Both the position numbers and the translations under genes were made by a program. This document shows positions 1-42,655 of a DNA stretch of 42,655 bases, one piece after another. The DNA lies in contig CAYGWV010000048.1 in assembly GCA_964353925.1 (NCBI GenBank), forward strand, positions 1 to 42,655, in the 5' to 3' direction. The notes below the pieces were generated by a model. It ran no database searches and was not told where the DNA came from. It was given only the letters and a program-made list of their open reading frames with translations. The first letter of the stretch is position 1, and each line of letters starts with the position of its first letter. Origin of the DNA: an uncultured Syntrophaceae bacterium (GTDB lineage Bacteria; Desulfobacterota; BSN033; UBA1163).

Positions 1-85
1 CACGCTCAGGACGAACGGCTAAGTAATTGATATTTAATGTCCCGTGGTCCGTTCGTGGTGAGCCTGTCGAACCAAGAACGGACTT
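1..85. repeat. GC-rich palindromic REP-like element
   Basis: Inverted arms gctcaggacgaacgg (4-18) and ccgttcgtggtgagc (49-63). The N-terminal extension of ORF 37..930 (PFVVSLSNQER) is translated from this element. Confidence 0.5.
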
Positions 86-144
86 ACGACACAGTCTCCA
101 GGGGAGGGGAGATTTTTTATCATTTTTTGGCTACGAGGGAACTG

Positions 145-930
145 ATGATGGATATTTATGTTCTGGTCAAACAGGTTCCTGATCCGGAGGCGATCATAAA
201 AGTTAAATCGGATTCTGAATTGGAGATCGAGAATAAATATTTTACCAACTTCTTCGATGAAATTGCTATCGAAGCCGGTCTGAAATTGAAAGAAAAGTTT
301 GGCGGCAAGGTCACGGTGTTGACCGTAGACAATAAGAAGGCTGACGCCCTGAGAAGAGGGATCGCCATGGGCGCGGATGATGCGATTCAGATCACGGACC
401 CCGCCCTGGAGGGCTCGGATCAGCTTGCTATTGCCAAAGCCTTGGCGGCTTATCTCAAAGATAAACCCTTTGACCTGATATTCGCGGGGAGGCAGGCCAT
501 GGACGATGATGCGGGGATCGTCGGGCCTGCTGTCGCTGAGTTATTAGGGATTCCACATGTCAATACGATCATTGGTCTCGAGATGGAGGACCCGAAGAAA
601 GAGGCAAAGGTGATCCGGGAAGTAGAAGGGGGAAAAGAAATCCTTTCCTGCTCCCTCCCCGCCCTTTTCACCTGCCAGAAAGGCTTGAACCATCCCCGCA
701 TCCCCCAGGTCATGAACGTGATGAAGGCCATGAAGGCACAGATTAAGAAGTTAGATCTCGCAACGCTTGGGCTGAGTGCAGCCGATGCGGGCGGCCCAGC
801 GGCGAAAATAAAAGTCCGGAAGTATTTGCCGCCTCCCAAGAGGCCGCCGGTAAGAATGATCAAAGAAGATTTTCCGGAGAATCTGAAGATACTGGTTAAG
901 CTTCTCAAGGAAGAAGCCAAAGTGATATAA
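145..930 (+). CDS. etfB: electron transfer flavoprotein beta subunit
   Basis: ORF 37..930 trimmed to ATG 145 (or 148) after gaggga. MMDIYVLVKQVPDPEA is a typical EtfB N-terminus, and etfA follows. Confidence 0.9.
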   Translation: MMDIYVLVKQVPDPEAIIKVKSDSELEIENKYFTNFFDEIAIEAGLKLKEKFGGKVTVLTVDNKKADALRRGIAMGADDAIQITDPALEGSDQLAIAKALAAYLKDKPFDLIFAGRQAMDDDAGIVGPAVAELLGIPHVNTIIGLEMEDPKKEAKVIREVEGGKEILSCSLPALFTCQKGLNHPRIPQVMNVMKAMKAQIKKLDLATLGLSAADAGGPAAKIKVRKYLPPPKRPPVRMIKEDFPENLKILVKLLKEEAKVI

Positions 931-1076
931 ATGCGGATTACAGATTGCGGAATGCGGATTTTGGATTGCGGATTGAAATTCTAATTCTAAAAAATTAGCC
1001 TTTTAAATTTTCCCAATTCGGGACAAGATTTATTTGCGCTTTAATTCCGCAATCCGCATTCCCCAATCCGCAATAA
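931..1076. repeat. low-complexity word palindrome (attgcgga words)
   Basis: The left arm tgcggaatgcggattttggattgcggatt is mirrored by aattccgcaatccgcattccccaatccgcaat. It fills the etfB-etfA spacer. Confidence 0.7.
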
Positions 1077-1092
1077 AAAGGGGGTGCAAGTC

Positions 1093-2082
1093 ATGCCTAA
1101 TGAGATATGGGTCTTTGCAGAGCAACAAGAGGGGAAGGTCAGAAAAGTGACCTTCGAGCTCCTCACCGCGGGAGCGGAGTTTTCAAAAAAGACAAACCAG
1201 GCGGTCGGAGCGATCCTTTTGGGAAGCGGTCTTCAAGAAACGGCAAAGAGCCTGACTTCTTTTGCTGATAAAATCTACCTGGTGGATGACCCCTCCCTCG
1301 CTTCATACACTTCCGAGGCCTATTTAATCAATATGGCTCCCTTAATTAAGGAGCATCAACCTTCTGTTCTTTTGGGAGGAGCCACCTCGACGGGAAAGGA
1401 TCTTTTTCCAAGGCTGGCCATGCATCTCCAAACAGGTTATGCCCCTGACTGCACGGGTCTTGCCGTTGAAGACAATGGAAAGCTTATCGCCAAACGCCCC
1501 ATTTATGGAGGAAAGGTCTTTGCAGAGATGGTCTTTTCGGAAGCCAGGCCCCAGATGGCTACGGTAAGGAATAATACTTTTATCGCTAATCAAAATCTCA
1601 ATAAGTCAGCCCAGGTCATTCCGATTTCGTCTAAAACGGATTCCTCCTCATTGAAAATGAAAGTCCTCGGACTGGAGAAGGCAGCTGGAATGAAGCTGGA
1701 TATCACGGAGGCTGAAATCGTGGTGGCAGCTGGAAGGGGGATCAAAGCACCTGAAAATTTTAAGATGCTCGAAGATCTGGCTGATGTGCTCAATGCCTCT
1801 GTAGGGACCACTCGAGCCACGGTTGATGAAGGCTGGAGGGACCAGAAGGATCAGATCGGCAAGAGCGGGAAGAATATCTCCACTAAACTCTACATGGCCT
1901 TTGGAATTTCAGGGGCCATCCACCATATCCTGGGGATCGGGACATGCAAAACAGTGGTGGCTGTGGATACGGATCCAAATGCCCTCATTTTCAACTATGC
2001 AGATTATGGGATCGTTGGAGATCTTTTCCAGATCGTTCCAGCGCTGACTGAAGAGTTGAAAAGGACTTTGTCAGACGCATAG
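1093..2082 (+). CDS. etfA: electron transfer flavoprotein alpha subunit
   Basis: ORF 1084..2082, with ATG 1093 lying 8 nt after aaggggg. The C-terminal FAD-binding region (YMAFGISGAIHHILG) is typical of EtfA. Confidence 0.9.
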   Translation: MPNEIWVFAEQQEGKVRKVTFELLTAGAEFSKKTNQAVGAILLGSGLQETAKSLTSFADKIYLVDDPSLASYTSEAYLINMAPLIKEHQPSVLLGGATSTGKDLFPRLAMHLQTGYAPDCTGLAVEDNGKLIAKRPIYGGKVFAEMVFSEARPQMATVRNNTFIANQNLNKSAQVIPISSKTDSSSLKMKVLGLEKAAGMKLDITEAEIVVAAGRGIKAPENFKMLEDLADVLNASVGTTRATVDEGWRDQKDQIGKSGKNISTKLYMAFGISGAIHHILGIGTCKTVVAVDTDPNALIFNYADYGIVGDLFQIVPALTEELKRTLSDA

Positions 2083-2097
2083 CACAGAGTGCATGGG

Positions 2098-2222
2098 ATA
2101 TGGAATCACCAAATTTCAAGCACCAAATTTCAAATAAATCCCAATCACCCAAATTTAAAACAAAACATTCCTGGTTATTTGAAATTGGAATTTGGAATTT
2201 GCGATTTGGGATTTTAGCGACT
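2098..2222. repeat. low-complexity word palindrome (aaatttca / ttgaaatt words)
   Basis: caccaaatttcaagcaccaaatttcaaataaatcccaat is mirrored by ttatttgaaattggaatttggaatttgcgatttgggatt. Confidence 0.7.
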
Positions 2223-2245
2223 GCGGATTTTGCGAAAGGGAAACG

Positions 2246-3535
2246 ATGGATAAAGTGGATGTGATTATTGTGGGCGGGGGATTGGCAGGTCTTTCCTGCG
2301 CCTACGAACTGGCCGATTCAGGGATGACCGTCATCGTCCTGGAGCGGGGAGATTTCTCTGGAAGTAAGAATGTGACAGGAGGAAGGATTTATGTCGGTCT
2401 GATCCGCAATTACCTTCCAGATCTCTGGAAAGAGGCGCCTTTAGAAAGGCACGTGACCAAGGAGTTCATTACCTTATTGGGCGAAATGAATTCGACCACC
2501 TTTGAATTTTATAGCGACCGGTTTAATCGGCAGCCCTACCCCAGTTACACCATCCTCAGAGCCAAGTTCGATCGATGGCTCGCTGACCTCGTCTCAGAAA
2601 AAGGGGTGTTCGTCATCCCTCAAAAGAATGTCAAGGATCTCATCAAAGACGGAGAGAAAATCATGGGTGTCAAGACTGAGGATGAGGAGATCGGTTCAGA
2701 CTGTGTCGTGGCGTCGGATGGAATCCTCTCTTTCTTGGCTGAGAAGGCAGGACTCCGAAAACCTTTTCAACCCCAACATTTTGCCGTGGGGTTTAAAGAG
2801 GTGATCGCCCTTGATTCGAAAGCCATTGAGGATCGATTCCGACTGGGAGAAAACGAGGGCGCAGCCCAGCTTTTTGTCGGCTCCCTTACCCGGGGAATGA
2901 TGGGAGGAGGTTTTCTCTATACCAATCGGGATAGCCTCTCTCTTGGAATCGTTGTGGGAATTGAATCGCTCAATCAGAGAGAACCCCGTGAGGAAATTTA
3001 TAAATTCTTAGACGCATTTAAAGAAAGGCCCGAGATCAAAAATTTGATCAGGGGTGGAGAGGTCGTTGAATATTCCGCTCACCTCATTTCGGAAGGGGGT
3101 CTCCACATCAAACCGAAGATCTACGGAGAGGGAATTTTGGTTACAGGGGATGCGGCAGGCCTGGGCCTCAACATGCTGGTCACCGTAAGAGGCATGGAAT
3201 ATGCCATGGTTTCAGGTGTCCTGGCTGGAAGGGCGATCAAGAGGGCAAAAGAGAAGAATGATTTTTCTGCTTCCTCCCTGGCCTATTATGAGAAGCTTCT
3301 CAATGAAAGTTTTATCATTAAAGAAATGAATCATTTTAAGAACACCCTTTCGATCCTGGAGAACAAGAGGCTTTTTTCCAAATATCCACAGGCCATCTCA
3401 AATCTCTTCGAGAAGGTGATGAGGGTGGACGAGCACCCCAAGGAAGGGCTTTACAAAACCATCTCCAAAGTGGTGAAGAAAGAATTTTTTAACCTGGAAA
3501 CCCTGAAGGATTTACTCCAACTCAGGAAGATATAG
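2246..3535 (+). CDS. fixC: ETF-associated FAD-dependent oxidoreductase (FixC / ETF-quinone oxidoreductase-like)
   Basis: ORF 2192..3535 trimmed to ATG 2246. It has the dinucleotide-binding fingerprint VDVIIVGGGLAGLSCA and sits between etfA and a FixX-type ferredoxin. Confidence 0.85.
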   Translation: MDKVDVIIVGGGLAGLSCAYELADSGMTVIVLERGDFSGSKNVTGGRIYVGLIRNYLPDLWKEAPLERHVTKEFITLLGEMNSTTFEFYSDRFNRQPYPSYTILRAKFDRWLADLVSEKGVFVIPQKNVKDLIKDGEKIMGVKTEDEEIGSDCVVASDGILSFLAEKAGLRKPFQPQHFAVGFKEVIALDSKAIEDRFRLGENEGAAQLFVGSLTRGMMGGGFLYTNRDSLSLGIVVGIESLNQREPREEIYKFLDAFKERPEIKNLIRGGEVVEYSAHLISEGGLHIKPKIYGEGILVTGDAAGLGLNMLVTVRGMEYAMVSGVLAGRAIKRAKEKNDFSASSLAYYEKLLNESFIIKEMNHFKNTLSILENKRLFSKYPQAISNLFEKVMRVDEHPKEGLYKTISKVVKKEFFNLETLKDLLQLRKI

Positions 3536-3544
3536 CCTTTTCGT

Positions 3545-3768
3545 CGAAGTGCTGCTGTCATCATTCCTGCGAAGGCAGAGCTTGCCCCCGCACTTGATGC
3601 GGGGAATCCATGCTGCCTGAGTTCTAGCTCCCTGTATTCACAGGGACAAACCTGGATTCCCGTTTTCACGCTTGCGTGCCCTGCCTTCGCCCCGCAAAGC
3701 GGGGCTTCGGGCAGGCAGGCGAAGCGCTTCAGCGCGCAGGCACGGGAATGACGGAACCGAAAGAGTTA
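3545..3768. repeat. cluster of GC-rich REP-like palindromes
   Basis: Outer arms are tcatcattcctgcgaaggcag and gcaggcacgggaatgacgg. Inner hairpins include gccccgcaaagcggggc. A related element occurs at 32437-32480. Confidence 0.7.
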
Positions 3769-3792
3769 CCAAGTTGAACGGAGGTCTGAAAA

Positions 3793-4065
3793 ATGAAGAT
3801 CACCGAAAAGCTGGCCCTCGATGCCTTTAAAAACGATAAAGAAACCCACATCACCCTTGATCAAAAAATCTGTCACCCCTGTAAAGAACGATTCTGCATT
3901 TATGCCTGCCCGGCAAACCTTTACGCCCTCACTGAAAAAGAAGAGATAACCGTCGAATTTGCCGGGTGCCTGGAATGCGGCACCTGCATGATTGCCTGCG
4001 TCTATGGTTCCGTAAAATGGAAATATCCCAAAAGCGGATTTGGTGTCCAGTATCGGTTTGGATGA
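3793..4065 (+). CDS. fixX: FixX-type ferredoxin-like protein
   Basis: 90 aa with the Cys pattern CHPCKERFCIYACP ... CLECGTCMIAC, in the expected position after fixC. Confidence 0.85.
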   Translation: MKITEKLALDAFKNDKETHITLDQKICHPCKERFCIYACPANLYALTEKEEITVEFAGCLECGTCMIACVYGSVKWKYPKSGFGVQYRFG

Positions 4066-4130
4066 CGGAAATCAAATCAACCTTCGACAACGCTCTGGCG
4101 CTGATTCGTTACCCGCCTGACGCGAACTCC

Positions 4131-4301
4131 TCAGCCCAATTTCTTCCATGTTCCCAGACTTTCTTGAGATGTTAAAATTTGATGGTCACCCCCTTCTTCT
4201 TTCAGAACGACCCAATCACCGCCCAAAACCACTCTTGCTACTTCATAGATTTTCCCAGTATCGGGCTTAATAAACCTGTCGCCCTCCTTAGCCCTTTCCA
4301 C
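4131..4301 (-). CDS. hypothetical small protein (56 aa, below the ORF-track cutoff)
   Basis: My own translation: GTG 4301 to TGA 4131 gives MERAKEGDRFIKPDTGKIYEVARVVLGGDWVVLKEEGGDHQILTSQESLGTWKKLG. A near-consensus promoter lies about 55 nt upstream. The start codon is uncertain. Confidence 0.3.
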   Translation of the reverse strand: MERAKEGDRFIKPDTGKIYEVARVVLGGDWVVLKEEGGDHQILTSQESLGTWKKLG

Positions 4302-4354
4302 AGTTCCCCGCCCCCGGTTTAAAGTCCAAGTCGATCACCTCATCTTCGATGGAG

Positions 4355-4383
4355 AGTGTATTAAATTAGGAACGGAGTGTCAA
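4355..4383 (-). promoter_or_regulatory. sigma70-like promoter, TTGACA-17-TACACT
   Basis: On the minus strand the sequence reads ttgaca ctccgttcctaatttaa tacact. Confidence 0.45.
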
Positions 4384-4628
4384 TTAAAGAATTGGAAGGA
4401 TGTCTTGGGGGTTCCTCGATCGAGTAAACCTCTCTTGAAGACTCCAAGCGTTGACACTCTTAATCAAACGGTGTAAATTTCTTGTTAATACAAACGATTC
4501 CCTCATAAGGAAAAACGTTTTTTTGGAGAGAGCTCCGTCTTTTGGGAAGAGGATTCTTGAGTATCGGTAGATAGCCGCGGAGGACAGGGCTCTGTAGCGT
4601 TATACAGGGAAATAGCGCAGAGTAAAAA

Positions 4629-5219
4629 ATGAATATACAAAAAGGTTTTCTTAAATTCACATTGGTATTATCTATTCTTGTTGGAGCCATCATCCCCGTT
4701 TGCCATGAGCGGTTTTTTGATAAGAGTGACATCGATGTAACCCTTCCTGAGAATTGGAGACGAATATCTACACGAGAGAAATTGGATAGCCTTGGCGGAC
4801 TTTTGTCAAAAGACGCTCCTTTCTCCCTGCTATCTGAAATCAAACAATTCAAGATCAGAAGGGAGTTAAAGAAAATGATTGTTGACAAAGAAGACGAAGT
4901 ATTGAGGGATGGGTTTAACTACAGTTTTGGTTTTCATTTTTATCTTGGATGGGAGGAATTAAGTCTCTTGGGCTTGGCAGGATTTGCATCCGTCTGGATA
5001 CTCTATGTCGCTGTAAGAGTGATCATTCTCTTGATTCCGTCCGCGCCGATGATACATTTCGCCTCACTTCCCTTGAGCGGGCGAATAGAATCTCTCAATT
5101 TCCATATGGGGTGTCAACCGGCCTCTCTTCCCGGTGTTAAGATAACTCTCTTTGGTTTCCTCGTTCTTGAAGAAGGACCCAAAAGGCCGGGAAAGCCAGG
5201 AGCGGTCTGGATAGATTAA
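4629..5219 (+). CDS. hypothetical membrane protein
   Basis: 196-aa ORF with hydrophobic segments (FTLVLSILVGAIIPV, LLGLAGFASVWILYVAVRVIILLI). I recognise no family, and the RBS is weak. Confidence 0.5.
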   Translation: MNIQKGFLKFTLVLSILVGAIIPVCHERFFDKSDIDVTLPENWRRISTREKLDSLGGLLSKDAPFSLLSEIKQFKIRRELKKMIVDKEDEVLRDGFNYSFGFHFYLGWEELSLLGLAGFASVWILYVAVRVIILLIPSAPMIHFASLPLSGRIESLNFHMGCQPASLPGVKITLFGFLVLEEGPKRPGKPGAVWID

Positions 5220-5633
5220 ACAGAGCAAAGATGTGTAACTTATCGCCTGGAGCGACCAGACAGGCGGGCGGGAGATAGAAATGAGTGATTTGCCGGAGCA
5301 TGTTTTATGGAACGACGGAATTGGTCGAAGTCAGTAACGAATTTTCCAAGCGGAGATTCCTCGTCTTGAGGATTTCATTTTCTTTCAGAACCCAGTTCCG
5401 ATTACCCATTCCTGTCCTAAGAAATTCTTAAGTGAATTCCGCTCATCCATTGACTGGTGGAATCGAATTTCTTTGACTGAAAGGAATTTACTGGTTGATG
5501 TGATTCAAGGGAAAGTTTTTCACATTTTTAGATAAGGGATTGAGGACTTTTGTGAAAATTCTTTCCACTTTTGGTTTTCATTAAAATAGGTGGAATTATA
5601 GAAAAGGTATGAATTATCATGGTCTTACAGCCA

Positions 5634-5662
5634 TTGACAAAAATTGGCACTAAAGTTGCTAT
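5634..5662 (+). promoter_or_regulatory. sigma70-like promoter, TTGACA-17-TGCTAT
   Basis: ttgaca at 5634-5639 and tgctat at 5657-5662, about 50 nt upstream of the 5710 ORF. Confidence 0.4.
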
Positions 5663-5709
5663 ATTTAGCTTATTGCTTTTATTCTATCCTATGAGGAAGG
5701 ACTCCAGAT

Positions 5710-5892
5710 ATGGTAGCCTATGAATTTTACTGGCGCGATGAAATAGGGAAAGAGCACCTTGTTGGGATACTCCCAGAGAGAAGGAAAAACTCACTGAGAA
5801 TAACCAAGGAGTCTATCCTGAATTGGGTATGGATGGTGATTGGCGATAATTTAGAAAGTAACAATGTCTATTTCGTTCAAGTAGAATTGTAG
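5710..5892 (+). CDS. hypothetical small protein (60 aa)
   Basis: aggaagga RBS 8 nt upstream of the ATG, with its own promoter and terminator. No family recognised. Confidence 0.5.
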   Translation: MVAYEFYWRDEIGKEHLVGILPERRKNSLRITKESILNWVWMVIGDNLESNNVYFVQVEL

Positions 5893-5969
5893 ATGAAATT
5901 TTCAGGCAGAAATGATTTGAATCGCGAAGCGCCCCAAAACTGAATCAATGTTCGATTGTCAAAAGCGGA

Positions 5970-5999
5970 AGCAGGGTCAGAGATGACCCTGCTTTTTTT
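5970..5999 (+). terminator. rho-independent terminator
   Basis: Stem gcagggtca / tgaccctgc with loop gaga, followed by tttttt. Confidence 0.75.
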
Positions 6000-6466
6000 A
6001 TTCCTTTGGGACGAGCAAGACATTCTGTCTCAAGTTCAATATAAATTGGGCATGAGGCGAAAGATCATCCATGGCTCATCAGGAATCACGGGAAGGGTAC
6101 CTGTGAAGTTTGTAAGAAAGGGGGATCTATTGAAGCTTGTCTAAATGCGTCTTCCCGAGCACTCCCTCTCTCCAGGCTCTTGTGCGAAGGATTCTGTGAT
6201 AGGCAACATTCTTCTTCGCATATTCCAAGGGTTCCCCGGCATCCCCTCAATTCTTACCGTTCATTAACACTTTCCTGCCCTTGTTTTTCCTTGCTTCATC
6301 CGATATTTCTTGTTAAAATCCCACTACAAATCCGCAGATCGGGGCTTCGAATCACCCCTGCCGTGTCATGGACTCTACACGGTGCATCACCGTGCCGAAG
6401 CTTACAGGGTCTATGACGCCAATCGGCGCGCCATTCATTTATAGTGAGTATCGTAAATCAAAGAGG

Positions 6467-6925
6467 ATGGGTAAGGAAATTGATGAGACCTATATGAAGA
6501 TGGCTCTGGAAGAGGCAGAGAAGGCTGGCGAACGAGGGGAAGTTCCAGTGGGAGCCATTTTATTAAGAGGAGATCAGGTGCTGGCAAAAGATCACAATCG
6601 CTGCATCGAGCTCAGCGACCCCACTGCCCATGCAGAAATTCTTGTCCTTCGAAAAGGAGGGGAGATTTTGAGAAACTACCGATTGAATGGAACAGTGATG
6701 TATGTGACAGCAGAGCCTTGCCCGATGTGTGTTTCCGCAATGATTCACGGCAGGATATCGAGATTGGTCTTTGGATCACTTGAGCCGAAATTTGGGGCAG
6801 TGGAATCAAAATTTAGATTGTTGAACGATAAGGGCCTGAATCACAAAGTGAAGGTTGATCGAGGTATTCTCGAAAAAGAATGTGGCGAAATCTTGAAGGC
6901 TTTTTTCAGAGAAAGAAGAGAGTAA
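6467..6925 (+). CDS. tadA: tRNA-specific adenosine deaminase
   Basis: ORF 6368..6925 trimmed to ATG 6467. It carries the deaminase zinc motifs HAEI and PCPMC. Confidence 0.9.
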   Translation: MGKEIDETYMKMALEEAEKAGERGEVPVGAILLRGDQVLAKDHNRCIELSDPTAHAEILVLRKGGEILRNYRLNGTVMYVTAEPCPMCVSAMIHGRISRLVFGSLEPKFGAVESKFRLLNDKGLNHKVKVDRGILEKECGEILKAFFRERRE

Positions 6926-6928
6926 AAC

Positions 6929-7020
6929 TAAGGTTTAGGTTAAGGTTGAGGCTGAGGATAAAGAAAAAATTAGGTTAAGGATAAGGTTAAGGAGAAAAGG
7001 AAAAAGGTTTGAGCTATAAG
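6929..7020. repeat. low-complexity aaggtt word repeats
   Basis: aaggtttaggttaaggttgaggctgagg ... ttaggttaaggataaggttaagg. Confidence 0.6.
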
Positions 7021-7058
7021 GTTGAATGTCTAAAGTATTTTGCTGAAAGCAAAATCCA

Positions 7059-7087
7059 GGAGAGATTGCCGAGTGGTTGAAGGCGCC
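7059..7087 (+). pseudogene. 5' fragment of a tRNA-Ser-like gene (acceptor strand plus D arm only)
   Basis: ggagagattgccgagtggttgaaggcgcc parallels the first 29-30 nt of the two intact tRNA-Ser genes. No anticodon arm, T arm or 3' acceptor strand follows. Confidence 0.5.
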
Positions 7088-7237
7088 ATCCTACGCTGAA
7101 GCTACGGATGGGAAGCCAGCCTATTTAGCCGAGGAAGCTTTGATAAAAGCGTAGTCGGCCGCTGAAGCTACGGATGGCAAGCCGGATTATAGTAGAATCC
7201 TTTAGCCAACGAAGCTGAAAGCGAAGTTGGTCACCCT
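7088..7237. repeat. REP-like hairpin cluster
   Basis: Two copies of gctgaagctacggatgg(g/c)aagcc plus the hairpin ccaac...gttgg. Related words follow both tRNA-Ser genes (gccaaggct(c/t)(t/c)gtctggcaggccag). Confidence 0.6.
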
Positions 7238-7272
7238 CTGGCACGAACCATTTAAGGTTCGTGCCAGTTTTG
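7238..7272 (+). terminator. strong rho-independent terminator
   Basis: Perfect 12-bp stem ctggcacgaacc / ggttcgtgccag, followed by ttttgagtt. Confidence 0.8.
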
Positions 7273-7325
7273 AGTTATGAAGGATGGATGATCGAATAAA
7301 TCGTCTTAATTTGTTTGAGATAGTT

Positions 7326-7415
7326 GGAGAGGTTGCCGAGTTGGCTTAAGGCGCCGCTCTCGAAAAGCGGTTCTCCCGAAAGGAGACGTGGGTTCGAATC
7401 CCACCCTCTCCGCCA
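7326..7415 (+). tRNA. tRNA-Ser (anticodon CGA), CCA encoded
   Basis: Hand-folded: acceptor ggagagg/cctctcc, anticodon arm ccgct-ctCGAaa-agcgg, long variable arm, T loop ttcgaat. Confidence 0.9.
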
Positions 7416-7711
7416 TCCTATGCCAAGGCTCTGTCTGGCAGGCCAGTTAAAGAAATATTTAATGGGATGAGAACCTTCCCCGACGGGAGGAGGGGAATTG
7501 GTTCGGCGACCGTAGGAAGGCGGAAGGAGCGAAGCGACTGAGCACATCCCACCCTCTCCGCCATCCTATGCCAAGGCTCTGTCTGGCAGGCCAGTTAAAG
7601 AAATATTTAATGGGATGAGAACCTTCCCCGACGTGAGGAGGGGAATTGGTTCGGCGACCGTAGGAAGGCGGAAGGAGCGAAGCGGATGAGCACATCCCAC
7701 CCTCTCCGCCA
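7398..7711 (+). repeat. 148-bp tandem direct repeat (2 units plus 18 bp), each unit starting with the last 18 nt of tRNA-Ser(CGA)
   Basis: atcccaccctctccgcca occurs at 7398, 7546 and 7694. The intervening units differ at about 3 positions. Confidence 0.9.
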
Positions 7712-7712
7712 G

Positions 7713-7739
7713 AAAGTTTGCAGAGCAAATTTTACTTAA
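7713..7739 (+). terminator. AT-rich hairpin after the tRNA/repeat block
   Basis: aaagtttgc-aga-gcaaatttt, followed by a short T/A-rich tail (acttaa). A near-identical hairpin follows tRNA-Ser(GGA). Confidence 0.4.
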
Positions 7740-7909
7740 GGCTTATAACTTTTAACCTTGAACCACTAAGCCAAAGGTTAAAAGTCTATCGTTTGAAGTA
7801 TCTCGCCTTTCGCGAGATCTGTGAGAACCCATAACTTGTAACTTGAGGTATAAAAAGTTAAAAATTAGAGATATACTCATTGATTGTATTTCACGTATGG
7901 CCAGACCAC

Positions 7910-8002
7910 GGAGAGATGCCCGAGAGGCCGAAGGGGCACGATTGGAAATCGTGTATTCCGCTAATAACGGGATCGAGGGTTCGAATCCCTCTCTCTCCGC
8001 CA
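7910..8002 (+). tRNA. tRNA-Ser (anticodon GGA), CCA encoded
   Basis: Acceptor ggagaga/tctctcc, anticodon arm cacga-ttGGAaa-tcgtg, long variable arm, T loop ttcgaat. Confidence 0.9.
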
Positions 8003-8033
8003 GACTACGCCAAGGCTTCGTCTGGCAGGCCAG

Positions 8034-8060
8034 AAAATTTGCAGAGCAAATTTTACTTTT
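8034..8060 (+). terminator. AT-rich hairpin after tRNA-Ser(GGA)
   Basis: aaaatttgc-aga-gcaaatttt, followed by actttt. Confidence 0.4.
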
Positions 8061-8139
8061 AGCTTTTCACCTATGACTTTTGACCTTTTAGAGTTGCATG
8101 TTATAAGTTCTAAGTCGAAAGTATCTTCCGAAAGAAGAT

Positions 8140-8253
8140 CTTGTTGATAGTCGGGTCCTGCGCAACAAAAGATTACAAACCCCGTCAGGTCCGGAAGGAA
8201 GCAGCGGTAGTAATCCCCTTTGTGTGCCGCAGGGGAGCCTGGCTATCAACAAG
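8140..8253 (+). ncRNA. ffs: signal recognition particle RNA (small/4.5S type)
   Basis: Conserved domain IV sequence gtcaggtccggaaggaagcagc and closing helix cttgttgatag / ctatcaacaag. It lies immediately upstream of dnaX-ybaB-recR, a common arrangement. Confidence 0.85.
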
Positions 8254-8330
8254 TTATATACGGAAAGAGAGCTGACGGGCGTCGGCTGACAGTTGACCGC
8301 TTGTAGCCTATATTTCATAATTTGAATTCA

Positions 8331-10079
8331 ATGGCAAAAGAAGACACATCCTATTTAGTGCTGGCAAGAAAGTGGAGACCCCAGCTTTTTGAAGAGGTCA
8401 TTGGGCAGCGGCACATCACCCAAACGTTACAAAACGCCATTTCACAAAAACGGGTGGCTCACGCCTTTTTGTTTACCGGAGCAAGAGGGGTGGGCAAGAC
8501 CTCTTCGGCGCGCATTTTGGCAAAAGCTCTAACCTGCGAAAAGGGCCTCCGGATTAATCCCTGCAATCAATGTACAAACTGTCAAGAGGTTACCCGCGGA
8601 ACTTCGATGGATGTGATTGAGATTGATGGAGCCTCCAACCGTGGGATCGATGAGATTCGGGAGTTAAGGGAAAATGTCCGTTATACTCCCGCCAAGAGTC
8701 GGTATAAGATTTACATCATCGATGAAGTCCACATGCTAACCAAAGAGGCTTTCAATGCCTTGTTGAAGACACTGGAAGAGCCTCCTCCTCACATCATCTT
8801 TATCTTCGCCACCACCGAACCCCATAAAATTCCGGCCACGATCCTTTCGCGATGCCAGCGGTACGATTTCAAGAGAATTCCGTTTAAGGAAGTCATCGGG
8901 AGCCTGAAACGGATCGTGGAAGAAGAAGAGATCCAAATCAGTCAGAGAGGACTTCTTTCGATTGCTCAAGAATCAGAGGGGAGCCTGAGGGATGCTCAAA
9001 GTCTCCTCGATCAGGCGATCGCTTATGCCGGGAAAAATATTCGTGATGAAGATATTGCCGAAGTCCTTGGTCTCATCGATCGTAAAATGCTCAGCGATAC
9101 CATCGAAGCGATTGCCGACAGGGATGTTGAACGTTGCATGGAGGTCATCGAACACGTCTATCACTTTGGATACGATCTCCAGCATTTCTGTCGAGAGCTT
9201 CTTCAATATCTTCGCAATTTAATCCTCATCAAAGTCAGCCAACATCCAGAAGGGTTAATGGAATTGCCGGAAGAGGAATTAATGCTACTTAAAAAACAGG
9301 CAGAGAAATTCAAATTCGATCAATTGAATCACCTCTTCACTCTTCTTTTGAAAGGAGAACAAGAAACAGCGCAGTCCACTTTTCCTCGGACCATGCTGGA
9401 GGTGACATTGATTCGAATGGCCACTTTACGCCCCCTCCTTCCCATCGATGAGATGATGAAGAAGTTGGAGGTTATCGAAAGTAAGGGGCTGACCGAAGGA
9501 GAGAAGGAGAGAAAAATATCTTCTGCTTCAGGAAGAGTGATCCATTCAGAGGAACCGGGAAGAGATAAAGAAAAGGGAGAAGGATCACCCAAGAAGCAGG
9601 AGCAACCCGGCGAGGAGAAGGTTTTTGAGAAAAAAAAGAATTTAGAAGATTTAAAAAAGGAAGAGGAGTCTCGCGGCGTCCTTCCGCAACATTGGGAGGA
9701 GGCATGGAAAGGCCTGGTCGAGTTTGCGCGGGCAAGGAATCCTATCTTGGGGGCATTCTTAGCCTTGGGGAATCTTGTTCATCTCAGTGACGAAAAAATT
9801 GAGATTGGGTTTGAAAAAGATTCGTTTCACTACGATAGAATGCTGGAAAAGGAGAATCGGAGCCAATTGGAATCCATCTGCCTTGAATATTTTCAAAAGA
9901 AGGCAAAGGTGGTGATCTCACCGTTGAACCAGGAAATAGGATCAAAAGGACGGGGGATGCTCAGCGAAGGAAAGACAACCCCCAATGAAGGTGATAGACG
10001 GTTGGGTAATCGAGTAGAAGAGAACCCTCTTATTCAAGAGGCGCTCCGTCTTTTTGACGGAAAGATTGTAGAAGGGTAA
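8331..10079 (+). CDS. dnaX: DNA polymerase III subunit gamma/tau
   Basis: Walker A GARGVGKTS, zinc module CNQCTNC, DEVHML, SRCQRYDF. ATG 8331 lies within ORF 8322..10079. Confidence 0.95.
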   Translation: MAKEDTSYLVLARKWRPQLFEEVIGQRHITQTLQNAISQKRVAHAFLFTGARGVGKTSSARILAKALTCEKGLRINPCNQCTNCQEVTRGTSMDVIEIDGASNRGIDEIRELRENVRYTPAKSRYKIYIIDEVHMLTKEAFNALLKTLEEPPPHIIFIFATTEPHKIPATILSRCQRYDFKRIPFKEVIGSLKRIVEEEEIQISQRGLLSIAQESEGSLRDAQSLLDQAIAYAGKNIRDEDIAEVLGLIDRKMLSDTIEAIADRDVERCMEVIEHVYHFGYDLQHFCRELLQYLRNLILIKVSQHPEGLMELPEEELMLLKKQAEKFKFDQLNHLFTLLLKGEQETAQSTFPRTMLEVTLIRMATLRPLLPIDEMMKKLEVIESKGLTEGEKERKISSASGRVIHSEEPGRDKEKGEGSPKKQEQPGEEKVFEKKKNLEDLKKEEESRGVLPQHWEEAWKGLVEFARARNPILGAFLALGNLVHLSDEKIEIGFEKDSFHYDRMLEKENRSQLESICLEYFQKKAKVVISPLNQEIGSKGRGMLSEGKTTPNEGDRRLGNRVEENPLIQEALRLFDGKIVEG

Positions 10080-10080
10080 C

Positions 10081-10170
10081 CCCCGTTAGAAATTCCGGCA
10101 GGGCATACCACCCTACGGGAATTATTCTAAAATGGTATCCCGCTATGGCGGGACATAATTTCTAACGGGG
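10081..10170. repeat. REP/MITE-like element with perfect 14-bp terminal inverted repeats
   Basis: ccccgttagaaatt (10081-10094) and aatttctaacgggg (10157-10170). Confidence 0.75.
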
Positions 10171-10184
10171 TAAAGGAGAAGCGT

Positions 10185-10499
10185 ATGACAAAAGGCTTTG
10201 GAAACATATTGAAACAGGCTCAGCAGATGCACGCTAAAATCGCCCAGCTCCAGGAGGAGATGGCAGGGAAAACGGTGGAAGCGAGTTCCGGAGGGGGCAT
10301 GGTGAACATCGTGATGAATGGAAAGCAGGAAGTTCTGAACATCCGGATCGACCCAGAGGTGGTCAATCGAGAAGACGTTGAAATGTTGCAAGATCTGATT
10401 GGTGCCGCTGTGAATGAGGCCATCCGGAAATCCCAGGAAATGATGACCGAGGAGATGAAAAAGGTCACGGGAGGGTTGAACATTCCGGGTCTATTCTAG
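10185..10499 (+). CDS. ybaB: nucleoid-associated protein YbaB/EbfC
   Basis: 104 aa, with MQ..AQQMQ-type N-terminus (ILKQAQQMHAKIAQLQEE). Sits between dnaX and recR. Confidence 0.9.
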   Translation: MTKGFGNILKQAQQMHAKIAQLQEEMAGKTVEASSGGGMVNIVMNGKQEVLNIRIDPEVVNREDVEMLQDLIGAAVNEAIRKSQEMMTEEMKKVTGGLNIPGLF

Positions 10500-10504
10500 A
10501 CCTT

Positions 10505-10605
10505 TGTAATTCTGGAATAATGGAATGATGGAATAATAGTAGAAAAACAAAAATATTTTTTCTTCACCCCTTTTTCCCAATGTTCCATTATTCCATTTTT
10601 CCTCC
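10505..10605. repeat. low-complexity word palindrome (ggaataatggaa / ttccattattcc)
   Basis: 12-bp inverted repeat separated by an A/T-rich loop in the ybaB-recR spacer. Confidence 0.7.
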
Positions 10606-10645
10606 CCTTCTGTGACATTTGACATTGTTTTTGGGGAAGTAAATT

Positions 10646-11245
10646 ATGGCTCTCTATGCCAAGCCCATTGATCACCTGATAGAAGCCCTGACAAGACTCC
10701 CGGGGATAGGGAAAAAGACGGCGTCCAGACTGGCCTTCCATATCTTGCGAAGCAGTCCATCCGAGGCTCAGGAGCTGGCGAGAGCGATTTTGGACGTAAA
10801 AGAAAAGATCCGGCTTTGCTCTATCTGCTTCAACCTGACAGATGAAAATCCGTGTCGAATTTGTCAAGATGAACGCCGAGCCGGCGAGACCCTTTGTGTG
10901 GTCGAGGGGCCGAATGACCTGATCGCCATCGAGAACACGGGCGTTTTTAACGGAAGATACCATGTGTTGCACGGTACGATTTCTCCTTTGGAAGGTGTTG
11001 GACCAGACCACCTGAAAATGAAGGAACTGCTGGAAAGACTTCAAAAGGAAAAGATCTCGGAAGTGATTCTGGCCAACAATCCCACGGTCGAAGGGGGAGC
11101 CACTGCCCTTTATCTTATTGATCTGATTAAACCTCTGGGCATAAAAGTAACAAGAATCGCCTACGGAATTCCTATGGGAAGTGAAATTGAATACTCAGAC
11201 GGGATGACTTTATCGAAAGCCCTTGAGGGTCGCAGAGAGACTTAG
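10646..11245 (+). CDS. recR: recombination protein RecR
   Basis: HhH motif LPGIGKKTA, zinc finger CSICFNLTDENPCRIC, and a Toprim region. Confidence 0.95.
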   Translation: MALYAKPIDHLIEALTRLPGIGKKTASRLAFHILRSSPSEAQELARAILDVKEKIRLCSICFNLTDENPCRICQDERRAGETLCVVEGPNDLIAIENTGVFNGRYHVLHGTISPLEGVGPDHLKMKELLERLQKEKISEVILANNPTVEGGATALYLIDLIKPLGIKVTRIAYGIPMGSEIEYSDGMTLSKALEGRRET

Positions 11246-11409
11246 GAAAAATTCATTGACAATTGAGGACAAAAGTTTTAACGTTAACGCACCAACTTTG
11301 ATTCCATATAAAATGTAGTAGTTTCATGATGATAGGTAGGAGACAGAATCTCTTGATATAATTTATAAAATATATTATATTTTGTACGATTATTACCCAG
11401 GAGACCCAG

Positions 11410-11958
11410 ATGATTGAGATTCGATTTCACGGAAGAGGTGGTCAAGGGGCTGTTACTTCGGCAGAACTTTTGGCCTTGGCAGCCATTGAAGAAGGCAAGT
11501 TTGCTCAAGCCTTTCCAAGCTTTGGTCCGGAGCGAAGAGGAGCACCGGTGCTGGCTTTCTGTCGAATTAGCAATGAACCCATCAAGATCAGAGCCAATAT
11601 CTACGAACCAGACCTTGTGGTCGTCCTTGACGCTTCGCTTTTGAAAATCGTTAACGTGGCCGCCGGGTTGAAGCCGGATGGTATTCTGGTCACCACAAGT
11701 AATGATTTTCCCGAAAAGATAAAAGAGGATCTGAAGATAAGAAACCGACTCGGAGTGGTGGACGCGGTCAAGATTGCCAGGGAGGTTCTCGGTCTTCCCA
11801 TTACGAATACGACCATGCTTGGGTCTTTGGTCAAGGCTTCGGGATTGGTCAAGAAGGAGTCTTTTATCTCTCCTTTCAAGGAGCGGTTTGGTCGAATTGC
11901 CGAAAAGAACATTTCTGCTTTCGAAAGGGCCTATCAGGAAACCATCCTCATCCAATAA
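11410..11958 (+). CDS. porC: 2-oxoacid:ferredoxin oxidoreductase gamma subunit (POR/VOR type)
   Basis: [19 protein letters not shown] and FGPERRGAP motifs. First gene of a gamma-delta-alpha-beta set. Confidence 0.9.
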
Positions 11959-11984
11959 CTTTTTATAAAAAGAGGTAGCAAGGC

Positions 11985-12284
11985 ATGACAAAACCTGAGT
12001 CAGAATGGACATGGAAGGAATTGCCAGTTGGAAATGTGATCTTGGAACCCGGGAATGCCAGCCAGTATCGGACAGGAGATTGGAAGACCCTCAAACCTGT
12101 TCTGAAAAAGGAGCTCTGCATCCATTGCGGATTGTGCTATATCTTCTGTCCCGACATGGCCTATAGCCTGAGTGAAGAGGGTTATTTCATTGCGGACCTT
12201 TTCTATTGCAAGGGGTGCGGCATCTGTGCAAAAGAATGTCCCACCGGAGCCATCACCATGGTGCTGGAAGAGGAGGAGAAATAA
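11985..12284 (+). CDS. porD: 2-oxoacid:ferredoxin oxidoreductase delta subunit (2x[4Fe-4S])
   Basis: CIHCGLCYIFCP and CKGCGICAKECP. Confidence 0.9.
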   Translation: MTKPESEWTWKELPVGNVILEPGNASQYRTGDWKTLKPVLKKELCIHCGLCYIFCPDMAYSLSEEGYFIADLFYCKGCGICAKECPTGAITMVLEEEEK

Positions 12285-13457
12285 ATGGGGAAAAGGGTTG
12301 GAATGGAAGTTTCAATTGCCGCTGCTGAGGCGGTGAAGCAGGCTAATGTCGATGTGATCTCAGCCTATCCCATTACGCCTCAAACGCATATCGTTGAACA
12401 CCTCTCGGAACTGGTGGCGAATGGAGAGATGGATGCAGAATTCTTTTGTGTGGAATCTGAGCACTCCGCATTGAGCGTCTGCGTGGGGGCGGCGGCGACC
12501 GGGGCGAGGACATTCACCTGCACGAGTTCTCAGGGGCTCGCCCTGATGAGTGAGATCACTTATATCGCCTCGGGCTTGAGGTTGCCGATGCTCATGATCC
12601 TTTCGAATCGAACGCTCTCGGCTCCCTTGAGTATCTGGAACGATCATAGCGACGCGATGTCCATTCGGGACTGTGGGTGGGTTCAATTCTTCGTGGAGAA
12701 TGGCCAAGAGGTCTATGACCATGTGTTTGTGTCCTATCGTTTAGCAGAGGATAAAAAGGTCCTCTTCCCGGTCATCATTAACATGGACGGATTCATTCTC
12801 AGCCATGTGATCGAGCCCATTGAACTGATTCCCCAGGAGAAGATCGATCAGTTCCTTCCTCCTTATCAACCGCTTTACCAGCTGCACCCTGACCATCCGG
12901 TGACCATGGGTGCTTTTGCACTTCCCAGCATCTTTGCGGAGACGAAGAAAGCTCAAGAGGAGGCTCTCCGGTCATCGATCCCTAAGATCCTGGAAACCTG
13001 GAAGGCCTTCGGAGACATGACCGGGAGATATTATCATCCCGTCGAAAGCTATAAGACGGAGGATGCGGATACGTTGCTGGTCACCATGGGAAGTTGCAGC
13101 GAGACAGCCTCTGTGGCGGTGGACAAGATGCGAGAGGAGGGAAGATCTGTTGGGCTCGTTAAGATTCGACTCTGGCGACCTTTCCCCTTCGATGATTTTA
13201 AAAAGGCGACCCTCCATGCCAAAAAGTTGGTGGTGATCGACCGTGCCATCTCCGTCGGGGCGTGTGGACCTGTTGCCTCGGAGGTGAAAGCCGCCCTTTA
13301 TGGGAAGGACGACAGACCCTCCATCTATAATTTCGTTGCAGGGATTTCAGGAAGGGATGTGACTCCTTCAGACTTCGTCAAGATGGTGGACAAGGCAGAT
13401 ATCGAGATTGAAGAAGGAAATAAAGAAGGCTATGAAATCTATGGGGTGAGAGGATGA
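12285..13457 (+). CDS. porA: 2-oxoacid:ferredoxin oxidoreductase alpha subunit
   Basis: 390 aa with the AYPITPQT motif. Abuts porD and overlaps porB by 4 nt. Confidence 0.9.
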
Positions 13458-14386
13458 CTGAAAATTTAAATGTTTTCGCAGTTCGGACATTGACTCAAAA
13501 AGAATATTTTACACCCGGCCATCGGTCCTGCCAGGGATGCGCCGAGGCATTGGCAGTGAGATTGGTCGCCAAAGCGCTGGGGAGGAACGTGATCATTGCG
13601 AATGCAACAGGCTGTATGGAGATCGTTTCTTCTCCGTTGCCCTACACGGCTTGGAAGGTCCCTTGGATCCATGTGGCTTTTGAGAATACGGCGGCTGTTG
13701 CCTCTGGCATCGAATCTGCCTTAAAGGTGTTGATGAGAAAGGGGAGAATCCCCAACAAAAAGATTGTCACCCTTGCCATGGGCGGGGATGGGGGAACAGC
13801 AGACATCGGTTTCCAGGCACTCTCGGGTGCCCTGGAGCGGGGGCACAACTTTCTCTACGTTTGCACCGACAATGAGGCCTATATGAACACCGGTATCCAG
13901 CGGTCCTCCTCGACGCCTTTTGGCGCCTCCACGACCACCTCTCCCGTCGGGAAGATTCAAATGGGGCAGATCACATGGAAGAAAAATATGCCTGCCATTG
14001 TGGCGGCTCATAATATTCCTTATGTGGCCACCGCCTGCCCCAGTTATCCGATCGACTTGGTGCAGAAAGTGAAGAAGGCGGCTGATATAGAGGGTCCTGC
14101 CTATGTTCATATTCTTTCTGTTTGTCCCACCGGGTGGAGATCGGCACCGGAACTCTCGATCAAGCTGGGTCGGTTGGCCGTAGAGACAGGGGTTTTTCCT
14201 CTTTATGAGGTGGAGAGGGGGCAATATCGTCTGAATATCGATTTCCCGAAATTGAAGCCTATTAAGGAATATATCAAGCCTCAAGGAAGGTTCCGTCACC
14301 TCACGGATGGAATGATCGAGGAGATTGAAAAACGAGTTCACAAGGAATATGAGCAATTAAGAGCGAAGGCAGGAAGGGGAGCGTGA
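13454..14386 (+). CDS. porB: 2-oxoacid:ferredoxin oxidoreductase beta subunit (TPP-binding)
   Basis: GHRSCQGC cluster ligands and the TPP motif [10 protein letters not shown] ... [11 protein letters not shown]. Confidence 0.9.
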
Positions 14387-14387
14387 A

Positions 14388-14867
14388 ATGGAAGTTTCAA
14401 AAATTGACAGTATCATTCGACAAAACGGAGGCAAGGAATCCGCTATCCTATCCATCCTTCAAGACGTTCAGGCCAAGGAGAAATACCTCCCCAAAGAAGC
14501 CCTTGAATATATAGGGGAGAAACTCCACATCCCATTGAATAAGATCTATCGGATAGCCACATTTTACCGGGCTTTCAGTCTCTCGCCGCGAGGCAAGCAT
14601 GAGGTCTGTGTCTGTATGGGAACCGCTTGCCATGTCCGTGGGGCACAGCGAATCGTTGATCAAATCAAACTGGCATTGGACATCCGACCAGGAGAGACGA
14701 CAAAGGATAAAAATTTTACCCTGGAAACGGTCAACTGCCTGGGCGTCTGCGCAGCCGGACCGGTGGTTGCAATCGACGGCCAGTACTTTGGAAAGTTGAG
14801 TCCGGCCAAGGTCGATGGGACCTTAAAAAAGTTTCGCTCTGATAAGAAAAAAGGAGGGGACGAATGA
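14388..14867 (+). CDS. NuoE/HydC-like thioredoxin-fold [2Fe-2S] subunit
   Basis: CVCMGTACHVRG ... CLGVCAAGP. Starts 1 nt after the porB stop. Confidence 0.85.
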   Translation: MEVSKIDSIIRQNGGKESAILSILQDVQAKEKYLPKEALEYIGEKLHIPLNKIYRIATFYRAFSLSPRGKHEVCVCMGTACHVRGAQRIVDQIKLALDIRPGETTKDKNFTLETVNCLGVCAAGPVVAIDGQYFGKLSPAKVDGTLKKFRSDKKKGGDE

Positions 14868-16735
14868 GAAGGTTTAGTTCTCCTCAAGAGTTGGAAAAAT
14901 ACAGGAGTGAGATCCTCAGCACGAGGGATCCTAACCAACCCTTGATCACGGTCTGTGGTGGAACAGGATGTCATGCCTCAGGATGTCATGCGGTGGTGGA
15001 TGCCTTCAGGAAGGTCGTTCAAGAGAAGGCCAAAGGGAATGGGGTCGGCCTTCGAGTGACGGGGTGTCATGGCTTCTGTGAAAGAGGGCCGTTGGTTGTC
15101 ATTCATCCGAAAAAGGTCATGTATCAACGGGTGAAACCCGAGGATGTCCCGACAATCTTTCAGGAGACCGTCCTCAACGGTAAAATCCTCGAAACCCTTC
15201 TTTATGAACATCCGACAACAGGAGAAAAGATTGTCACCGAGGAGGATGTGCCGTTCTACAAGAAACAGATGCGGATCATCTTTGGAAACAACGGAAGCAT
15301 TGATCCGACCCGGATTGAAGATTATATCGCCGTCGGTGGCTATCGAGCCTTGCCAAAGGCTTTGTTTTCCATGACACCAGAGCAGATTATCAGCGAGGTG
15401 AAGAAGGCCAATTTGAGAGGCCGTGGAGGCGGAGGTTTTACCGCCGGCGTGAAATGGGAACAGTGTCGGAACGCACCTGAAGCCATTAAGTACGTGATCT
15501 GCAACGCAGATGAAGGAGATCCGGGTGCTTATATGGACCGGAGTCTCCTCGAGGGTAATCCGCACAGCGTTCTTGAAGGGATGATCATCGGGGCCTTTGC
15601 CATCGGATCTCACGAAGGCTATGTCTATGTCCGTAATGAATATCCTCTGGCCGTCGAGAACATCGGAATCGCCATCAAACAGACGGAAGAATTGGGGCTG
15701 CTCGGTAAAAATATTCTCGGATCGGGTTTTGACTTCGAAGTGAAGGTAAGCCGAGGAGGAGGTGCCTTTGTTTGTGGGGAATCAACCGCACTCATGGCAT
15801 CCATCGAAGGAAATGTGGGAGAACCTCGGGCAAAGCATATTCACACCGTCATCAGCGGTCTCTGGGAACGTCCGACCAATCTCAACAATGTGGAGACCTG
15901 GGCCAATGTGCCGGTGATCATCAATCAGGGCGCCGATTGGTATGGAAAGATTGGGACAGAGATGAGCAAGGGGACCAAAATTTTTTCACTGGTCGGTAAG
16001 GTGAACAATACCGGTCTCGTAGAGGTTCCGATGGGGATCTCGTTAAGAGAGATCGTCTATGACATCGGAGGAGGAATTCCAGAGGGGAAGAAATTTAAGG
16101 CGGTTCAAACCGGAGGTCCCTCAGGGGGATGTATTCCTGAATCCCTCATCGATCTGCCCGTAGATTTTGATCGTTTGACAGAAGTGGGTTCGATGATGGG
16201 CTCCGGCGGAATGATTGTCATGGATGAATCCACTTGTATGGTGGACGTGGCCAAATATTTTATGAACTTCTTAAAGGACGAGTCGTGTGGAAAATGCACC
16301 TCCTGTCGGGAAGGGACGAAACGGATGCATGAGATTCTCACCGAGATCAGCGAAGGCCGGGGAAAACCCGAACACATCGCTCTTCTTGAAGACTTAGGAT
16401 GGGTGACCGCTGAGGCATCACTCTGCGCCTTGGGGGGGACAGCACCCAATCCCGCCCTCTCAACGGTTAAATATTTTCGACAGGAATATGAGGAGCACAT
16501 TCTTAACAAGCGATGTCCTGCAAAGGTCTGCCGCGCCCTCCTCCAGTATCGAATCATCTCCGATGTGTGTACCTCCTGTGGAAGATGCGCGAGGGCCTGC
16601 CCAGTCGAGGCGATCACTGGCCAGCAAAGAACGAAGAAAGAGAAAGGGAAGCCTTTCAAAATCGATCAAAAAAAATGCACCAAATGTGGGATGTGTTTCG
16701 AGAGCTGTAAATTTGAAGCAGTCGAAGTTGAGTAA
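14864..16735 (+). CDS. NuoF/HydB-like NAD(P)H- and FMN-binding subunit with N-terminal [2Fe-2S] and C-terminal 2x[4Fe-4S] domains
   Basis: GRGGGGF (FMN site), ESCGKCTSCREG (N3-type cluster), CTSCGRCARACP and CTKCGMCFESC. 4-nt overlap with the preceding gene. Confidence 0.9.
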   Translation: MRRFSSPQELEKYRSEILSTRDPNQPLITVCGGTGCHASGCHAVVDAFRKVVQEKAKGNGVGLRVTGCHGFCERGPLVVIHPKKVMYQRVKPEDVPTIFQETVLNGKILETLLYEHPTTGEKIVTEEDVPFYKKQMRIIFGNNGSIDPTRIEDYIAVGGYRALPKALFSMTPEQIISEVKKANLRGRGGGGFTAGVKWEQCRNAPEAIKYVICNADEGDPGAYMDRSLLEGNPHSVLEGMIIGAFAIGSHEGYVYVRNEYPLAVENIGIAIKQTEELGLLGKNILGSGFDFEVKVSRGGGAFVCGESTALMASIEGNVGEPRAKHIHTVISGLWERPTNLNNVETWANVPVIINQGADWYGKIGTEMSKGTKIFSLVGKVNNTGLVEVPMGISLREIVYDIGGGIPEGKKFKAVQTGGPSGGCIPESLIDLPVDFDRLTEVGSMMGSGGMIVMDESTCMVDVAKYFMNFLKDESCGKCTSCREGTKRMHEILTEISEGRGKPEHIALLEDLGWVTAEASLCALGGTAPNPALSTVKYFRQEYEEHILNKRCPAKVCRALLQYRIISDVCTSCGRCARACPVEAITGQQRTKKEKGKPFKIDQKKCTKCGMCFESCKFEAVEVE

Positions 16736-16737
16736 AA

Positions 16738-16830
16738 TATGAAGTAAATAAGTTAATAAGTTATTAGAGGACATAGCAAGTCAACAATCCAATACTCATT
16801 CACTCATTAACTTATTACCTCAACAACCTG
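16738..16830. repeat. low-complexity word palindrome (aataagttaat / attaacttatt)
   Basis: Inverted 11-mers about 50 nt apart in the spacer before the NuoG-like gene. Confidence 0.65.
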
Positions 16831-16850
16831 TATTGATTGGGAGGAGAGTT

Positions 16851-17567
16851 ATGACGATTCCCTTTACCATTGATGGGCAACCCGTTGAAGGAAAAGAGGG
16901 CGGAAATGTTTTGGAAGTGGCGTTGGATGCGGGATTTGATGTTCCACATCTTTGTTACAATGAATCGGTGAAGTCTTATGGTGCCTGCCGTCTCTGTCTG
17001 GTGGAGGTGAAGAGGAGAGGAAGGACAAGCATGACAACTTCCTGCACCTATCCTGTTTTGGAAGGGATTGAGGTGTTCACACAAACGGAGAAAGTATTGC
17101 GCGCCCGCCGAATGATCATCGAACTGATCTTGGCCATGTGTCCGGGAGACAAATTGATTCAAGACATGGCCGGAAAGATGGGCGTCCATGAGGTCCGGTT
17201 CAAACAGGGAGATAAAGACTGCATTCTCTGCGGTCTCTGCGCCAGGATCTGCCAGGAAGTCGTGGGAGCCAATGCGATTGAATTTGCCTTCCGGGGAGAT
17301 CGCAGAGAGATGATTCCTCCTTTTCAAGGAGAGGCGATGAGCTGTATCGCTTGCGGTGCCTGTGTGATCGCCTGTCCTGTAGATGTCATTCGGATGAAGG
17401 AAGAAAAGGATGAGCGGACGATCATCCGGTGGAAACGAACGTTGAAAATGAAGCAATGTAAGATCTGTGGAAATTATTTCGCCCCCTGGTTTCAGCTGGA
17501 AAAGTTCAAAGAGCAGGCCAAACTGCAAAAAGATTTTTTTGATGTCTGTTATACGTGTCGGACTTGA
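16851..17567 (+). CDS. truncated NuoG/HydA-N-terminal-like FeS subunit ([2Fe-2S] plus [4Fe-4S] clusters, no catalytic domain)
   Basis: ATG 16851 after ggaggag. CRLCLVEV, CILCGLCARICQ and CIACGACVIACP, plus a C-terminal CKICG..CYTC ribbon. The protein is only 238 aa. Confidence 0.8.
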   Translation: MTIPFTIDGQPVEGKEGGNVLEVALDAGFDVPHLCYNESVKSYGACRLCLVEVKRRGRTSMTTSCTYPVLEGIEVFTQTEKVLRARRMIIELILAMCPGDKLIQDMAGKMGVHEVRFKQGDKDCILCGLCARICQEVVGANAIEFAFRGDRREMIPPFQGEAMSCIACGACVIACPVDVIRMKEEKDERTIIRWKRTLKMKQCKICGNYFAPWFQLEKFKEQAKLQKDFFDVCYTCRT

Positions 17568-17628
17568 AATCTCTGCTCAATTCGAGTATATTAAACAAAA
17601 GAGGCATGTTCAATAGGAGGTGACGGGT

Positions 17629-18072
17629 ATGACCCTGGTAAAATGGGAACCCTTCCGAGATCTGATGACCATGCAAGACCGAATGACCCGGCTGATTGAC
17701 GAAACTCTTTCTCGTATTTGGAAAGAGGAAGTCCGTCAGGGAGTTTGGTCCCCACCCGTGGATATTCTGGAGAAAGGAAACGAAGTGATCTTGAAAGTTG
17801 ATCTTCCCGAAGTGAATCAGAATGAGATCGATATTAGAGCAGAAGAAAACACCCTGATCATTCAAGGGGAGAGAAGGTTTATCAAAGAGTCTTCCGAAGA
17901 AAACTATGTTCAGATTGAAAGACCCTACGGAACCTTTCGCCGGACGTTTAGCATCCCGAAAACGATCGATCAGGAGGGAATCAGGGCTTCTTATAAGGAT
18001 GGTGTGCTTCGAGTTGTCCTTCCGAGAAAACAGGAAATTCAACCCAAGCAGATTGCGGTTGAACCTAAATAG
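17629..18072 (+). CDS. Hsp20/alpha-crystallin small heat-shock protein
   Basis: ATG 17629 after aggagg. Alpha-crystallin domain (PPVDILEKGNEVILKVDLPEV ... YGTFRRTFSIP ... GVLRVVLPR). Confidence 0.9.
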   Translation: MTLVKWEPFRDLMTMQDRMTRLIDETLSRIWKEEVRQGVWSPPVDILEKGNEVILKVDLPEVNQNEIDIRAEENTLIIQGERRFIKESSEENYVQIERPYGTFRRTFSIPKTIDQEGIRASYKDGVLRVVLPRKQEIQPKQIAVEPK

Positions 18073-18084
18073 ATGAGAGGGGAA

Positions 18085-18116
18085 GGGGGCCCTTTGAAAG
18101 AGGGTCCCCTTTTTTA
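18085..18116 (+). terminator. rho-independent terminator of hsp20
   Basis: gggggccct / agggtcccc stem followed by a T run. Confidence 0.75.
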
Positions 18117-18288
18117 TTTCTTAGGAACTTTCTTCCAGTCTGCCAAAGACTTTTCGACAGCGATATTTGTCAGAGGGTGCTGTACTCGCCGTTCAATCAC
18201 TGACTTCCATCTCGTGGGCCTTCCAGATCTCGCCGGAGTTGGCTCTACCGACAGAGACTTTGATTCGGATCATGGTCCTCAAACAAAT

Positions 18289-18320
18289 AGAGGTGGCAGG
18301 ATTTTTTTCCTGCCACCTCT
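18289..18320. terminator. perfect 12-bp hairpin, likely terminator for the convergent minus-strand OmpA-like gene
   Basis: agaggtggcagg-attttttt-cctgccacctct. Confidence 0.65.
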
Positions 18321-18351
18321 AGGTCCATCCTTCATGGATTGACGGATCTGA

Positions 18352-19122
18352 TTACGGAATCACTCTAAATTCCACTCTCCTGTTCTTGGCGCGACCCTCC
18401 TTGCTCTTGTTGTCAGCAACGGGTTTTTGGTTTCCATACCCCTTGATACTCATTCGGTCGCCCGGAATGTTGAATTTATCCATGATATACTTCTTAGCAC
18501 TTTCCGCTCTCTTCTCTGAAATCTTTTGCTTGGCTATCTCCGACCCCACTGCATCCGTGTGACCTCCGATTTCAACTTTGATGCCCGGATTGTCCTTCAG
18601 GATCATCGCGTCTCGGTCTAACGCCTTGGCAGCTACAGGATCGATATTCGTCTTGTTCTCGTTAAAGTAGACGTTTTCGAATACCGGAACTGGCTTCGGT
18701 GCTGGAGGCGGAGGCGGCGGTGCCGGTACAGGTGCCGGTGGTGGTGGCGGCGGTGCAGGTGCAGGTGCCGGTGGTGGAGGTGGCGGAGGTGGCGGTGGTG
18801 GCGGTGGTGGCGGAGCCGGTGGTTCACAAGGTGTGAGCTTGAGAGCTTCTAGTGACTTCTCCTTCACAATTCTTGCGTGTCTGTCCAGATCCTCCATCTC
18901 TCTCCAATAGTATTGCATTTCATGATCGGCCAACCCAAGATTGGCCTCTGCTGTCGCATATTGACAAGGTGCACATTTCTTTGCTCCAGCAATGGTGGCC
19001 TTCTGGAAGGCTTCTTTTGCCTCGTTATAGGAGATTACCGTCGCTTTGGGTGTACATCCTGAGGCAATCACTGCTCCCAGGATGAGTAGTAATAAGATCA
19101 TCCATTTCCTGTTCATCTTCAT
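18352..19122 (-). CDS. OmpA-family peptidoglycan-binding lipoprotein with a long proline-rich linker
   Basis: Lipobox LGAVIASGC, about 45 residues of P/A linker, and a C-terminal OmpA domain (GHTDAVGS ... NRRVEF). Confidence 0.85.
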   Translation of the reverse strand: MKMNRKWMILLLLILGAVIASGCTPKATVISYNEAKEAFQKATIAGAKKCAPCQYATAEANLGLADHEMQYYWREMEDLDRHARIVKEKSLEALKLTPCEPPAPPPPPPPPPPPPPPPAPAPAPPPPPPAPVPAPPPPPPAPKPVPVFENVYFNENKTNIDPVAAKALDRDAMILKDNPGIKVEIGGHTDAVGSEIAKQKISEKRAESAKKYIMDKFNIPGDRMSIKGYGNQKPVADNKSKEGRAKNRRVEFRVIP

Positions 19123-19149
19123 AATTCACCCCCTCTCTTCTTTTCTAGA

Positions 19150-19443
19150 CTATTTTTTCTTGATTTCAGCTAATCCAGCTTGGGCGGCAGATTTGGAGCG
19201 TTCTGCAAGTGCTTTGGCTGGCCCAAAATCATTCTGGGAAAATTCAACTTTGGAAACTTCTAAAAACACCTCGGCACTACAGTACTCATAGGGAACTTTT
19301 TTCTCCCCTCCTGCCCCCTTCAGTTCGGAAATCAACTTTTCAGCATTCCCGATCTCCTTCTTGGCGCTGAAATAATTACAGCTGGAAAGAGAGAAGGCAA
19401 AGAAAACGAGAATAAACAAAAATGTGAAATATGTTTTTTTCAT
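19150..19443 (-). CDS. small lipoprotein, helical DUF4398-like
   Basis: ATG 19443 after aaggggg. Signal plus lipobox FSLSSC. Resembles the N-terminal domain of the downstream OmpA-like protein. Confidence 0.6.
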   Translation of the reverse strand: MKKTYFTFLFILVFFAFSLSSCNYFSAKKEIGNAEKLISELKGAGGEKKVPYEYCSAEVFLEVSKVEFSQNDFGPAKALAERSKSAAQAGLAEIKKK

Positions 19444-19661
19444 ACAGTCACCCCCTTTCAAGTTTTAAGAAAACAGCCTATCAAGCTTTAATAATATCGA
19501 ACTCATACGAGTTTGTCAAGAATTTTTTTCTTGTGTTTTTTTGTTTTTTCTTGCTGGTAACAGCTAAACTTTATCCGAGGGGGTCTGAGAAATGAATAAG
19601 GAGAACGCTGCATTAGGAGGAAAAAAGATGGCATCTTTGTCTAAGCCTCTGTGCTCGACCC

Positions 19662-19922
19662 TTAGGATTTTTGAGACTTCTTTTCATCAAGGAATTTCCT
19701 CAGACATTCCTTACTGCAGAAATAATAATCTCTTCCCTCCACTTTTTTTCTAACGGCAGTTCGCTTTGCGATATAGGTTTGGCAATAGGGATCTTGAATA
19801 AGTTCTTCGGGCTCAAACCCCCGATTCAATTTTTTGCTCTGCGTGAATATGTCTTTAATAAGGTAGCGAAGGATCGCAGAGAGAAGGAGAAGAAGGAGGA
19901 CAAATAGAATAAATCGGGTCAT
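19662..19922 (-). CDS. membrane-anchored YHS/TRASH-type zinc-finger protein
   Basis: N-terminal TM (FILFVLLLLLLSAIL), then DPYCQTYI ... YYFCSKECLRKF. Start is ATG 19922 or TTG 19958. Confidence 0.6.
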   Translation of the reverse strand: MTRFILFVLLLLLLSAILRYLIKDIFTQSKKLNRGFEPEELIQDPYCQTYIAKRTAVRKKVEGRDYYFCSKECLRKFLDEKKSQKS

Positions 19923-19924
19923 AA

Positions 19925-20002
19925 GCGATTTCTTTTGATTGAAGATTGCAAATTTCAAATTGCAGATTGAAAAATCTGAAATCTTAAATCTAAAATTTGA
20001 AA
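19925..20002. repeat. low-complexity word palindrome (ttgaaat/atttcaa, gattg words)
   Basis: gattgaagattgcaaatttcaaattgcagattgaaaaatctgaaatcttaaatctaaaatttgaaatt. Confidence 0.6.
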
Positions 20003-20488
20003 TTAGAGTTTTTCTACCCCCTGATTCTCCTTGAGATTGTCTAAGAGCTCTTGGATGGTTTTCTTCAAAACGGGATGGATGAGATTTCGATCGATTTCAA
20101 CCAAGGGGATGAGGACAAATTGGCGAGTCTGGATGAGCGGGTGGGGGATGTGGAGCTCCTCGGTGCGAATTTCAATATCATCGAAGAAAAGAATATCCAG
20201 ATCAATCGTTCGGGGTCCCCATCGAAAGGTCTCTGCCCGGCCCAATTGGGACTCGATGGTCTTCAACGTATGGAGAAGTTCAGGGGCTTCTAGATCCGTC
20301 TCGATTTTTATGACCCCGTTGACAAACCAATCCTGGGAAGTATAGCCAACGGGTTGTGTTTTAAAGAGCGAAGATTTTGCTAAAAGCTTGTGCCGGTCGG
20401 TTTTTAAGATTTCAGAAATAGCTTTTTCACAATTGTGTAACTTATCGTCGATGTTTGAACCAATTCCAATATAGGCAATATGTCCCAT
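20003..20488 (-). CDS. folK: 2-amino-4-hydroxy-6-hydroxymethyldihydropteridine diphosphokinase
   Basis: AYIGIGSN ... RWGPRTIDLDILFF ... LHIPHP motifs. Confidence 0.9.
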   Translation of the reverse strand: MGHIAYIGIGSNIDDKLHNCEKAISEILKTDRHKLLAKSSLFKTQPVGYTSQDWFVNGVIKIETDLEAPELLHTLKTIESQLGRAETFRWGPRTIDLDILFFDDIEIRTEELHIPHPLIQTRQFVLIPLVEIDRNLIHPVLKKTIQELLDNLKENQGVEKL

Positions 20489-20518
20489 TCTTATCGGAGC
20501 AAAATGACCTTCTGTTTT

Positions 20519-20707
20519 TCACTTTTTTTCGGAAATCTCTTCAGGTTTTTTGGGAGTGACGTCGATCTCTTCGTCTTTAGTTGACTTTTTGAAGTTTCGG
20601 ATCCCTTTTCCAAGTCCTTCACCGATCTGAGGGAGTTTTCCAGCACCGAAAATGATCAAAATGATGACCAAGATGACGATCAACTCCGGCATTCCTATTC
20701 CAAACAT
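20519..20707 (-). CDS. tatA: twin-arginine translocase TatA/E
   Basis: 62 aa: [40 protein letters not shown]. Confidence 0.9.
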
Positions 20708-20778
20708 TTTTTCCTCCTTTTGAATGTTATTGAGCCGCCTTCCATACCCATACAGGCAGACCGCAATCAGTTACAATT

Positions 20779-20872
20779 TGGCGGAAGTGCATGGGAATCG
20801 AACCCACCACGGACATCTCTGCCCGTCACTGGATTTGAAGTCCAGGAGGCCCACCAGAACCTGTCCACTTCC
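20779..20872 (-). tRNA. selC: tRNA-Sec (anticodon UCA), CCA encoded
   Basis: Reverse complement: ggaagtggacaggttctggtgggcctcctggacTTCAAatccag ... ggttcgattcc ... cacttccgcca. It has an 8-bp acceptor stem, a long variable arm and the UCA anticodon. Confidence 0.9.
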
Positions 20873-21187
20873 AAAGTATAACCTAATGGATTCTCTTTTT
20901 AAAGTCAAGATAGTTGCATTCATCATTAGTGATTAAAATTTTGCCATGTCAGCAAACAAAAATGGACATATTGACTTCTTCTGGAAGAGTAGATAAAGCC
21001 ACATTTTACATGAATTATCACGATTAAATATCAATAATATTGGGACTCCGCCTGGAATTGAAATAAACTTAGGCATATTTCTTGAATGAATACCATCCAG
21101 AAAACCTTTTCTCATGCTTTAAATTGTTTTAGAATATGCAAGGCAGAAAAACGGGGTTTTTTGCAAAAACAAAAAAGGAGGTAAAGT

Positions 21188-21715
21188 ATGAAAAGATTAA
21201 TTGGCATTTTGATTTCTTTCTCTCTTGTAGCGGCCATGGGTTGCGCCCATAACACTGCGGTTCCGGTCTATACACCGAATGAAAACTGCAAACTCGTCGG
21301 TTTTAAGCCTGGTTTAGAGCCGGGGGGATTTAATGGGATCAAATGGGAGACAGAGGTGTCAACTCTCAAAGAGATGAAATCTTACAGAAAAGACTCGAGC
21401 CATGGGGGCATACATTTTTATTTAAAAGCGGGCGATGGATACAAATTAAGAAATGGGAATCTGATACCCGTTCAATATGGTTTTTGGAGGGAAAAGTTTT
21501 ATGTTGCAATGGTCATGACGGATCAGACCTCCGATTTTGAGTCTTTAAAGGAATCCGTCTTTGAGAAATTCGGGGTGGGGGCAAAGCCATTTATTAACAA
21601 AGAGGAGTATTTATGGATTGGTAGGGATGCAACTATGGCATTGCGATATGATGAAAATTTAAGGAAGGGCACTTATTATATACGATCCCATTCGATGGAG
21701 AAACGGATGGACTAA
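21188..21715 (+). CDS. hypothetical lipoprotein
   Basis: aaggagg RBS, signal peptide plus lipobox VAAMGC. No family recognised. Confidence 0.65.
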   Translation: MKRLIGILISFSLVAAMGCAHNTAVPVYTPNENCKLVGFKPGLEPGGFNGIKWETEVSTLKEMKSYRKDSSHGGIHFYLKAGDGYKLRNGNLIPVQYGFWREKFYVAMVMTDQTSDFESLKESVFEKFGVGAKPFINKEEYLWIGRDATMALRYDENLRKGTYYIRSHSMEKRMD

Positions 21716-21730
21716 GAAAAAAGTGTGGTT

Positions 21731-22560
21731 TTAGACCACCCATGCGGAATATGGGGATGGTTGGAATAGGTTTCGCCTAAGAATGAGGTCTGGCAGCGAT
21801 AAAAGAAATAACCTTTTACGAATGCCGGACCTCAATTTTTGCCTGCAATCCTTATAATGATGTTTTTGATGACTGGAGAATAGGTGAGATTGATCCCGGT
21901 ATGGCCACCCAAGATGACATGGATCCCTTTGGACCCTCTGAGCCAACTCGATATCCTTCGCATAGCCCAGATGGCTCAGGAGAATGATCAAATCGGTTTT
22001 GGGCTTAAGTTCTCTGACCATGGCCTGTGCCGTTTCGAGGGGTGAACGAAAGTTCAATCCCTTTTTCCGAGGGTCAGAAGGACTTGTAAAGAAATCGGGT
22101 AAGAGAAGGCTAAACAGACCAACTCGAAGACCATTGATTTCCTTAATGAGAAAGGTTTGAAAAAGATTTTTGCCGGATGCCTCATCGAGAAGGTTGGAAC
22201 AGACGAATGGGAAGTTAGCCTTCCTCGAAATTTCCAATAGAAATTCCTTCCCTAAGGTTAAATCATCATCCCCAATTCCCATGGCATCGTAACCCATTAA
22301 ATTGAAGCTCTCGATGATGAGATGGGTCTTTCCGGCCATCGCTGTTAACTCGTTTTCTGGAATGGGATTAAGATATTTCTTAAAAAGGAGATCGCCCGCA
22401 TCTGAAACGAGTATTCCCTTTTCACTCTCCCGCAAATCCTTCCCCCACGCTCCTCTTCTGGCCAGACCACCAGCTCGATTCTTCTCCCCTATTGATACTA
22501 TTACTATAGAGAAGCGTGAGAGTCTTAGGCGGAATCTTATTCAGCGAATAGGCATAATGT
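21731..22560 (-). pseudogene. decayed paralogue of the metallophosphoesterase-like gene at 30198..31334
   Basis: By eye about 90% nucleotide identity to 30540-31260. It has a frameshift after AQRVQ, a frameshift at 22487-22490, and has lost the segment encoding IDPCPT-UGA. Confidence 0.8.
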
Positions 22561-22766
22561 TGAGTCTCCAACACCCCGAGTATTAGAGAAGGGTAAGCAG
22601 AAATCTCTTCATCTATATATATTTACCAGAATTGAAAACGCAGTTGCCGAATCGAGATTTAGACCCTGCATTCCGCAGTCCACATTATGCACATTTTGTC
22701 ATTGTTAGTATTTTCAAACTCTTAAATAAGTTTCTTGTTTGAAATGACAAAGCTAACCTCCTTTTA

Positions 22767-22880
22767 TTGATACTTCGACAGCGCCAAGCCCGAACTTTCG
22801 GGACGGGGTCAAAAGCGACGCTCAGTATCAACCCTGAGCAAACCCCGGGCTTTAGACCGGGGAAAGTCAAAGGGTTGATT
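22767..22880. other. unassigned two-domain RNA-like structure
   Basis: Closing helices ttgatact/agtatcaa and atcaaccct/agggttgat. Internal hairpins cccgaa-cttt-cggg and ccccgg-gctttaga-ccgggg. Strand is unresolved. Confidence 0.3.
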
Positions 22881-23136
22881 TTACAAATACCGTCATTGAA
22901 GAAAATACATTTTTTATCCCATTATCTGTTAAAGGTTTTTGAAATATTCTAATCATGTTGATTTTTTCTTAATACCAATTATATCATGGAGGTGTATCCG
23001 TGAAGTGATCCATTTCCACAAGAGGGAGAAAAACGCAGCGCAGAGGGTGAGAAATCAAGAGAAAATTAAAAGGGGACGCATGCAAGACTAAGGCGTCGTC
23101 GATTTTATTTACTACTAAAGGGGGGATATCCTAAAT

Positions 23137-24567
23137 ATGAAAGAGTCAAACCACGAGACCGAGGTTCTCGTTGTGGGTGCGGGACCCGGAGGCTACTCGG
23201 CCGCGTTCCGGGCAGCGGATCTGGGGATGGAAGTTACCCTGGTAGATATGGAGAAACGGCCGGGGGGTGAGTGCCTGTTTCGGGGGTGTATTCCCTCCAA
23301 AACGCTCCTTTATCTGGCCGAGCTTTTGTTCGATGCCCAACGCTCGGGAGAGATGGGCATAAAATTCGATAAACCCCAGATCGATCTCGATAGAATACGG
23401 GCGTGGAAAGATCGGGTTGTCGACAAACTGACCAGTGGACTGCTCACCTTGAGTAAACGACGCAAGGTTCAATTGGTGCAAGGAAGAGCAATCTTCGACG
23501 GGTTTGATCGGGTACGATTAGAGAACTCGGAGGTGAGCCAGATCCTTTTTCGCCATGCCATCATAGCGACCGGATCTTACACAACCCCTTTTCCCAACAT
23601 TCCCTTCGTGAAAGGGAGTCGTATCATGGATTCGGCTGGTGCACTGGAATTACCCGAGATCCCTCGGTCACTGCTCGTACTGGGCGGCGGTTATATTGGT
23701 CTGGAGATGGGTACAATTTACGCGGCTTTGGGAAGTCGGGTCACCGTGGCGGTCCATGGGGATAGACTACTAAGAGGTGCAGATCAGGATCTGACGAATG
23801 TATTGCTTTTCAGATTGAAGGAGATTTTTGAAGCCATTCATTACAATACCAGGGTCTTATCGCTTAAGGAACACAACGAAGGAGTGGATGTCAAATTTGA
23901 GGGAGAGGTGGATAAGACTGAACAAACCTTTGATCGAGTACTCGTTGCGATTGGCCGAAAGCCTAATTCGGGGAAGATCGGCCTGGAGAAAACCAGGGTG
24001 AAAGTGGACGGGCAGGGTTTTGTGGTCGTGGATGAACAGCGCCGCACCACCGATAGCAACATCTTTGCCATTGGGGATGTTGCAGGAGGGCCTCTGCTAG
24101 CTCACAAAGCCTTTCGGGAAGGGAAGGTGGCATCAGAAGTGATCAAGGGAAAGCCGTCGGCCTTTGACGTTCAGGCCATTCCGGCGGTCGTTTATACAGA
24201 CCCTCAAGTTGCCTGGGCGGGTTTAAGGGAGGAGCAGGCTCGAAAAGAGAACCGGAATATAAAGGTGGAGCGATATCTATGGAAATTTTCCAGTCGTGCG
24301 ACCACCATGGGTGTCTCGGACGGGGTCACCAAAATGATCCTCAACCCTGAAACAGGTCGAATACTGGGAGTAGGAATTTGTGGTCGAAACGTAGAGGGGT
24401 TGATCTCAGAAGGCACCCTCGCAATCGAAATGGGAGCTGTTGCTCAGGACCTTGGGCTCACCATTCATCCTCACCCGACCCTTTCAGAAATGATGATGGA
24501 GACAGCGGAACTCTTCACAGGCACTGTCACCCATGTTTTGCCGGAAAAGCATTTGACATCGGATTGA
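23137..24567 (+). CDS. lpdA: dihydrolipoyl dehydrogenase-type pyridine nucleotide-disulfide oxidoreductase
   Basis: VVGAGPGGY, redox disulfide GGECLFRGCIPSK, C-terminal HPHPTLSE. Confidence 0.85.
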   Translation: MKESNHETEVLVVGAGPGGYSAAFRAADLGMEVTLVDMEKRPGGECLFRGCIPSKTLLYLAELLFDAQRSGEMGIKFDKPQIDLDRIRAWKDRVVDKLTSGLLTLSKRRKVQLVQGRAIFDGFDRVRLENSEVSQILFRHAIIATGSYTTPFPNIPFVKGSRIMDSAGALELPEIPRSLLVLGGGYIGLEMGTIYAALGSRVTVAVHGDRLLRGADQDLTNVLLFRLKEIFEAIHYNTRVLSLKEHNEGVDVKFEGEVDKTEQTFDRVLVAIGRKPNSGKIGLEKTRVKVDGQGFVVVDEQRRTTDSNIFAIGDVAGGPLLAHKAFREGKVASEVIKGKPSAFDVQAIPAVVYTDPQVAWAGLREEQARKENRNIKVERYLWKFSSRATTMGVSDGVTKMILNPETGRILGVGICGRNVEGLISEGTLAIEMGAVAQDLGLTIHPHPTLSEMMMETAELFTGTVTHVLPEKHLTSD

Positions 24568-24734
24568 AAGAGCGGTATGGATCTCTCCGTTTGATCACCG
24601 GTGGAACCAGACCCTATCCGCACCCCGCTGAAGGAAAGTCCAATTTGGCCTGAAAAGGAATACCCGATTTATTTGAACAGGGGTTCAAGAATGTGCAAAG
24701 AGTCCGACGGAGAATACTCTTGGATCTTCCGCCC

Positions 24735-25007
24735 TCAAGAGATCTTCCTGGTGAAGTCAAGCCGTTTATCGAGAATGGTACCCGAAATTCTTAATGTTTT
24801 TTCTCGGGAGTGAAGGCCCTTGATGATTTCAATACAAGATGGGGAAATTCCAAATCCCTTAGCGAGGAAACGAATAAGAGCCTCATTCGCCTTTCCCTCA
24901 ACGGGTGGAGCAGTCACTTTCACCTTTATCCCATCCCGACAGGGACCCACCACCTCATTTTTGGACGACTTGGGCTGAAGATAGACTTTAAGGATGGTAT
25001 CTTTCAT
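24735..25007 (-). CDS. yggU: DUF167 (YggU) family protein
   Basis: ORF 24735..25064 trimmed to MKDTILKVYLQPKSSKNEVVG ... PPVEGKANEALIRFLAK. Confidence 0.8.
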   Translation of the reverse strand: MKDTILKVYLQPKSSKNEVVGPCRDGIKVKVTAPPVEGKANEALIRFLAKGFGISPSCIEIIKGLHSREKTLRISGTILDKRLDFTRKIS

Positions 25008-25125
25008 TCCTCTGTACTTAAGCTTGGAGCAGAGCGAACAAGGCGTAGGGTCAAATCCCCCCAACCCCCCTTTTCTAAATGGGGGGGATTATTGATTGCG
25101 TTATTACGCAGGCTGAAACCTGCGG

Positions 25126-25920
25126 CTACAGGTTAACCATGCCGATGAAAGAGAGTTGTCTTCCCGTCCGGCCTTCTTTTCGATACGAAAAGAAGAGATC
25201 GCCATGGCAGTGGGTACAAAGATTGATGCAGCAAATTTGCTCTTCCTCAATCCCTTCTCTCTTCATCTGACCGATATTGATCCGGGCGAGGTCCACCATC
25301 CACTTTCCTGCTCCTCCTGAGGCTGAAAAGGGTTTCCATTCCTGCTGAAATACCTTTTCATCGATTTCATAACAGAAAGGCCCTATGGAGGGGCCTATGG
25401 CGATGAAGAGATCTTTCGATAGGCAGCCGAACTCTTCCTCCATTTTTTTCAAAGCCTTTGCTGTGATGCCGAGGGCGGTCCCTTGCCTTCCGGCGTGGAT
25501 CGCAGCAATCACTTTCTTTTCTTGATCGACAACAAAGATCGGAAGGCAATCTGCGGTGAGAATGCCCAGGAAGATATTAGGAGAATTTGTGATTAGCGCA
25601 TCAAATTCTAAGGGGGAGGGGAGGGGAGTGATTGGTTTTTTCAGAAGAAGGATTTGGTCCTGGTGCATTTGATCGAGGAGGACCAAGCGGCTCGGATCAA
25701 ATCCAGAGGTTTCGGCAATGATCTTCTTATTCTTGGAGACAGATTCCTCCTGGTCGCCGTTCTTGTCGCTCAGGTTGAGCGAATCATAGGGGGAAAGGCT
25801 CACTCCTCCCTGGCGGGTTAGAAAGGCATGCCGCACCCATCTGATTTTGGCGAACTCAGGAATTTCGAAATAAGGAGGGTTGTTCTTTATTTTCAGAGCA
25901 GATTGGTCAAGGGTGTTCAA
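25126..25920 (-). CDS. pgeF: YfiH/PgeF (DUF152) purine nucleoside phosphorylase / laccase-domain protein
   Basis: TADCLPIF, IHAGRQG and CTHC motifs. Confidence 0.85.
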   Translation of the reverse strand: MNTLDQSALKIKNNPPYFEIPEFAKIRWVRHAFLTRQGGVSLSPYDSLNLSDKNGDQEESVSKNKKIIAETSGFDPSRLVLLDQMHQDQILLLKKPITPLPSPLEFDALITNSPNIFLGILTADCLPIFVVDQEKKVIAAIHAGRQGTALGITAKALKKMEEEFGCLSKDLFIAIGPSIGPFCYEIDEKVFQQEWKPFSASGGAGKWMVDLARINIGQMKREGIEEEQICCINLCTHCHGDLFFSYRKEGRTGRQLSFIGMVNL

Positions 25921-25995
25921 TTTATTCTCCGGATGGAATTATGGAATATTGGAATGCTGGAAAATTGGATAAGGGATACTGAAGGCCCATTCTTC

Positions 25996-27030
25996 TTATC
26001 CATGTTTGGCCTTTGACCGCAACCACCCCACCACTTCGTTCATATCTTCAGGGAGGGGGGAAACAAATTTCACCCTTTCTCCACTTTGAGGGTGAGTGAA
26101 TTCTAATCGTCGGGCGTGAAGGGCCTGGCGATTCAATCTCTTTACACACTCTTTCAAAATAGGGTCATGGATCGCCCCGGGTCTACCTTTTCTTCCGTAG
26201 AGAGGGTCTCCCAAAACGGGATGACCAATGGAGGAGAGGTGCACTCGGATCTGATGGGTTCGGCCGGTTTGAGGAAAGATCTCAAGGAGAGTGCAGCACT
26301 CAAATTCCTCCACTTTCTTCCAGCGAGTGACGGCCGCCCTTCCTTTTCTCGTCCGGGTAGACATCCGCTTTCTCTCACTTGGGTGTCTTCCGATGGCCGA
26401 ATCGATTAAGCCTTCGTCAGGGCCGAATCTTCCGTAGGCAATGGCTAAATAGACCTTTTCCACAGTCCGGTTTCCAAACTGTTTGGTCAAATGATGAAAA
26501 GCCTCATCCTCTTTAGCGACAACCATCACACCCGATGTGTCCTTATCCAATCGGTGCACAATCCCTGGCCTTAAGACACCATTAATGCCGGCGAGATCTT
26601 TGCAATGGTAAAGAAGGGCATTGACCAATGTGCCGGAGGGGTTTCCATAAGCAGGATGGACAACCATTCCGGGAGGCTTGTCAATGACGATGAGGAACGG
26701 GTCCTCATACAGGACGGTCAGGGGAAGGGGTTCTGGTTGGAGAGAAAACGATTCAGGTGGGGGGAGGCTTCCTGAAATCCTATCACCCGCTTTTAGATGT
26801 GCACTGGGTTTGGTCGGTTTTTGGTTTAAAAGGATATGATGTCTCTGGATCAAATTTTTTGCGTGAGAACGGGAGAGATTGAGGTCGGCTTCCGAGAGAA
26901 ATTGGTCGAGGCGCCTTCCGTGATCCTTTTCCATGACTTGAATGGAGAAAGATAAGTTCCCCTCCCCCTTCTTTAGCAAAGGGGGGGTGGGGGGATTTTG
27001 GAAGTTATTCTTTATGGAATCTTGTATCAT
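25996..27030 (-). CDS. rluD: 23S rRNA pseudouridine synthase, RluD family
   Basis: S4 domain, HRLDKDTSG catalytic motif. ATGA overlap with the selA stop. The alternative start ATG 26934 would exclude the repeat-encoded PPTPPLLKKGEG segment. Confidence 0.85.
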   Translation of the reverse strand: MIQDSIKNNFQNPPTPPLLKKGEGNLSFSIQVMEKDHGRRLDQFLSEADLNLSRSHAKNLIQRHHILLNQKPTKPSAHLKAGDRISGSLPPPESFSLQPEPLPLTVLYEDPFLIVIDKPPGMVVHPAYGNPSGTLVNALLYHCKDLAGINGVLRPGIVHRLDKDTSGVMVVAKEDEAFHHLTKQFGNRTVEKVYLAIAYGRFGPDEGLIDSAIGRHPSERKRMSTRTRKGRAAVTRWKKVEEFECCTLLEIFPQTGRTHQIRVHLSSIGHPVLGDPLYGRKGRPGAIHDPILKECVKRLNRQALHARRLEFTHPQSGERVKFVSPLPEDMNEVVGWLRSKAKHG

Positions 27031-28460
27031 TGCGGCTGGAGGTATTTCAATGCCTTCTCAATTCCGGCAGCCAAAAGAGGGATCTCTTCATCGAAGACGG
27101 TTCTCATATCCAGAATCAATTCCTCTTTGCTGATTCGAGAAATAACCGGGGGATCACTCTTCCGTAGATTTTCTTCGAGGCTGTTCACGGAAAAGTCGAG
27201 AGGTTTAATGGCAACGGCCATGGTTGGAAGTTCTTGAAGGGGAAGGGCTCCACCGCCCACTTGAGAGACATCTTCTTTCAAATAGAGCGTCATCTTTTCA
27301 TCCATCATCCCCGACAACCTTTTCAGCAACTGTTTCCCTCTCTTTTTTAGCCTCTTTGTATCCAAACTCAACATGCTAAGAGCGGGAATCTCCTCCATGG
27401 CTCTCTTCTCGTCGAGGTAGAGAAGCAGGGTTGATTCGAGAGCGGCCAGGGTGAGTTTGTCGATGCGGAGGGCCCGGGTCAAGGGATTGATTTTAAAGAG
27501 GTCCAGAATTTTTTTCTTGCCCAGGATGATTCCCCCCTGTGGGCCTCCGAGGAGCTTATCCCCGCTAATGGTGACCGCATCCACACCGGTTTTGATCGTC
27601 TCTTGAACAGTAGGTTCTTTTTCTAATCCATATTGGGAGAGGTCCACGAGACAGCCGCTTCCTAAATCATCCACGATAGGAATCTGATGTTCCCTCCCGA
27701 GTTGCACCAGATCTTGGAGAGAGACTTCGGAGGTGAACCCCATCACTCTAAAATTACTAGTGTGGACTTTCAAGAGCAGAGCCGTGTGAGGGCCAAGGGC
27801 CTTCTGGTAATCGTCGAAGTGAGTACGATTGGTCGTCCCGACCTCCCTGAGCAAAGCCCCGCTTCGTTTCATGACATCGGGGATTCGAAAAGCCCCCCCG
27901 ATTTCGACCAGTTCTCCTCTCGAAACGATCACCTCCTTGCCCTCTGCAAGGGTATTCAAGGCAAGTAAGACAGCCGCGGCATTATTGTTCACCACCAGGG
28001 CTGATTCTGCTCCTGACAGACGGCACAGAATCTCTTCCACATGGGTATAACGGTCTCCGCGTTCACCCCGATCCAGGTCATATTCTAAATTGGAATAGGT
28101 TTTGGAGACCTCCATCAGATGTTTAATCGCAGAAGGGTGAAGTGGAGCTCTTCCTAGATTGGTGTGGATAACCACACCGGTCGCATTAATCACTCTGCGG
28201 AGATGGGGCTGAATCTGGAGATCGATCTCTTTCTGGAAAAGAGGGCAGAGGTTTTCGAAAGAGAAAAAGGCCTCTCCCAGTTGAGAGAGGTCTTGTTTGC
28301 GGAGGATTTCATCGCGCAGTCGTCCCAATCCCTTTCGGATGGCTTCGACCACGACATTGCGGGGATGGACCTTTAAGAGGTCAACGATCTCTGGCCTTGA
28401 GAGGATATCATCGACGCTTGGAATCTTACGGAGCACCTGTTGACGAAGGGATGGAGACAT
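27027..28460 (-). CDS. selA: L-seryl-tRNA(Sec) selenium transferase
   Basis: 477 aa with PLP-lysine motif ISGDKLLGGPQGG. GAGGAGG RBS 6 nt before ATG 28460. Confidence 0.9.
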   Translation of the reverse strand: MSPSLRQQVLRKIPSVDDILSRPEIVDLLKVHPRNVVVEAIRKGLGRLRDEILRKQDLSQLGEAFFSFENLCPLFQKEIDLQIQPHLRRVINATGVVIHTNLGRAPLHPSAIKHLMEVSKTYSNLEYDLDRGERGDRYTHVEEILCRLSGAESALVVNNNAAAVLLALNTLAEGKEVIVSRGELVEIGGAFRIPDVMKRSGALLREVGTTNRTHFDDYQKALGPHTALLLKVHTSNFRVMGFTSEVSLQDLVQLGREHQIPIVDDLGSGCLVDLSQYGLEKEPTVQETIKTGVDAVTISGDKLLGGPQGGIILGKKKILDLFKINPLTRALRIDKLTLAALESTLLLYLDEKRAMEEIPALSMLSLDTKRLKKRGKQLLKRLSGMMDEKMTLYLKEDVSQVGGGALPLQELPTMAVAIKPLDFSVNSLEENLRKSDPPVISRISKEELILDMRTVFDEEIPLLAAGIEKALKYLQPQ

Positions 28461-30198
28461 TGGGTTTCCTCCTCATCAGGAGTGTTTTAAAGATCTTAAT
28501 GAAGTTCATTCGAATGAATCGGGTGGGCCACTCCAGTTCTTTTTTCTCACAGATGGTGGACATGCTATAGCGGCGGAGGGAGTGACGTCCGCTTGAAATG
28601 GACTGCAAGATAATCTCTCTCTCTCTGGCATCTGGAAGAGCCATGATCCGGTCGATCTCCTTCATCATCCGGACGGACCCCTCAAGCCGACCCTCGACCG
28701 ATTCTGCGGTCTTCGGGTCGATTAGCCCGAATTGGGCCTTCAGCCGGTTGAGTCTTTTCCCGGCTTCGTAGGTGCTGTAAACGATCTCATCCCGATTCAT
28801 CCATTCCGTTTCATAGTTGAGGATATATTTCCAGCTGGGAGACAATGAGGCCTGACGGTGTTCTTCCACGGTTCGATAAAGCAGACGGTATCCATATTTT
28901 TCTGGCGCTTCAAAGACAGTACTTCCGGGATCCAAGAAGGGGGCCAGGGGAGAGATGAAGGGATAGAGTTTGTTGTAAGAGCGAAATCGTTCTAATAGGG
29001 AATGACAATAATCGACCGTTTCCAGAACGGATGGAAAGGTTTGTTTTGGAAGGCCGGTCATGAAGAACAGATCAATCCGCTTCGAGCCAAGATCGACAGC
29101 ATCCCCGATCATCCTTTCCAGCGATTCGTTGTTGTAAGGTCTTCCGAAAGCCCTCCGGACCTCCTCATCGTGAGACTCAGGAGAGATTTCGATATTGAAG
29201 TTGAGAATGGACTCAGCAATCCTTTTCAGTTGAGCCCTCGTGGGAGGAACAAAAAATTCAAAAGCGATATGGTTGCTGATCGGCCTGCTCTTCATCTCCT
29301 GAAGAAAAGTGGAACTATATTCTTCTCCGGGTTGAAAGATATCGCCGATGATCATCACCGGAGCATGAAGGTGATCCGAGACATTGAAGATATCTTGTGC
29401 CAGTAACTTGGGGTTGCGATAGGCGGGTTTCCTGCGGTTGGCCATCGTTCGAAAGGTCTGCGCCGAGCCTCCGCAAGTTCTGCAAGAGTAGGTGCATCCC
29501 CGGCAGGTGAAGACGGCTGTCACGGGATAGGTGTACCAATCCACAAAAGGCTGGTACCCTGTGGGATCAAGATACCTCACCACCTTCTTCATGATGTGAC
29601 TGTAATCGATCGTCATCTCGTCAAGGTTCTCTGGTACATGGGTGAGGGGATTGACCTGAATTCGGTTTTTTTCATCCCGGTAGGTGAGGTTAGGAATACT
29701 TTTGAACTCTCCGCCTTTTTTGATGGTTTGAAGGAGTTGGACCAACGGTTTCTCTGTGGAATCTCCTCTCATCACAAAATCAATAAATGGATATTGACGG
29801 AGTATCTCTTCATGATAATACGTGGCAGAGAGCCCACCTAAGATGACAGGGATGTTGGGATGAAACCGTTTAATGATCTCTGCGAGGGCCAATGCTCCCT
29901 GGACATGGGCCATCCAATGGAGATCGATCCCGAAGGCCAGAGGCTTATTTTTCTGGATGAGCCGCTCCACATCGAATTTCTCATCCTTCAGCATCTTCAT
30001 GGCCACATTGATGATCCTGACCTTAAGACCATGGCGTTCCAAATATTCTGAGAGGCTGGCAAACCCAATGGGATACATTTCAAAGATGGGGGTGGAGGGA
30101 ACGACATCGCTGATCGGACCATGGATCCCGGGCCGCTTTCTAAAGTCGTAAAGGGTAGGGGGATGCAAAAGGATGAGATCAATACTTGCCATCTTCAT
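28426..30198 (-). CDS. B12-binding-domain radical SAM protein (class B), subfamily unassigned
   Basis: N-terminal Rossmann-like B12-type domain (LILLHPP ... VILGGLSATY) and cluster motif CRGCTYSCRTC (CxxxCxxC). Its start overlaps the upstream gene's stop (TGATG), and its 3' end overlaps selA by 35 nt. Confidence 0.8.
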   Translation of the reverse strand: MKMASIDLILLHPPTLYDFRKRPGIHGPISDVVPSTPIFEMYPIGFASLSEYLERHGLKVRIINVAMKMLKDEKFDVERLIQKNKPLAFGIDLHWMAHVQGALALAEIIKRFHPNIPVILGGLSATYYHEEILRQYPFIDFVMRGDSTEKPLVQLLQTIKKGGEFKSIPNLTYRDEKNRIQVNPLTHVPENLDEMTIDYSHIMKKVVRYLDPTGYQPFVDWYTYPVTAVFTCRGCTYSCRTCGGSAQTFRTMANRRKPAYRNPKLLAQDIFNVSDHLHAPVMIIGDIFQPGEEYSSTFLQEMKSRPISNHIAFEFFVPPTRAQLKRIAESILNFNIEISPESHDEEVRRAFGRPYNNESLERMIGDAVDLGSKRIDLFFMTGLPKQTFPSVLETVDYCHSLLERFRSYNKLYPFISPLAPFLDPGSTVFEAPEKYGYRLLYRTVEEHRQASLSPSWKYILNYETEWMNRDEIVYSTYEAGKRLNRLKAQFGLIDPKTAESVEGRLEGSVRMMKEIDRIMALPDAREREIILQSISSGRHSLRRYSMSTICEKKELEWPTRFIRMNFIKIFKTLLMRRKPNVSIPSSTGAP

Positions 30199-31334
30199 CA
30201 CTTCGGAGGCACAGGGTTCTCTGTGGTTTGGGTTTTTGCCTTATAGGCTTCGACCGACCTTTTAATCTCGGGATCGTCCTTCATCTGTTCATGTAGTGAA
30301 ATGACGCGATTCATAAATTGGTTTTTACCCCGGAGCTGGCTCAGGGTTCGTTCAGCCTCTTCCTTGGCCTTTCGCAATTGTGTTCTTTCAGCCTCTGGCA
30401 TTGCCTTAGAACTTAATCGTTCGTTGTAACTCTTGAGGTTGTTCTCCAAAGATAGTCTTGTTGCCGAATTGTAAAAGACCGGCTCACTGTTATAAAAGAG
30501 GAGGTCAAGTCTTCCTCCAATCATTCCTCGAGAAGCGGTCTGCAGAATAATGATGTTTTTGATGACGGGGGGATAGGGGAGATTGATCCCGGTATGGCCC
30601 CCCGAGATGACATTGATTCCTTGGACCCTCTGAGCGAATTCGATATCCTTCGCATAGCCCAGATGGCTCAGGAGAATGATCAAATCGGTTTTTGGCTTAA
30701 GTTCTCTGACCATCGCCTCTGCTGTTTCGATGGGTGAACGAAAATTCAATCCCTTCTTTCGAGGATCAGAAGGACTTGCAAAGAAATCGGGTGAGAGAAG
30801 GCTGAACAGACCAATTCGAAGACCATTCATTTCTTTAATGAGAGAGGTTTGAAAAAGATTTTTGCCGGATGCCTCGTCGAGAAGGTTGGAACATAGGAAT
30901 GGAAAGTTAGCCTTCTTCGAAATTTCCAATAGAAATTCCTTCCCGAAGGTTAAATCATCATCCCCAATTCCCATGGCATCGTAACCCATTAAATTGAAGC
31001 TCTCGATGATGAGATGGGCCTTTCCGGCCATTGCTGTTAACTCGTTTTCCGGAATGGGATTAACATATTTCTTAAAAAGGAGATCGCCCGCATCTAAAAC
31101 GAGTATTCCCTTTTCACTCTCCCGTAAATCCTTCACCCACGCTCCTCTTCTGGCCAGACCGCCAGCTCGATTCTTTTCCCCTCAGGTCGGGCAGGGGTCA
31201 ATCTCCCCATTGATATTATTGCTATAGACGAGGGTAAGAGTCTTAGGTGATTTTTGGGCATGGGATGGAGATGCATTGAAGAGCAAGAAAAATCCCAGAA
31301 CCAAACCGCCGGTCACAAACCATTTTCCATTCAT
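30198..31334 (-). CDS. secreted metallophosphoesterase / 5'-nucleotidase-N-terminal-like protein with in-frame UGA (candidate selenocysteine, motif C-P-T-U)
   Basis: ORFs 31182..31370 and 30198..31136 are in the same frame, separated only by TGA 31182-31184. Together they reconstitute one phosphoesterase-fold domain (motif I region upstream of the UGA, LDAGD downstream). Signal peptide MNGKWFVTGGLVLGFFLLFNASPSHA. Confidence 0.6.
31150..31165 (-). promoter_or_regulatory. candidate minimal SECIS hairpin
   Basis: CUGGC-GGUCUG-GCCAG begins 16 nt after the UGA, with GGU in the apical loop. It is only 5 bp, so the evidence is weak by itself. Confidence 0.3.
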
Positions 31335-31374
31335 ACCATCTACCTTTAAATAAAAATATTTATACCCCATCCAT

Positions 31375-31545
31375 CCTTCGAAAACAAGTATCAGTCATTC
31401 GTCAGCGAAATACTCTCCGCCTCGATTCCTGCCTGCTGGTGCACCATATCATTTGAGATTGCTTCTCCTGCACCGGCAGTATCGCAAGGCCCCCGTTGCT
31501 AAAGGGAGGGGTGACGAATTACGAGACCCAGACACGGTCACGGCA
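31375..31545. repeat. GC-rich REP-like elements
   Basis: gtcattcgtcagcgaaatactctccgcctcgattcctgcctgctggtgcacc ... agattgcttctcctgcaccggcagtatcgcaagg. Same style as the other GC-rich elements in the window. Confidence 0.5.
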
Positions 31546-31549
31546 CTTT

Positions 31550-32401
31550 CTATGTAATCCAGGGATTGGGGACTGGTCTCTTATAGCCTTTTTGGGAGGC
31601 CAGAATATCGAGATGGAGGGTGGCCAGGTCCTCTAAAACCGGATCTGACTCCTGCAGGTTTCTGTAATCGATGGTTTTAATATATTGACGACATTTGTCA
31701 CAAAGATCAATGCGATGGGTTTCCTCTCCCTCTCCATAAAAATAATGAAGAGATTGCTGATCTTTGTTTTTGCAGAAAGGGCAGAATATTCGATCCATTC
31801 TCCACTGATAGCCACAGAAGGAACAGAGGAGATACCGCTTTCCCACCTCTTCTTTCAATAGACTTAACGAGGGGAGAGAGCCACACAGAGGACAATAGCC
31901 TTTCAGCCAGGTTTCAGGATCGAGTTCGCTGCGAAGCCGTTCCACTCCGGCTTCAATCGAAGGCCTGATGCTGCTGCGAAATAAAAATAAAAAAACATTT
32001 TTGTCCAGTCCAAGTTCTTCGACAATCTCCTCCCTCCGTTGCTCCTTTAATCCGCCCCCCAGTAATTTCTTCAAGTCTATTCTTTTGTCGTCGATAGCTT
32101 CTTTGATCTTTTTCAGCTGCTCAGCCATATGCGGGTTTGCATTTTTCCCGACCTGACAAAGTGTTTCGAAGAGCTTAACGGATGATTCAATATCCAATGG
32201 GAAATCTTCTTTCTGAATCAATGAGAAGCCTTCTTTGGAGAGGAGTTTCTTCCATTCCTTCCCGAGTTGTGCGGAATCAATCTCTAAAGGGGCTTTTACT
32301 TTTTCTTGCGCTTCTTTGACGCTTTGATAGAAATCAAGGATCTTTCCATAGCCAGGTCTTTTCTTTTTAATCTGTTGAATTCTTTCTTTTAACCTATCCA
32401 A
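31550..32401 (-). CDS. fdhE: formate dehydrogenase accessory protein FdhE
   Basis: Four CxxC pairs (CPLCGS, CSFCGY, CPFCKN, CDKCRQY) in a 283-aa protein next to fdhAB. Confidence 0.85.
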   Translation of the reverse strand: MDRLKERIQQIKKKRPGYGKILDFYQSVKEAQEKVKAPLEIDSAQLGKEWKKLLSKEGFSLIQKEDFPLDIESSVKLFETLCQVGKNANPHMAEQLKKIKEAIDDKRIDLKKLLGGGLKEQRREEIVEELGLDKNVFLFLFRSSIRPSIEAGVERLRSELDPETWLKGYCPLCGSLPSLSLLKEEVGKRYLLCSFCGYQWRMDRIFCPFCKNKDQQSLHYFYGEGEETHRIDLCDKCRQYIKTIDYRNLQESDPVLEDLATLHLDILASQKGYKRPVPNPWIT

Positions 32402-32730
32402 TCATTCCTCCAATCTCTAAAAGTTTCCCCTCCCTTGGCGCCTGCCTGCGCGAAGCCCCGCCTTGCGGGACGAAGGCAGGGGAGGGGATAGAGGGGGGGA
32501 AAATTGATATCTCCACCCTCACCCCCGCCCTCTCCCGTTAAGGGAGAGGGAGAAGCCTGTCGATGAGGGATGGTAATGGAAAAAAACGGGCTTGTTTCGT
32601 GACTCCCGTTCGAAACAAGCCCTGGTTTTCCCCCTTACTAAGGTTTTCCTCTCACCCTTCCCGTTCGGCTGAGCTCACGGCGAAGCCCTCTCTCCAGTAA
32701 GGGAGAGGGATGAGGTGAGGGGGTAGGGTT
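32402..32730. repeat. cluster of at least four GC-rich palindromic elements
   Basis: gcgaagccccgccttgcgggacgaaggc; ccctctcccgttaagggagaggg; gggcttgtttcg..cgaaacaagccc; ccctctctccagtaagggagaggg. Confidence 0.75.
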
Positions 32731-33465
32731 CTATCCGATCATGTGTCGAAGGTCGCTCAAAGGTTGAAAGAGACGTCTGAGCGCCATCTTCCTTGTAATG
32801 CCAATGGCGTTCTCCGCCACAGCGAATTTGTGATACTTTTTGGGATCATCCGCTAGGAGATAGATTATCCGAACATCATCGGGATTGCCAAGCATGGCAT
32901 CTTTATAAACTTTTTTCACCTCTTCCAACCTCTTGTTAGCTTTGTCGATGATGTCTTTTCTATCTCCAAAGTTCATTGCTCCAGTCGGGCACGTCTTGAC
33001 ACAAGCCGGCAGCATCCCTTCTTTGACTCGGTCAATACACATTGTGCATTTGGCCATTACCCCCATTCTCTCATCCCATCGAGGAATATCATAGGGACAA
33101 GATTCTCGGATGGCTTTAAGATCGGCTGGCTTCACTTTTATCTTTGGATTGAAAACCACTGCGCCTGTGGCCTCATCCTTGGGAATGGCCTTGGATCCCA
33201 AGGATTCGGCCGTAGCCTTGCAGGGTGGTTCCATACAGTGTCTGCACTGATCAGGGAAGAAATACCACTTCGGATTCCCATTCTCTTCGAACTCGCTGAA
33301 CCTCACCAATTTGTAGGTGAAGAAGTTGAGATCCTGAGGATTTTGGTGACTTCCACGCTGGATGGTCTTTGTTCCTGGATTTCTATTCCACTGCTTGCAG
33401 GCAATCTGACATCCCCTGCAGGCTGTGCATTTGGTCGTATCTATGAAAAAGGATTTGTCTGCCAT
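32731..33465 (-). CDS. fdhB: formate dehydrogenase iron-sulfur (beta) subunit
   Basis: Multiple 4Fe-4S motifs (CTACRGCQIACK, CRHCMEPPC, CTMCIDR ... PACVKTCP). I see no C-terminal membrane anchor. Confidence 0.85.
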   Translation of the reverse strand: MADKSFFIDTTKCTACRGCQIACKQWNRNPGTKTIQRGSHQNPQDLNFFTYKLVRFSEFEENGNPKWYFFPDQCRHCMEPPCKATAESLGSKAIPKDEATGAVVFNPKIKVKPADLKAIRESCPYDIPRWDERMGVMAKCTMCIDRVKEGMLPACVKTCPTGAMNFGDRKDIIDKANKRLEEVKKVYKDAMLGNPDDVRIIYLLADDPKKYHKFAVAENAIGITRKMALRRLFQPLSDLRHMIG

Positions 33466-33479
33466 TTAAGTCACCTCCT

Positions 33480-36400
33480 TTAACTTTTTACCGGCTTCTT
33501 CGCCGGTTGTTTGGCCAATTTTCTTACATTGACCATGAATGCCTTCGATTCAGGGATCATCGTATTGGGATCCCCGATCGTTGGGGTGAGCAGATTGGCA
33601 CTCTCCCCACCATCCTTCGGATGGAGCCAGCCGAAATGCCAGGGAATTCCTACTTGGTGAACGGTCTGGCCAGCAATGTTGAACGGTTTTAAGCGAAATG
33701 TCACGATGGCCACAGCTTCCACTTTGCCTCGGGCCGTTTCCACAATCACCCTGTCACCGTTCTTGATCTCTCTGAGCTTGGCCAGCTCCAGACTCATCTC
33801 GCAAAACATTTGAGGTTCAGCCTCGATGAGCCAGGGAAGCCAGCGGGTGAGAACTCCGGTCTGCCAGTGTTCAGTTACACGATAGGTTGAGCAAACAAAA
33901 GGATATTTGGGATCGCAAGTAAGGAACGTATCCAGGCCCCCTTCAAAGATTTTGATGACCGGATTGATCCTCTGGTTGGACATCAAGTTCTTTTCAATGG
34001 GACACTCCAGGGGTTCATAATGTTCGGGGAAGGGCCCATCTTTTAGTCCAGGTCCGAAAATCGAGGCTACGCCATCCGGTTTCATGATGAACGGATAGAC
34101 TCCGGTGGTTCCCATCGGAGGTACGGCATTGTCGGGAACATCCCCTATCCATCGTTTATTGTCTGCGTCCCATTTGAGCAAAGGCCGTTTTGGATCCCTT
34201 GGATTTCCATCCAGATCTACAGAAGCTCGGTTGTAAATGATTCTTCTGTTGAGTGGCCAACACCATGACCACTCCGGATAGAGGCCCAATCCAGTCGGAT
34301 CAGTCTTCTTTCTTCGGGCGGCCATATTTCCAGCCTCGGTATAACTGGCAGAATAGAGCCAGTCCCCGCAGGAGGTCCGGCCATCATCGAGAAGGTAAAC
34401 AAAGTTCGGGACAAGCGTTCCTTTTTTATAAGCCTTCTTGTCAACGGGATGTTCCGGGATATCTTCCATAAAGTAGCCGTTAATTTCTTTGGCTATCTTA
34501 TGGACATCCAAATGGCCATTGGTCTCATAGTCCCATTTCAAATTCAATATGGGTTCAGGGAAAGCCCCTTTCTCTTTTTCATAGAGAGCTTTCAGTTTCT
34601 TAAATAACTCAAACATGATATCTGCATCGGGTTTGGCCACTCCCGGGGGATTGCATGCCTTATTACGCCACTGCATCCAACGGCCGCTGTTGCTGATGCT
34701 TCCTTCCTTTTCCAAAAAGGCTGCGCAAGGTAGCTGAAAGACCTCGGTTTTGATCTTGTTTGGATCCATCCCTGGGCCTTTCCAGAAGGACCCAGTCTCA
34801 TTATCGAAGACATTCACATTGACCATCCAGTCAAGCTTGGTGAATGCCTGACGGACCTTCCCCGCGTTGGCGCTTGAACAGGCTGGGTTCATACCCCACG
34901 CAAAGAAACCTGTGAAAGATCCTTTATACATTTCGTCAAAGAGATTCAACCAGGAAGCGTCTTGACCCGTATCGAGTTTCGGCATCCATGCATAACCAAA
35001 TTCATTCTCTTTTGTGGCTTTATCCCCAAACGTCGATTTCAAAAGACTGGCCACATATTTAGGTCGATTCTTCCACCAGTTGACACTTCGGGGATCCTTT
35101 GAGGCTGGCGTGGTTTTATTGTAATCGGCCAAGGTTGCTAAATGAGCTTGGGGATTAGGTAAGTATCCTGGCCAGATATGAAAGAGGAGCCCTGCATCGG
35201 TCGAGCCCTGAACATTCGATTCGCCTCGAAGGGCATTTACGCCTCCGCCTGCAATGCCCATATTTCCAAGAAGTGATTGGATGATGGACATGGCCCGGAT
35301 ATTCTGAACGCCCACGGTATGCTGCGTCCACCCCATGGCGTATAACACGGTCCCGCTTTTATCCGGAGCGCCGGTAGCCCCATACGCCCTATAAACTTTT
35401 TCCAAATCTGCCACTGGAGTTCCTGTGATTTCCGAAACCTTCTGGAGCGTATAGCGGGAATAATGTTTCTTGAGAAGTTGCAAGGCACAACGGGGATCCT
35501 GCAGGCTCATATCCCTCTGGGGAATCCCCTGCTCGTCCTTTTCTAATGCCCAGGTGGATGCATCATAAGCCCTTTTCGATGGATCATAGCCCGAGAAAAG
35601 CCCGTCATCGAATCCGTACTTGGGATTCGCGATGGAAGAGGCATTGGTGTAGTTCTTGACGTAGAACTCATCATAGAGATTATTGTCCAGAATGTACTTG
35701 ATCATCCCGCCAAGAAAAGCGATATCGGTTCCTGAACGAAGTCTGGCAAAGATATCAGCTTTGGTGGATGTTCGAGTGAATCTTGGGTCCACATGGATAA
35801 AGATAGTGCCCTTATCCTTGGCCGCTTGGATCCATTTAAATGAAACGGGGTGGTTTTCGGCAACATTGCTACCCATATTCAAAATCACATCGGCATTACG
35901 AAAATCGATGTAATGATTGGTCATTGCACCGCGTCCGAACGACTCTCCCAGAGCCGCTACAGTTGCGCTGTGTCAGATACGAGCCTGGTGCTCAATATAA
36001 ACGAGGCCCAGGGACCTAAGAAACTTTTGGTAGAGCCAGCATTCCTCATTGTCCATGGCTGCGCTTCCCACAGAGGCGATGCCATTGGTCCGGTTCACAA
36101 CCTGGCCTTTTGCATTTTTCTCCATGAAGCTCTTGTCGCGGCTCTTCTTGATGTTCGCTGCAATCTTGTTCAGAGCCCATTCCCAACTGACTTCTTTCCA
36201 TGCAGCGCTGGAGGGCGCGCGGTAAAGGACTTTCTGTAAACGATTGGGATTGACCGCGATTTGATAGCTTGAGCCCCCTTTTGGGCACAGGGCGCCTTCG
36301 TTGATGGGATGGTCGGGATCCCCCTCGGCATTGATCACCTTCCCTTTGGCATCGGTATGGACGATAATACCGCAGCCGACCGAGCAGTAGCAGCAGACCG

Positions 36401-36542
36401 TGGTGGTTGGCTTGGCCCCTTTAATTCGTAATTCCTGGGCATAGACCTCGGCTGGAGAGAGGTCGAATCCTAGGCCACCCATCACCGTCCCGGAGGCTGT
36501 TGCCCCAGAAATCTTCAAAAATGTTCTTCTGGTAATTTTCAT
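33480..36542 (-). CDS. fdhA: periplasmic formate dehydrogenase catalytic (alpha) subunit, selenocysteine-containing
   Basis: Tat signal MKITRRTFLK. ORFs 35973..36542 and 33480..35924 join in frame through TGA 35973-35975, giving HQARI-U-HSATVAALGESFG, the canonical Sec position of FdnG-type enzymes. Confidence 0.9.
35938..35958 (-). promoter_or_regulatory. candidate SECIS hairpin of fdhA
   Basis: AGCGGCUCU-GGG-AGAGUCGUU (9 bp including G-U pairs) starts 14 nt after the UGA. Hand-folded only. Confidence 0.4.
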
Positions 36543-37153
36543 GAGAATTGATTCCCCCTTTTCGCAGAATTTTGGACGAAAGTCAAATTTACCCCCCTTC
36601 CCTCAATTAGTTAAAGGAGACCGTTTTACCTTGAGGATTTTTTAAGGTCCCCCCCATTTGCTTAAAAACCATAAAGAGTAGACAGAATTAAGATCGAGGC
36701 GGATGGTACTTTGAATCTTGTGAAAGATACCACAAAGAAATATTTTGTCAAGGAGAAAGTGACATAAATTTAAATAACTATAGTTTAAGCTTTTTATTAC
36801 CAATTATAACTAATTACTACTTATTACTACAGTATTACGCCACTCCCAGGAAAGGAGGTTCCTTGGGATGGGTTGCGACCCGTTTCACTATGAAGCCTTC
36901 TACAATAAAAATCCATTGACAAACCAGTGAATGGTGAAAATCAACCAACAGATTATTTCGACGATCCAATTTGTCGCACGCATTTCGGATGACGCAATCA
37001 AATATCCAAGAGGAATAGAGTTTAGTCGAATCCAAAAAACCTAATTTATTCCCTTCGCTCACTTCACAGCGCTATTCTTGGCTATCGTTATCTACCCGGT
37101 CCGTTCCGTATGGACTGGAGGTTCCTCATAGAGAGCCTATTCATGGATACAAA

Positions 37154-37645
37154 TTACTCATTTAAATTGAGGTTATTAATAATAGCGCTGACGACGAATT
37201 TGGGAGCTGCGGAGATGTCCACGGTTAAACCGTCCGTCGGTTCTTCGAGAGTATCTAACTGGCTTCTTAACAGATTCTTATCCATATAAAGATGTTGACG
37301 CTCTTCAATCCGTTTGCGCAGCAATTCATATGAGCCTTTTAGATAGACCGTCCTCACGGTGTTCTGGTCCACGCCCAAGATATCCCGGTAAGCCTGTTTC
37401 AGGGCTGAACAAGCCAGTATCGTGTTCTCTTTATCTTTCAACCAGCGTTGTATGTTCACATGCAAATTTTCCAACCAGAGTTTGCGGTCTTCATCGGTTA
37501 AGGCAATTCCAGCCCGCATCTTTTCAACATTTTTTTCCGGGTGAAAGTCATCCCCATCATAAAAAGACCCGCCGAGCTTCTCAGCGAGTATTTTCCCGAT
37601 GGTTGTCTTGCCACAACCCATCGGCCCCATCAGTATGATTACCAT
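37154..37645 (-). CDS. gntK: gluconokinase (GntK-type P-loop kinase)
   Basis: MGPMGCGKTTIG and DGDDFHP motifs in 163 aa. Confidence 0.8.
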   Translation of the reverse strand: MVIILMGPMGCGKTTIGKILAEKLGGSFYDGDDFHPEKNVEKMRAGIALTDEDRKLWLENLHVNIQRWLKDKENTILACSALKQAYRDILGVDQNTVRTVYLKGSYELLRKRIEERQHLYMDKNLLRSQLDTLEEPTDGLTVDISAAPKFVVSAIINNLNLNE

Positions 37646-37779
37646 AACTTCCTTTCCACAACTGATTCAGTACTGAGACCCACTCCCATCCTGACAAGTC
37701 GGGATGGCTTAAGGGTTCGAGGATTCAAGGGGTCAAGGGTTCGAGCGAATCCTTTCTATTCTTTCCGGAACTTGAATTC

Positions 37780-39024
37780 TTATTCCAGGCGGTAAAGAAT
37801 CTCACCAGCGTGGTCCACATAGAGGATGCCCTCATCCTCCTTCCCCATGTAATCAGCAATCTTGATCTCAGCCGGATCCATATAGCCCAAGTTGATCTGC
37901 TCGCATTTCTCTCTAGGAATTGAAGTAGCCAGTACAACTTGAATGCGGGGTTTTTCAATGCCGTTTTGGTAGATGCCGGTCCCGCACACATGGGTGGAAT
38001 GGGCGAGAACGCCTCTCGGAACATCTTTGAAACTCTCCATCTGAAACAAGAAGTAGTCCCGCACGTGGTATCCTATTTTTTCAATATAATCTCCCCAGGT
38101 ACTGGAAATCCTGTCAATATGCGGAGCATAGATGATGAGTTTACCATTGTCGGCAACCACCTGTTCCAGTTTGTACATCACTTTTCCGCCTGTCCAGATC
38201 TCGTCATACATTTCGGGCGCCCGGCCCAATACGGTCCGATAGGGTTTCTCTTTGACCACAATGTGAACTTTCGAGGACAAATCCGCAGCCGCAGACCATG
38301 CTTCTTTTACGTCGCCGGCAAATAAACCGTACAGTCCGGCACCTGGCTTGACCACCATGGCCAAACAATGAACGGGTCGGTTGATTTTTTCCATGGCCTT
38401 ATTAATCACCTGCCGGACCGGAGTATCTTTCTTCCCGATGATCTCTCTGCAGGTCATCACAGCGGCCAGCCAGTGAAAAAAATGCAGTAACTCGCCGCCA
38501 GAAATGCCTGGGAACAAGTATTTCGCACCTCCGGAAAATCCAACGACTTCATGAGGGAAAACGGGACCCAGAATGAGGATCAGGTCATAGTCATATATCT
38601 TTCTGTTAATGTCGATCGATACCTTTTCTTTTAAAAGTCCACCGGAAATCCTTTCAACCTCTTCCTCGGACAGATGTCCAATTTGGAGAAAGGTTTCCGG
38701 CAAATCCCAGCGGTGGCAAAACAATTTGGATCGACCAAACTTCTCCTTCCGGGATGGATGGGTTATCCCATAAAGTTCTAGAATCTTTTCTTCAGACAAG
38801 GGGGGATGGGATCCTACGGCTACCATGAAATCCAATTTCGCAGCCCGTTCCCCAATCACCTCACGGACAGCACGAGCCATCATCGGCAGAGGGCAGGTCC
38901 TTGTCGCATCAGGGGTTAGGACCAGGACACGCTTTTTTTCATACAGGGTCGCGGGTGTTCCGGCTTCGATAATCTCTTTAGCCTTCTCTTCTGAAATGGA
39001 CACGGCGGAGCTTCCCTTTCTCAT
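37780..39024 (-). CDS. LarA-family nickel-pincer-dependent 2-hydroxyacid racemase/epimerase homologue
   Basis: ORF 37780..39141 trimmed to ATG 39024, 2 nt after the permease stop. LTPDATR, VGSHPP and HEVVGFSGGAKYLFPGI match the LarA catalytic His and cofactor-tethering Lys region. Confidence 0.8.
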   Translation of the reverse strand: MRKGSSAVSISEEKAKEIIEAGTPATLYEKKRVLVLTPDATRTCPLPMMARAVREVIGERAAKLDFMVAVGSHPPLSEEKILELYGITHPSRKEKFGRSKLFCHRWDLPETFLQIGHLSEEEVERISGGLLKEKVSIDINRKIYDYDLILILGPVFPHEVVGFSGGAKYLFPGISGGELLHFFHWLAAVMTCREIIGKKDTPVRQVINKAMEKINRPVHCLAMVVKPGAGLYGLFAGDVKEAWSAAADLSSKVHIVVKEKPYRTVLGRAPEMYDEIWTGGKVMYKLEQVVADNGKLIIYAPHIDRISSTWGDYIEKIGYHVRDYFLFQMESFKDVPRGVLAHSTHVCGTGIYQNGIEKPRIQVVLATSIPREKCEQINLGYMDPAEIKIADYMGKEDEGILYVDHAGEILYRLE

Positions 39025-39026
39025 GG

Positions 39027-39857
39027 TCAGTCTTTCAAAGCACCCATGGTCAGTCCCTGAACGATTGTTCTCCGCACGAAGAATGCAAACACGGAAACCG
39101 GCAGCACGATCAGGGTAGCCGCGGCGCCGATACCGGCCCAATCGATCTTTCCGTAGGAGATGAAGTTATATACTGCCACCGGCACGGTTTTAGTCCTCGG
39201 GCCGGAGAGGATCAGCGAGAAGAGAAACTGGTTCCATGAGAAGATGAAGGACAGTATCGCTGAAGTGGCGATGCCGTTTCGCACCAGGGGCAGCACGATC
39301 ATTAAAAAACTCTGCAGGCGGGAACACCCGTCGATCATGGCCGCGTCTTCGAGTTCCTCCGGCATCCCCTCGAAGAAGGAGATCATCAGCCAGATCACCA
39401 TGGGAAGGGTGATGATCAAGTGGGTGATGGTAAGTGCCGTGTAAGTGTCGATGAGCTTCAGGTGACGAAAGATGATGTACCAGGGCAGCAGGTAGCTCAC
39501 AAACGGCGTCATCCTGGCGACGAGGATAATGATTCCGATCTTTCCTTGCCGGTATTTGGCGATGGAATAAGCTGCCGGCAGCCCCAGTAGCAATGAAATA
39601 CCCGTGGCCAGGCCGGCGACGATGAGACTGTTCATCAGATATCTGAAGAAATTGTACTGTTGAAATACCGCCCTGAAGTTCTCTAGCGTGGGCCTAAAAA
39701 TGAACTCCGGGGGGTAGGAGATGTTTTGCACACCGGTCTTGAGCCCCGTCAGGATCATCCAGACGAATACGAACACCGGCGGTATACACAGGGCGATGGT
39801 CCCCGCATGAAAGAGGATCGATTTAAAGGTCTTCGTCATTCCAGTTCCAGTGATCAT
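39027..39857 (-). CDS. carbohydrate ABC transporter permease (MalG-like)
   Basis: Six hydrophobic segments and an EAA-type loop (EELEDAAMIDGCSRLQSFLMIVLP). Confidence 0.85.
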   Translation of the reverse strand: MITGTGMTKTFKSILFHAGTIALCIPPVFVFVWMILTGLKTGVQNISYPPEFIFRPTLENFRAVFQQYNFFRYLMNSLIVAGLATGISLLLGLPAAYSIAKYRQGKIGIIILVARMTPFVSYLLPWYIIFRHLKLIDTYTALTITHLIITLPMVIWLMISFFEGMPEELEDAAMIDGCSRLQSFLMIVLPLVRNGIATSAILSFIFSWNQFLFSLILSGPRTKTVPVAVYNFISYGKIDWAGIGAAATLIVLPVSVFAFFVRRTIVQGLTMGALKD

Positions 39858-39898
39858 CTCTGATGTATCAACGCTTATGATTGCAGGGCCTACTCCGG

Positions 39899-40792
39899 TT
39901 AGATATCTTGTGCCCTGAGCCGCATTCGGTTCATGACCACATTGAACGCCAGGACGATCAAAAAGACGACCACCATGAGGGCCGAGCCGTACCCGGCCTT
40001 GAAGAAGCTGAACCCGACATTGTAGGAATAGAGATAGAGCGTCTCGGACGAGATGCCCGGCCCGCCCTGGGTGATGGTGTAGATCATGTCAAACTCCTTG
40101 AGGTTGTCCAGAGAACGCAGCATCAATGCTGCAATCAGCACCGGCCGGATCAGGGGCAGGGTGATGTGCCAGAAGATCTGAAACGCGTTGGCCCCGTCGA
40201 TTCGCGCGGCCTCGTAGGGATCATGGGGCAGGGATTTGAGCCCCGCCAGCACGATGAGGGTGATCATGGGGGTCCACTTCCACACGTCGACCATCACCAG
40301 GGCCGGAATCACTGTCAGCGGGCTGCTGACCCACAGGCTTCCCGGAAGGCCGAGGCTTTGAAGCAAATAGTTCATGACCCCGATTTCAGGGTTGAGCATT
40401 ATCCGCCAGATCAATGCGACAGCCACCGGCGTGGCCGCAAACGGAAAAATATAAATCGCCTGAACGATCTCGCTGCCCTTGAATTCGCGGTTGAAATAAA
40501 CCGCGATGAGAAGTCCCAGCACCAGCTCGAGGGAAAGGCTCAGGCCGCTGAAATAGACCATCACCTTCACGCCGTTTAAAACGCGCTCATCCGAGATAAG
40601 TTCGATGAAGTTACCGAAGCCGATAAATCTCGGCTGCCCCAGCCCGATGGTCCACTTGGTAAAGGTAAGATAGAGGTTATACGCAATGGGAATGATGATG
40701 ATGAAAAACAGGGCAATCACCGCAGGCGCTGGGTAGACAAGAGCCTGGTGGCGATCCATGAACCGGCTGAGTGCGCTGGGGGGGGTCTTCAT
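39899..40792 (-). CDS. carbohydrate ABC transporter permease (MalF-like)
   Basis: EAA loop YEAARIDGANAFQIFWHITLP. The start is uncertain (40792, 40816 or 40759). Confidence 0.8.
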   Translation of the reverse strand: MKTPPSALSRFMDRHQALVYPAPAVIALFFIIIIPIAYNLYLTFTKWTIGLGQPRFIGFGNFIELISDERVLNGVKVMVYFSGLSLSLELVLGLLIAVYFNREFKGSEIVQAIYIFPFAATPVAVALIWRIMLNPEIGVMNYLLQSLGLPGSLWVSSPLTVIPALVMVDVWKWTPMITLIVLAGLKSLPHDPYEAARIDGANAFQIFWHITLPLIRPVLIAALMLRSLDNLKEFDMIYTITQGGPGISSETLYLYSYNVGFSFFKAGYGSALMVVVFLIVLAFNVVMNRMRLRAQDI

Positions 40793-41086
40793 GACGGTGG
40801 TTTTTATCCTGACCATGGGGTGCCGGGATCTATCCGCCAAGCGGAGGCAAACAGATGACCGTTTGAAAGCGATATCAGATACCGCCCATCCATTACGGGG
40901 CAAGGTCACTCTCAAAGTCTTATCATGCGGTCGTTCAGAAAGGTTTATGGGTAACCGACGATTTCGCTTTCATTGAAGTTCTGTAAGGGTATTGAACTCG
41001 TCAGCTCATCCATAAAAGGTACCCGCTATAAGGCTTCTCAAGTAACCTTGCCCAGTTCCTTGCTGATGATATATTCTACGGATGGA

Positions 41087-42391
41087 TTATCGCTCCATCT
41101 TCTTATCCATCAATTCGGCTGCTTTCTTAGCCGAGGCGGCCACATCCTTGCCTTCGATGGCGTCCACGATCACCTGGCCGGTGACATCTCGGATCTCGGG
41201 GACGTTGATAACGGGTGGGTTCCACTGGGGCTGACCGATCTCAAAAGACTTCATCGTGCTCGACGTCCAGTCCGGATGGTCGTCTTTGGATTTATATTCC
41301 TTGGAGTTCCACGCCGACGCCCTTCCTGCCGGCACCCCGGCCAGGAGTGCGCCTAGACAATTATTTTTGTTGGTGGCCCATTGGATGAATAGCCAGGCTG
41401 CCTTTTGCCGCTCAGGTGTGCTGGTTTTGCTGATAGAGAGACTCCAGTTGGAAACATGGGGCAACCTGCCCGCCGGGCCGGCCGGGATAACAGCATAGCC
41501 CACTTTCCCGGCAACCTTGGACTCCTTGGGGTTTTCATACAATGCCTTAAACACGTTAGCGTCGTAAATCATGGCCGCTTTGCCTTCCATGAACATGGAC
41601 GTGCTTTCGGCCCAGTGGAGCATGGCGCCGCCCTGGGGACCATAGTTTCTCAACAGGTCTCCGTAAAACTTAAAGGCTTCGATGTTCTGGGGCGAGGCGA
41701 AGTTCGACTTACCCTGGGCAGTGGTCCATGAACCACCGAAGCTGTACAGGAAGTCAACCCACTGGGACGTAGCCGCAGCTCCCTTTCCTCTCAAGGTAAT
41801 GCCAACCATCTTCTTGCCATCGACCTCCTTGCCGTAGAAAAACTTGGCCGTCTGTTCGAGTTCTTTCATCGTTTGAGGGACCTTTACCTTGAACTTTGTA
41901 AACAGATCCTTGCGATAGGCCAAGAGTGATGTCTCGGCATTGATCACGATGCCAATCAGCTTGCCCTCCACCGACGAGGCCTTTGCAAAACTGGGAAAGA
42001 AGTCCTTAAAATTCCAGTCTGCCTCGGTCAGGGCGGGGTCTGAGTTGTATCCATCCATGGGCTGCAGCCATCCCGCTTTCCAATAGTGGAGATCATCCTG
42101 ACCCGGCATAATCATGTACCCATCCACCTTGCCTCCGGCATTGAGTTCGATCGTCCGTTTGTTCCGATATTGATCCTCCGGAAAAGCTTCGATCGTCACT
42201 TTGATGCCGGTCAACTTTTCGAACTCGGGCACCTTTGGTTCTATAAACGTGGTAAAGGGATGCTTGTTCATCAGAAAACGGACCTCGGTGCCCTGGAGCT
42301 GCTTCCAGTTAACTGCTCCGAGGGCGATCGAGGAAAATGCCCCCACACAAATCAGAGTGACCAACGATAAACATACCATTCTTCTTTTCAT
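41087..42391 (-). CDS. extracellular solute-binding protein of a sugar ABC transporter
   Basis: 434 aa with signal peptide MKRRMVCLSLVTLICVGAFSSIALGA. First gene of the transporter set after the ATPase. Confidence 0.85.
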   Translation of the reverse strand: MKRRMVCLSLVTLICVGAFSSIALGAVNWKQLQGTEVRFLMNKHPFTTFIEPKVPEFEKLTGIKVTIEAFPEDQYRNKRTIELNAGGKVDGYMIMPGQDDLHYWKAGWLQPMDGYNSDPALTEADWNFKDFFPSFAKASSVEGKLIGIVINAETSLLAYRKDLFTKFKVKVPQTMKELEQTAKFFYGKEVDGKKMVGITLRGKGAAATSQWVDFLYSFGGSWTTAQGKSNFASPQNIEAFKFYGDLLRNYGPQGGAMLHWAESTSMFMEGKAAMIYDANVFKALYENPKESKVAGKVGYAVIPAGPAGRLPHVSNWSLSISKTSTPERQKAAWLFIQWATNKNNCLGALLAGVPAGRASAWNSKEYKSKDDHPDWTSSTMKSFEIGQPQWNPPVINVPEIRDVTGQVIVDAIEGKDVAASAKKAAELMDKKMER

Positions 42392-42463
42392 GTTCTGCCT
42401 CCTCTTTAAAAAGTTTTGAATTCCGTCGTCAGATCGATCGTCTGCCGAGATGAATCTTTCGAT

Positions 42464-42655
42464 TTACACAATGGTTTGCGACGTCTTCTTATCGAAAATA
42501 TGGGTTTTAGACATCTTGAGGTCCACGTCTAACGTTTGGCCTACGGTCCATGGCCGTTCCGGGGACTCCATTCGAGCGACGATGGCATGAGGTCCGCAGG
42601 TCAGATAAACAAAGGTTTCAGATCCAAGGGGTTCCACCACATCCGCTCGTGCCGT
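42464..42655 (-). CDS. ABC transporter ATP-binding protein, C-terminal regulatory domain only (truncated by window edge)
   Basis: My translation: ..ADVVEPLGSETFVYLTCGPHAIVARMESPERPWTVGQTLDVDLKMSKTHIFDKKTSQTIV*. This is typical of a MalK/UgpC-type C-terminus. Confidence 0.7.
   Translation of the reverse strand, partial: TARADVVEPLGSETFVYLTCGPHAIVARMESPERPWTVGQTLDVDLKMSKTHIFDKKTSQTIV

What the first reader, a model, noticed from the sequence alone, without database searches (positions are those of the whole stretch)
27027..31334. Translationally coupled trio: Sec-candidate phosphoesterase-like protein, B12-binding radical SAM enzyme, SelA
- The stop of the Sec-candidate gene overlaps the radical SAM start (TGATG at 30196-30200).
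- The radical SAM gene runs 35 nt past the selA start codon, and that ATG has a strong GAGGAGG RBS.
- selA overlaps rluD by ATGA.
- selA is usually found next to selB, but here no selB follows.
- Tight coupling of the Sec-synthesis enzyme to a class B radical SAM protein and an exported Cys-Sec protein is not an arrangement I recognise. It could be a dedicated maturation or modification module. For example, the radical SAM enzyme might act on the exported protein or on a small-molecule or lipid substrate.
- The radical SAM subfamily cannot be assigned from sequence by eye.
Basis: partly seen in the sequence, partly recalled or inferred. Interest (0 to 1): 0.7.

Follow-up and report, generated by a model that had tools for sequence, protein, structure and literature searches.

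The report
Selenoprotein, B12 radical-SAM, selA gene string
Three tightly overlapping genes (an exported selenoprotein, a vitamin-B12 radical-SAM enzyme and the selenocysteine synthase SelA) are really there, but comparison with 80 other genomes indicates they are neighbours by descent and not a dedicated machine, and it links the uncharacterised radical-SAM enzyme to quinone synthesis and formate dehydrogenase.

Summary

The "dedicated maturation module" reading is not supported.
- **Radical SAM gene.** It is a clean member of NCBIfam TIGR04190, a defined but uncharacterised cobalamin-type family (668 bits, cutoff 500).
- **Selenoprotein neighbour.** In 80 species-level genomes, the UshA-like selenoprotein precedes the radical SAM gene only in the closest relatives (radical SAM at least 77% identical). 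One of those relatives has a patatin-like gene in that position instead. The window also holds a decaying partial copy of the selenoprotein gene elsewhere.
- **selA link.** This link is older. selA directly follows the radical SAM gene throughout a Thermodesulfobacteriota clade (55-88% identity). In other phyla the enzyme sits in strings of the form fdhA-fdhB-nrfD-fdhE-mobA-menA-polyprenyl synthase-small radical SAM-B12 radical SAM-selC-selA-selB.
- **Menaquinone link.** Two further clades lack sel and fdh genes nearby. There the enzyme sits next to menA or ubiE/menG.

The best reading is a lineage-specific operon left over from an old formate dehydrogenase, quinone and selenocysteine neighbourhood. 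The radical SAM enzyme probably acts on an isoprenoid quinone or lipid; that step is inferred. The selenoprotein is a short CxxU variant of a known family and has lost the nucleotidase metal ligands.

The parts
30198..31334 (-). UshA-like (calcineurin-fold) exported selenoprotein, 378 aa, with a signal peptide, a C-P-T-U motif and a coiled-coil C-terminal tail
   Evidence: ORF and translation. NF041198 scores 241.7 bits against a cutoff of 275. NF049981 scores 73 bits against a cutoff of 140. Aligned with 5'-nucleotidase 2z1a, motif I HTNDTHAH becomes YSNNINGE and motif III GNHEFD becomes GDDDLT. The C-terminal nucleotide-binding domain is missing.
31182..31184 (-). In-frame TGA read as selenocysteine
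   Evidence: The TGA and the flanking protein sequence on both sides are conserved in L004-L009.
31150..31165 (-). SECIS-like hairpin CUGGC-GGUCUG-GCCAG, starting 16 nt after the UGA
   Evidence: Five predicted pairs, one covarying as CG, UA and UG. Third codon positions are nearly invariant across proteins 51-71% identical. A single-sequence fold is not significant (z = -0.74).
28426..30198 (-). Class B (cobalamin-type) radical SAM enzyme of family TIGR04190, 590/591 aa
   Evidence: TIGR04190 scores 668 bits against a cutoff of 500. PF02310 and PF04055 both match. The CxxxCxxC motif is C236/C240/C243. The AlphaFold2 model has pLDDT 92.3. The best structural matches are TsrM, OxsB, TokK, MgmA and CysS.
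28468..28474 (-). GAGGAGG ribosome-binding site for selA, inside the 3' end of the radical SAM gene
   Evidence: Read directly from the sequence.
27027..28460 (-). selA (L-seryl-tRNA(Sec) selenium transferase)
   Evidence: TIGR00474 scores 629 bits against a cutoff of 268. PF03841 scores 536 bits.
25996..27030 (-). rluD-type pseudouridine synthase, overlapping selA by ATGA
   Evidence: TIGR00005 scores 296 bits. Sequence read directly.
25126..25920 (-). pgeF/yfiH, the usual partner of rluD and part of the same gene string
   Evidence: TIGR00726 scores 178 bits. The selA-rluD-pgeF order is conserved in clade B relatives.
31550..32401 (-). fdhE, formate dehydrogenase accessory gene, upstream of the trio
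   Evidence: PF24860 and PF24859 match. fdhE lies upstream of the radical SAM gene in L005, L009, L010, L023, L025, L026, L051 and L052.
32731..36542 (-). fdhA (Tat signal, Sec codon at 35973-35975) and fdhB
   Evidence: Translation gives ...HQARI-U-HSATVAALGESFGRG. TIGR01553 matches.
20779..20872 (-). tRNA-Sec (selC)
   Evidence: ARAGORN. Rfam RF01852 scores 81.4 bits.
21731..22500 (-). Decaying partial duplicate of the UshA-like gene
   Evidence: About 94% DNA identity over roughly 650 nt. A 26-nt deletion removes GEIDPCPT-U. There is also a +1 frameshift and a 3' truncation.

Best explanation
**What it is.** The string ushA-like(Sec)-radical SAM-selA-rluD-pgeF is one tightly packed, probably co-transcribed operon. 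It is specific to a Thermodesulfobacteriota (Syntrophia-like) lineage. It joins genes with separate jobs and is not a maturation module.

**How the parts relate.**
- The radical SAM enzyme is a member of the widespread, uncharacterised TIGR04190 family. It has one [4Fe-4S] cluster plus a cobalamin domain.
- Its position beside selA is inherited from an older neighbourhood. In that neighbourhood a selenocysteine-containing, quinone-linked formate dehydrogenase (fdhA-fdhB-nrfD-fdhE-mobA), menaquinone genes (menA, polyprenyl diphosphate synthase), a small radical SAM partner, this B12 radical SAM enzyme and the Sec machinery (selC-selA-selB) lie together.
- In the window's lineage most of that neighbourhood has dispersed. 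An UshA-like selenoprotein gene was inserted recently between fdhE and the radical SAM gene.

**Inferred mechanism.**
- The enzyme probably performs a cobalamin-dependent radical methylation, or a related C-H functionalisation, on an isoprenoid quinone or another polyprenyl lipid used in formate/quinone electron transfer. It probably does not act on the selenoprotein, tRNA-Sec or SelA.
- The UshA-like protein is a periplasmic Cys-x-x-Sec protein that has lost the nucleotidase metal ligands. It is therefore likely a redox or chalcogen-handling protein. Its position next to selA makes sense as a co-expressed client of the Sec system.

**Shown versus inferred.** Shown: gene identities, overlaps, and the synteny pattern across 80 genomes. 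Inferred: co-transcription, the ancestral cluster, and the enzyme's substrate.
For: **Family membership**
- Searches place the enzyme in TIGR04190 with a class B radical SAM fold.

**Synteny across 80 species-level loci**
- The UshA-like gene is adjacent only in L004-L009.
- selA lies immediately downstream in L004-L016, L019 and L045.
- L017 and L024 have selA-selB-radical SAM.
- L052 and L025 have radical SAM-selC-selA-selB, with FDH upstream (tRNA-Sec).
- L023 has fdhA-fdhB-nrfD-fdhE-mobA-small radical SAM-radical SAM-selB.
- L026 has fdhA-fdhB-nrfD-fdhE-mobA-menA-polyprenyl synthase-small radical SAM-radical SAM.
- menA is adjacent in the Ignavibacteria loci L041, L046 and L068, and also in L069.
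- ubiE/menG is adjacent in six Nitrospirota loci. In several it follows a multihaem cytochrome c and a cytochrome b.
- Neighbour identities come from NCBIfam and Pfam.
- By a rough estimate that is not a tool result, a men gene within 3 kb of a random gene is expected in under 1% of genomes. About 17 of 80 were observed, spread over at least three deep clades.

**Conservation and composition**
- Between the window and L004 the radical SAM protein is the most conserved in the string and the UshA-like protein the least: 88% versus 71%, with SelA at 85%.
- More than 100 metagenomic clusters are 87-96% identical to the radical SAM protein.
- GC3 is 0.49 for the UshA-like gene, 0.58 for the radical SAM gene and 0.56 for selA.
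- A second, decaying copy of the UshA-like gene lies in the same window.

**Operon structure**
- The 14 radical SAM residues that include the overlap with selA (578-591) are modelled as disordered.
- A strong terminator after fdhB and a 215-nt AT-rich gap before the UshA-like gene fit a separate transcription unit.

**Physiological context**
- Syntrophus uses 8-methylmenaquinone between an ETF:quinone oxidoreductase and a membrane formate dehydrogenase (PMC8805022).
- The window also carries etfB, etfA and a fixC-like gene.
Against: - The window itself contains no menA, ubiE, polyprenyl synthase, nrfD or small radical SAM gene.
- About 40 of the 80 loci have no men, sel or fdh gene within 10 kb. 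Most are Anaerolineae, where the enzyme often sits between moxR and a DUF58 gene. Context is therefore not uniform.
- The loci were chosen as the 80 best of 591 matches. Many come from short contigs, and related genomes are not independent observations.
- No biochemical datum exists for any TIGR04190 member (no papers found).
- Methylmenaquinone is made elsewhere by class C MenK/MqnK enzymes, so a B12 enzyme is not needed for that step.
- Co-transcription is not shown. The promoter and terminator scan was uninformative.
Confidence: 0.55

Rival explanations
1. The radical SAM enzyme is a dedicated maturase that modifies the exported Cys-x-x-Sec UshA-like protein before export, and selA is co-expressed to supply Sec.
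For: The stop and start overlap by one base, and the order UshA-like-radical SAM-selA is kept in seven genomes: the window and L004-L009.
Against: - 74 of 80 radical SAM loci have no UshA-like gene within 10 kb.
- L010, inside the same clade, has a patatin-like gene in that position.
- The radical SAM protein is far more conserved than the UshA-like protein (88% versus 71%).
- No SPASM or peptide-recognition domain is detected.
- The family also occurs in archaea that show other gene contexts.
Confidence: 0.05
2. The radical SAM enzyme works in selenium or formate dehydrogenase biology itself. Examples are maturation of the Mo/W-bis-PGD or Sec active site of FDH, or methylation of a selenium compound. 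That would explain why it travels with selA, selB, selC and fdh genes.
For: sel and/or fdh genes lie within 10 kb in about 23 of 80 loci, in at least five different gene orders and several phyla. mobA and fdhE lie in the same strings.
Against: - The Nitrospirota and Ignavibacteria clades have ubiE or menA next to the enzyme and no sel or fdh genes nearby.
- About 35 Anaerolineae loci have none of these genes.
- In the long clusters the enzyme is contiguous with menA, polyprenyl synthase and the small radical SAM gene, not with fdhA or fdhB.
- FDH maturation is already accounted for by FdhD, FdhE and MobA in well-studied systems (established knowledge, not tested here).
Confidence: 0.15
3. The enzyme is a bacterial counterpart of the archaeal B12 radical SAM enzymes that remodel membrane-lipid tails (Grs ring synthases; Gmm, Cgm and Pgm methylases; Ted desaturase). 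It modifies a membrane lipid and not a quinone. All adjacency to sel, fdh and men genes is hitch-hiking.
For: - The family is named after a Thermoplasma protein.
- Archaeal relatives exist.
- Archaeal lipid-tail enzymes have the same domain layout, and Grs is predicted to lack an auxiliary cluster (PMC13459092, bioRxiv 10.1101/2025.10.20.683597).
- A small radical SAM partner recurs, as gms does with grs and gmm in archaea (PMC11214058).
- A polyprenyl synthase gene is adjacent.
Against: - The small partner is not Gms. Gms is AhbD-like and at least 400 aa. The partner here is 306 aa and scores only 36 bits against the AhbD model (PMC11214058).
- The adjacent prenyltransferase scores as MenA (TIGR00751, 129 bits against a cutoff of 102) and only 36 bits against the archaeal lipid prenyltransferase model.
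- No tes or mss gene was recognised nearby, but this was not searched rigorously.
- The relationship to Grs could not be tested because no Grs sequence was available.
Confidence: 0.15
4. The string has no functional meaning. It is a compact operon of unrelated housekeeping genes assembled by drift, and the radical SAM substrate is unrelated to any neighbour.
For: Neighbours differ between clades: moxR/DUF58 in Anaerolineae, V-type ATPase genes in some Nitrospirota, AMMECR1 in archaea. rluD-pgeF is a common pair unrelated to selenium.
Against: The same two gene sets (men and sel/fdh) recur next to the enzyme in different orders and different phyla. This is hard to obtain by drift.
Confidence: 0.1

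Closest known systems
NCBIfam TIGR04190 (B12_SAM_Ta0216), within the class B cobalamin-dependent radical SAM enzymes (TsrM, TokK, OxsB, CysS, MgmA)
   Same: The HMM score is above the curated cutoff. The protein has an N-terminal B12-binding Rossmann domain, a CxxxCxxC radical SAM barrel and a helical C-terminal domain. There is no conserved extra cysteine cluster. Structural matches have TM-scores of about 0.5.
   Different: No member of the family has a known substrate. Sequence identity to any solved enzyme is 10-16%.
Archaeal B12 radical SAM enzymes acting on isoprenoid lipid tails: GrsA/GrsB, Gmm, Cgm/Pgm, Ted
   Same: Same domain architecture. Those enzymes act on isoprenoid chains, and the bacterial enzyme repeatedly sits beside a polyprenyl diphosphate synthase and a prenyltransferase. 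A second, small radical SAM gene is often adjacent.
   Different: Homology beyond the shared superfamily was not tested because no sequences were available. The bacterial neighbours are MenA and UbiE (quinone genes), not tes, mss or gms.
MenK/MqnK/MenK2 menaquinone C-methyltransferases
   Same: They are radical SAM enzymes that modify menaquinone for low-potential electron transfer, including formate-linked respiration.
   Different: They are class C (HemN-like) enzymes without a cobalamin domain. The protein studied here shows no similarity to them in the NCBIfam scan.
UshA-like selenoproteins (COG0737; NF041198 'PCGU', CxU motif; NF049981 'family 2', CxxU motif)
   Same: Exported calcineurin-fold protein with Sec in the loop after the first phosphoesterase motif. 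The family has been recognised since the GOS selenoproteome study (PMC2398784) and is listed in PMC13188914.
   Different: The score is below both curated cutoffs. The motif is CPTU, not PCGU. The protein is only 378 aa, with no 5'-nucleotidase C-terminal domain and a coiled-coil tail in its place. Metal-ligand motifs I and III are replaced.
Classical selAB (selC) operon
   Same: selA is a full-length orthologue, and tRNA-Sec lies 6 kb away on the same strand.
   Different: selB is not adjacent and is absent from the window. selA is instead fused into a radical SAM-selA-rluD-pgeF string, an arrangement shared by a whole Thermodesulfobacteriota clade.

Membership tests
TIGR04190 B12-binding/radical SAM family | Whole-protein HMM score at or above the curated cutoff (500 bits) | tested here: met
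   668 bits, covering residues 8-541 and profile positions 1-528 of 554.
TIGR04190 B12-binding/radical SAM family | N-terminal B12-binding domain plus a radical SAM domain with CxxxCxxC | tested here: met
   PF02310 scores 62.8 bits and PF04055 scores 36.5 bits. C236, C240 and C243 are nearly invariant in 32 homologues.
Class B (cobalamin-dependent) radical SAM enzymes | Rossmann-like cobalamin domain packed on a partial TIM barrel, as in TsrM, TokK and OxsB | tested here: met
   The model has pLDDT 92.3. Foldseek top hits are TsrM, OxsB, TokK, MgmA and CysS, with E-values of 1e-16 to 1e-11.
Class B (cobalamin-dependent) radical SAM enzymes | Actual cobalamin binding and methyl transfer | not testable with these tools
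   This needs purified protein, UV-vis or EPR spectroscopy and an activity assay.
Archaeal GDGT-tail B12 radical SAM enzymes (Grs/Gmm/Cgm/Ted) | Clustering with characterised members (Saci_1585, Saci_0240, Saci_1785, X802_RS00110) in a phylogeny | not tested
   Reference sequences could not be obtained. Name look-ups for distant relatives gave only generic names.
MenK/MqnK class C menaquinone methyltransferases | HemN-like class C radical SAM architecture | tested here: not met
   No HemN-like or MenK-like family appears among the NCBIfam or Pfam hits. The architecture is class B.
UshA-like selenoprotein NF041198 (PCGU) | HMM score at or above the cutoff of 275 bits over the full 519-position profile | tested here: not met
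   241.7 bits, aligned only to profile positions 6-382. The protein is 378 aa.
UshA-like selenoprotein NF041198 (PCGU) | Sec in a C-x-U (PCGU) motif | tested here: not met
   The motif here is P-C-P-T-U, which is CxxU.
[quoted passage not shown] | HMM score at or above the cutoff of 140 bits | tested here: not met
   73.2 bits, aligned only to profile positions 1-91 of 262.
[quoted passage not shown] | CxxU motif | tested here: met
   The motif is CPTU. The CxxU motif for this family is taken from the table in PMC13188914.
Bacterial selenoprotein gene (general) | Conserved in-frame UGA, coding conservation on both sides, and a SECIS-like hairpin downstream | tested here: met
   The UGA and its flanks are conserved in L004-L009. 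The hairpin has a GGUCUG loop and one covarying pair. Sec insertion itself is not shown.
Catalytically active 5'-nucleotidase / calcineurin-like phosphoesterase | Metal-ligand motifs D-x-H (motif I) and GNH[ED] (motif III), plus the C-terminal substrate domain | tested here: not met
   Aligned with 2z1a, HTNDTHAH becomes YSNNINGE and GNHEFD becomes GDDDLT. The alignment ends near residue 252, and there is no Pfam 5_nucleotid_C hit.
SelA (TIGR00474) | HMM score at or above the cutoff, with the SelA N-terminal and catalytic domains | tested here: met
   629 bits against a cutoff of 268. PF12390 and PF03841 both match.
Canonical selAB operon | selB immediately downstream of selA | tested here: not met
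   rluD follows selA. tblastn finds no SelB in the window.

The most novel reading that the evidence does not exclude
TIGR04190 enzymes, in some lineages together with a roughly 306-aa partner radical SAM protein related to the PTO1314 family, are an unrecognised cobalamin-dependent enzyme system. It tailors menaquinone, on the ring or on the polyprenyl tail, for low-potential formate/quinone redox loops. It has been co-inherited across bacterial phyla with a selenocysteine formate dehydrogenase and the Sec-insertion genes as one 'formate-quinone-selenium' island. The window shows a reduced remnant of that island.
Probability: 0.25. Interest if true: 0.7.

Novelty: new member of a known kind. 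Interest (0 to 1): 0.4.

Why it matters
**The trio as described is ordinary.** It is a lineage-specific operon built from a known selenoprotein family, a catalogued radical SAM family and selA.

**The radical SAM family is the useful lead.**
- TIGR04190 is widespread in anaerobes and extremely conserved, with more than 100 environmental clusters 87-96% identical to this protein.
- It has no known function.
- Its context across 80 genomes gives the first testable lead: menaquinone or isoprenoid chemistry tied to selenium-dependent formate dehydrogenase.
- If this holds, it adds a new enzyme to anaerobic quinone biosynthesis. Low-potential quinones are central to energy conservation in syntrophic bacteria.

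**The selenoprotein is a smaller lead.** It is a short CxxU variant that has lost the nucleotidase metal ligands. This suggests a phosphoesterase fold re-used for selenium-based redox chemistry.

Tried and rejected
- **Single-sequence fold of the region after the UGA.** Not better than shuffles (z = -0.74). The SECIS claim rests on the comparative alignment instead.
- **Promoter and terminator consensus scan of 24.5-37.2 kb.** Fewer promoter-like sites than in shuffles and no informative terminator. The fdhB terminator was found by eye and folded separately.
- **Literature.** Searches for TIGR04190 and Ta0216 returned no papers. No paper was found that links cobalamin-dependent radical SAM enzymes to menaquinone.
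- **PDB sequence search with the radical SAM protein.** Only a marginal TokK hit.
- **Locus search with the 32-sequence alignment.** Too diverse to use. A 10-sequence alignment worked.
- **Link to GDGT ring synthases.** Looking up source names of distant or archaeal relatives gave only generic names. The papers that define Grs and the Syntrophus quinone were not held.
- **Small partner radical SAM as Gms.** Rejected. Gms is AhbD-like and at least 400 aa, and the partner scores only 36 bits against the AhbD model (PMC11214058).
- **UshA-like protein as a working nucleotidase.** Rejected because metal-ligand motifs I and III are replaced and the substrate domain is absent.
- **My ORF caller on high-GC loci.** It produced spurious wrong-strand ORFs for L025, L051 and L052. 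For those loci only the tblastn-based flags were used.

Full report
**1. The observation**

All genes in the region lie on the minus strand. In order they are:
- fdhA (33480-36542, Sec codon at 35973-35975, Tat signal)
- fdhB (32731-33465)
- a strong hairpin terminator (32580-32622, -21.5 kcal/mol)
- fdhE (31550-32401)
- a 215-nt AT-rich gap
- the UshA-like gene (30198-31334)
- the radical SAM gene (28426-30198)
- selA (27027-28460)
- rluD (25996-27030)
- pgeF (25126-25920)
- a DUF167 gene (24735-25064)

- TGATG lies at 30196-30200.
- The radical SAM gene overlaps selA by 35 nt, with GAGGAGG 7 nt before the selA ATG.
- ATGA lies at the selA/rluD junction.
- No selB is found anywhere in the window.
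- tRNA-Sec lies at 20779-20872.

Overlapping stops and starts are common in operons. They show tight packing and not a shared function.

**2. The three genes**

*Radical SAM enzyme.*
- It scores 668 bits on NCBIfam TIGR04190 against a cutoff of 500. The next family scores only 62 bits.
- It has a B12-binding domain and a radical SAM domain.
- CxxxCxxC is at C236/C240/C243, and no other cysteine is conserved.
- A confident AlphaFold2 model (pLDDT 92.3) matches the cobalamin-dependent enzymes TsrM, OxsB, TokK, MgmA and CysS at TM-scores of about 0.5.
- The last 14 residues include those that overlap selA. They are modelled as disordered.
- No paper mentions TIGR04190 or Ta0216, so the family is defined but has no known function.

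*SelA.* It is a full-length orthologue (629 bits).

*UshA-like protein.*
- It has a signal peptide and the motif DPCPT-U-G.
- It scores 241.7 bits on NF041198 "UshA-like (seleno)protein", below the cutoff of 275 and aligned to only 6-382 of 519 profile positions.
- It scores 73 bits on NF049981 "family 2", below the cutoff of 140.
- UshA-like selenoproteins have been known since 2008 (PMC2398784, CxU motif). Both NCBIfam families are listed in a 2026 review (PMC13188914).
- Aligned with the Thermus 5'-nucleotidase 2z1a, the metal-ligand motifs are replaced: HTNDTHAH becomes YSNNINGE and GNHEFD becomes GDDDLT. The C-terminal nucleotide-binding domain is missing.
- It is therefore a short CxxU variant and is unlikely to be a nucleotidase.

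*Evidence that the TGA encodes Sec.*
- The TGA and the coding sequence on both sides are conserved in six species-level relatives.
- A hairpin YUGGC-GGUCUG-GCCAR starts 16 nt after the UGA.
- Its closing pair changes as C-G, U-A and U.G.
- Its third codon positions are almost invariant although the proteins are only 51-71% identical.
- A single-sequence fold alone is not significant.

**3. Is the trio conserved?**

A scan of one genome per species with a radical SAM alignment gave 591 matches. The best 80 were retrieved (47-88% identity). I compared them by tblastn, ORF clustering and a neighbour-joining tree.

*UshA-like gene.*
- It lies directly upstream of the radical SAM gene only in L004-L009, where the radical SAM is at least 77% identical.
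- L010 (78%) has a patatin-like gene in that slot.
- The other 73 loci have no UshA-like gene within 10 kb.

*selA.*
- It follows the radical SAM gene, and rluD-pgeF follows selA where the contig reaches that far, in L004-L016, L019 and L045 (55-88% identity). These are all Thermodesulfobacteriota-type genomes.
- Only the closest relatives keep the overlap. The others have 12-22 nt gaps.
- L017 and L024 have selA-selB-radical SAM.

*A clade drawn from Spirochaetota, Planctomycetota, Lentisphaerota, Aerophobetes and unclassified bacteria.*
- L026 has fdhA-fdhB-nrfD-fdhE-mobA-menA-polyprenyl diphosphate synthase-small radical SAM-B12 radical SAM.
- L023 has the same FDH block, then the small radical SAM, the B12 radical SAM and selB, with selC and selA nearby.
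- L025 and L052 have the FDH block, the men genes and the two radical SAM genes, followed by selC-selA-selB (tRNA-Sec).

*Ignavibacteria (L041, L046, L068).* menA lies directly upstream.

*Nitrospirota (six loci).* ubiE/menG is adjacent. In several loci it follows a multihaem cytochrome c and a cytochrome b.

*Anaerolineae (about 35 loci).* None of these genes is nearby, and the enzyme often sits between moxR and a DUF58 gene.

Neighbour identities come from NCBIfam and Pfam:
- MenA scores 129 bits on TIGR00751 against a cutoff of 102.
- UbiE scores 239 bits on TIGR01934.
- The polyprenyl synthase and NrfD were assigned in the same way.
- The small radical SAM protein is closest to the PTO1314 family, at 123 bits and below its cutoff.

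**4. Interpretation**

The pairing with the UshA-like gene is young and dispensable.
- That gene is the least conserved in the string. It is 71% identical between the window and L004, against 88% for the radical SAM protein and 85% for SelA.
- Its GC3 is lower: 0.49 against 0.56-0.58.
- A second copy in the same window is decaying. It is about 94% identical, has a 26-nt deletion that removes GEIDPCPT-U, and carries a frameshift and a truncation.

The link to sel genes is much older, and it comes with formate dehydrogenase and menaquinone genes. The common denominator across three deep clades is menaquinone or isoprenoid synthesis.

The simplest history is an old neighbourhood that held four things together:
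- a selenium-dependent, quinone-linked formate dehydrogenase
- the genes for its quinone
- the two radical SAM enzymes
- the Sec machinery

The window's lineage kept fdhAB, fdhE, the B12 radical SAM gene and selA. It lost or moved the rest and gained the selenoprotein gene.

*Inferred function of the radical SAM enzyme.*
- It probably performs a cobalamin-dependent methylation, or a related radical modification, on an isoprenoid quinone or lipid.
- A physiological setting exists. Syntrophus uses 8-methylmenaquinone between an ETF:quinone oxidoreductase and a membrane formate dehydrogenase (PMC8805022), and the window carries etfB, etfA and a fixC-like gene.
- The step from context to substrate is not shown. 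The window has no men genes, half the loci give no hint, and methylmenaquinone is made by class C MenK-type enzymes elsewhere.

**5. Rivals**

- *Maturase for the selenoprotein.* This is contradicted by the synteny pattern.
- *A role in selenium or FDH maturation.* It fits about 23 loci. It does not fit the Nitrospirota and Ignavibacteria clades, and the Anaerolineae loci show no sel or fdh genes nearby either.
- *A lipid-tail enzyme like the archaeal Grs, Gmm, Cgm and Ted enzymes* (PMC13459092, PMC11214058, bioRxiv 10.1101/2025.10.20.683597). This remains open. I could not obtain those sequences to test relatedness.
  - Archaeal relatives sit beside AMMECR1, and in one case near a small SPASM radical SAM gene.
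  - The small partner is not Gms.
- *Pure drift.* This is unlikely, because the same gene sets recur in different orders and different phyla.

**6. Verdict**

- The "dedicated module" interpretation is not supported.
- The parts belong to known kinds.
- The useful by-product is a testable functional lead for a very conserved, uncharacterised radical SAM family.

Noticed in passing
window 21731-22500 (-): Partial duplicate of the UshA-like selenoprotein gene, about 94% identical over roughly 650 nt. A 26-nt deletion removes exactly the GEIDPCPT-U motif and most of the TGA. There is also a +1 frameshift and a 3' truncation. It lies about 860 nt upstream of tRNA-Sec and still carries the SECIS-like hairpin with one C-to-T change.
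   Followed up: yes
window 20779-20872 (-): tRNA-Sec (selC) lies 6 kb downstream of selA on the same strand. Close relatives keep selC downstream of rluD-pgeF. In L025 and L052 selC sits directly between the radical SAM gene and selA.
   Followed up: yes
window 32402-32730 (-), especially 32580-32622: The fdhB-fdhE spacer holds a 12-bp hairpin followed by T7 (-21.5 kcal/mol), which looks like an intrinsic terminator. It is flanked by G/C-rich inverted repeats of the CCCTCTCCC/GGGAGAGGG type that resemble a repeated extragenic element. fdhAB and fdhE are therefore probably separate transcription units.
   Followed up: partly
window 37-3535 (+): etfB, etfA and a fixC-like FAD oxidoreductase (ETF:quinone oxidoreductase type) lie together. 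This is typical of electron transfer from beta-oxidation into a quinone pool and fits a syntroph-like lifestyle.
   Followed up: partly
window 12285-17567 (+): Pyruvate:ferredoxin oxidoreductase porA and porB are followed by nuoE-like, nuoF-like and hoxU/nuoG-like genes. This could be a soluble NADH-linked hydrogenase or formate dehydrogenase diaphorase module.
   Followed up: no
L027, L028, L030, L047, L053 and other Anaerolineae loci: In Anaerolineae the TIGR04190 gene is repeatedly sandwiched between a moxR-type AAA+ ATPase gene and a DUF58 gene. These two genes are normally adjacent partners.
   Followed up: no
L084 7351-9740; L085 434-2739: In two archaeal relatives (Hydrothermarchaeota and an HR06-like archaeon) the B12 radical SAM gene is next to an AMMECR1-domain gene. 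L084 also has a 311-aa radical SAM/SPASM gene 1 kb upstream.
   Followed up: no
P0296 and P0324 (relatives of the UshA-like protein): Two database entries read through the Sec position, as Leu (CPTLG) and Trp (CPSWD). The Trp is probably a gene call made with a code in which TGA encodes Trp. The Leu may be a real substitution or a sequencing error. No Cys-for-Sec homologue was seen among the 120 closest relatives.
   Followed up: partly
L036 9914-11689 and 17782-19467: One genome carries two TIGR04190 paralogues 6 kb apart on opposite strands, with V-type ATPase genes between them.
   Followed up: no

What the first reader, a model, noticed from the sequence alone, without database searches (positions are those of the whole stretch)
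30198..31334. In-frame UGA in a secreted metallophosphoesterase-like gene gives a C-P-T-U motif: candidate selenoprotein
- Read on the minus strand, the sequence is ...aat ggg gag att gac ccc tgc ccg acc TGA ggg gaa aag aat cga gct ggc ggt ctg gcc aga aga..., which translates to NGEIDPCPT-U-GEKNRAGGLARRG.
- The 62-aa upstream ORF carries a signal peptide and the region matching phosphoesterase motif I.
- The 312-aa downstream ORF carries the rest of the same fold (LDAGD, LSHLGY, GGHTG). Neither piece makes sense as a separate protein.
- CxxU is the classic arrangement of redox selenoproteins.
- A short GC hairpin with GGU in its loop starts 16 nt after the UGA.
- selA lies two genes downstream in the same apparent operon, tRNA-Sec is 10 kb away, and a bona fide Sec formate dehydrogenase is 2 kb away.
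- I cannot tell from memory whether this family is already in selenoprotein catalogues.
Basis: partly seen in the sequence, partly recalled or inferred. Interest (0 to 1): 0.85.

Follow-up and report, generated by a model that had tools for sequence, protein, structure and literature searches.

The report
Exported UshA-like selenoprotein gene, uncurated clade
The in-frame UGA is almost certainly a real selenocysteine codon in an exported protein with a 5'-nucleotidase-like fold, but UshA-like selenoproteins are already catalogued, so this is a new, uncurated branch of a known kind.

Summary
On the minus strand, one reading frame runs from ATG 31334 to TGA 30198 and is interrupted only by TGA 31184-31182, which gives C48-P-T-U51.

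Evidence that the UGA encodes selenocysteine (Sec):
- 84 of 86 homologous loci (roughly 48-95% identity) carry TGA at this column.
- Both flanks evolve as protein-coding sequence in the same frame.
- A sister clade has Cys at this column (EPCP[SG]C).
- A hairpin, CUGGC[GGUCUG]GCCAG at 31165-31150, meets all four criteria of the published bacterial SECIS (selenocysteine insertion sequence) model.
- The hairpin is frozen at synonymous sites in all 76 distinct Sec-form genes, while five Cys-form genes vary at those sites.
- tRNA-Sec, selA and a Sec-type FdhA lie in the window.

The protein has the 5'-nucleotidase N-terminal fold (pLDDT 92.5; Foldseek E 7e-24). It lacks the DxH and GNHE metal and catalytic motifs and the nucleotide-binding domain. 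It is therefore probably not a phosphoesterase.

UshA-like selenoproteins have been listed since 2008 and have two NCBIfam models, NF041198 (CxU) and NF049981 (CxxU). This protein scores below both cut-offs (241.7 against 275; 73.2 against 140). It also lacks the cytochrome domain found in NF041198 members.

The gene sits in an invariant unit: UshA-like, then a B12-radical-SAM gene, then selA.

Verdict: a genuine selenoprotein and a new variant of a known kind. Biochemical function is unknown. Interest is moderate to low.

The parts
30198..31334 (-). Complete coding sequence of the UshA-like selenoprotein: 378 residues including Sec51, ending at stop TGA 30200-30198
   Evidence: Homologues share this start and stop. 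NCBIfam NF041198 scores 241.7 bits.
31257..31334 (-). Predicted Sec-type signal peptide, MNGKWFVTGGLVLGFFLLFNASPSHA, with likely cleavage after SHA
   Evidence: Read from the sequence: a basic n-region, a hydrophobic core and an A-x-A-like c-region. Homologues conserve this. No signal-peptide predictor was run. The region has low pLDDT and little structure in the model.
31209..31220 (-). Degenerate phosphoesterase motif I: N39-N40-I41-N42 in place of D-x-H
   Evidence: Alignment to the 2z1a 5'-nucleotidase pairs HTNDTHAH with YSNNINGE. N39 and N40 are invariant and N42 is present in 74 of 76 homologues.
31191..31193 (-). Cys48 codon (TGC), partner of Sec in C-P-T-U
   Evidence: Cys is invariant in 76 of 76 homologues, with free TGC/TGT use (53 and 23).
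31182..31184 (-). UGA codon for selenocysteine 51
   Evidence: TGA in 84 of 86 loci. Cys at this column in the sister clade.
31150..31165 (-). Bacterial SECIS apical hairpin: 5-bp stem CUGGC/GCCAG with the loop GGUCUG at 31160-31155. There are 21 nt between the UGA and the loop
   Evidence: This is the RNAalifold consensus structure. Pair counts: UG 45, CG 13, UA 8, with none unpaired at the variable pair. Hairpin free energy is -9.2 kcal/mol. Third-base entropy is zero at the codons GGC, GGT and GCC in 76 of 76 sequences.
31083..31097 (-). Retained motif II (LDAGD)
   Evidence: Invariant in alignment A3.
30954..30965 (-). Altered motif III: G-D-D-D in place of G-N-H-E
   Evidence: Invariant. 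GNH[ED] occurs only in relatives that also have DxH.
30660..30668 (-). Retained motif IV histidine (S-H-L)
30588..30602 (-). Motif V, GGHTG: the first His is kept and the second His or Gln is replaced by Gly
28426..30201 (-). Downstream B12-binding radical SAM gene (TIGR04190 family). Its start overlaps the selenoprotein stop
   Evidence: NCBIfam 668 bits against a cut-off of 500. It is adjacent in all 27 loci that extend past the gene.
27027..28460 (-). selA (selenocysteine synthase), which overlaps the radical SAM gene by 35 nt
   Evidence: TIGR00474 at 629 bits. Synteny.
20779..20872 (-). tRNA-Sec (anticodon UCA)
   Evidence: ARAGORN. Rfam RF01852 at 81.4 bits.

Best explanation
The locus 31334-30198 (minus strand) is one gene. 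It encodes an exported, 378-residue selenoprotein with the N-terminal fold of UshA/5'-nucleotidase.

How the UGA is read:
- During translation, UGA 31184-31182 is read as selenocysteine (Sec).
- A small mRNA hairpin lies inside the coding sequence at 31165-31150, with stem CUGGC/GCCAG and loop GGUCUG, 21 nt after the UGA.
- The hairpin acts as the bacterial SECIS. It would recruit SelB carrying Sec-tRNA(Sec).
- The tRNA is made from the tRNA-Sec gene at 20779-20872 and charged through SelA, which is encoded two genes downstream.

What the protein is:
- The product carries a C48-P-T-U51 pair on the loop that follows strand beta-1. In true phosphoesterases this is the place where the D-x-H metal ligands sit.
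- Those ligands, and the Asn-His of motif III, are replaced (N-x-N and D-D-D). The nucleotide-binding C-terminal domain is replaced by a helical tail.
- The protein is therefore most likely not a nucleotidase. I infer a periplasmic enzyme whose Cys/Sec pair is the reactive centre, acting as a redox-active selenenylsulfide or as a metal or chalcogen ligand next to the retained Asp/His ligands.

What is shown and what is inferred:
- Shown: a single gene, a conserved UGA, Cys in relatives, a constrained SECIS-type hairpin, the fold, the remodelled motifs and the conserved operon.
- Inferred: actual Sec insertion, export, and the chemistry of the site.
For: - TGA occupies the column in 84 of 86 loci from genomes and metagenomes. 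These include 13 species-level MAGs of Thermodesulfobacteriota, Syntrophaceae and Syntrophorhabdus, down to 48% identity.
- Entropies upstream of the UGA (0.32/0.14/1.12 by codon position) are typical of coding sequence.
- The sister clade has Cys at this column.
- The RNAalifold consensus is the 5-bp hairpin. The one variable pair is always a standard pair (UG 45, CG 13, UA 8). Two further pairs covary (CG 29 and UA 9; UA 25 and GC 5) in the roughly half of the sequences that have them.
- Of 30 conserved four-fold-degenerate codons, only the three inside the hairpin never vary at the third base (76 of 76). All others have entropy between 0.66 and 1.98.
- Five Cys-form genes encode the same GGLARRG peptide with varying codons.
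- The hairpin meets the published bacterial SECIS model: a loop of 3-9 nt, a stem of at least 4 bp, G in the first two loop positions, a spacing of 16-37 nt, and free energy of -7.5 kcal/mol or lower (PMC13188914 section 5; values).
- tRNA-Sec, selA and a Sec-type FdhA are in the window.
- TGA is an ordinary stop in 6 of 24 genes in the window.
- Fold: the AF2 model has pLDDT 92.5 and pTM 0.90. The top Foldseek hits are 5'-nucleotidases (E 7e-24, TMq 0.67).
- Motif changes are shown. Across representatives, 53 lack DxH and have a Cys pair, 34 have DxH and no Cys pair, and 6 are mixed.
- Family link: NF041198 'UshA-like (seleno)protein' is the best NCBIfam hit.
Against: - There is no experimental evidence for selenium incorporation.
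- selB and selD are not in the window.
- The window's own hairpin has only 5 base pairs. The unconstrained minimum-free-energy fold of the 60 nt after the UGA is a different structure, with a z-score of only -2.0.
- One sample (L001 and L002) has TTA (Leu) at this column.
- No model coordinates were available, so whether Sec51 sits next to the retained Asp/His ligands was not measured.
- The Cys-form control for codon freedom has only five sequences.
- The protein scores below the curated cut-offs of both UshA-like selenoprotein models.
Confidence: 0.88

Rival explanations
1. The gene is a pseudogene or a split gene. The UGA is a disabling nonsense mutation and the two ORFs are remnants.
For: - Gene callers annotate only the 312-aa piece, and NCBI names it 'hypothetical protein'.
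- A truly decayed second copy exists in the same window.
Against: - The same TGA is kept in 84 of 86 loci across roughly 48-95% identity.
- Both flanks are under purifying selection in one frame.
- The real pseudogene copy looks different. It has a 26-nt deletion, a frameshift and a truncation.
Confidence: 0.02
2. There are two separate products. Translation stops at the UGA, releasing a 50-residue peptide, and restarts at GTG 31136, which lies behind an AGGAG. This would give a cytoplasmic 312-aa protein.
For: - GTG 31136 has an AGGAG a few nucleotides upstream.
- Most database entries are 312-313 aa.
Against: - The codon at that position is ATG, GTG or TTG in only 40 of 76 homologues. It is GTA, GTC, ATA, ATC, ATT or GGG in the rest.
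- The 312-aa product would lack strand beta-1 of the fold, the signal peptide and helix alpha-1, which the model places as integral parts.
- The AGGAG falls within the R-G-A codons of the conserved GGLARRGAW peptide.
Confidence: 0.03
3. The UGA is read through, but not as selenocysteine. Examples are near-cognate Trp, Cys or Gly insertion, or a lineage-specific recoding. The conserved hairpin would then be a read-through stimulator or another regulatory element.
For: - Sec insertion itself is not demonstrated.
- One gene caller translated the codon as Trp under code 4.
Against: - TGA is a normal stop in 6 of 24 genes in the window.
- The genome encodes tRNA-Sec and SelA.
- The nearest relatives have Cys at this column, which is the standard Sec/Cys exchange.
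- The hairpin matches the SECIS model in spacing and in its GG loop start.
- The gene sits in the selA operon.
Confidence: 0.05

Closest known systems
UshA-like (seleno)protein, NCBIfam NF041198 (UshA_like_PCGU); listed as 'COG0737 UshA-like, CxU' in PMC2398784 (2008) and in PMC9312934 and PMC13188914
   Same: - It is the best NCBIfam hit (241.7 bits over profile positions 6-382).
- Both have an exported UshA-fold N-terminal domain with a degenerate motif I.
- Both carry a Cys plus Sec/Cys pair on the loop after strand beta-1.
   Different: - The score is below the cut-off of 275.
- The motif is C-x-x-U (CPTU), not C-x-U (PCGU).
- Members that pass the cut-off (P0134, P0165, P0171, P0209; about 520-542 aa) are about 140-165 residues longer at the C-terminus, and three of the four also match a cytochrome c-554/CycA model there.
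- The window protein has 378 residues, no CxxCH and a helical tail.
UshA-like (seleno)protein family 2, NCBIfam NF049981 (CxxU; PMC13188914 table, annotated in GenBank)
   Same: - Both have the CxxU spacing.
- Both have the UshA-like N-terminal domain without a cytochrome domain (the profile is 262 positions long).
   Different: - The score is 73.2 bits against a cut-off of 140, in two stretches.
- None of the ten CxxC, CxxU or CxC relatives tested reaches that cut-off either.
- The window protein has an extra helical region of about 90 residues.
Cys-form sister clade (P0123, P0272-P0311; about 333 aa; EPCP[SG]C)
   Same: - Identity is 42-48%.
- The N-terminal architecture and the GGLARRG, LDxGD, GIGDDD and LSHLGY motifs are the same.
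- Cys sits exactly at the Sec column.
   Different: - It uses TGC, not TGA.
- It has no frozen hairpin codons.
- Its C-terminus is shorter.
- It is a stand-alone gene in a different neighbourhood, with no radical SAM gene or selA nearby.
5'-nucleotidase / UshA / CD73 (calcineurin-like metallophosphoesterases; PDB 3ivd, 2z1a, 1ush, 4h1s)
   Same: - Both have the N-terminal domain fold and the long linker helix (Foldseek E 7e-24, TMq 0.67).
- Motifs II (GD), IV (His) and the first His of motif V are kept.
   Different: - Motif I D-x-H is replaced by N-x-N.
- Motif III G-N-H-E is replaced by G-D-D-D.
- The second ligand of motif V is replaced by Gly.
- There is no C-terminal nucleotide-binding domain.
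- A Cys/Sec pair has been gained.
Escherichia coli fdhF-type bacterial SECIS
   Same: - Both are hairpins inside the coding sequence immediately after the UGA.
- Both have an apical loop that starts GGUC. The fdhF loop sequence is from my own knowledge. The general model is from PMC13188914.
   Different: - The stem is shorter: 5 bp in the window and up to 7 bp in relatives.
- No bulged U was identified.
- SelB binding was not tested.

Membership tests
Bacterial selenoprotein gene (general definition) | In-frame UGA conserved in orthologues, with coding conservation on both sides | tested here: met
   TGA in 84 of 86 loci. Entropies by codon position are 0.32/0.14/1.12 upstream and 0.58/0.44/1.20 downstream.
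Bacterial selenoprotein gene (general definition) | Homologues with Cys at the aligned column | tested here: met
   The sister clade has EPCPSC or EPCPGC with TGC.
Bacterial selenoprotein gene (general definition) | A bacterial SECIS hairpin after the UGA: loop of 3-9 nt, stem of at least 4 bp, G in loop positions 1-2, spacing of 16-37 nt, free energy of -7.5 kcal/mol or lower (PMC13188914) | tested here: met
   The loop is GGUCUG (6 nt), the stem is 5 bp, the spacing is 21 nt and the free energy is -9.2 kcal/mol. An RNA-level constraint is shown by the frozen synonymous sites.
Bacterial selenoprotein gene (general definition) | Sec machinery in the genome (tRNA-Sec, SelA, SelB, SelD) | tested here: inconclusive
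   tRNA-Sec and SelA are in the window. No selB or selD was seen among the ORFs scanned. A Sec-type FdhA implies that the organism has them.
Bacterial selenoprotein gene (general definition) | Demonstrated selenium incorporation | not testable with these tools
   This needs 75Se labelling or mass spectrometry.
NF041198 UshA-like (seleno)protein (PCGU) | HMM score at or above the curated cut-off of 275 bits | tested here: not met
   241.7 bits.
NF041198 UshA-like (seleno)protein (PCGU) | C-x-U/C motif (P-C-G-U) | tested here: not met
   The window has P-C-P-T-U, which is C-x-x-U.
NF041198 UshA-like (seleno)protein (PCGU) | Full-length match, including the C-terminal part of the profile (positions beyond about 382), which matches a cytochrome c-554/CycA model in three of the four tested members that pass the cut-off | tested here: not met
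   Only profile positions 6-382 of 519 are matched. There is no CxxCH. The members P0134, P0171 and P0209 hit Cyt554.
NF049981 UshA-like (seleno)protein family 2 | HMM score at or above the curated cut-off of 140 bits | tested here: not met
   73.2 bits.
NF049981 UshA-like (seleno)protein family 2 | C-x-x-U motif | tested here: met
   C48-P-T-U51. The motif is listed as CxxU in PMC13188914.
Calcineurin-like metallophosphoesterase / 5'-nucleotidase | N-terminal domain fold | tested here: met
   The AF2 model has pLDDT 92.5. Foldseek gives E 7e-24 to 3ivd, 2z1a, 1ush and CD73.
Calcineurin-like metallophosphoesterase / 5'-nucleotidase | Metal and catalytic motifs I (D-x-H) and III (G-N-H-E/D) | tested here: not met
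   These are N-I-N and G-D-D-D, and they are invariant in the clade.
Calcineurin-like metallophosphoesterase / 5'-nucleotidase | C-terminal nucleotide-binding domain (5_nucleotid_C) | tested here: not met
   There is no Pfam hit other than a coiled-coil-type match. The model shows helices and one strand after residue 283.
SoxB thiosulfohydrolase (TIGR04486) | HMM score at or above 550 bits | tested here: not met
   96.1 bits.

The most novel reading that the evidence does not exclude
The Cys48/Sec51 pair, together with the retained Asp/His ligands (D84, D125-127, H224, H247), may form a previously undescribed metal-chalcogen or selenenylsulfide active site built on a phosphoesterase scaffold.

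The invariant, translationally coupled unit of UshA-like(Sec), B12-radical-SAM (TIGR04190) and SelA may reflect a functional link. Two possibilities are periplasmic handling of selenium or sulfur compounds that feeds Sec synthesis, and maturation of the exported protein by the radical SAM enzyme. On this reading the arrangement would not be mere lineage-specific gene order.
Probability: 0.12. Interest if true: 0.7.

Novelty: new variant of a known kind. Interest (0 to 1): 0.35.

Why it matters
- **Annotation.** More than a thousand database entries for this clade appear to be N-terminally truncated fragments of about 312 aa (most of the 120 listed hits are). They are labelled 5'-nucleotidase, cyclic-nucleotide phosphodiesterase or 'hypothetical protein'. 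They should be full-length exported selenoproteins. Neither NCBIfam selenoprotein model captures them.
- **Active site.** The result gives a clean natural example of a phosphoesterase fold whose metal site was rebuilt around a Cys/Sec pair. Among representatives, 53 have the Cys pair without DxH and 34 have DxH without the Cys pair.
- **SECIS.** The codon-level constraint is unusually clear and has a built-in Cys-form control.
- **Function.** The function of all UshA-like selenoproteins is still unknown. The fixed linkage to a B12-radical-SAM gene and selA offers a testable lead, but nothing here overturns current understanding.

Tried and rejected
- **Unconstrained folding.** Folding the 60 nt after the UGA gave a different structure with a z-score of only -2.0. 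It is not supported by the alignment, and the conserved element is the short hairpin.
- **Representative search with an edited sequence.** I used P0054 instead.
- **N-terminal-only homologue search.** A 102-aa query returned only 4 fragments and no Cys forms. The Cys forms came from the representative search and from a search seeded with P0123.
- **First structure prediction.** It used a shallow alignment and was unusable at the N-terminus (pLDDT 62, and below 50 for residues 1-56). A deeper, more diverse alignment gave pLDDT 92.5.
- **Model coordinates.** These are not exposed, so I could not measure the distance from Sec51 to the retained ligands.
- **The 267-aa relatives of P0123.** I suspected these were Sec forms. 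The one checked (L166) has TGC and a truncated gene call.
- **Literature.** A search for TIGR04190 and Ta0216 found nothing, and NF041198 and NF049981 appear only in the 2026 review.
- **Pfam PEP-utilisers_N hit.** I treat this hit (26 bits, residues 305-363) as a coiled-coil artefact, because the model shows plain helices there.
- **Rfam.** It reports no SECIS-type match in the window at gathering thresholds.
Full report
**1. Observation**

- One frame is open from ATG 31334 to the stop TGA 30200-30198. It is interrupted only by TGA 31184-31182.
- The product would be 378 residues, with Cys48 and residue 51 at the UGA (C-P-T-U).
- The mechanical ORF list splits this into a 62-aa ORF (from ATG 31370) and a 312-aa ORF (from GTG 31136). 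Homologues begin at the equivalent of ATG 31334.
- The surroundings are as described:
  - tRNA-Sec lies at 20779-20872 (ARAGORN; Rfam RF01852 at 81.4 bits).
  - selA lies at 27027-28460 (629 bits).
  - A B12-binding radical SAM gene of family TIGR04190 lies at 28426-30201.
  - FdhE, FdhB and a UGA-split FdhA lie upstream. The FdhA carries the classical HQARI-U-HSATV site.

**2. Is the UGA a conserved, coding position?**

- I fetched related DNA from one genome per species and from metagenomes.
- All 13 genome loci that cover the N-terminus carry an in-frame TGA at the same column. They come from Thermodesulfobacteriota, Syntrophaceae and Syntrophorhabdus MAGs at 48-94% identity.
- Over all 86 loci with the motif, the count is TGA 84 and TTA 2. 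The two TTA loci are two assemblies that appear to come from one sample.
- The peptide on both sides is almost invariant: L-T-L-x-Y-S-N-N-I-N-G-E-x-[DE]-P-C-P-T-U-[GDN]-x-x-x-[RK]-x-G-G-L-A-R-R-G-x-W.
- The 20 codons before the UGA have mean entropies of 0.32, 0.14 and 1.12 at codon positions 1, 2 and 3. The rest of the gene shows the same pattern (0.60, 0.41, 1.22). The upstream part therefore evolves as protein in the same frame.
- The alternative start at GTG 31136 is a valid start codon in only 40 of 76 distinct homologues.
- TGA is an ordinary stop in 6 of 24 annotated genes in the window, including this one. A genome-wide reassignment is therefore excluded.

**3. Cys in relatives**

- I ran a search of 1.84 billion representative proteins with a full-length homologue as the query.
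- Aligning the hits to the query shows that the nearest full-length relative outside the clade, P0123 (48% identity), reads EPCPSCDGG, with Cys at the Sec column.
- A search seeded with P0123 found about 40 clusters of full-length proteins of about 333 aa. The seven inspected all carry EPCP[SG]C.
- More distant relatives carry CPTC, CPSC, CETC or, most often, PCGC.

**4. SECIS**

- The 50 nt from the UGA onwards were aligned for 66 distinct sequences.
- The block UGGCGGUCU-N-GCCA is invariant.
- RNAalifold returns a 5-bp stem (columns 20-24 with 31-35) and a six-base loop, GGUCUN, as the consensus.
- In window coordinates this is CUGGC[GGUCUG]GCCAG at 31165-31150.
- The only variable pair of the stem is UG in 45 sequences, CG in 13 and UA in 8. 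It is never a mismatch.
- Two further pairs extend the stem in about half of the sequences and covary (CG 29 and UA 9; UA 25 and GC 5). All 500 column shuffles fall below the observed covariation score, and all slid registers score lower.
- Because the element lies inside a conserved peptide, I tested for a constraint at the RNA level. Of 30 conserved four-fold-degenerate codons in the gene, only the three inside the hairpin have zero third-base variation in 76 of 76 sequences. These are Gly GGC, Gly GGT and Ala GCC. All the others have entropies of 0.66-1.98.
- The Leu codon in the loop varies freely at its third base.
- As a control, five distinct Cys-form genes encode the same GGLARRG peptide with GGA or GGG, then GGC, GGG or GGT, then CTG or TTG.
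- The hairpin satisfies all four constraints of the published bacterial SECIS model (loop size, stem length, G at loop positions 1-2, spacing of 16-37 nt, free energy of -7.5 kcal/mol or lower; PMC13188914). Here the spacing is 21 nt and the free energy is -9.2 kcal/mol.
- An unconstrained fold of 60 nt gives another structure with weak support (z-score -2.0). The alignment does not support that structure.

**5. What the protein is**

- *Sequence.* Searches place it with 5'-nucleotidases (PDB 2z1a, E 7e-21).
- *Structure.* A first model was poor. A second, built on a deeper alignment, is confident (pLDDT 92.5, pTM 0.90). Its best structural matches are 5'-nucleotidases, namely 3ivd, 2z1a, UshA and CD73 (E 7e-24, TMq 0.67).
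- *Layout.* The model has strand beta-1 at residues 25-32, a loop that holds the Cys/Sec pair, then helix alpha-1. After the catalytic-type domain come two long helices, a strand and a helix. The nucleotide-binding C-terminal domain of real 5'-nucleotidases is missing.
- *Motifs.* The alignment to 2z1a shows the following changes. All of them are invariant or nearly invariant within the clade.

| Motif | Canonical | This protein |
|---|---|---|
| I | D-x-H | N-I-N |
| II | G-D | kept |
| III | G-N-H-E | G-D-D-D |
| IV | His | kept |
| V | G-G-H-S-H | G-G-H-T-G |

- *Wider pattern.* Among 93 representative relatives that cover motif I, 53 lack D-x-H and have a Cys pair on the following loop. 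Another 34 have D-x-H and no Cys pair, and 6 are mixed. G-N-H-[ED] is found only in the D-x-H group. Gain of the Cys(/Sec) pair goes with loss of the canonical metal and catalytic residues.
- *Inference.* The pair is the reactive centre of a remodelled site, and the protein is not a phosphoesterase. This is an inference. I could not measure distances because model coordinates are not exposed.
- *Export.* The N-terminus looks like a Sec-type signal peptide when read by eye. No predictor was run.

**6. Gene neighbourhood**

- All 27 loci that extend beyond the gene's 3' end have the order UshA-like, TIGR04190 radical SAM, SelA. This is usually followed by RluD and PgeF. FdhA, FdhB and FdhE (or at least FdhE) lie upstream in about half of the loci.
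- In the window, the stop of the selenoprotein gene overlaps the radical SAM start, and the radical SAM gene overlaps selA by 35 nt. This fits a single transcription unit.
- The Cys-form sister clade is a stand-alone gene in a different neighbourhood.
- All Sec-form loci belong to one lineage. The linkage could therefore be inherited gene order rather than a functional coupling.

**7. Comparison with what is known**

- UshA-like selenoproteins are already catalogued:
  - 'COG0737, UshA-like, CxU', with 76 sequences in the Global Ocean Sampling data (PMC2398784).
  - The 2022 and 2026 reviews (PMC9312934; PMC13188914).
- The window protein's best NCBIfam hits are these two models, but both scores are below the curated cut-offs: 241.7 against 275, and 73.2 against 140.
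- Relatives that pass NF041198 are about 520-542 aa and match the full-length profile. Three of the four also match a cytochrome c-554 model in their C-terminal part. The window protein has no CxxCH and matches only profile positions 6-382.
- None of the ten relatives tested reaches the NF049981 cut-off, and the six with CxxC or CxxU spacing are also below the NF041198 cut-off.
- In public databases the members of this clade appear as fragments of about 312 aa. They are named 5'-nucleotidase, cyclic-nucleotide phosphodiesterase or 'hypothetical protein'.

**8. Verdict**

This is a genuine selenoprotein gene with a well-defined SECIS.
- It is not a new kind of selenoprotein. It is an uncurated clade of the known UshA-like group, and it is distinct in three ways:
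  - C-x-x-U spacing combined with a helical tail and no cytochrome domain;
  - scores below both family thresholds;
  - a fixed position in a radical-SAM/selA operon.
- The biochemical function of the whole group remains unknown.
- I rate the interest as moderate to low (0.35).
- The most novel reading still open is a new Cys/Sec-based active site that is functionally tied to the radical SAM enzyme and to selenium metabolism. I give that a probability of about 0.12.

Noticed in passing
window 21854-22529 (minus strand): A second, decayed partial copy of the same gene lies about 1 kb from tRNA-Sec. It is about 94% identical over roughly 675 nt, from the codons for P-K-T-L to ...N-I-I-I. A 26-nt deletion removes GEIDPCPT plus the TG of the TGA. 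There is also a 1-nt insertion, and the copy is truncated at its 3' end. It still scores 133 bits to NF041198, and it keeps the hairpin with one C-to-T change.
   Followed up: partly
L001 8132-8134 and L002 723-725: One metagenomic sample has TTA (Leu) in place of TGA in an otherwise intact gene. The SECIS hairpin is unchanged, and the same contig has a UGA-split FdhA and selA. Contig coverage is about 4x. This could be a sequencing error or a real Sec-to-Leu variant.
   Followed up: partly
L003 438-1577: A public gene call translated the TGA as Trp, so it was presumably called under a code-4 model. It gives a 'full-length' protein, P0054, with W at the Sec column. P0175 (DPCPTW) may be a similar case in another clade.
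   Followed up: partly
window 33480-36542 (minus strand), UGA at 35975-35973: The alpha subunit of a periplasmic (Tat-signal) formate dehydrogenase is split by a Sec UGA (HQARI-U-HSATV). The predicted hairpin after it has a GGG loop. FdhB (32731-33465) and an FdhE-like gene (31550-32401) follow.
   Followed up: partly
window 28426-30201 (minus strand): A B12-binding radical SAM protein of family TIGR04190 (668 bits) has no known function. It is more conserved than the selenoprotein (75-98% against 46-95% identity) and is always wedged between the selenoprotein gene and selA. No literature was found.
   Followed up: partly
P0152 residues 322-415 (representative relative, not in the window): A 780-aa relative with CPTC spacing also matches the 'OS_HP2 family (seleno)protein' domain model (NF041425), at 47.8 bits against a cut-off of 100. 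This hints that Cys-pair UshA-like domains are fused to other modules related to selenoproteins.
   Followed up: no
window 8149-8247 (+), 7326-7415 (+), 7910-8002 (+): These are a small bacterial SRP RNA (80.7 bits) and two tRNA-Ser genes (anticodons CGA and GGA).
   Followed up: no
window 37780-39141 (minus strand): A LarA-like nickel-pincer-cofactor enzyme homologue lies here. Its best hit is 'putative hexonate epimerase' at 186 bits, below the cut-off of 500. It sits next to a gluconokinase (37154-37645) and sugar-type ABC transporter genes.
   Followed up: no
window 37-3535 (+) and 12285-16735 (+): These regions hold ETF beta and alpha plus an ETF-quinone oxidoreductase-like flavoprotein. 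They also hold 2-oxoacid:ferredoxin oxidoreductase subunits and a NuoF-like protein. This fits a syntrophic or anaerobic Thermodesulfobacteriota genome.
   Followed up: no
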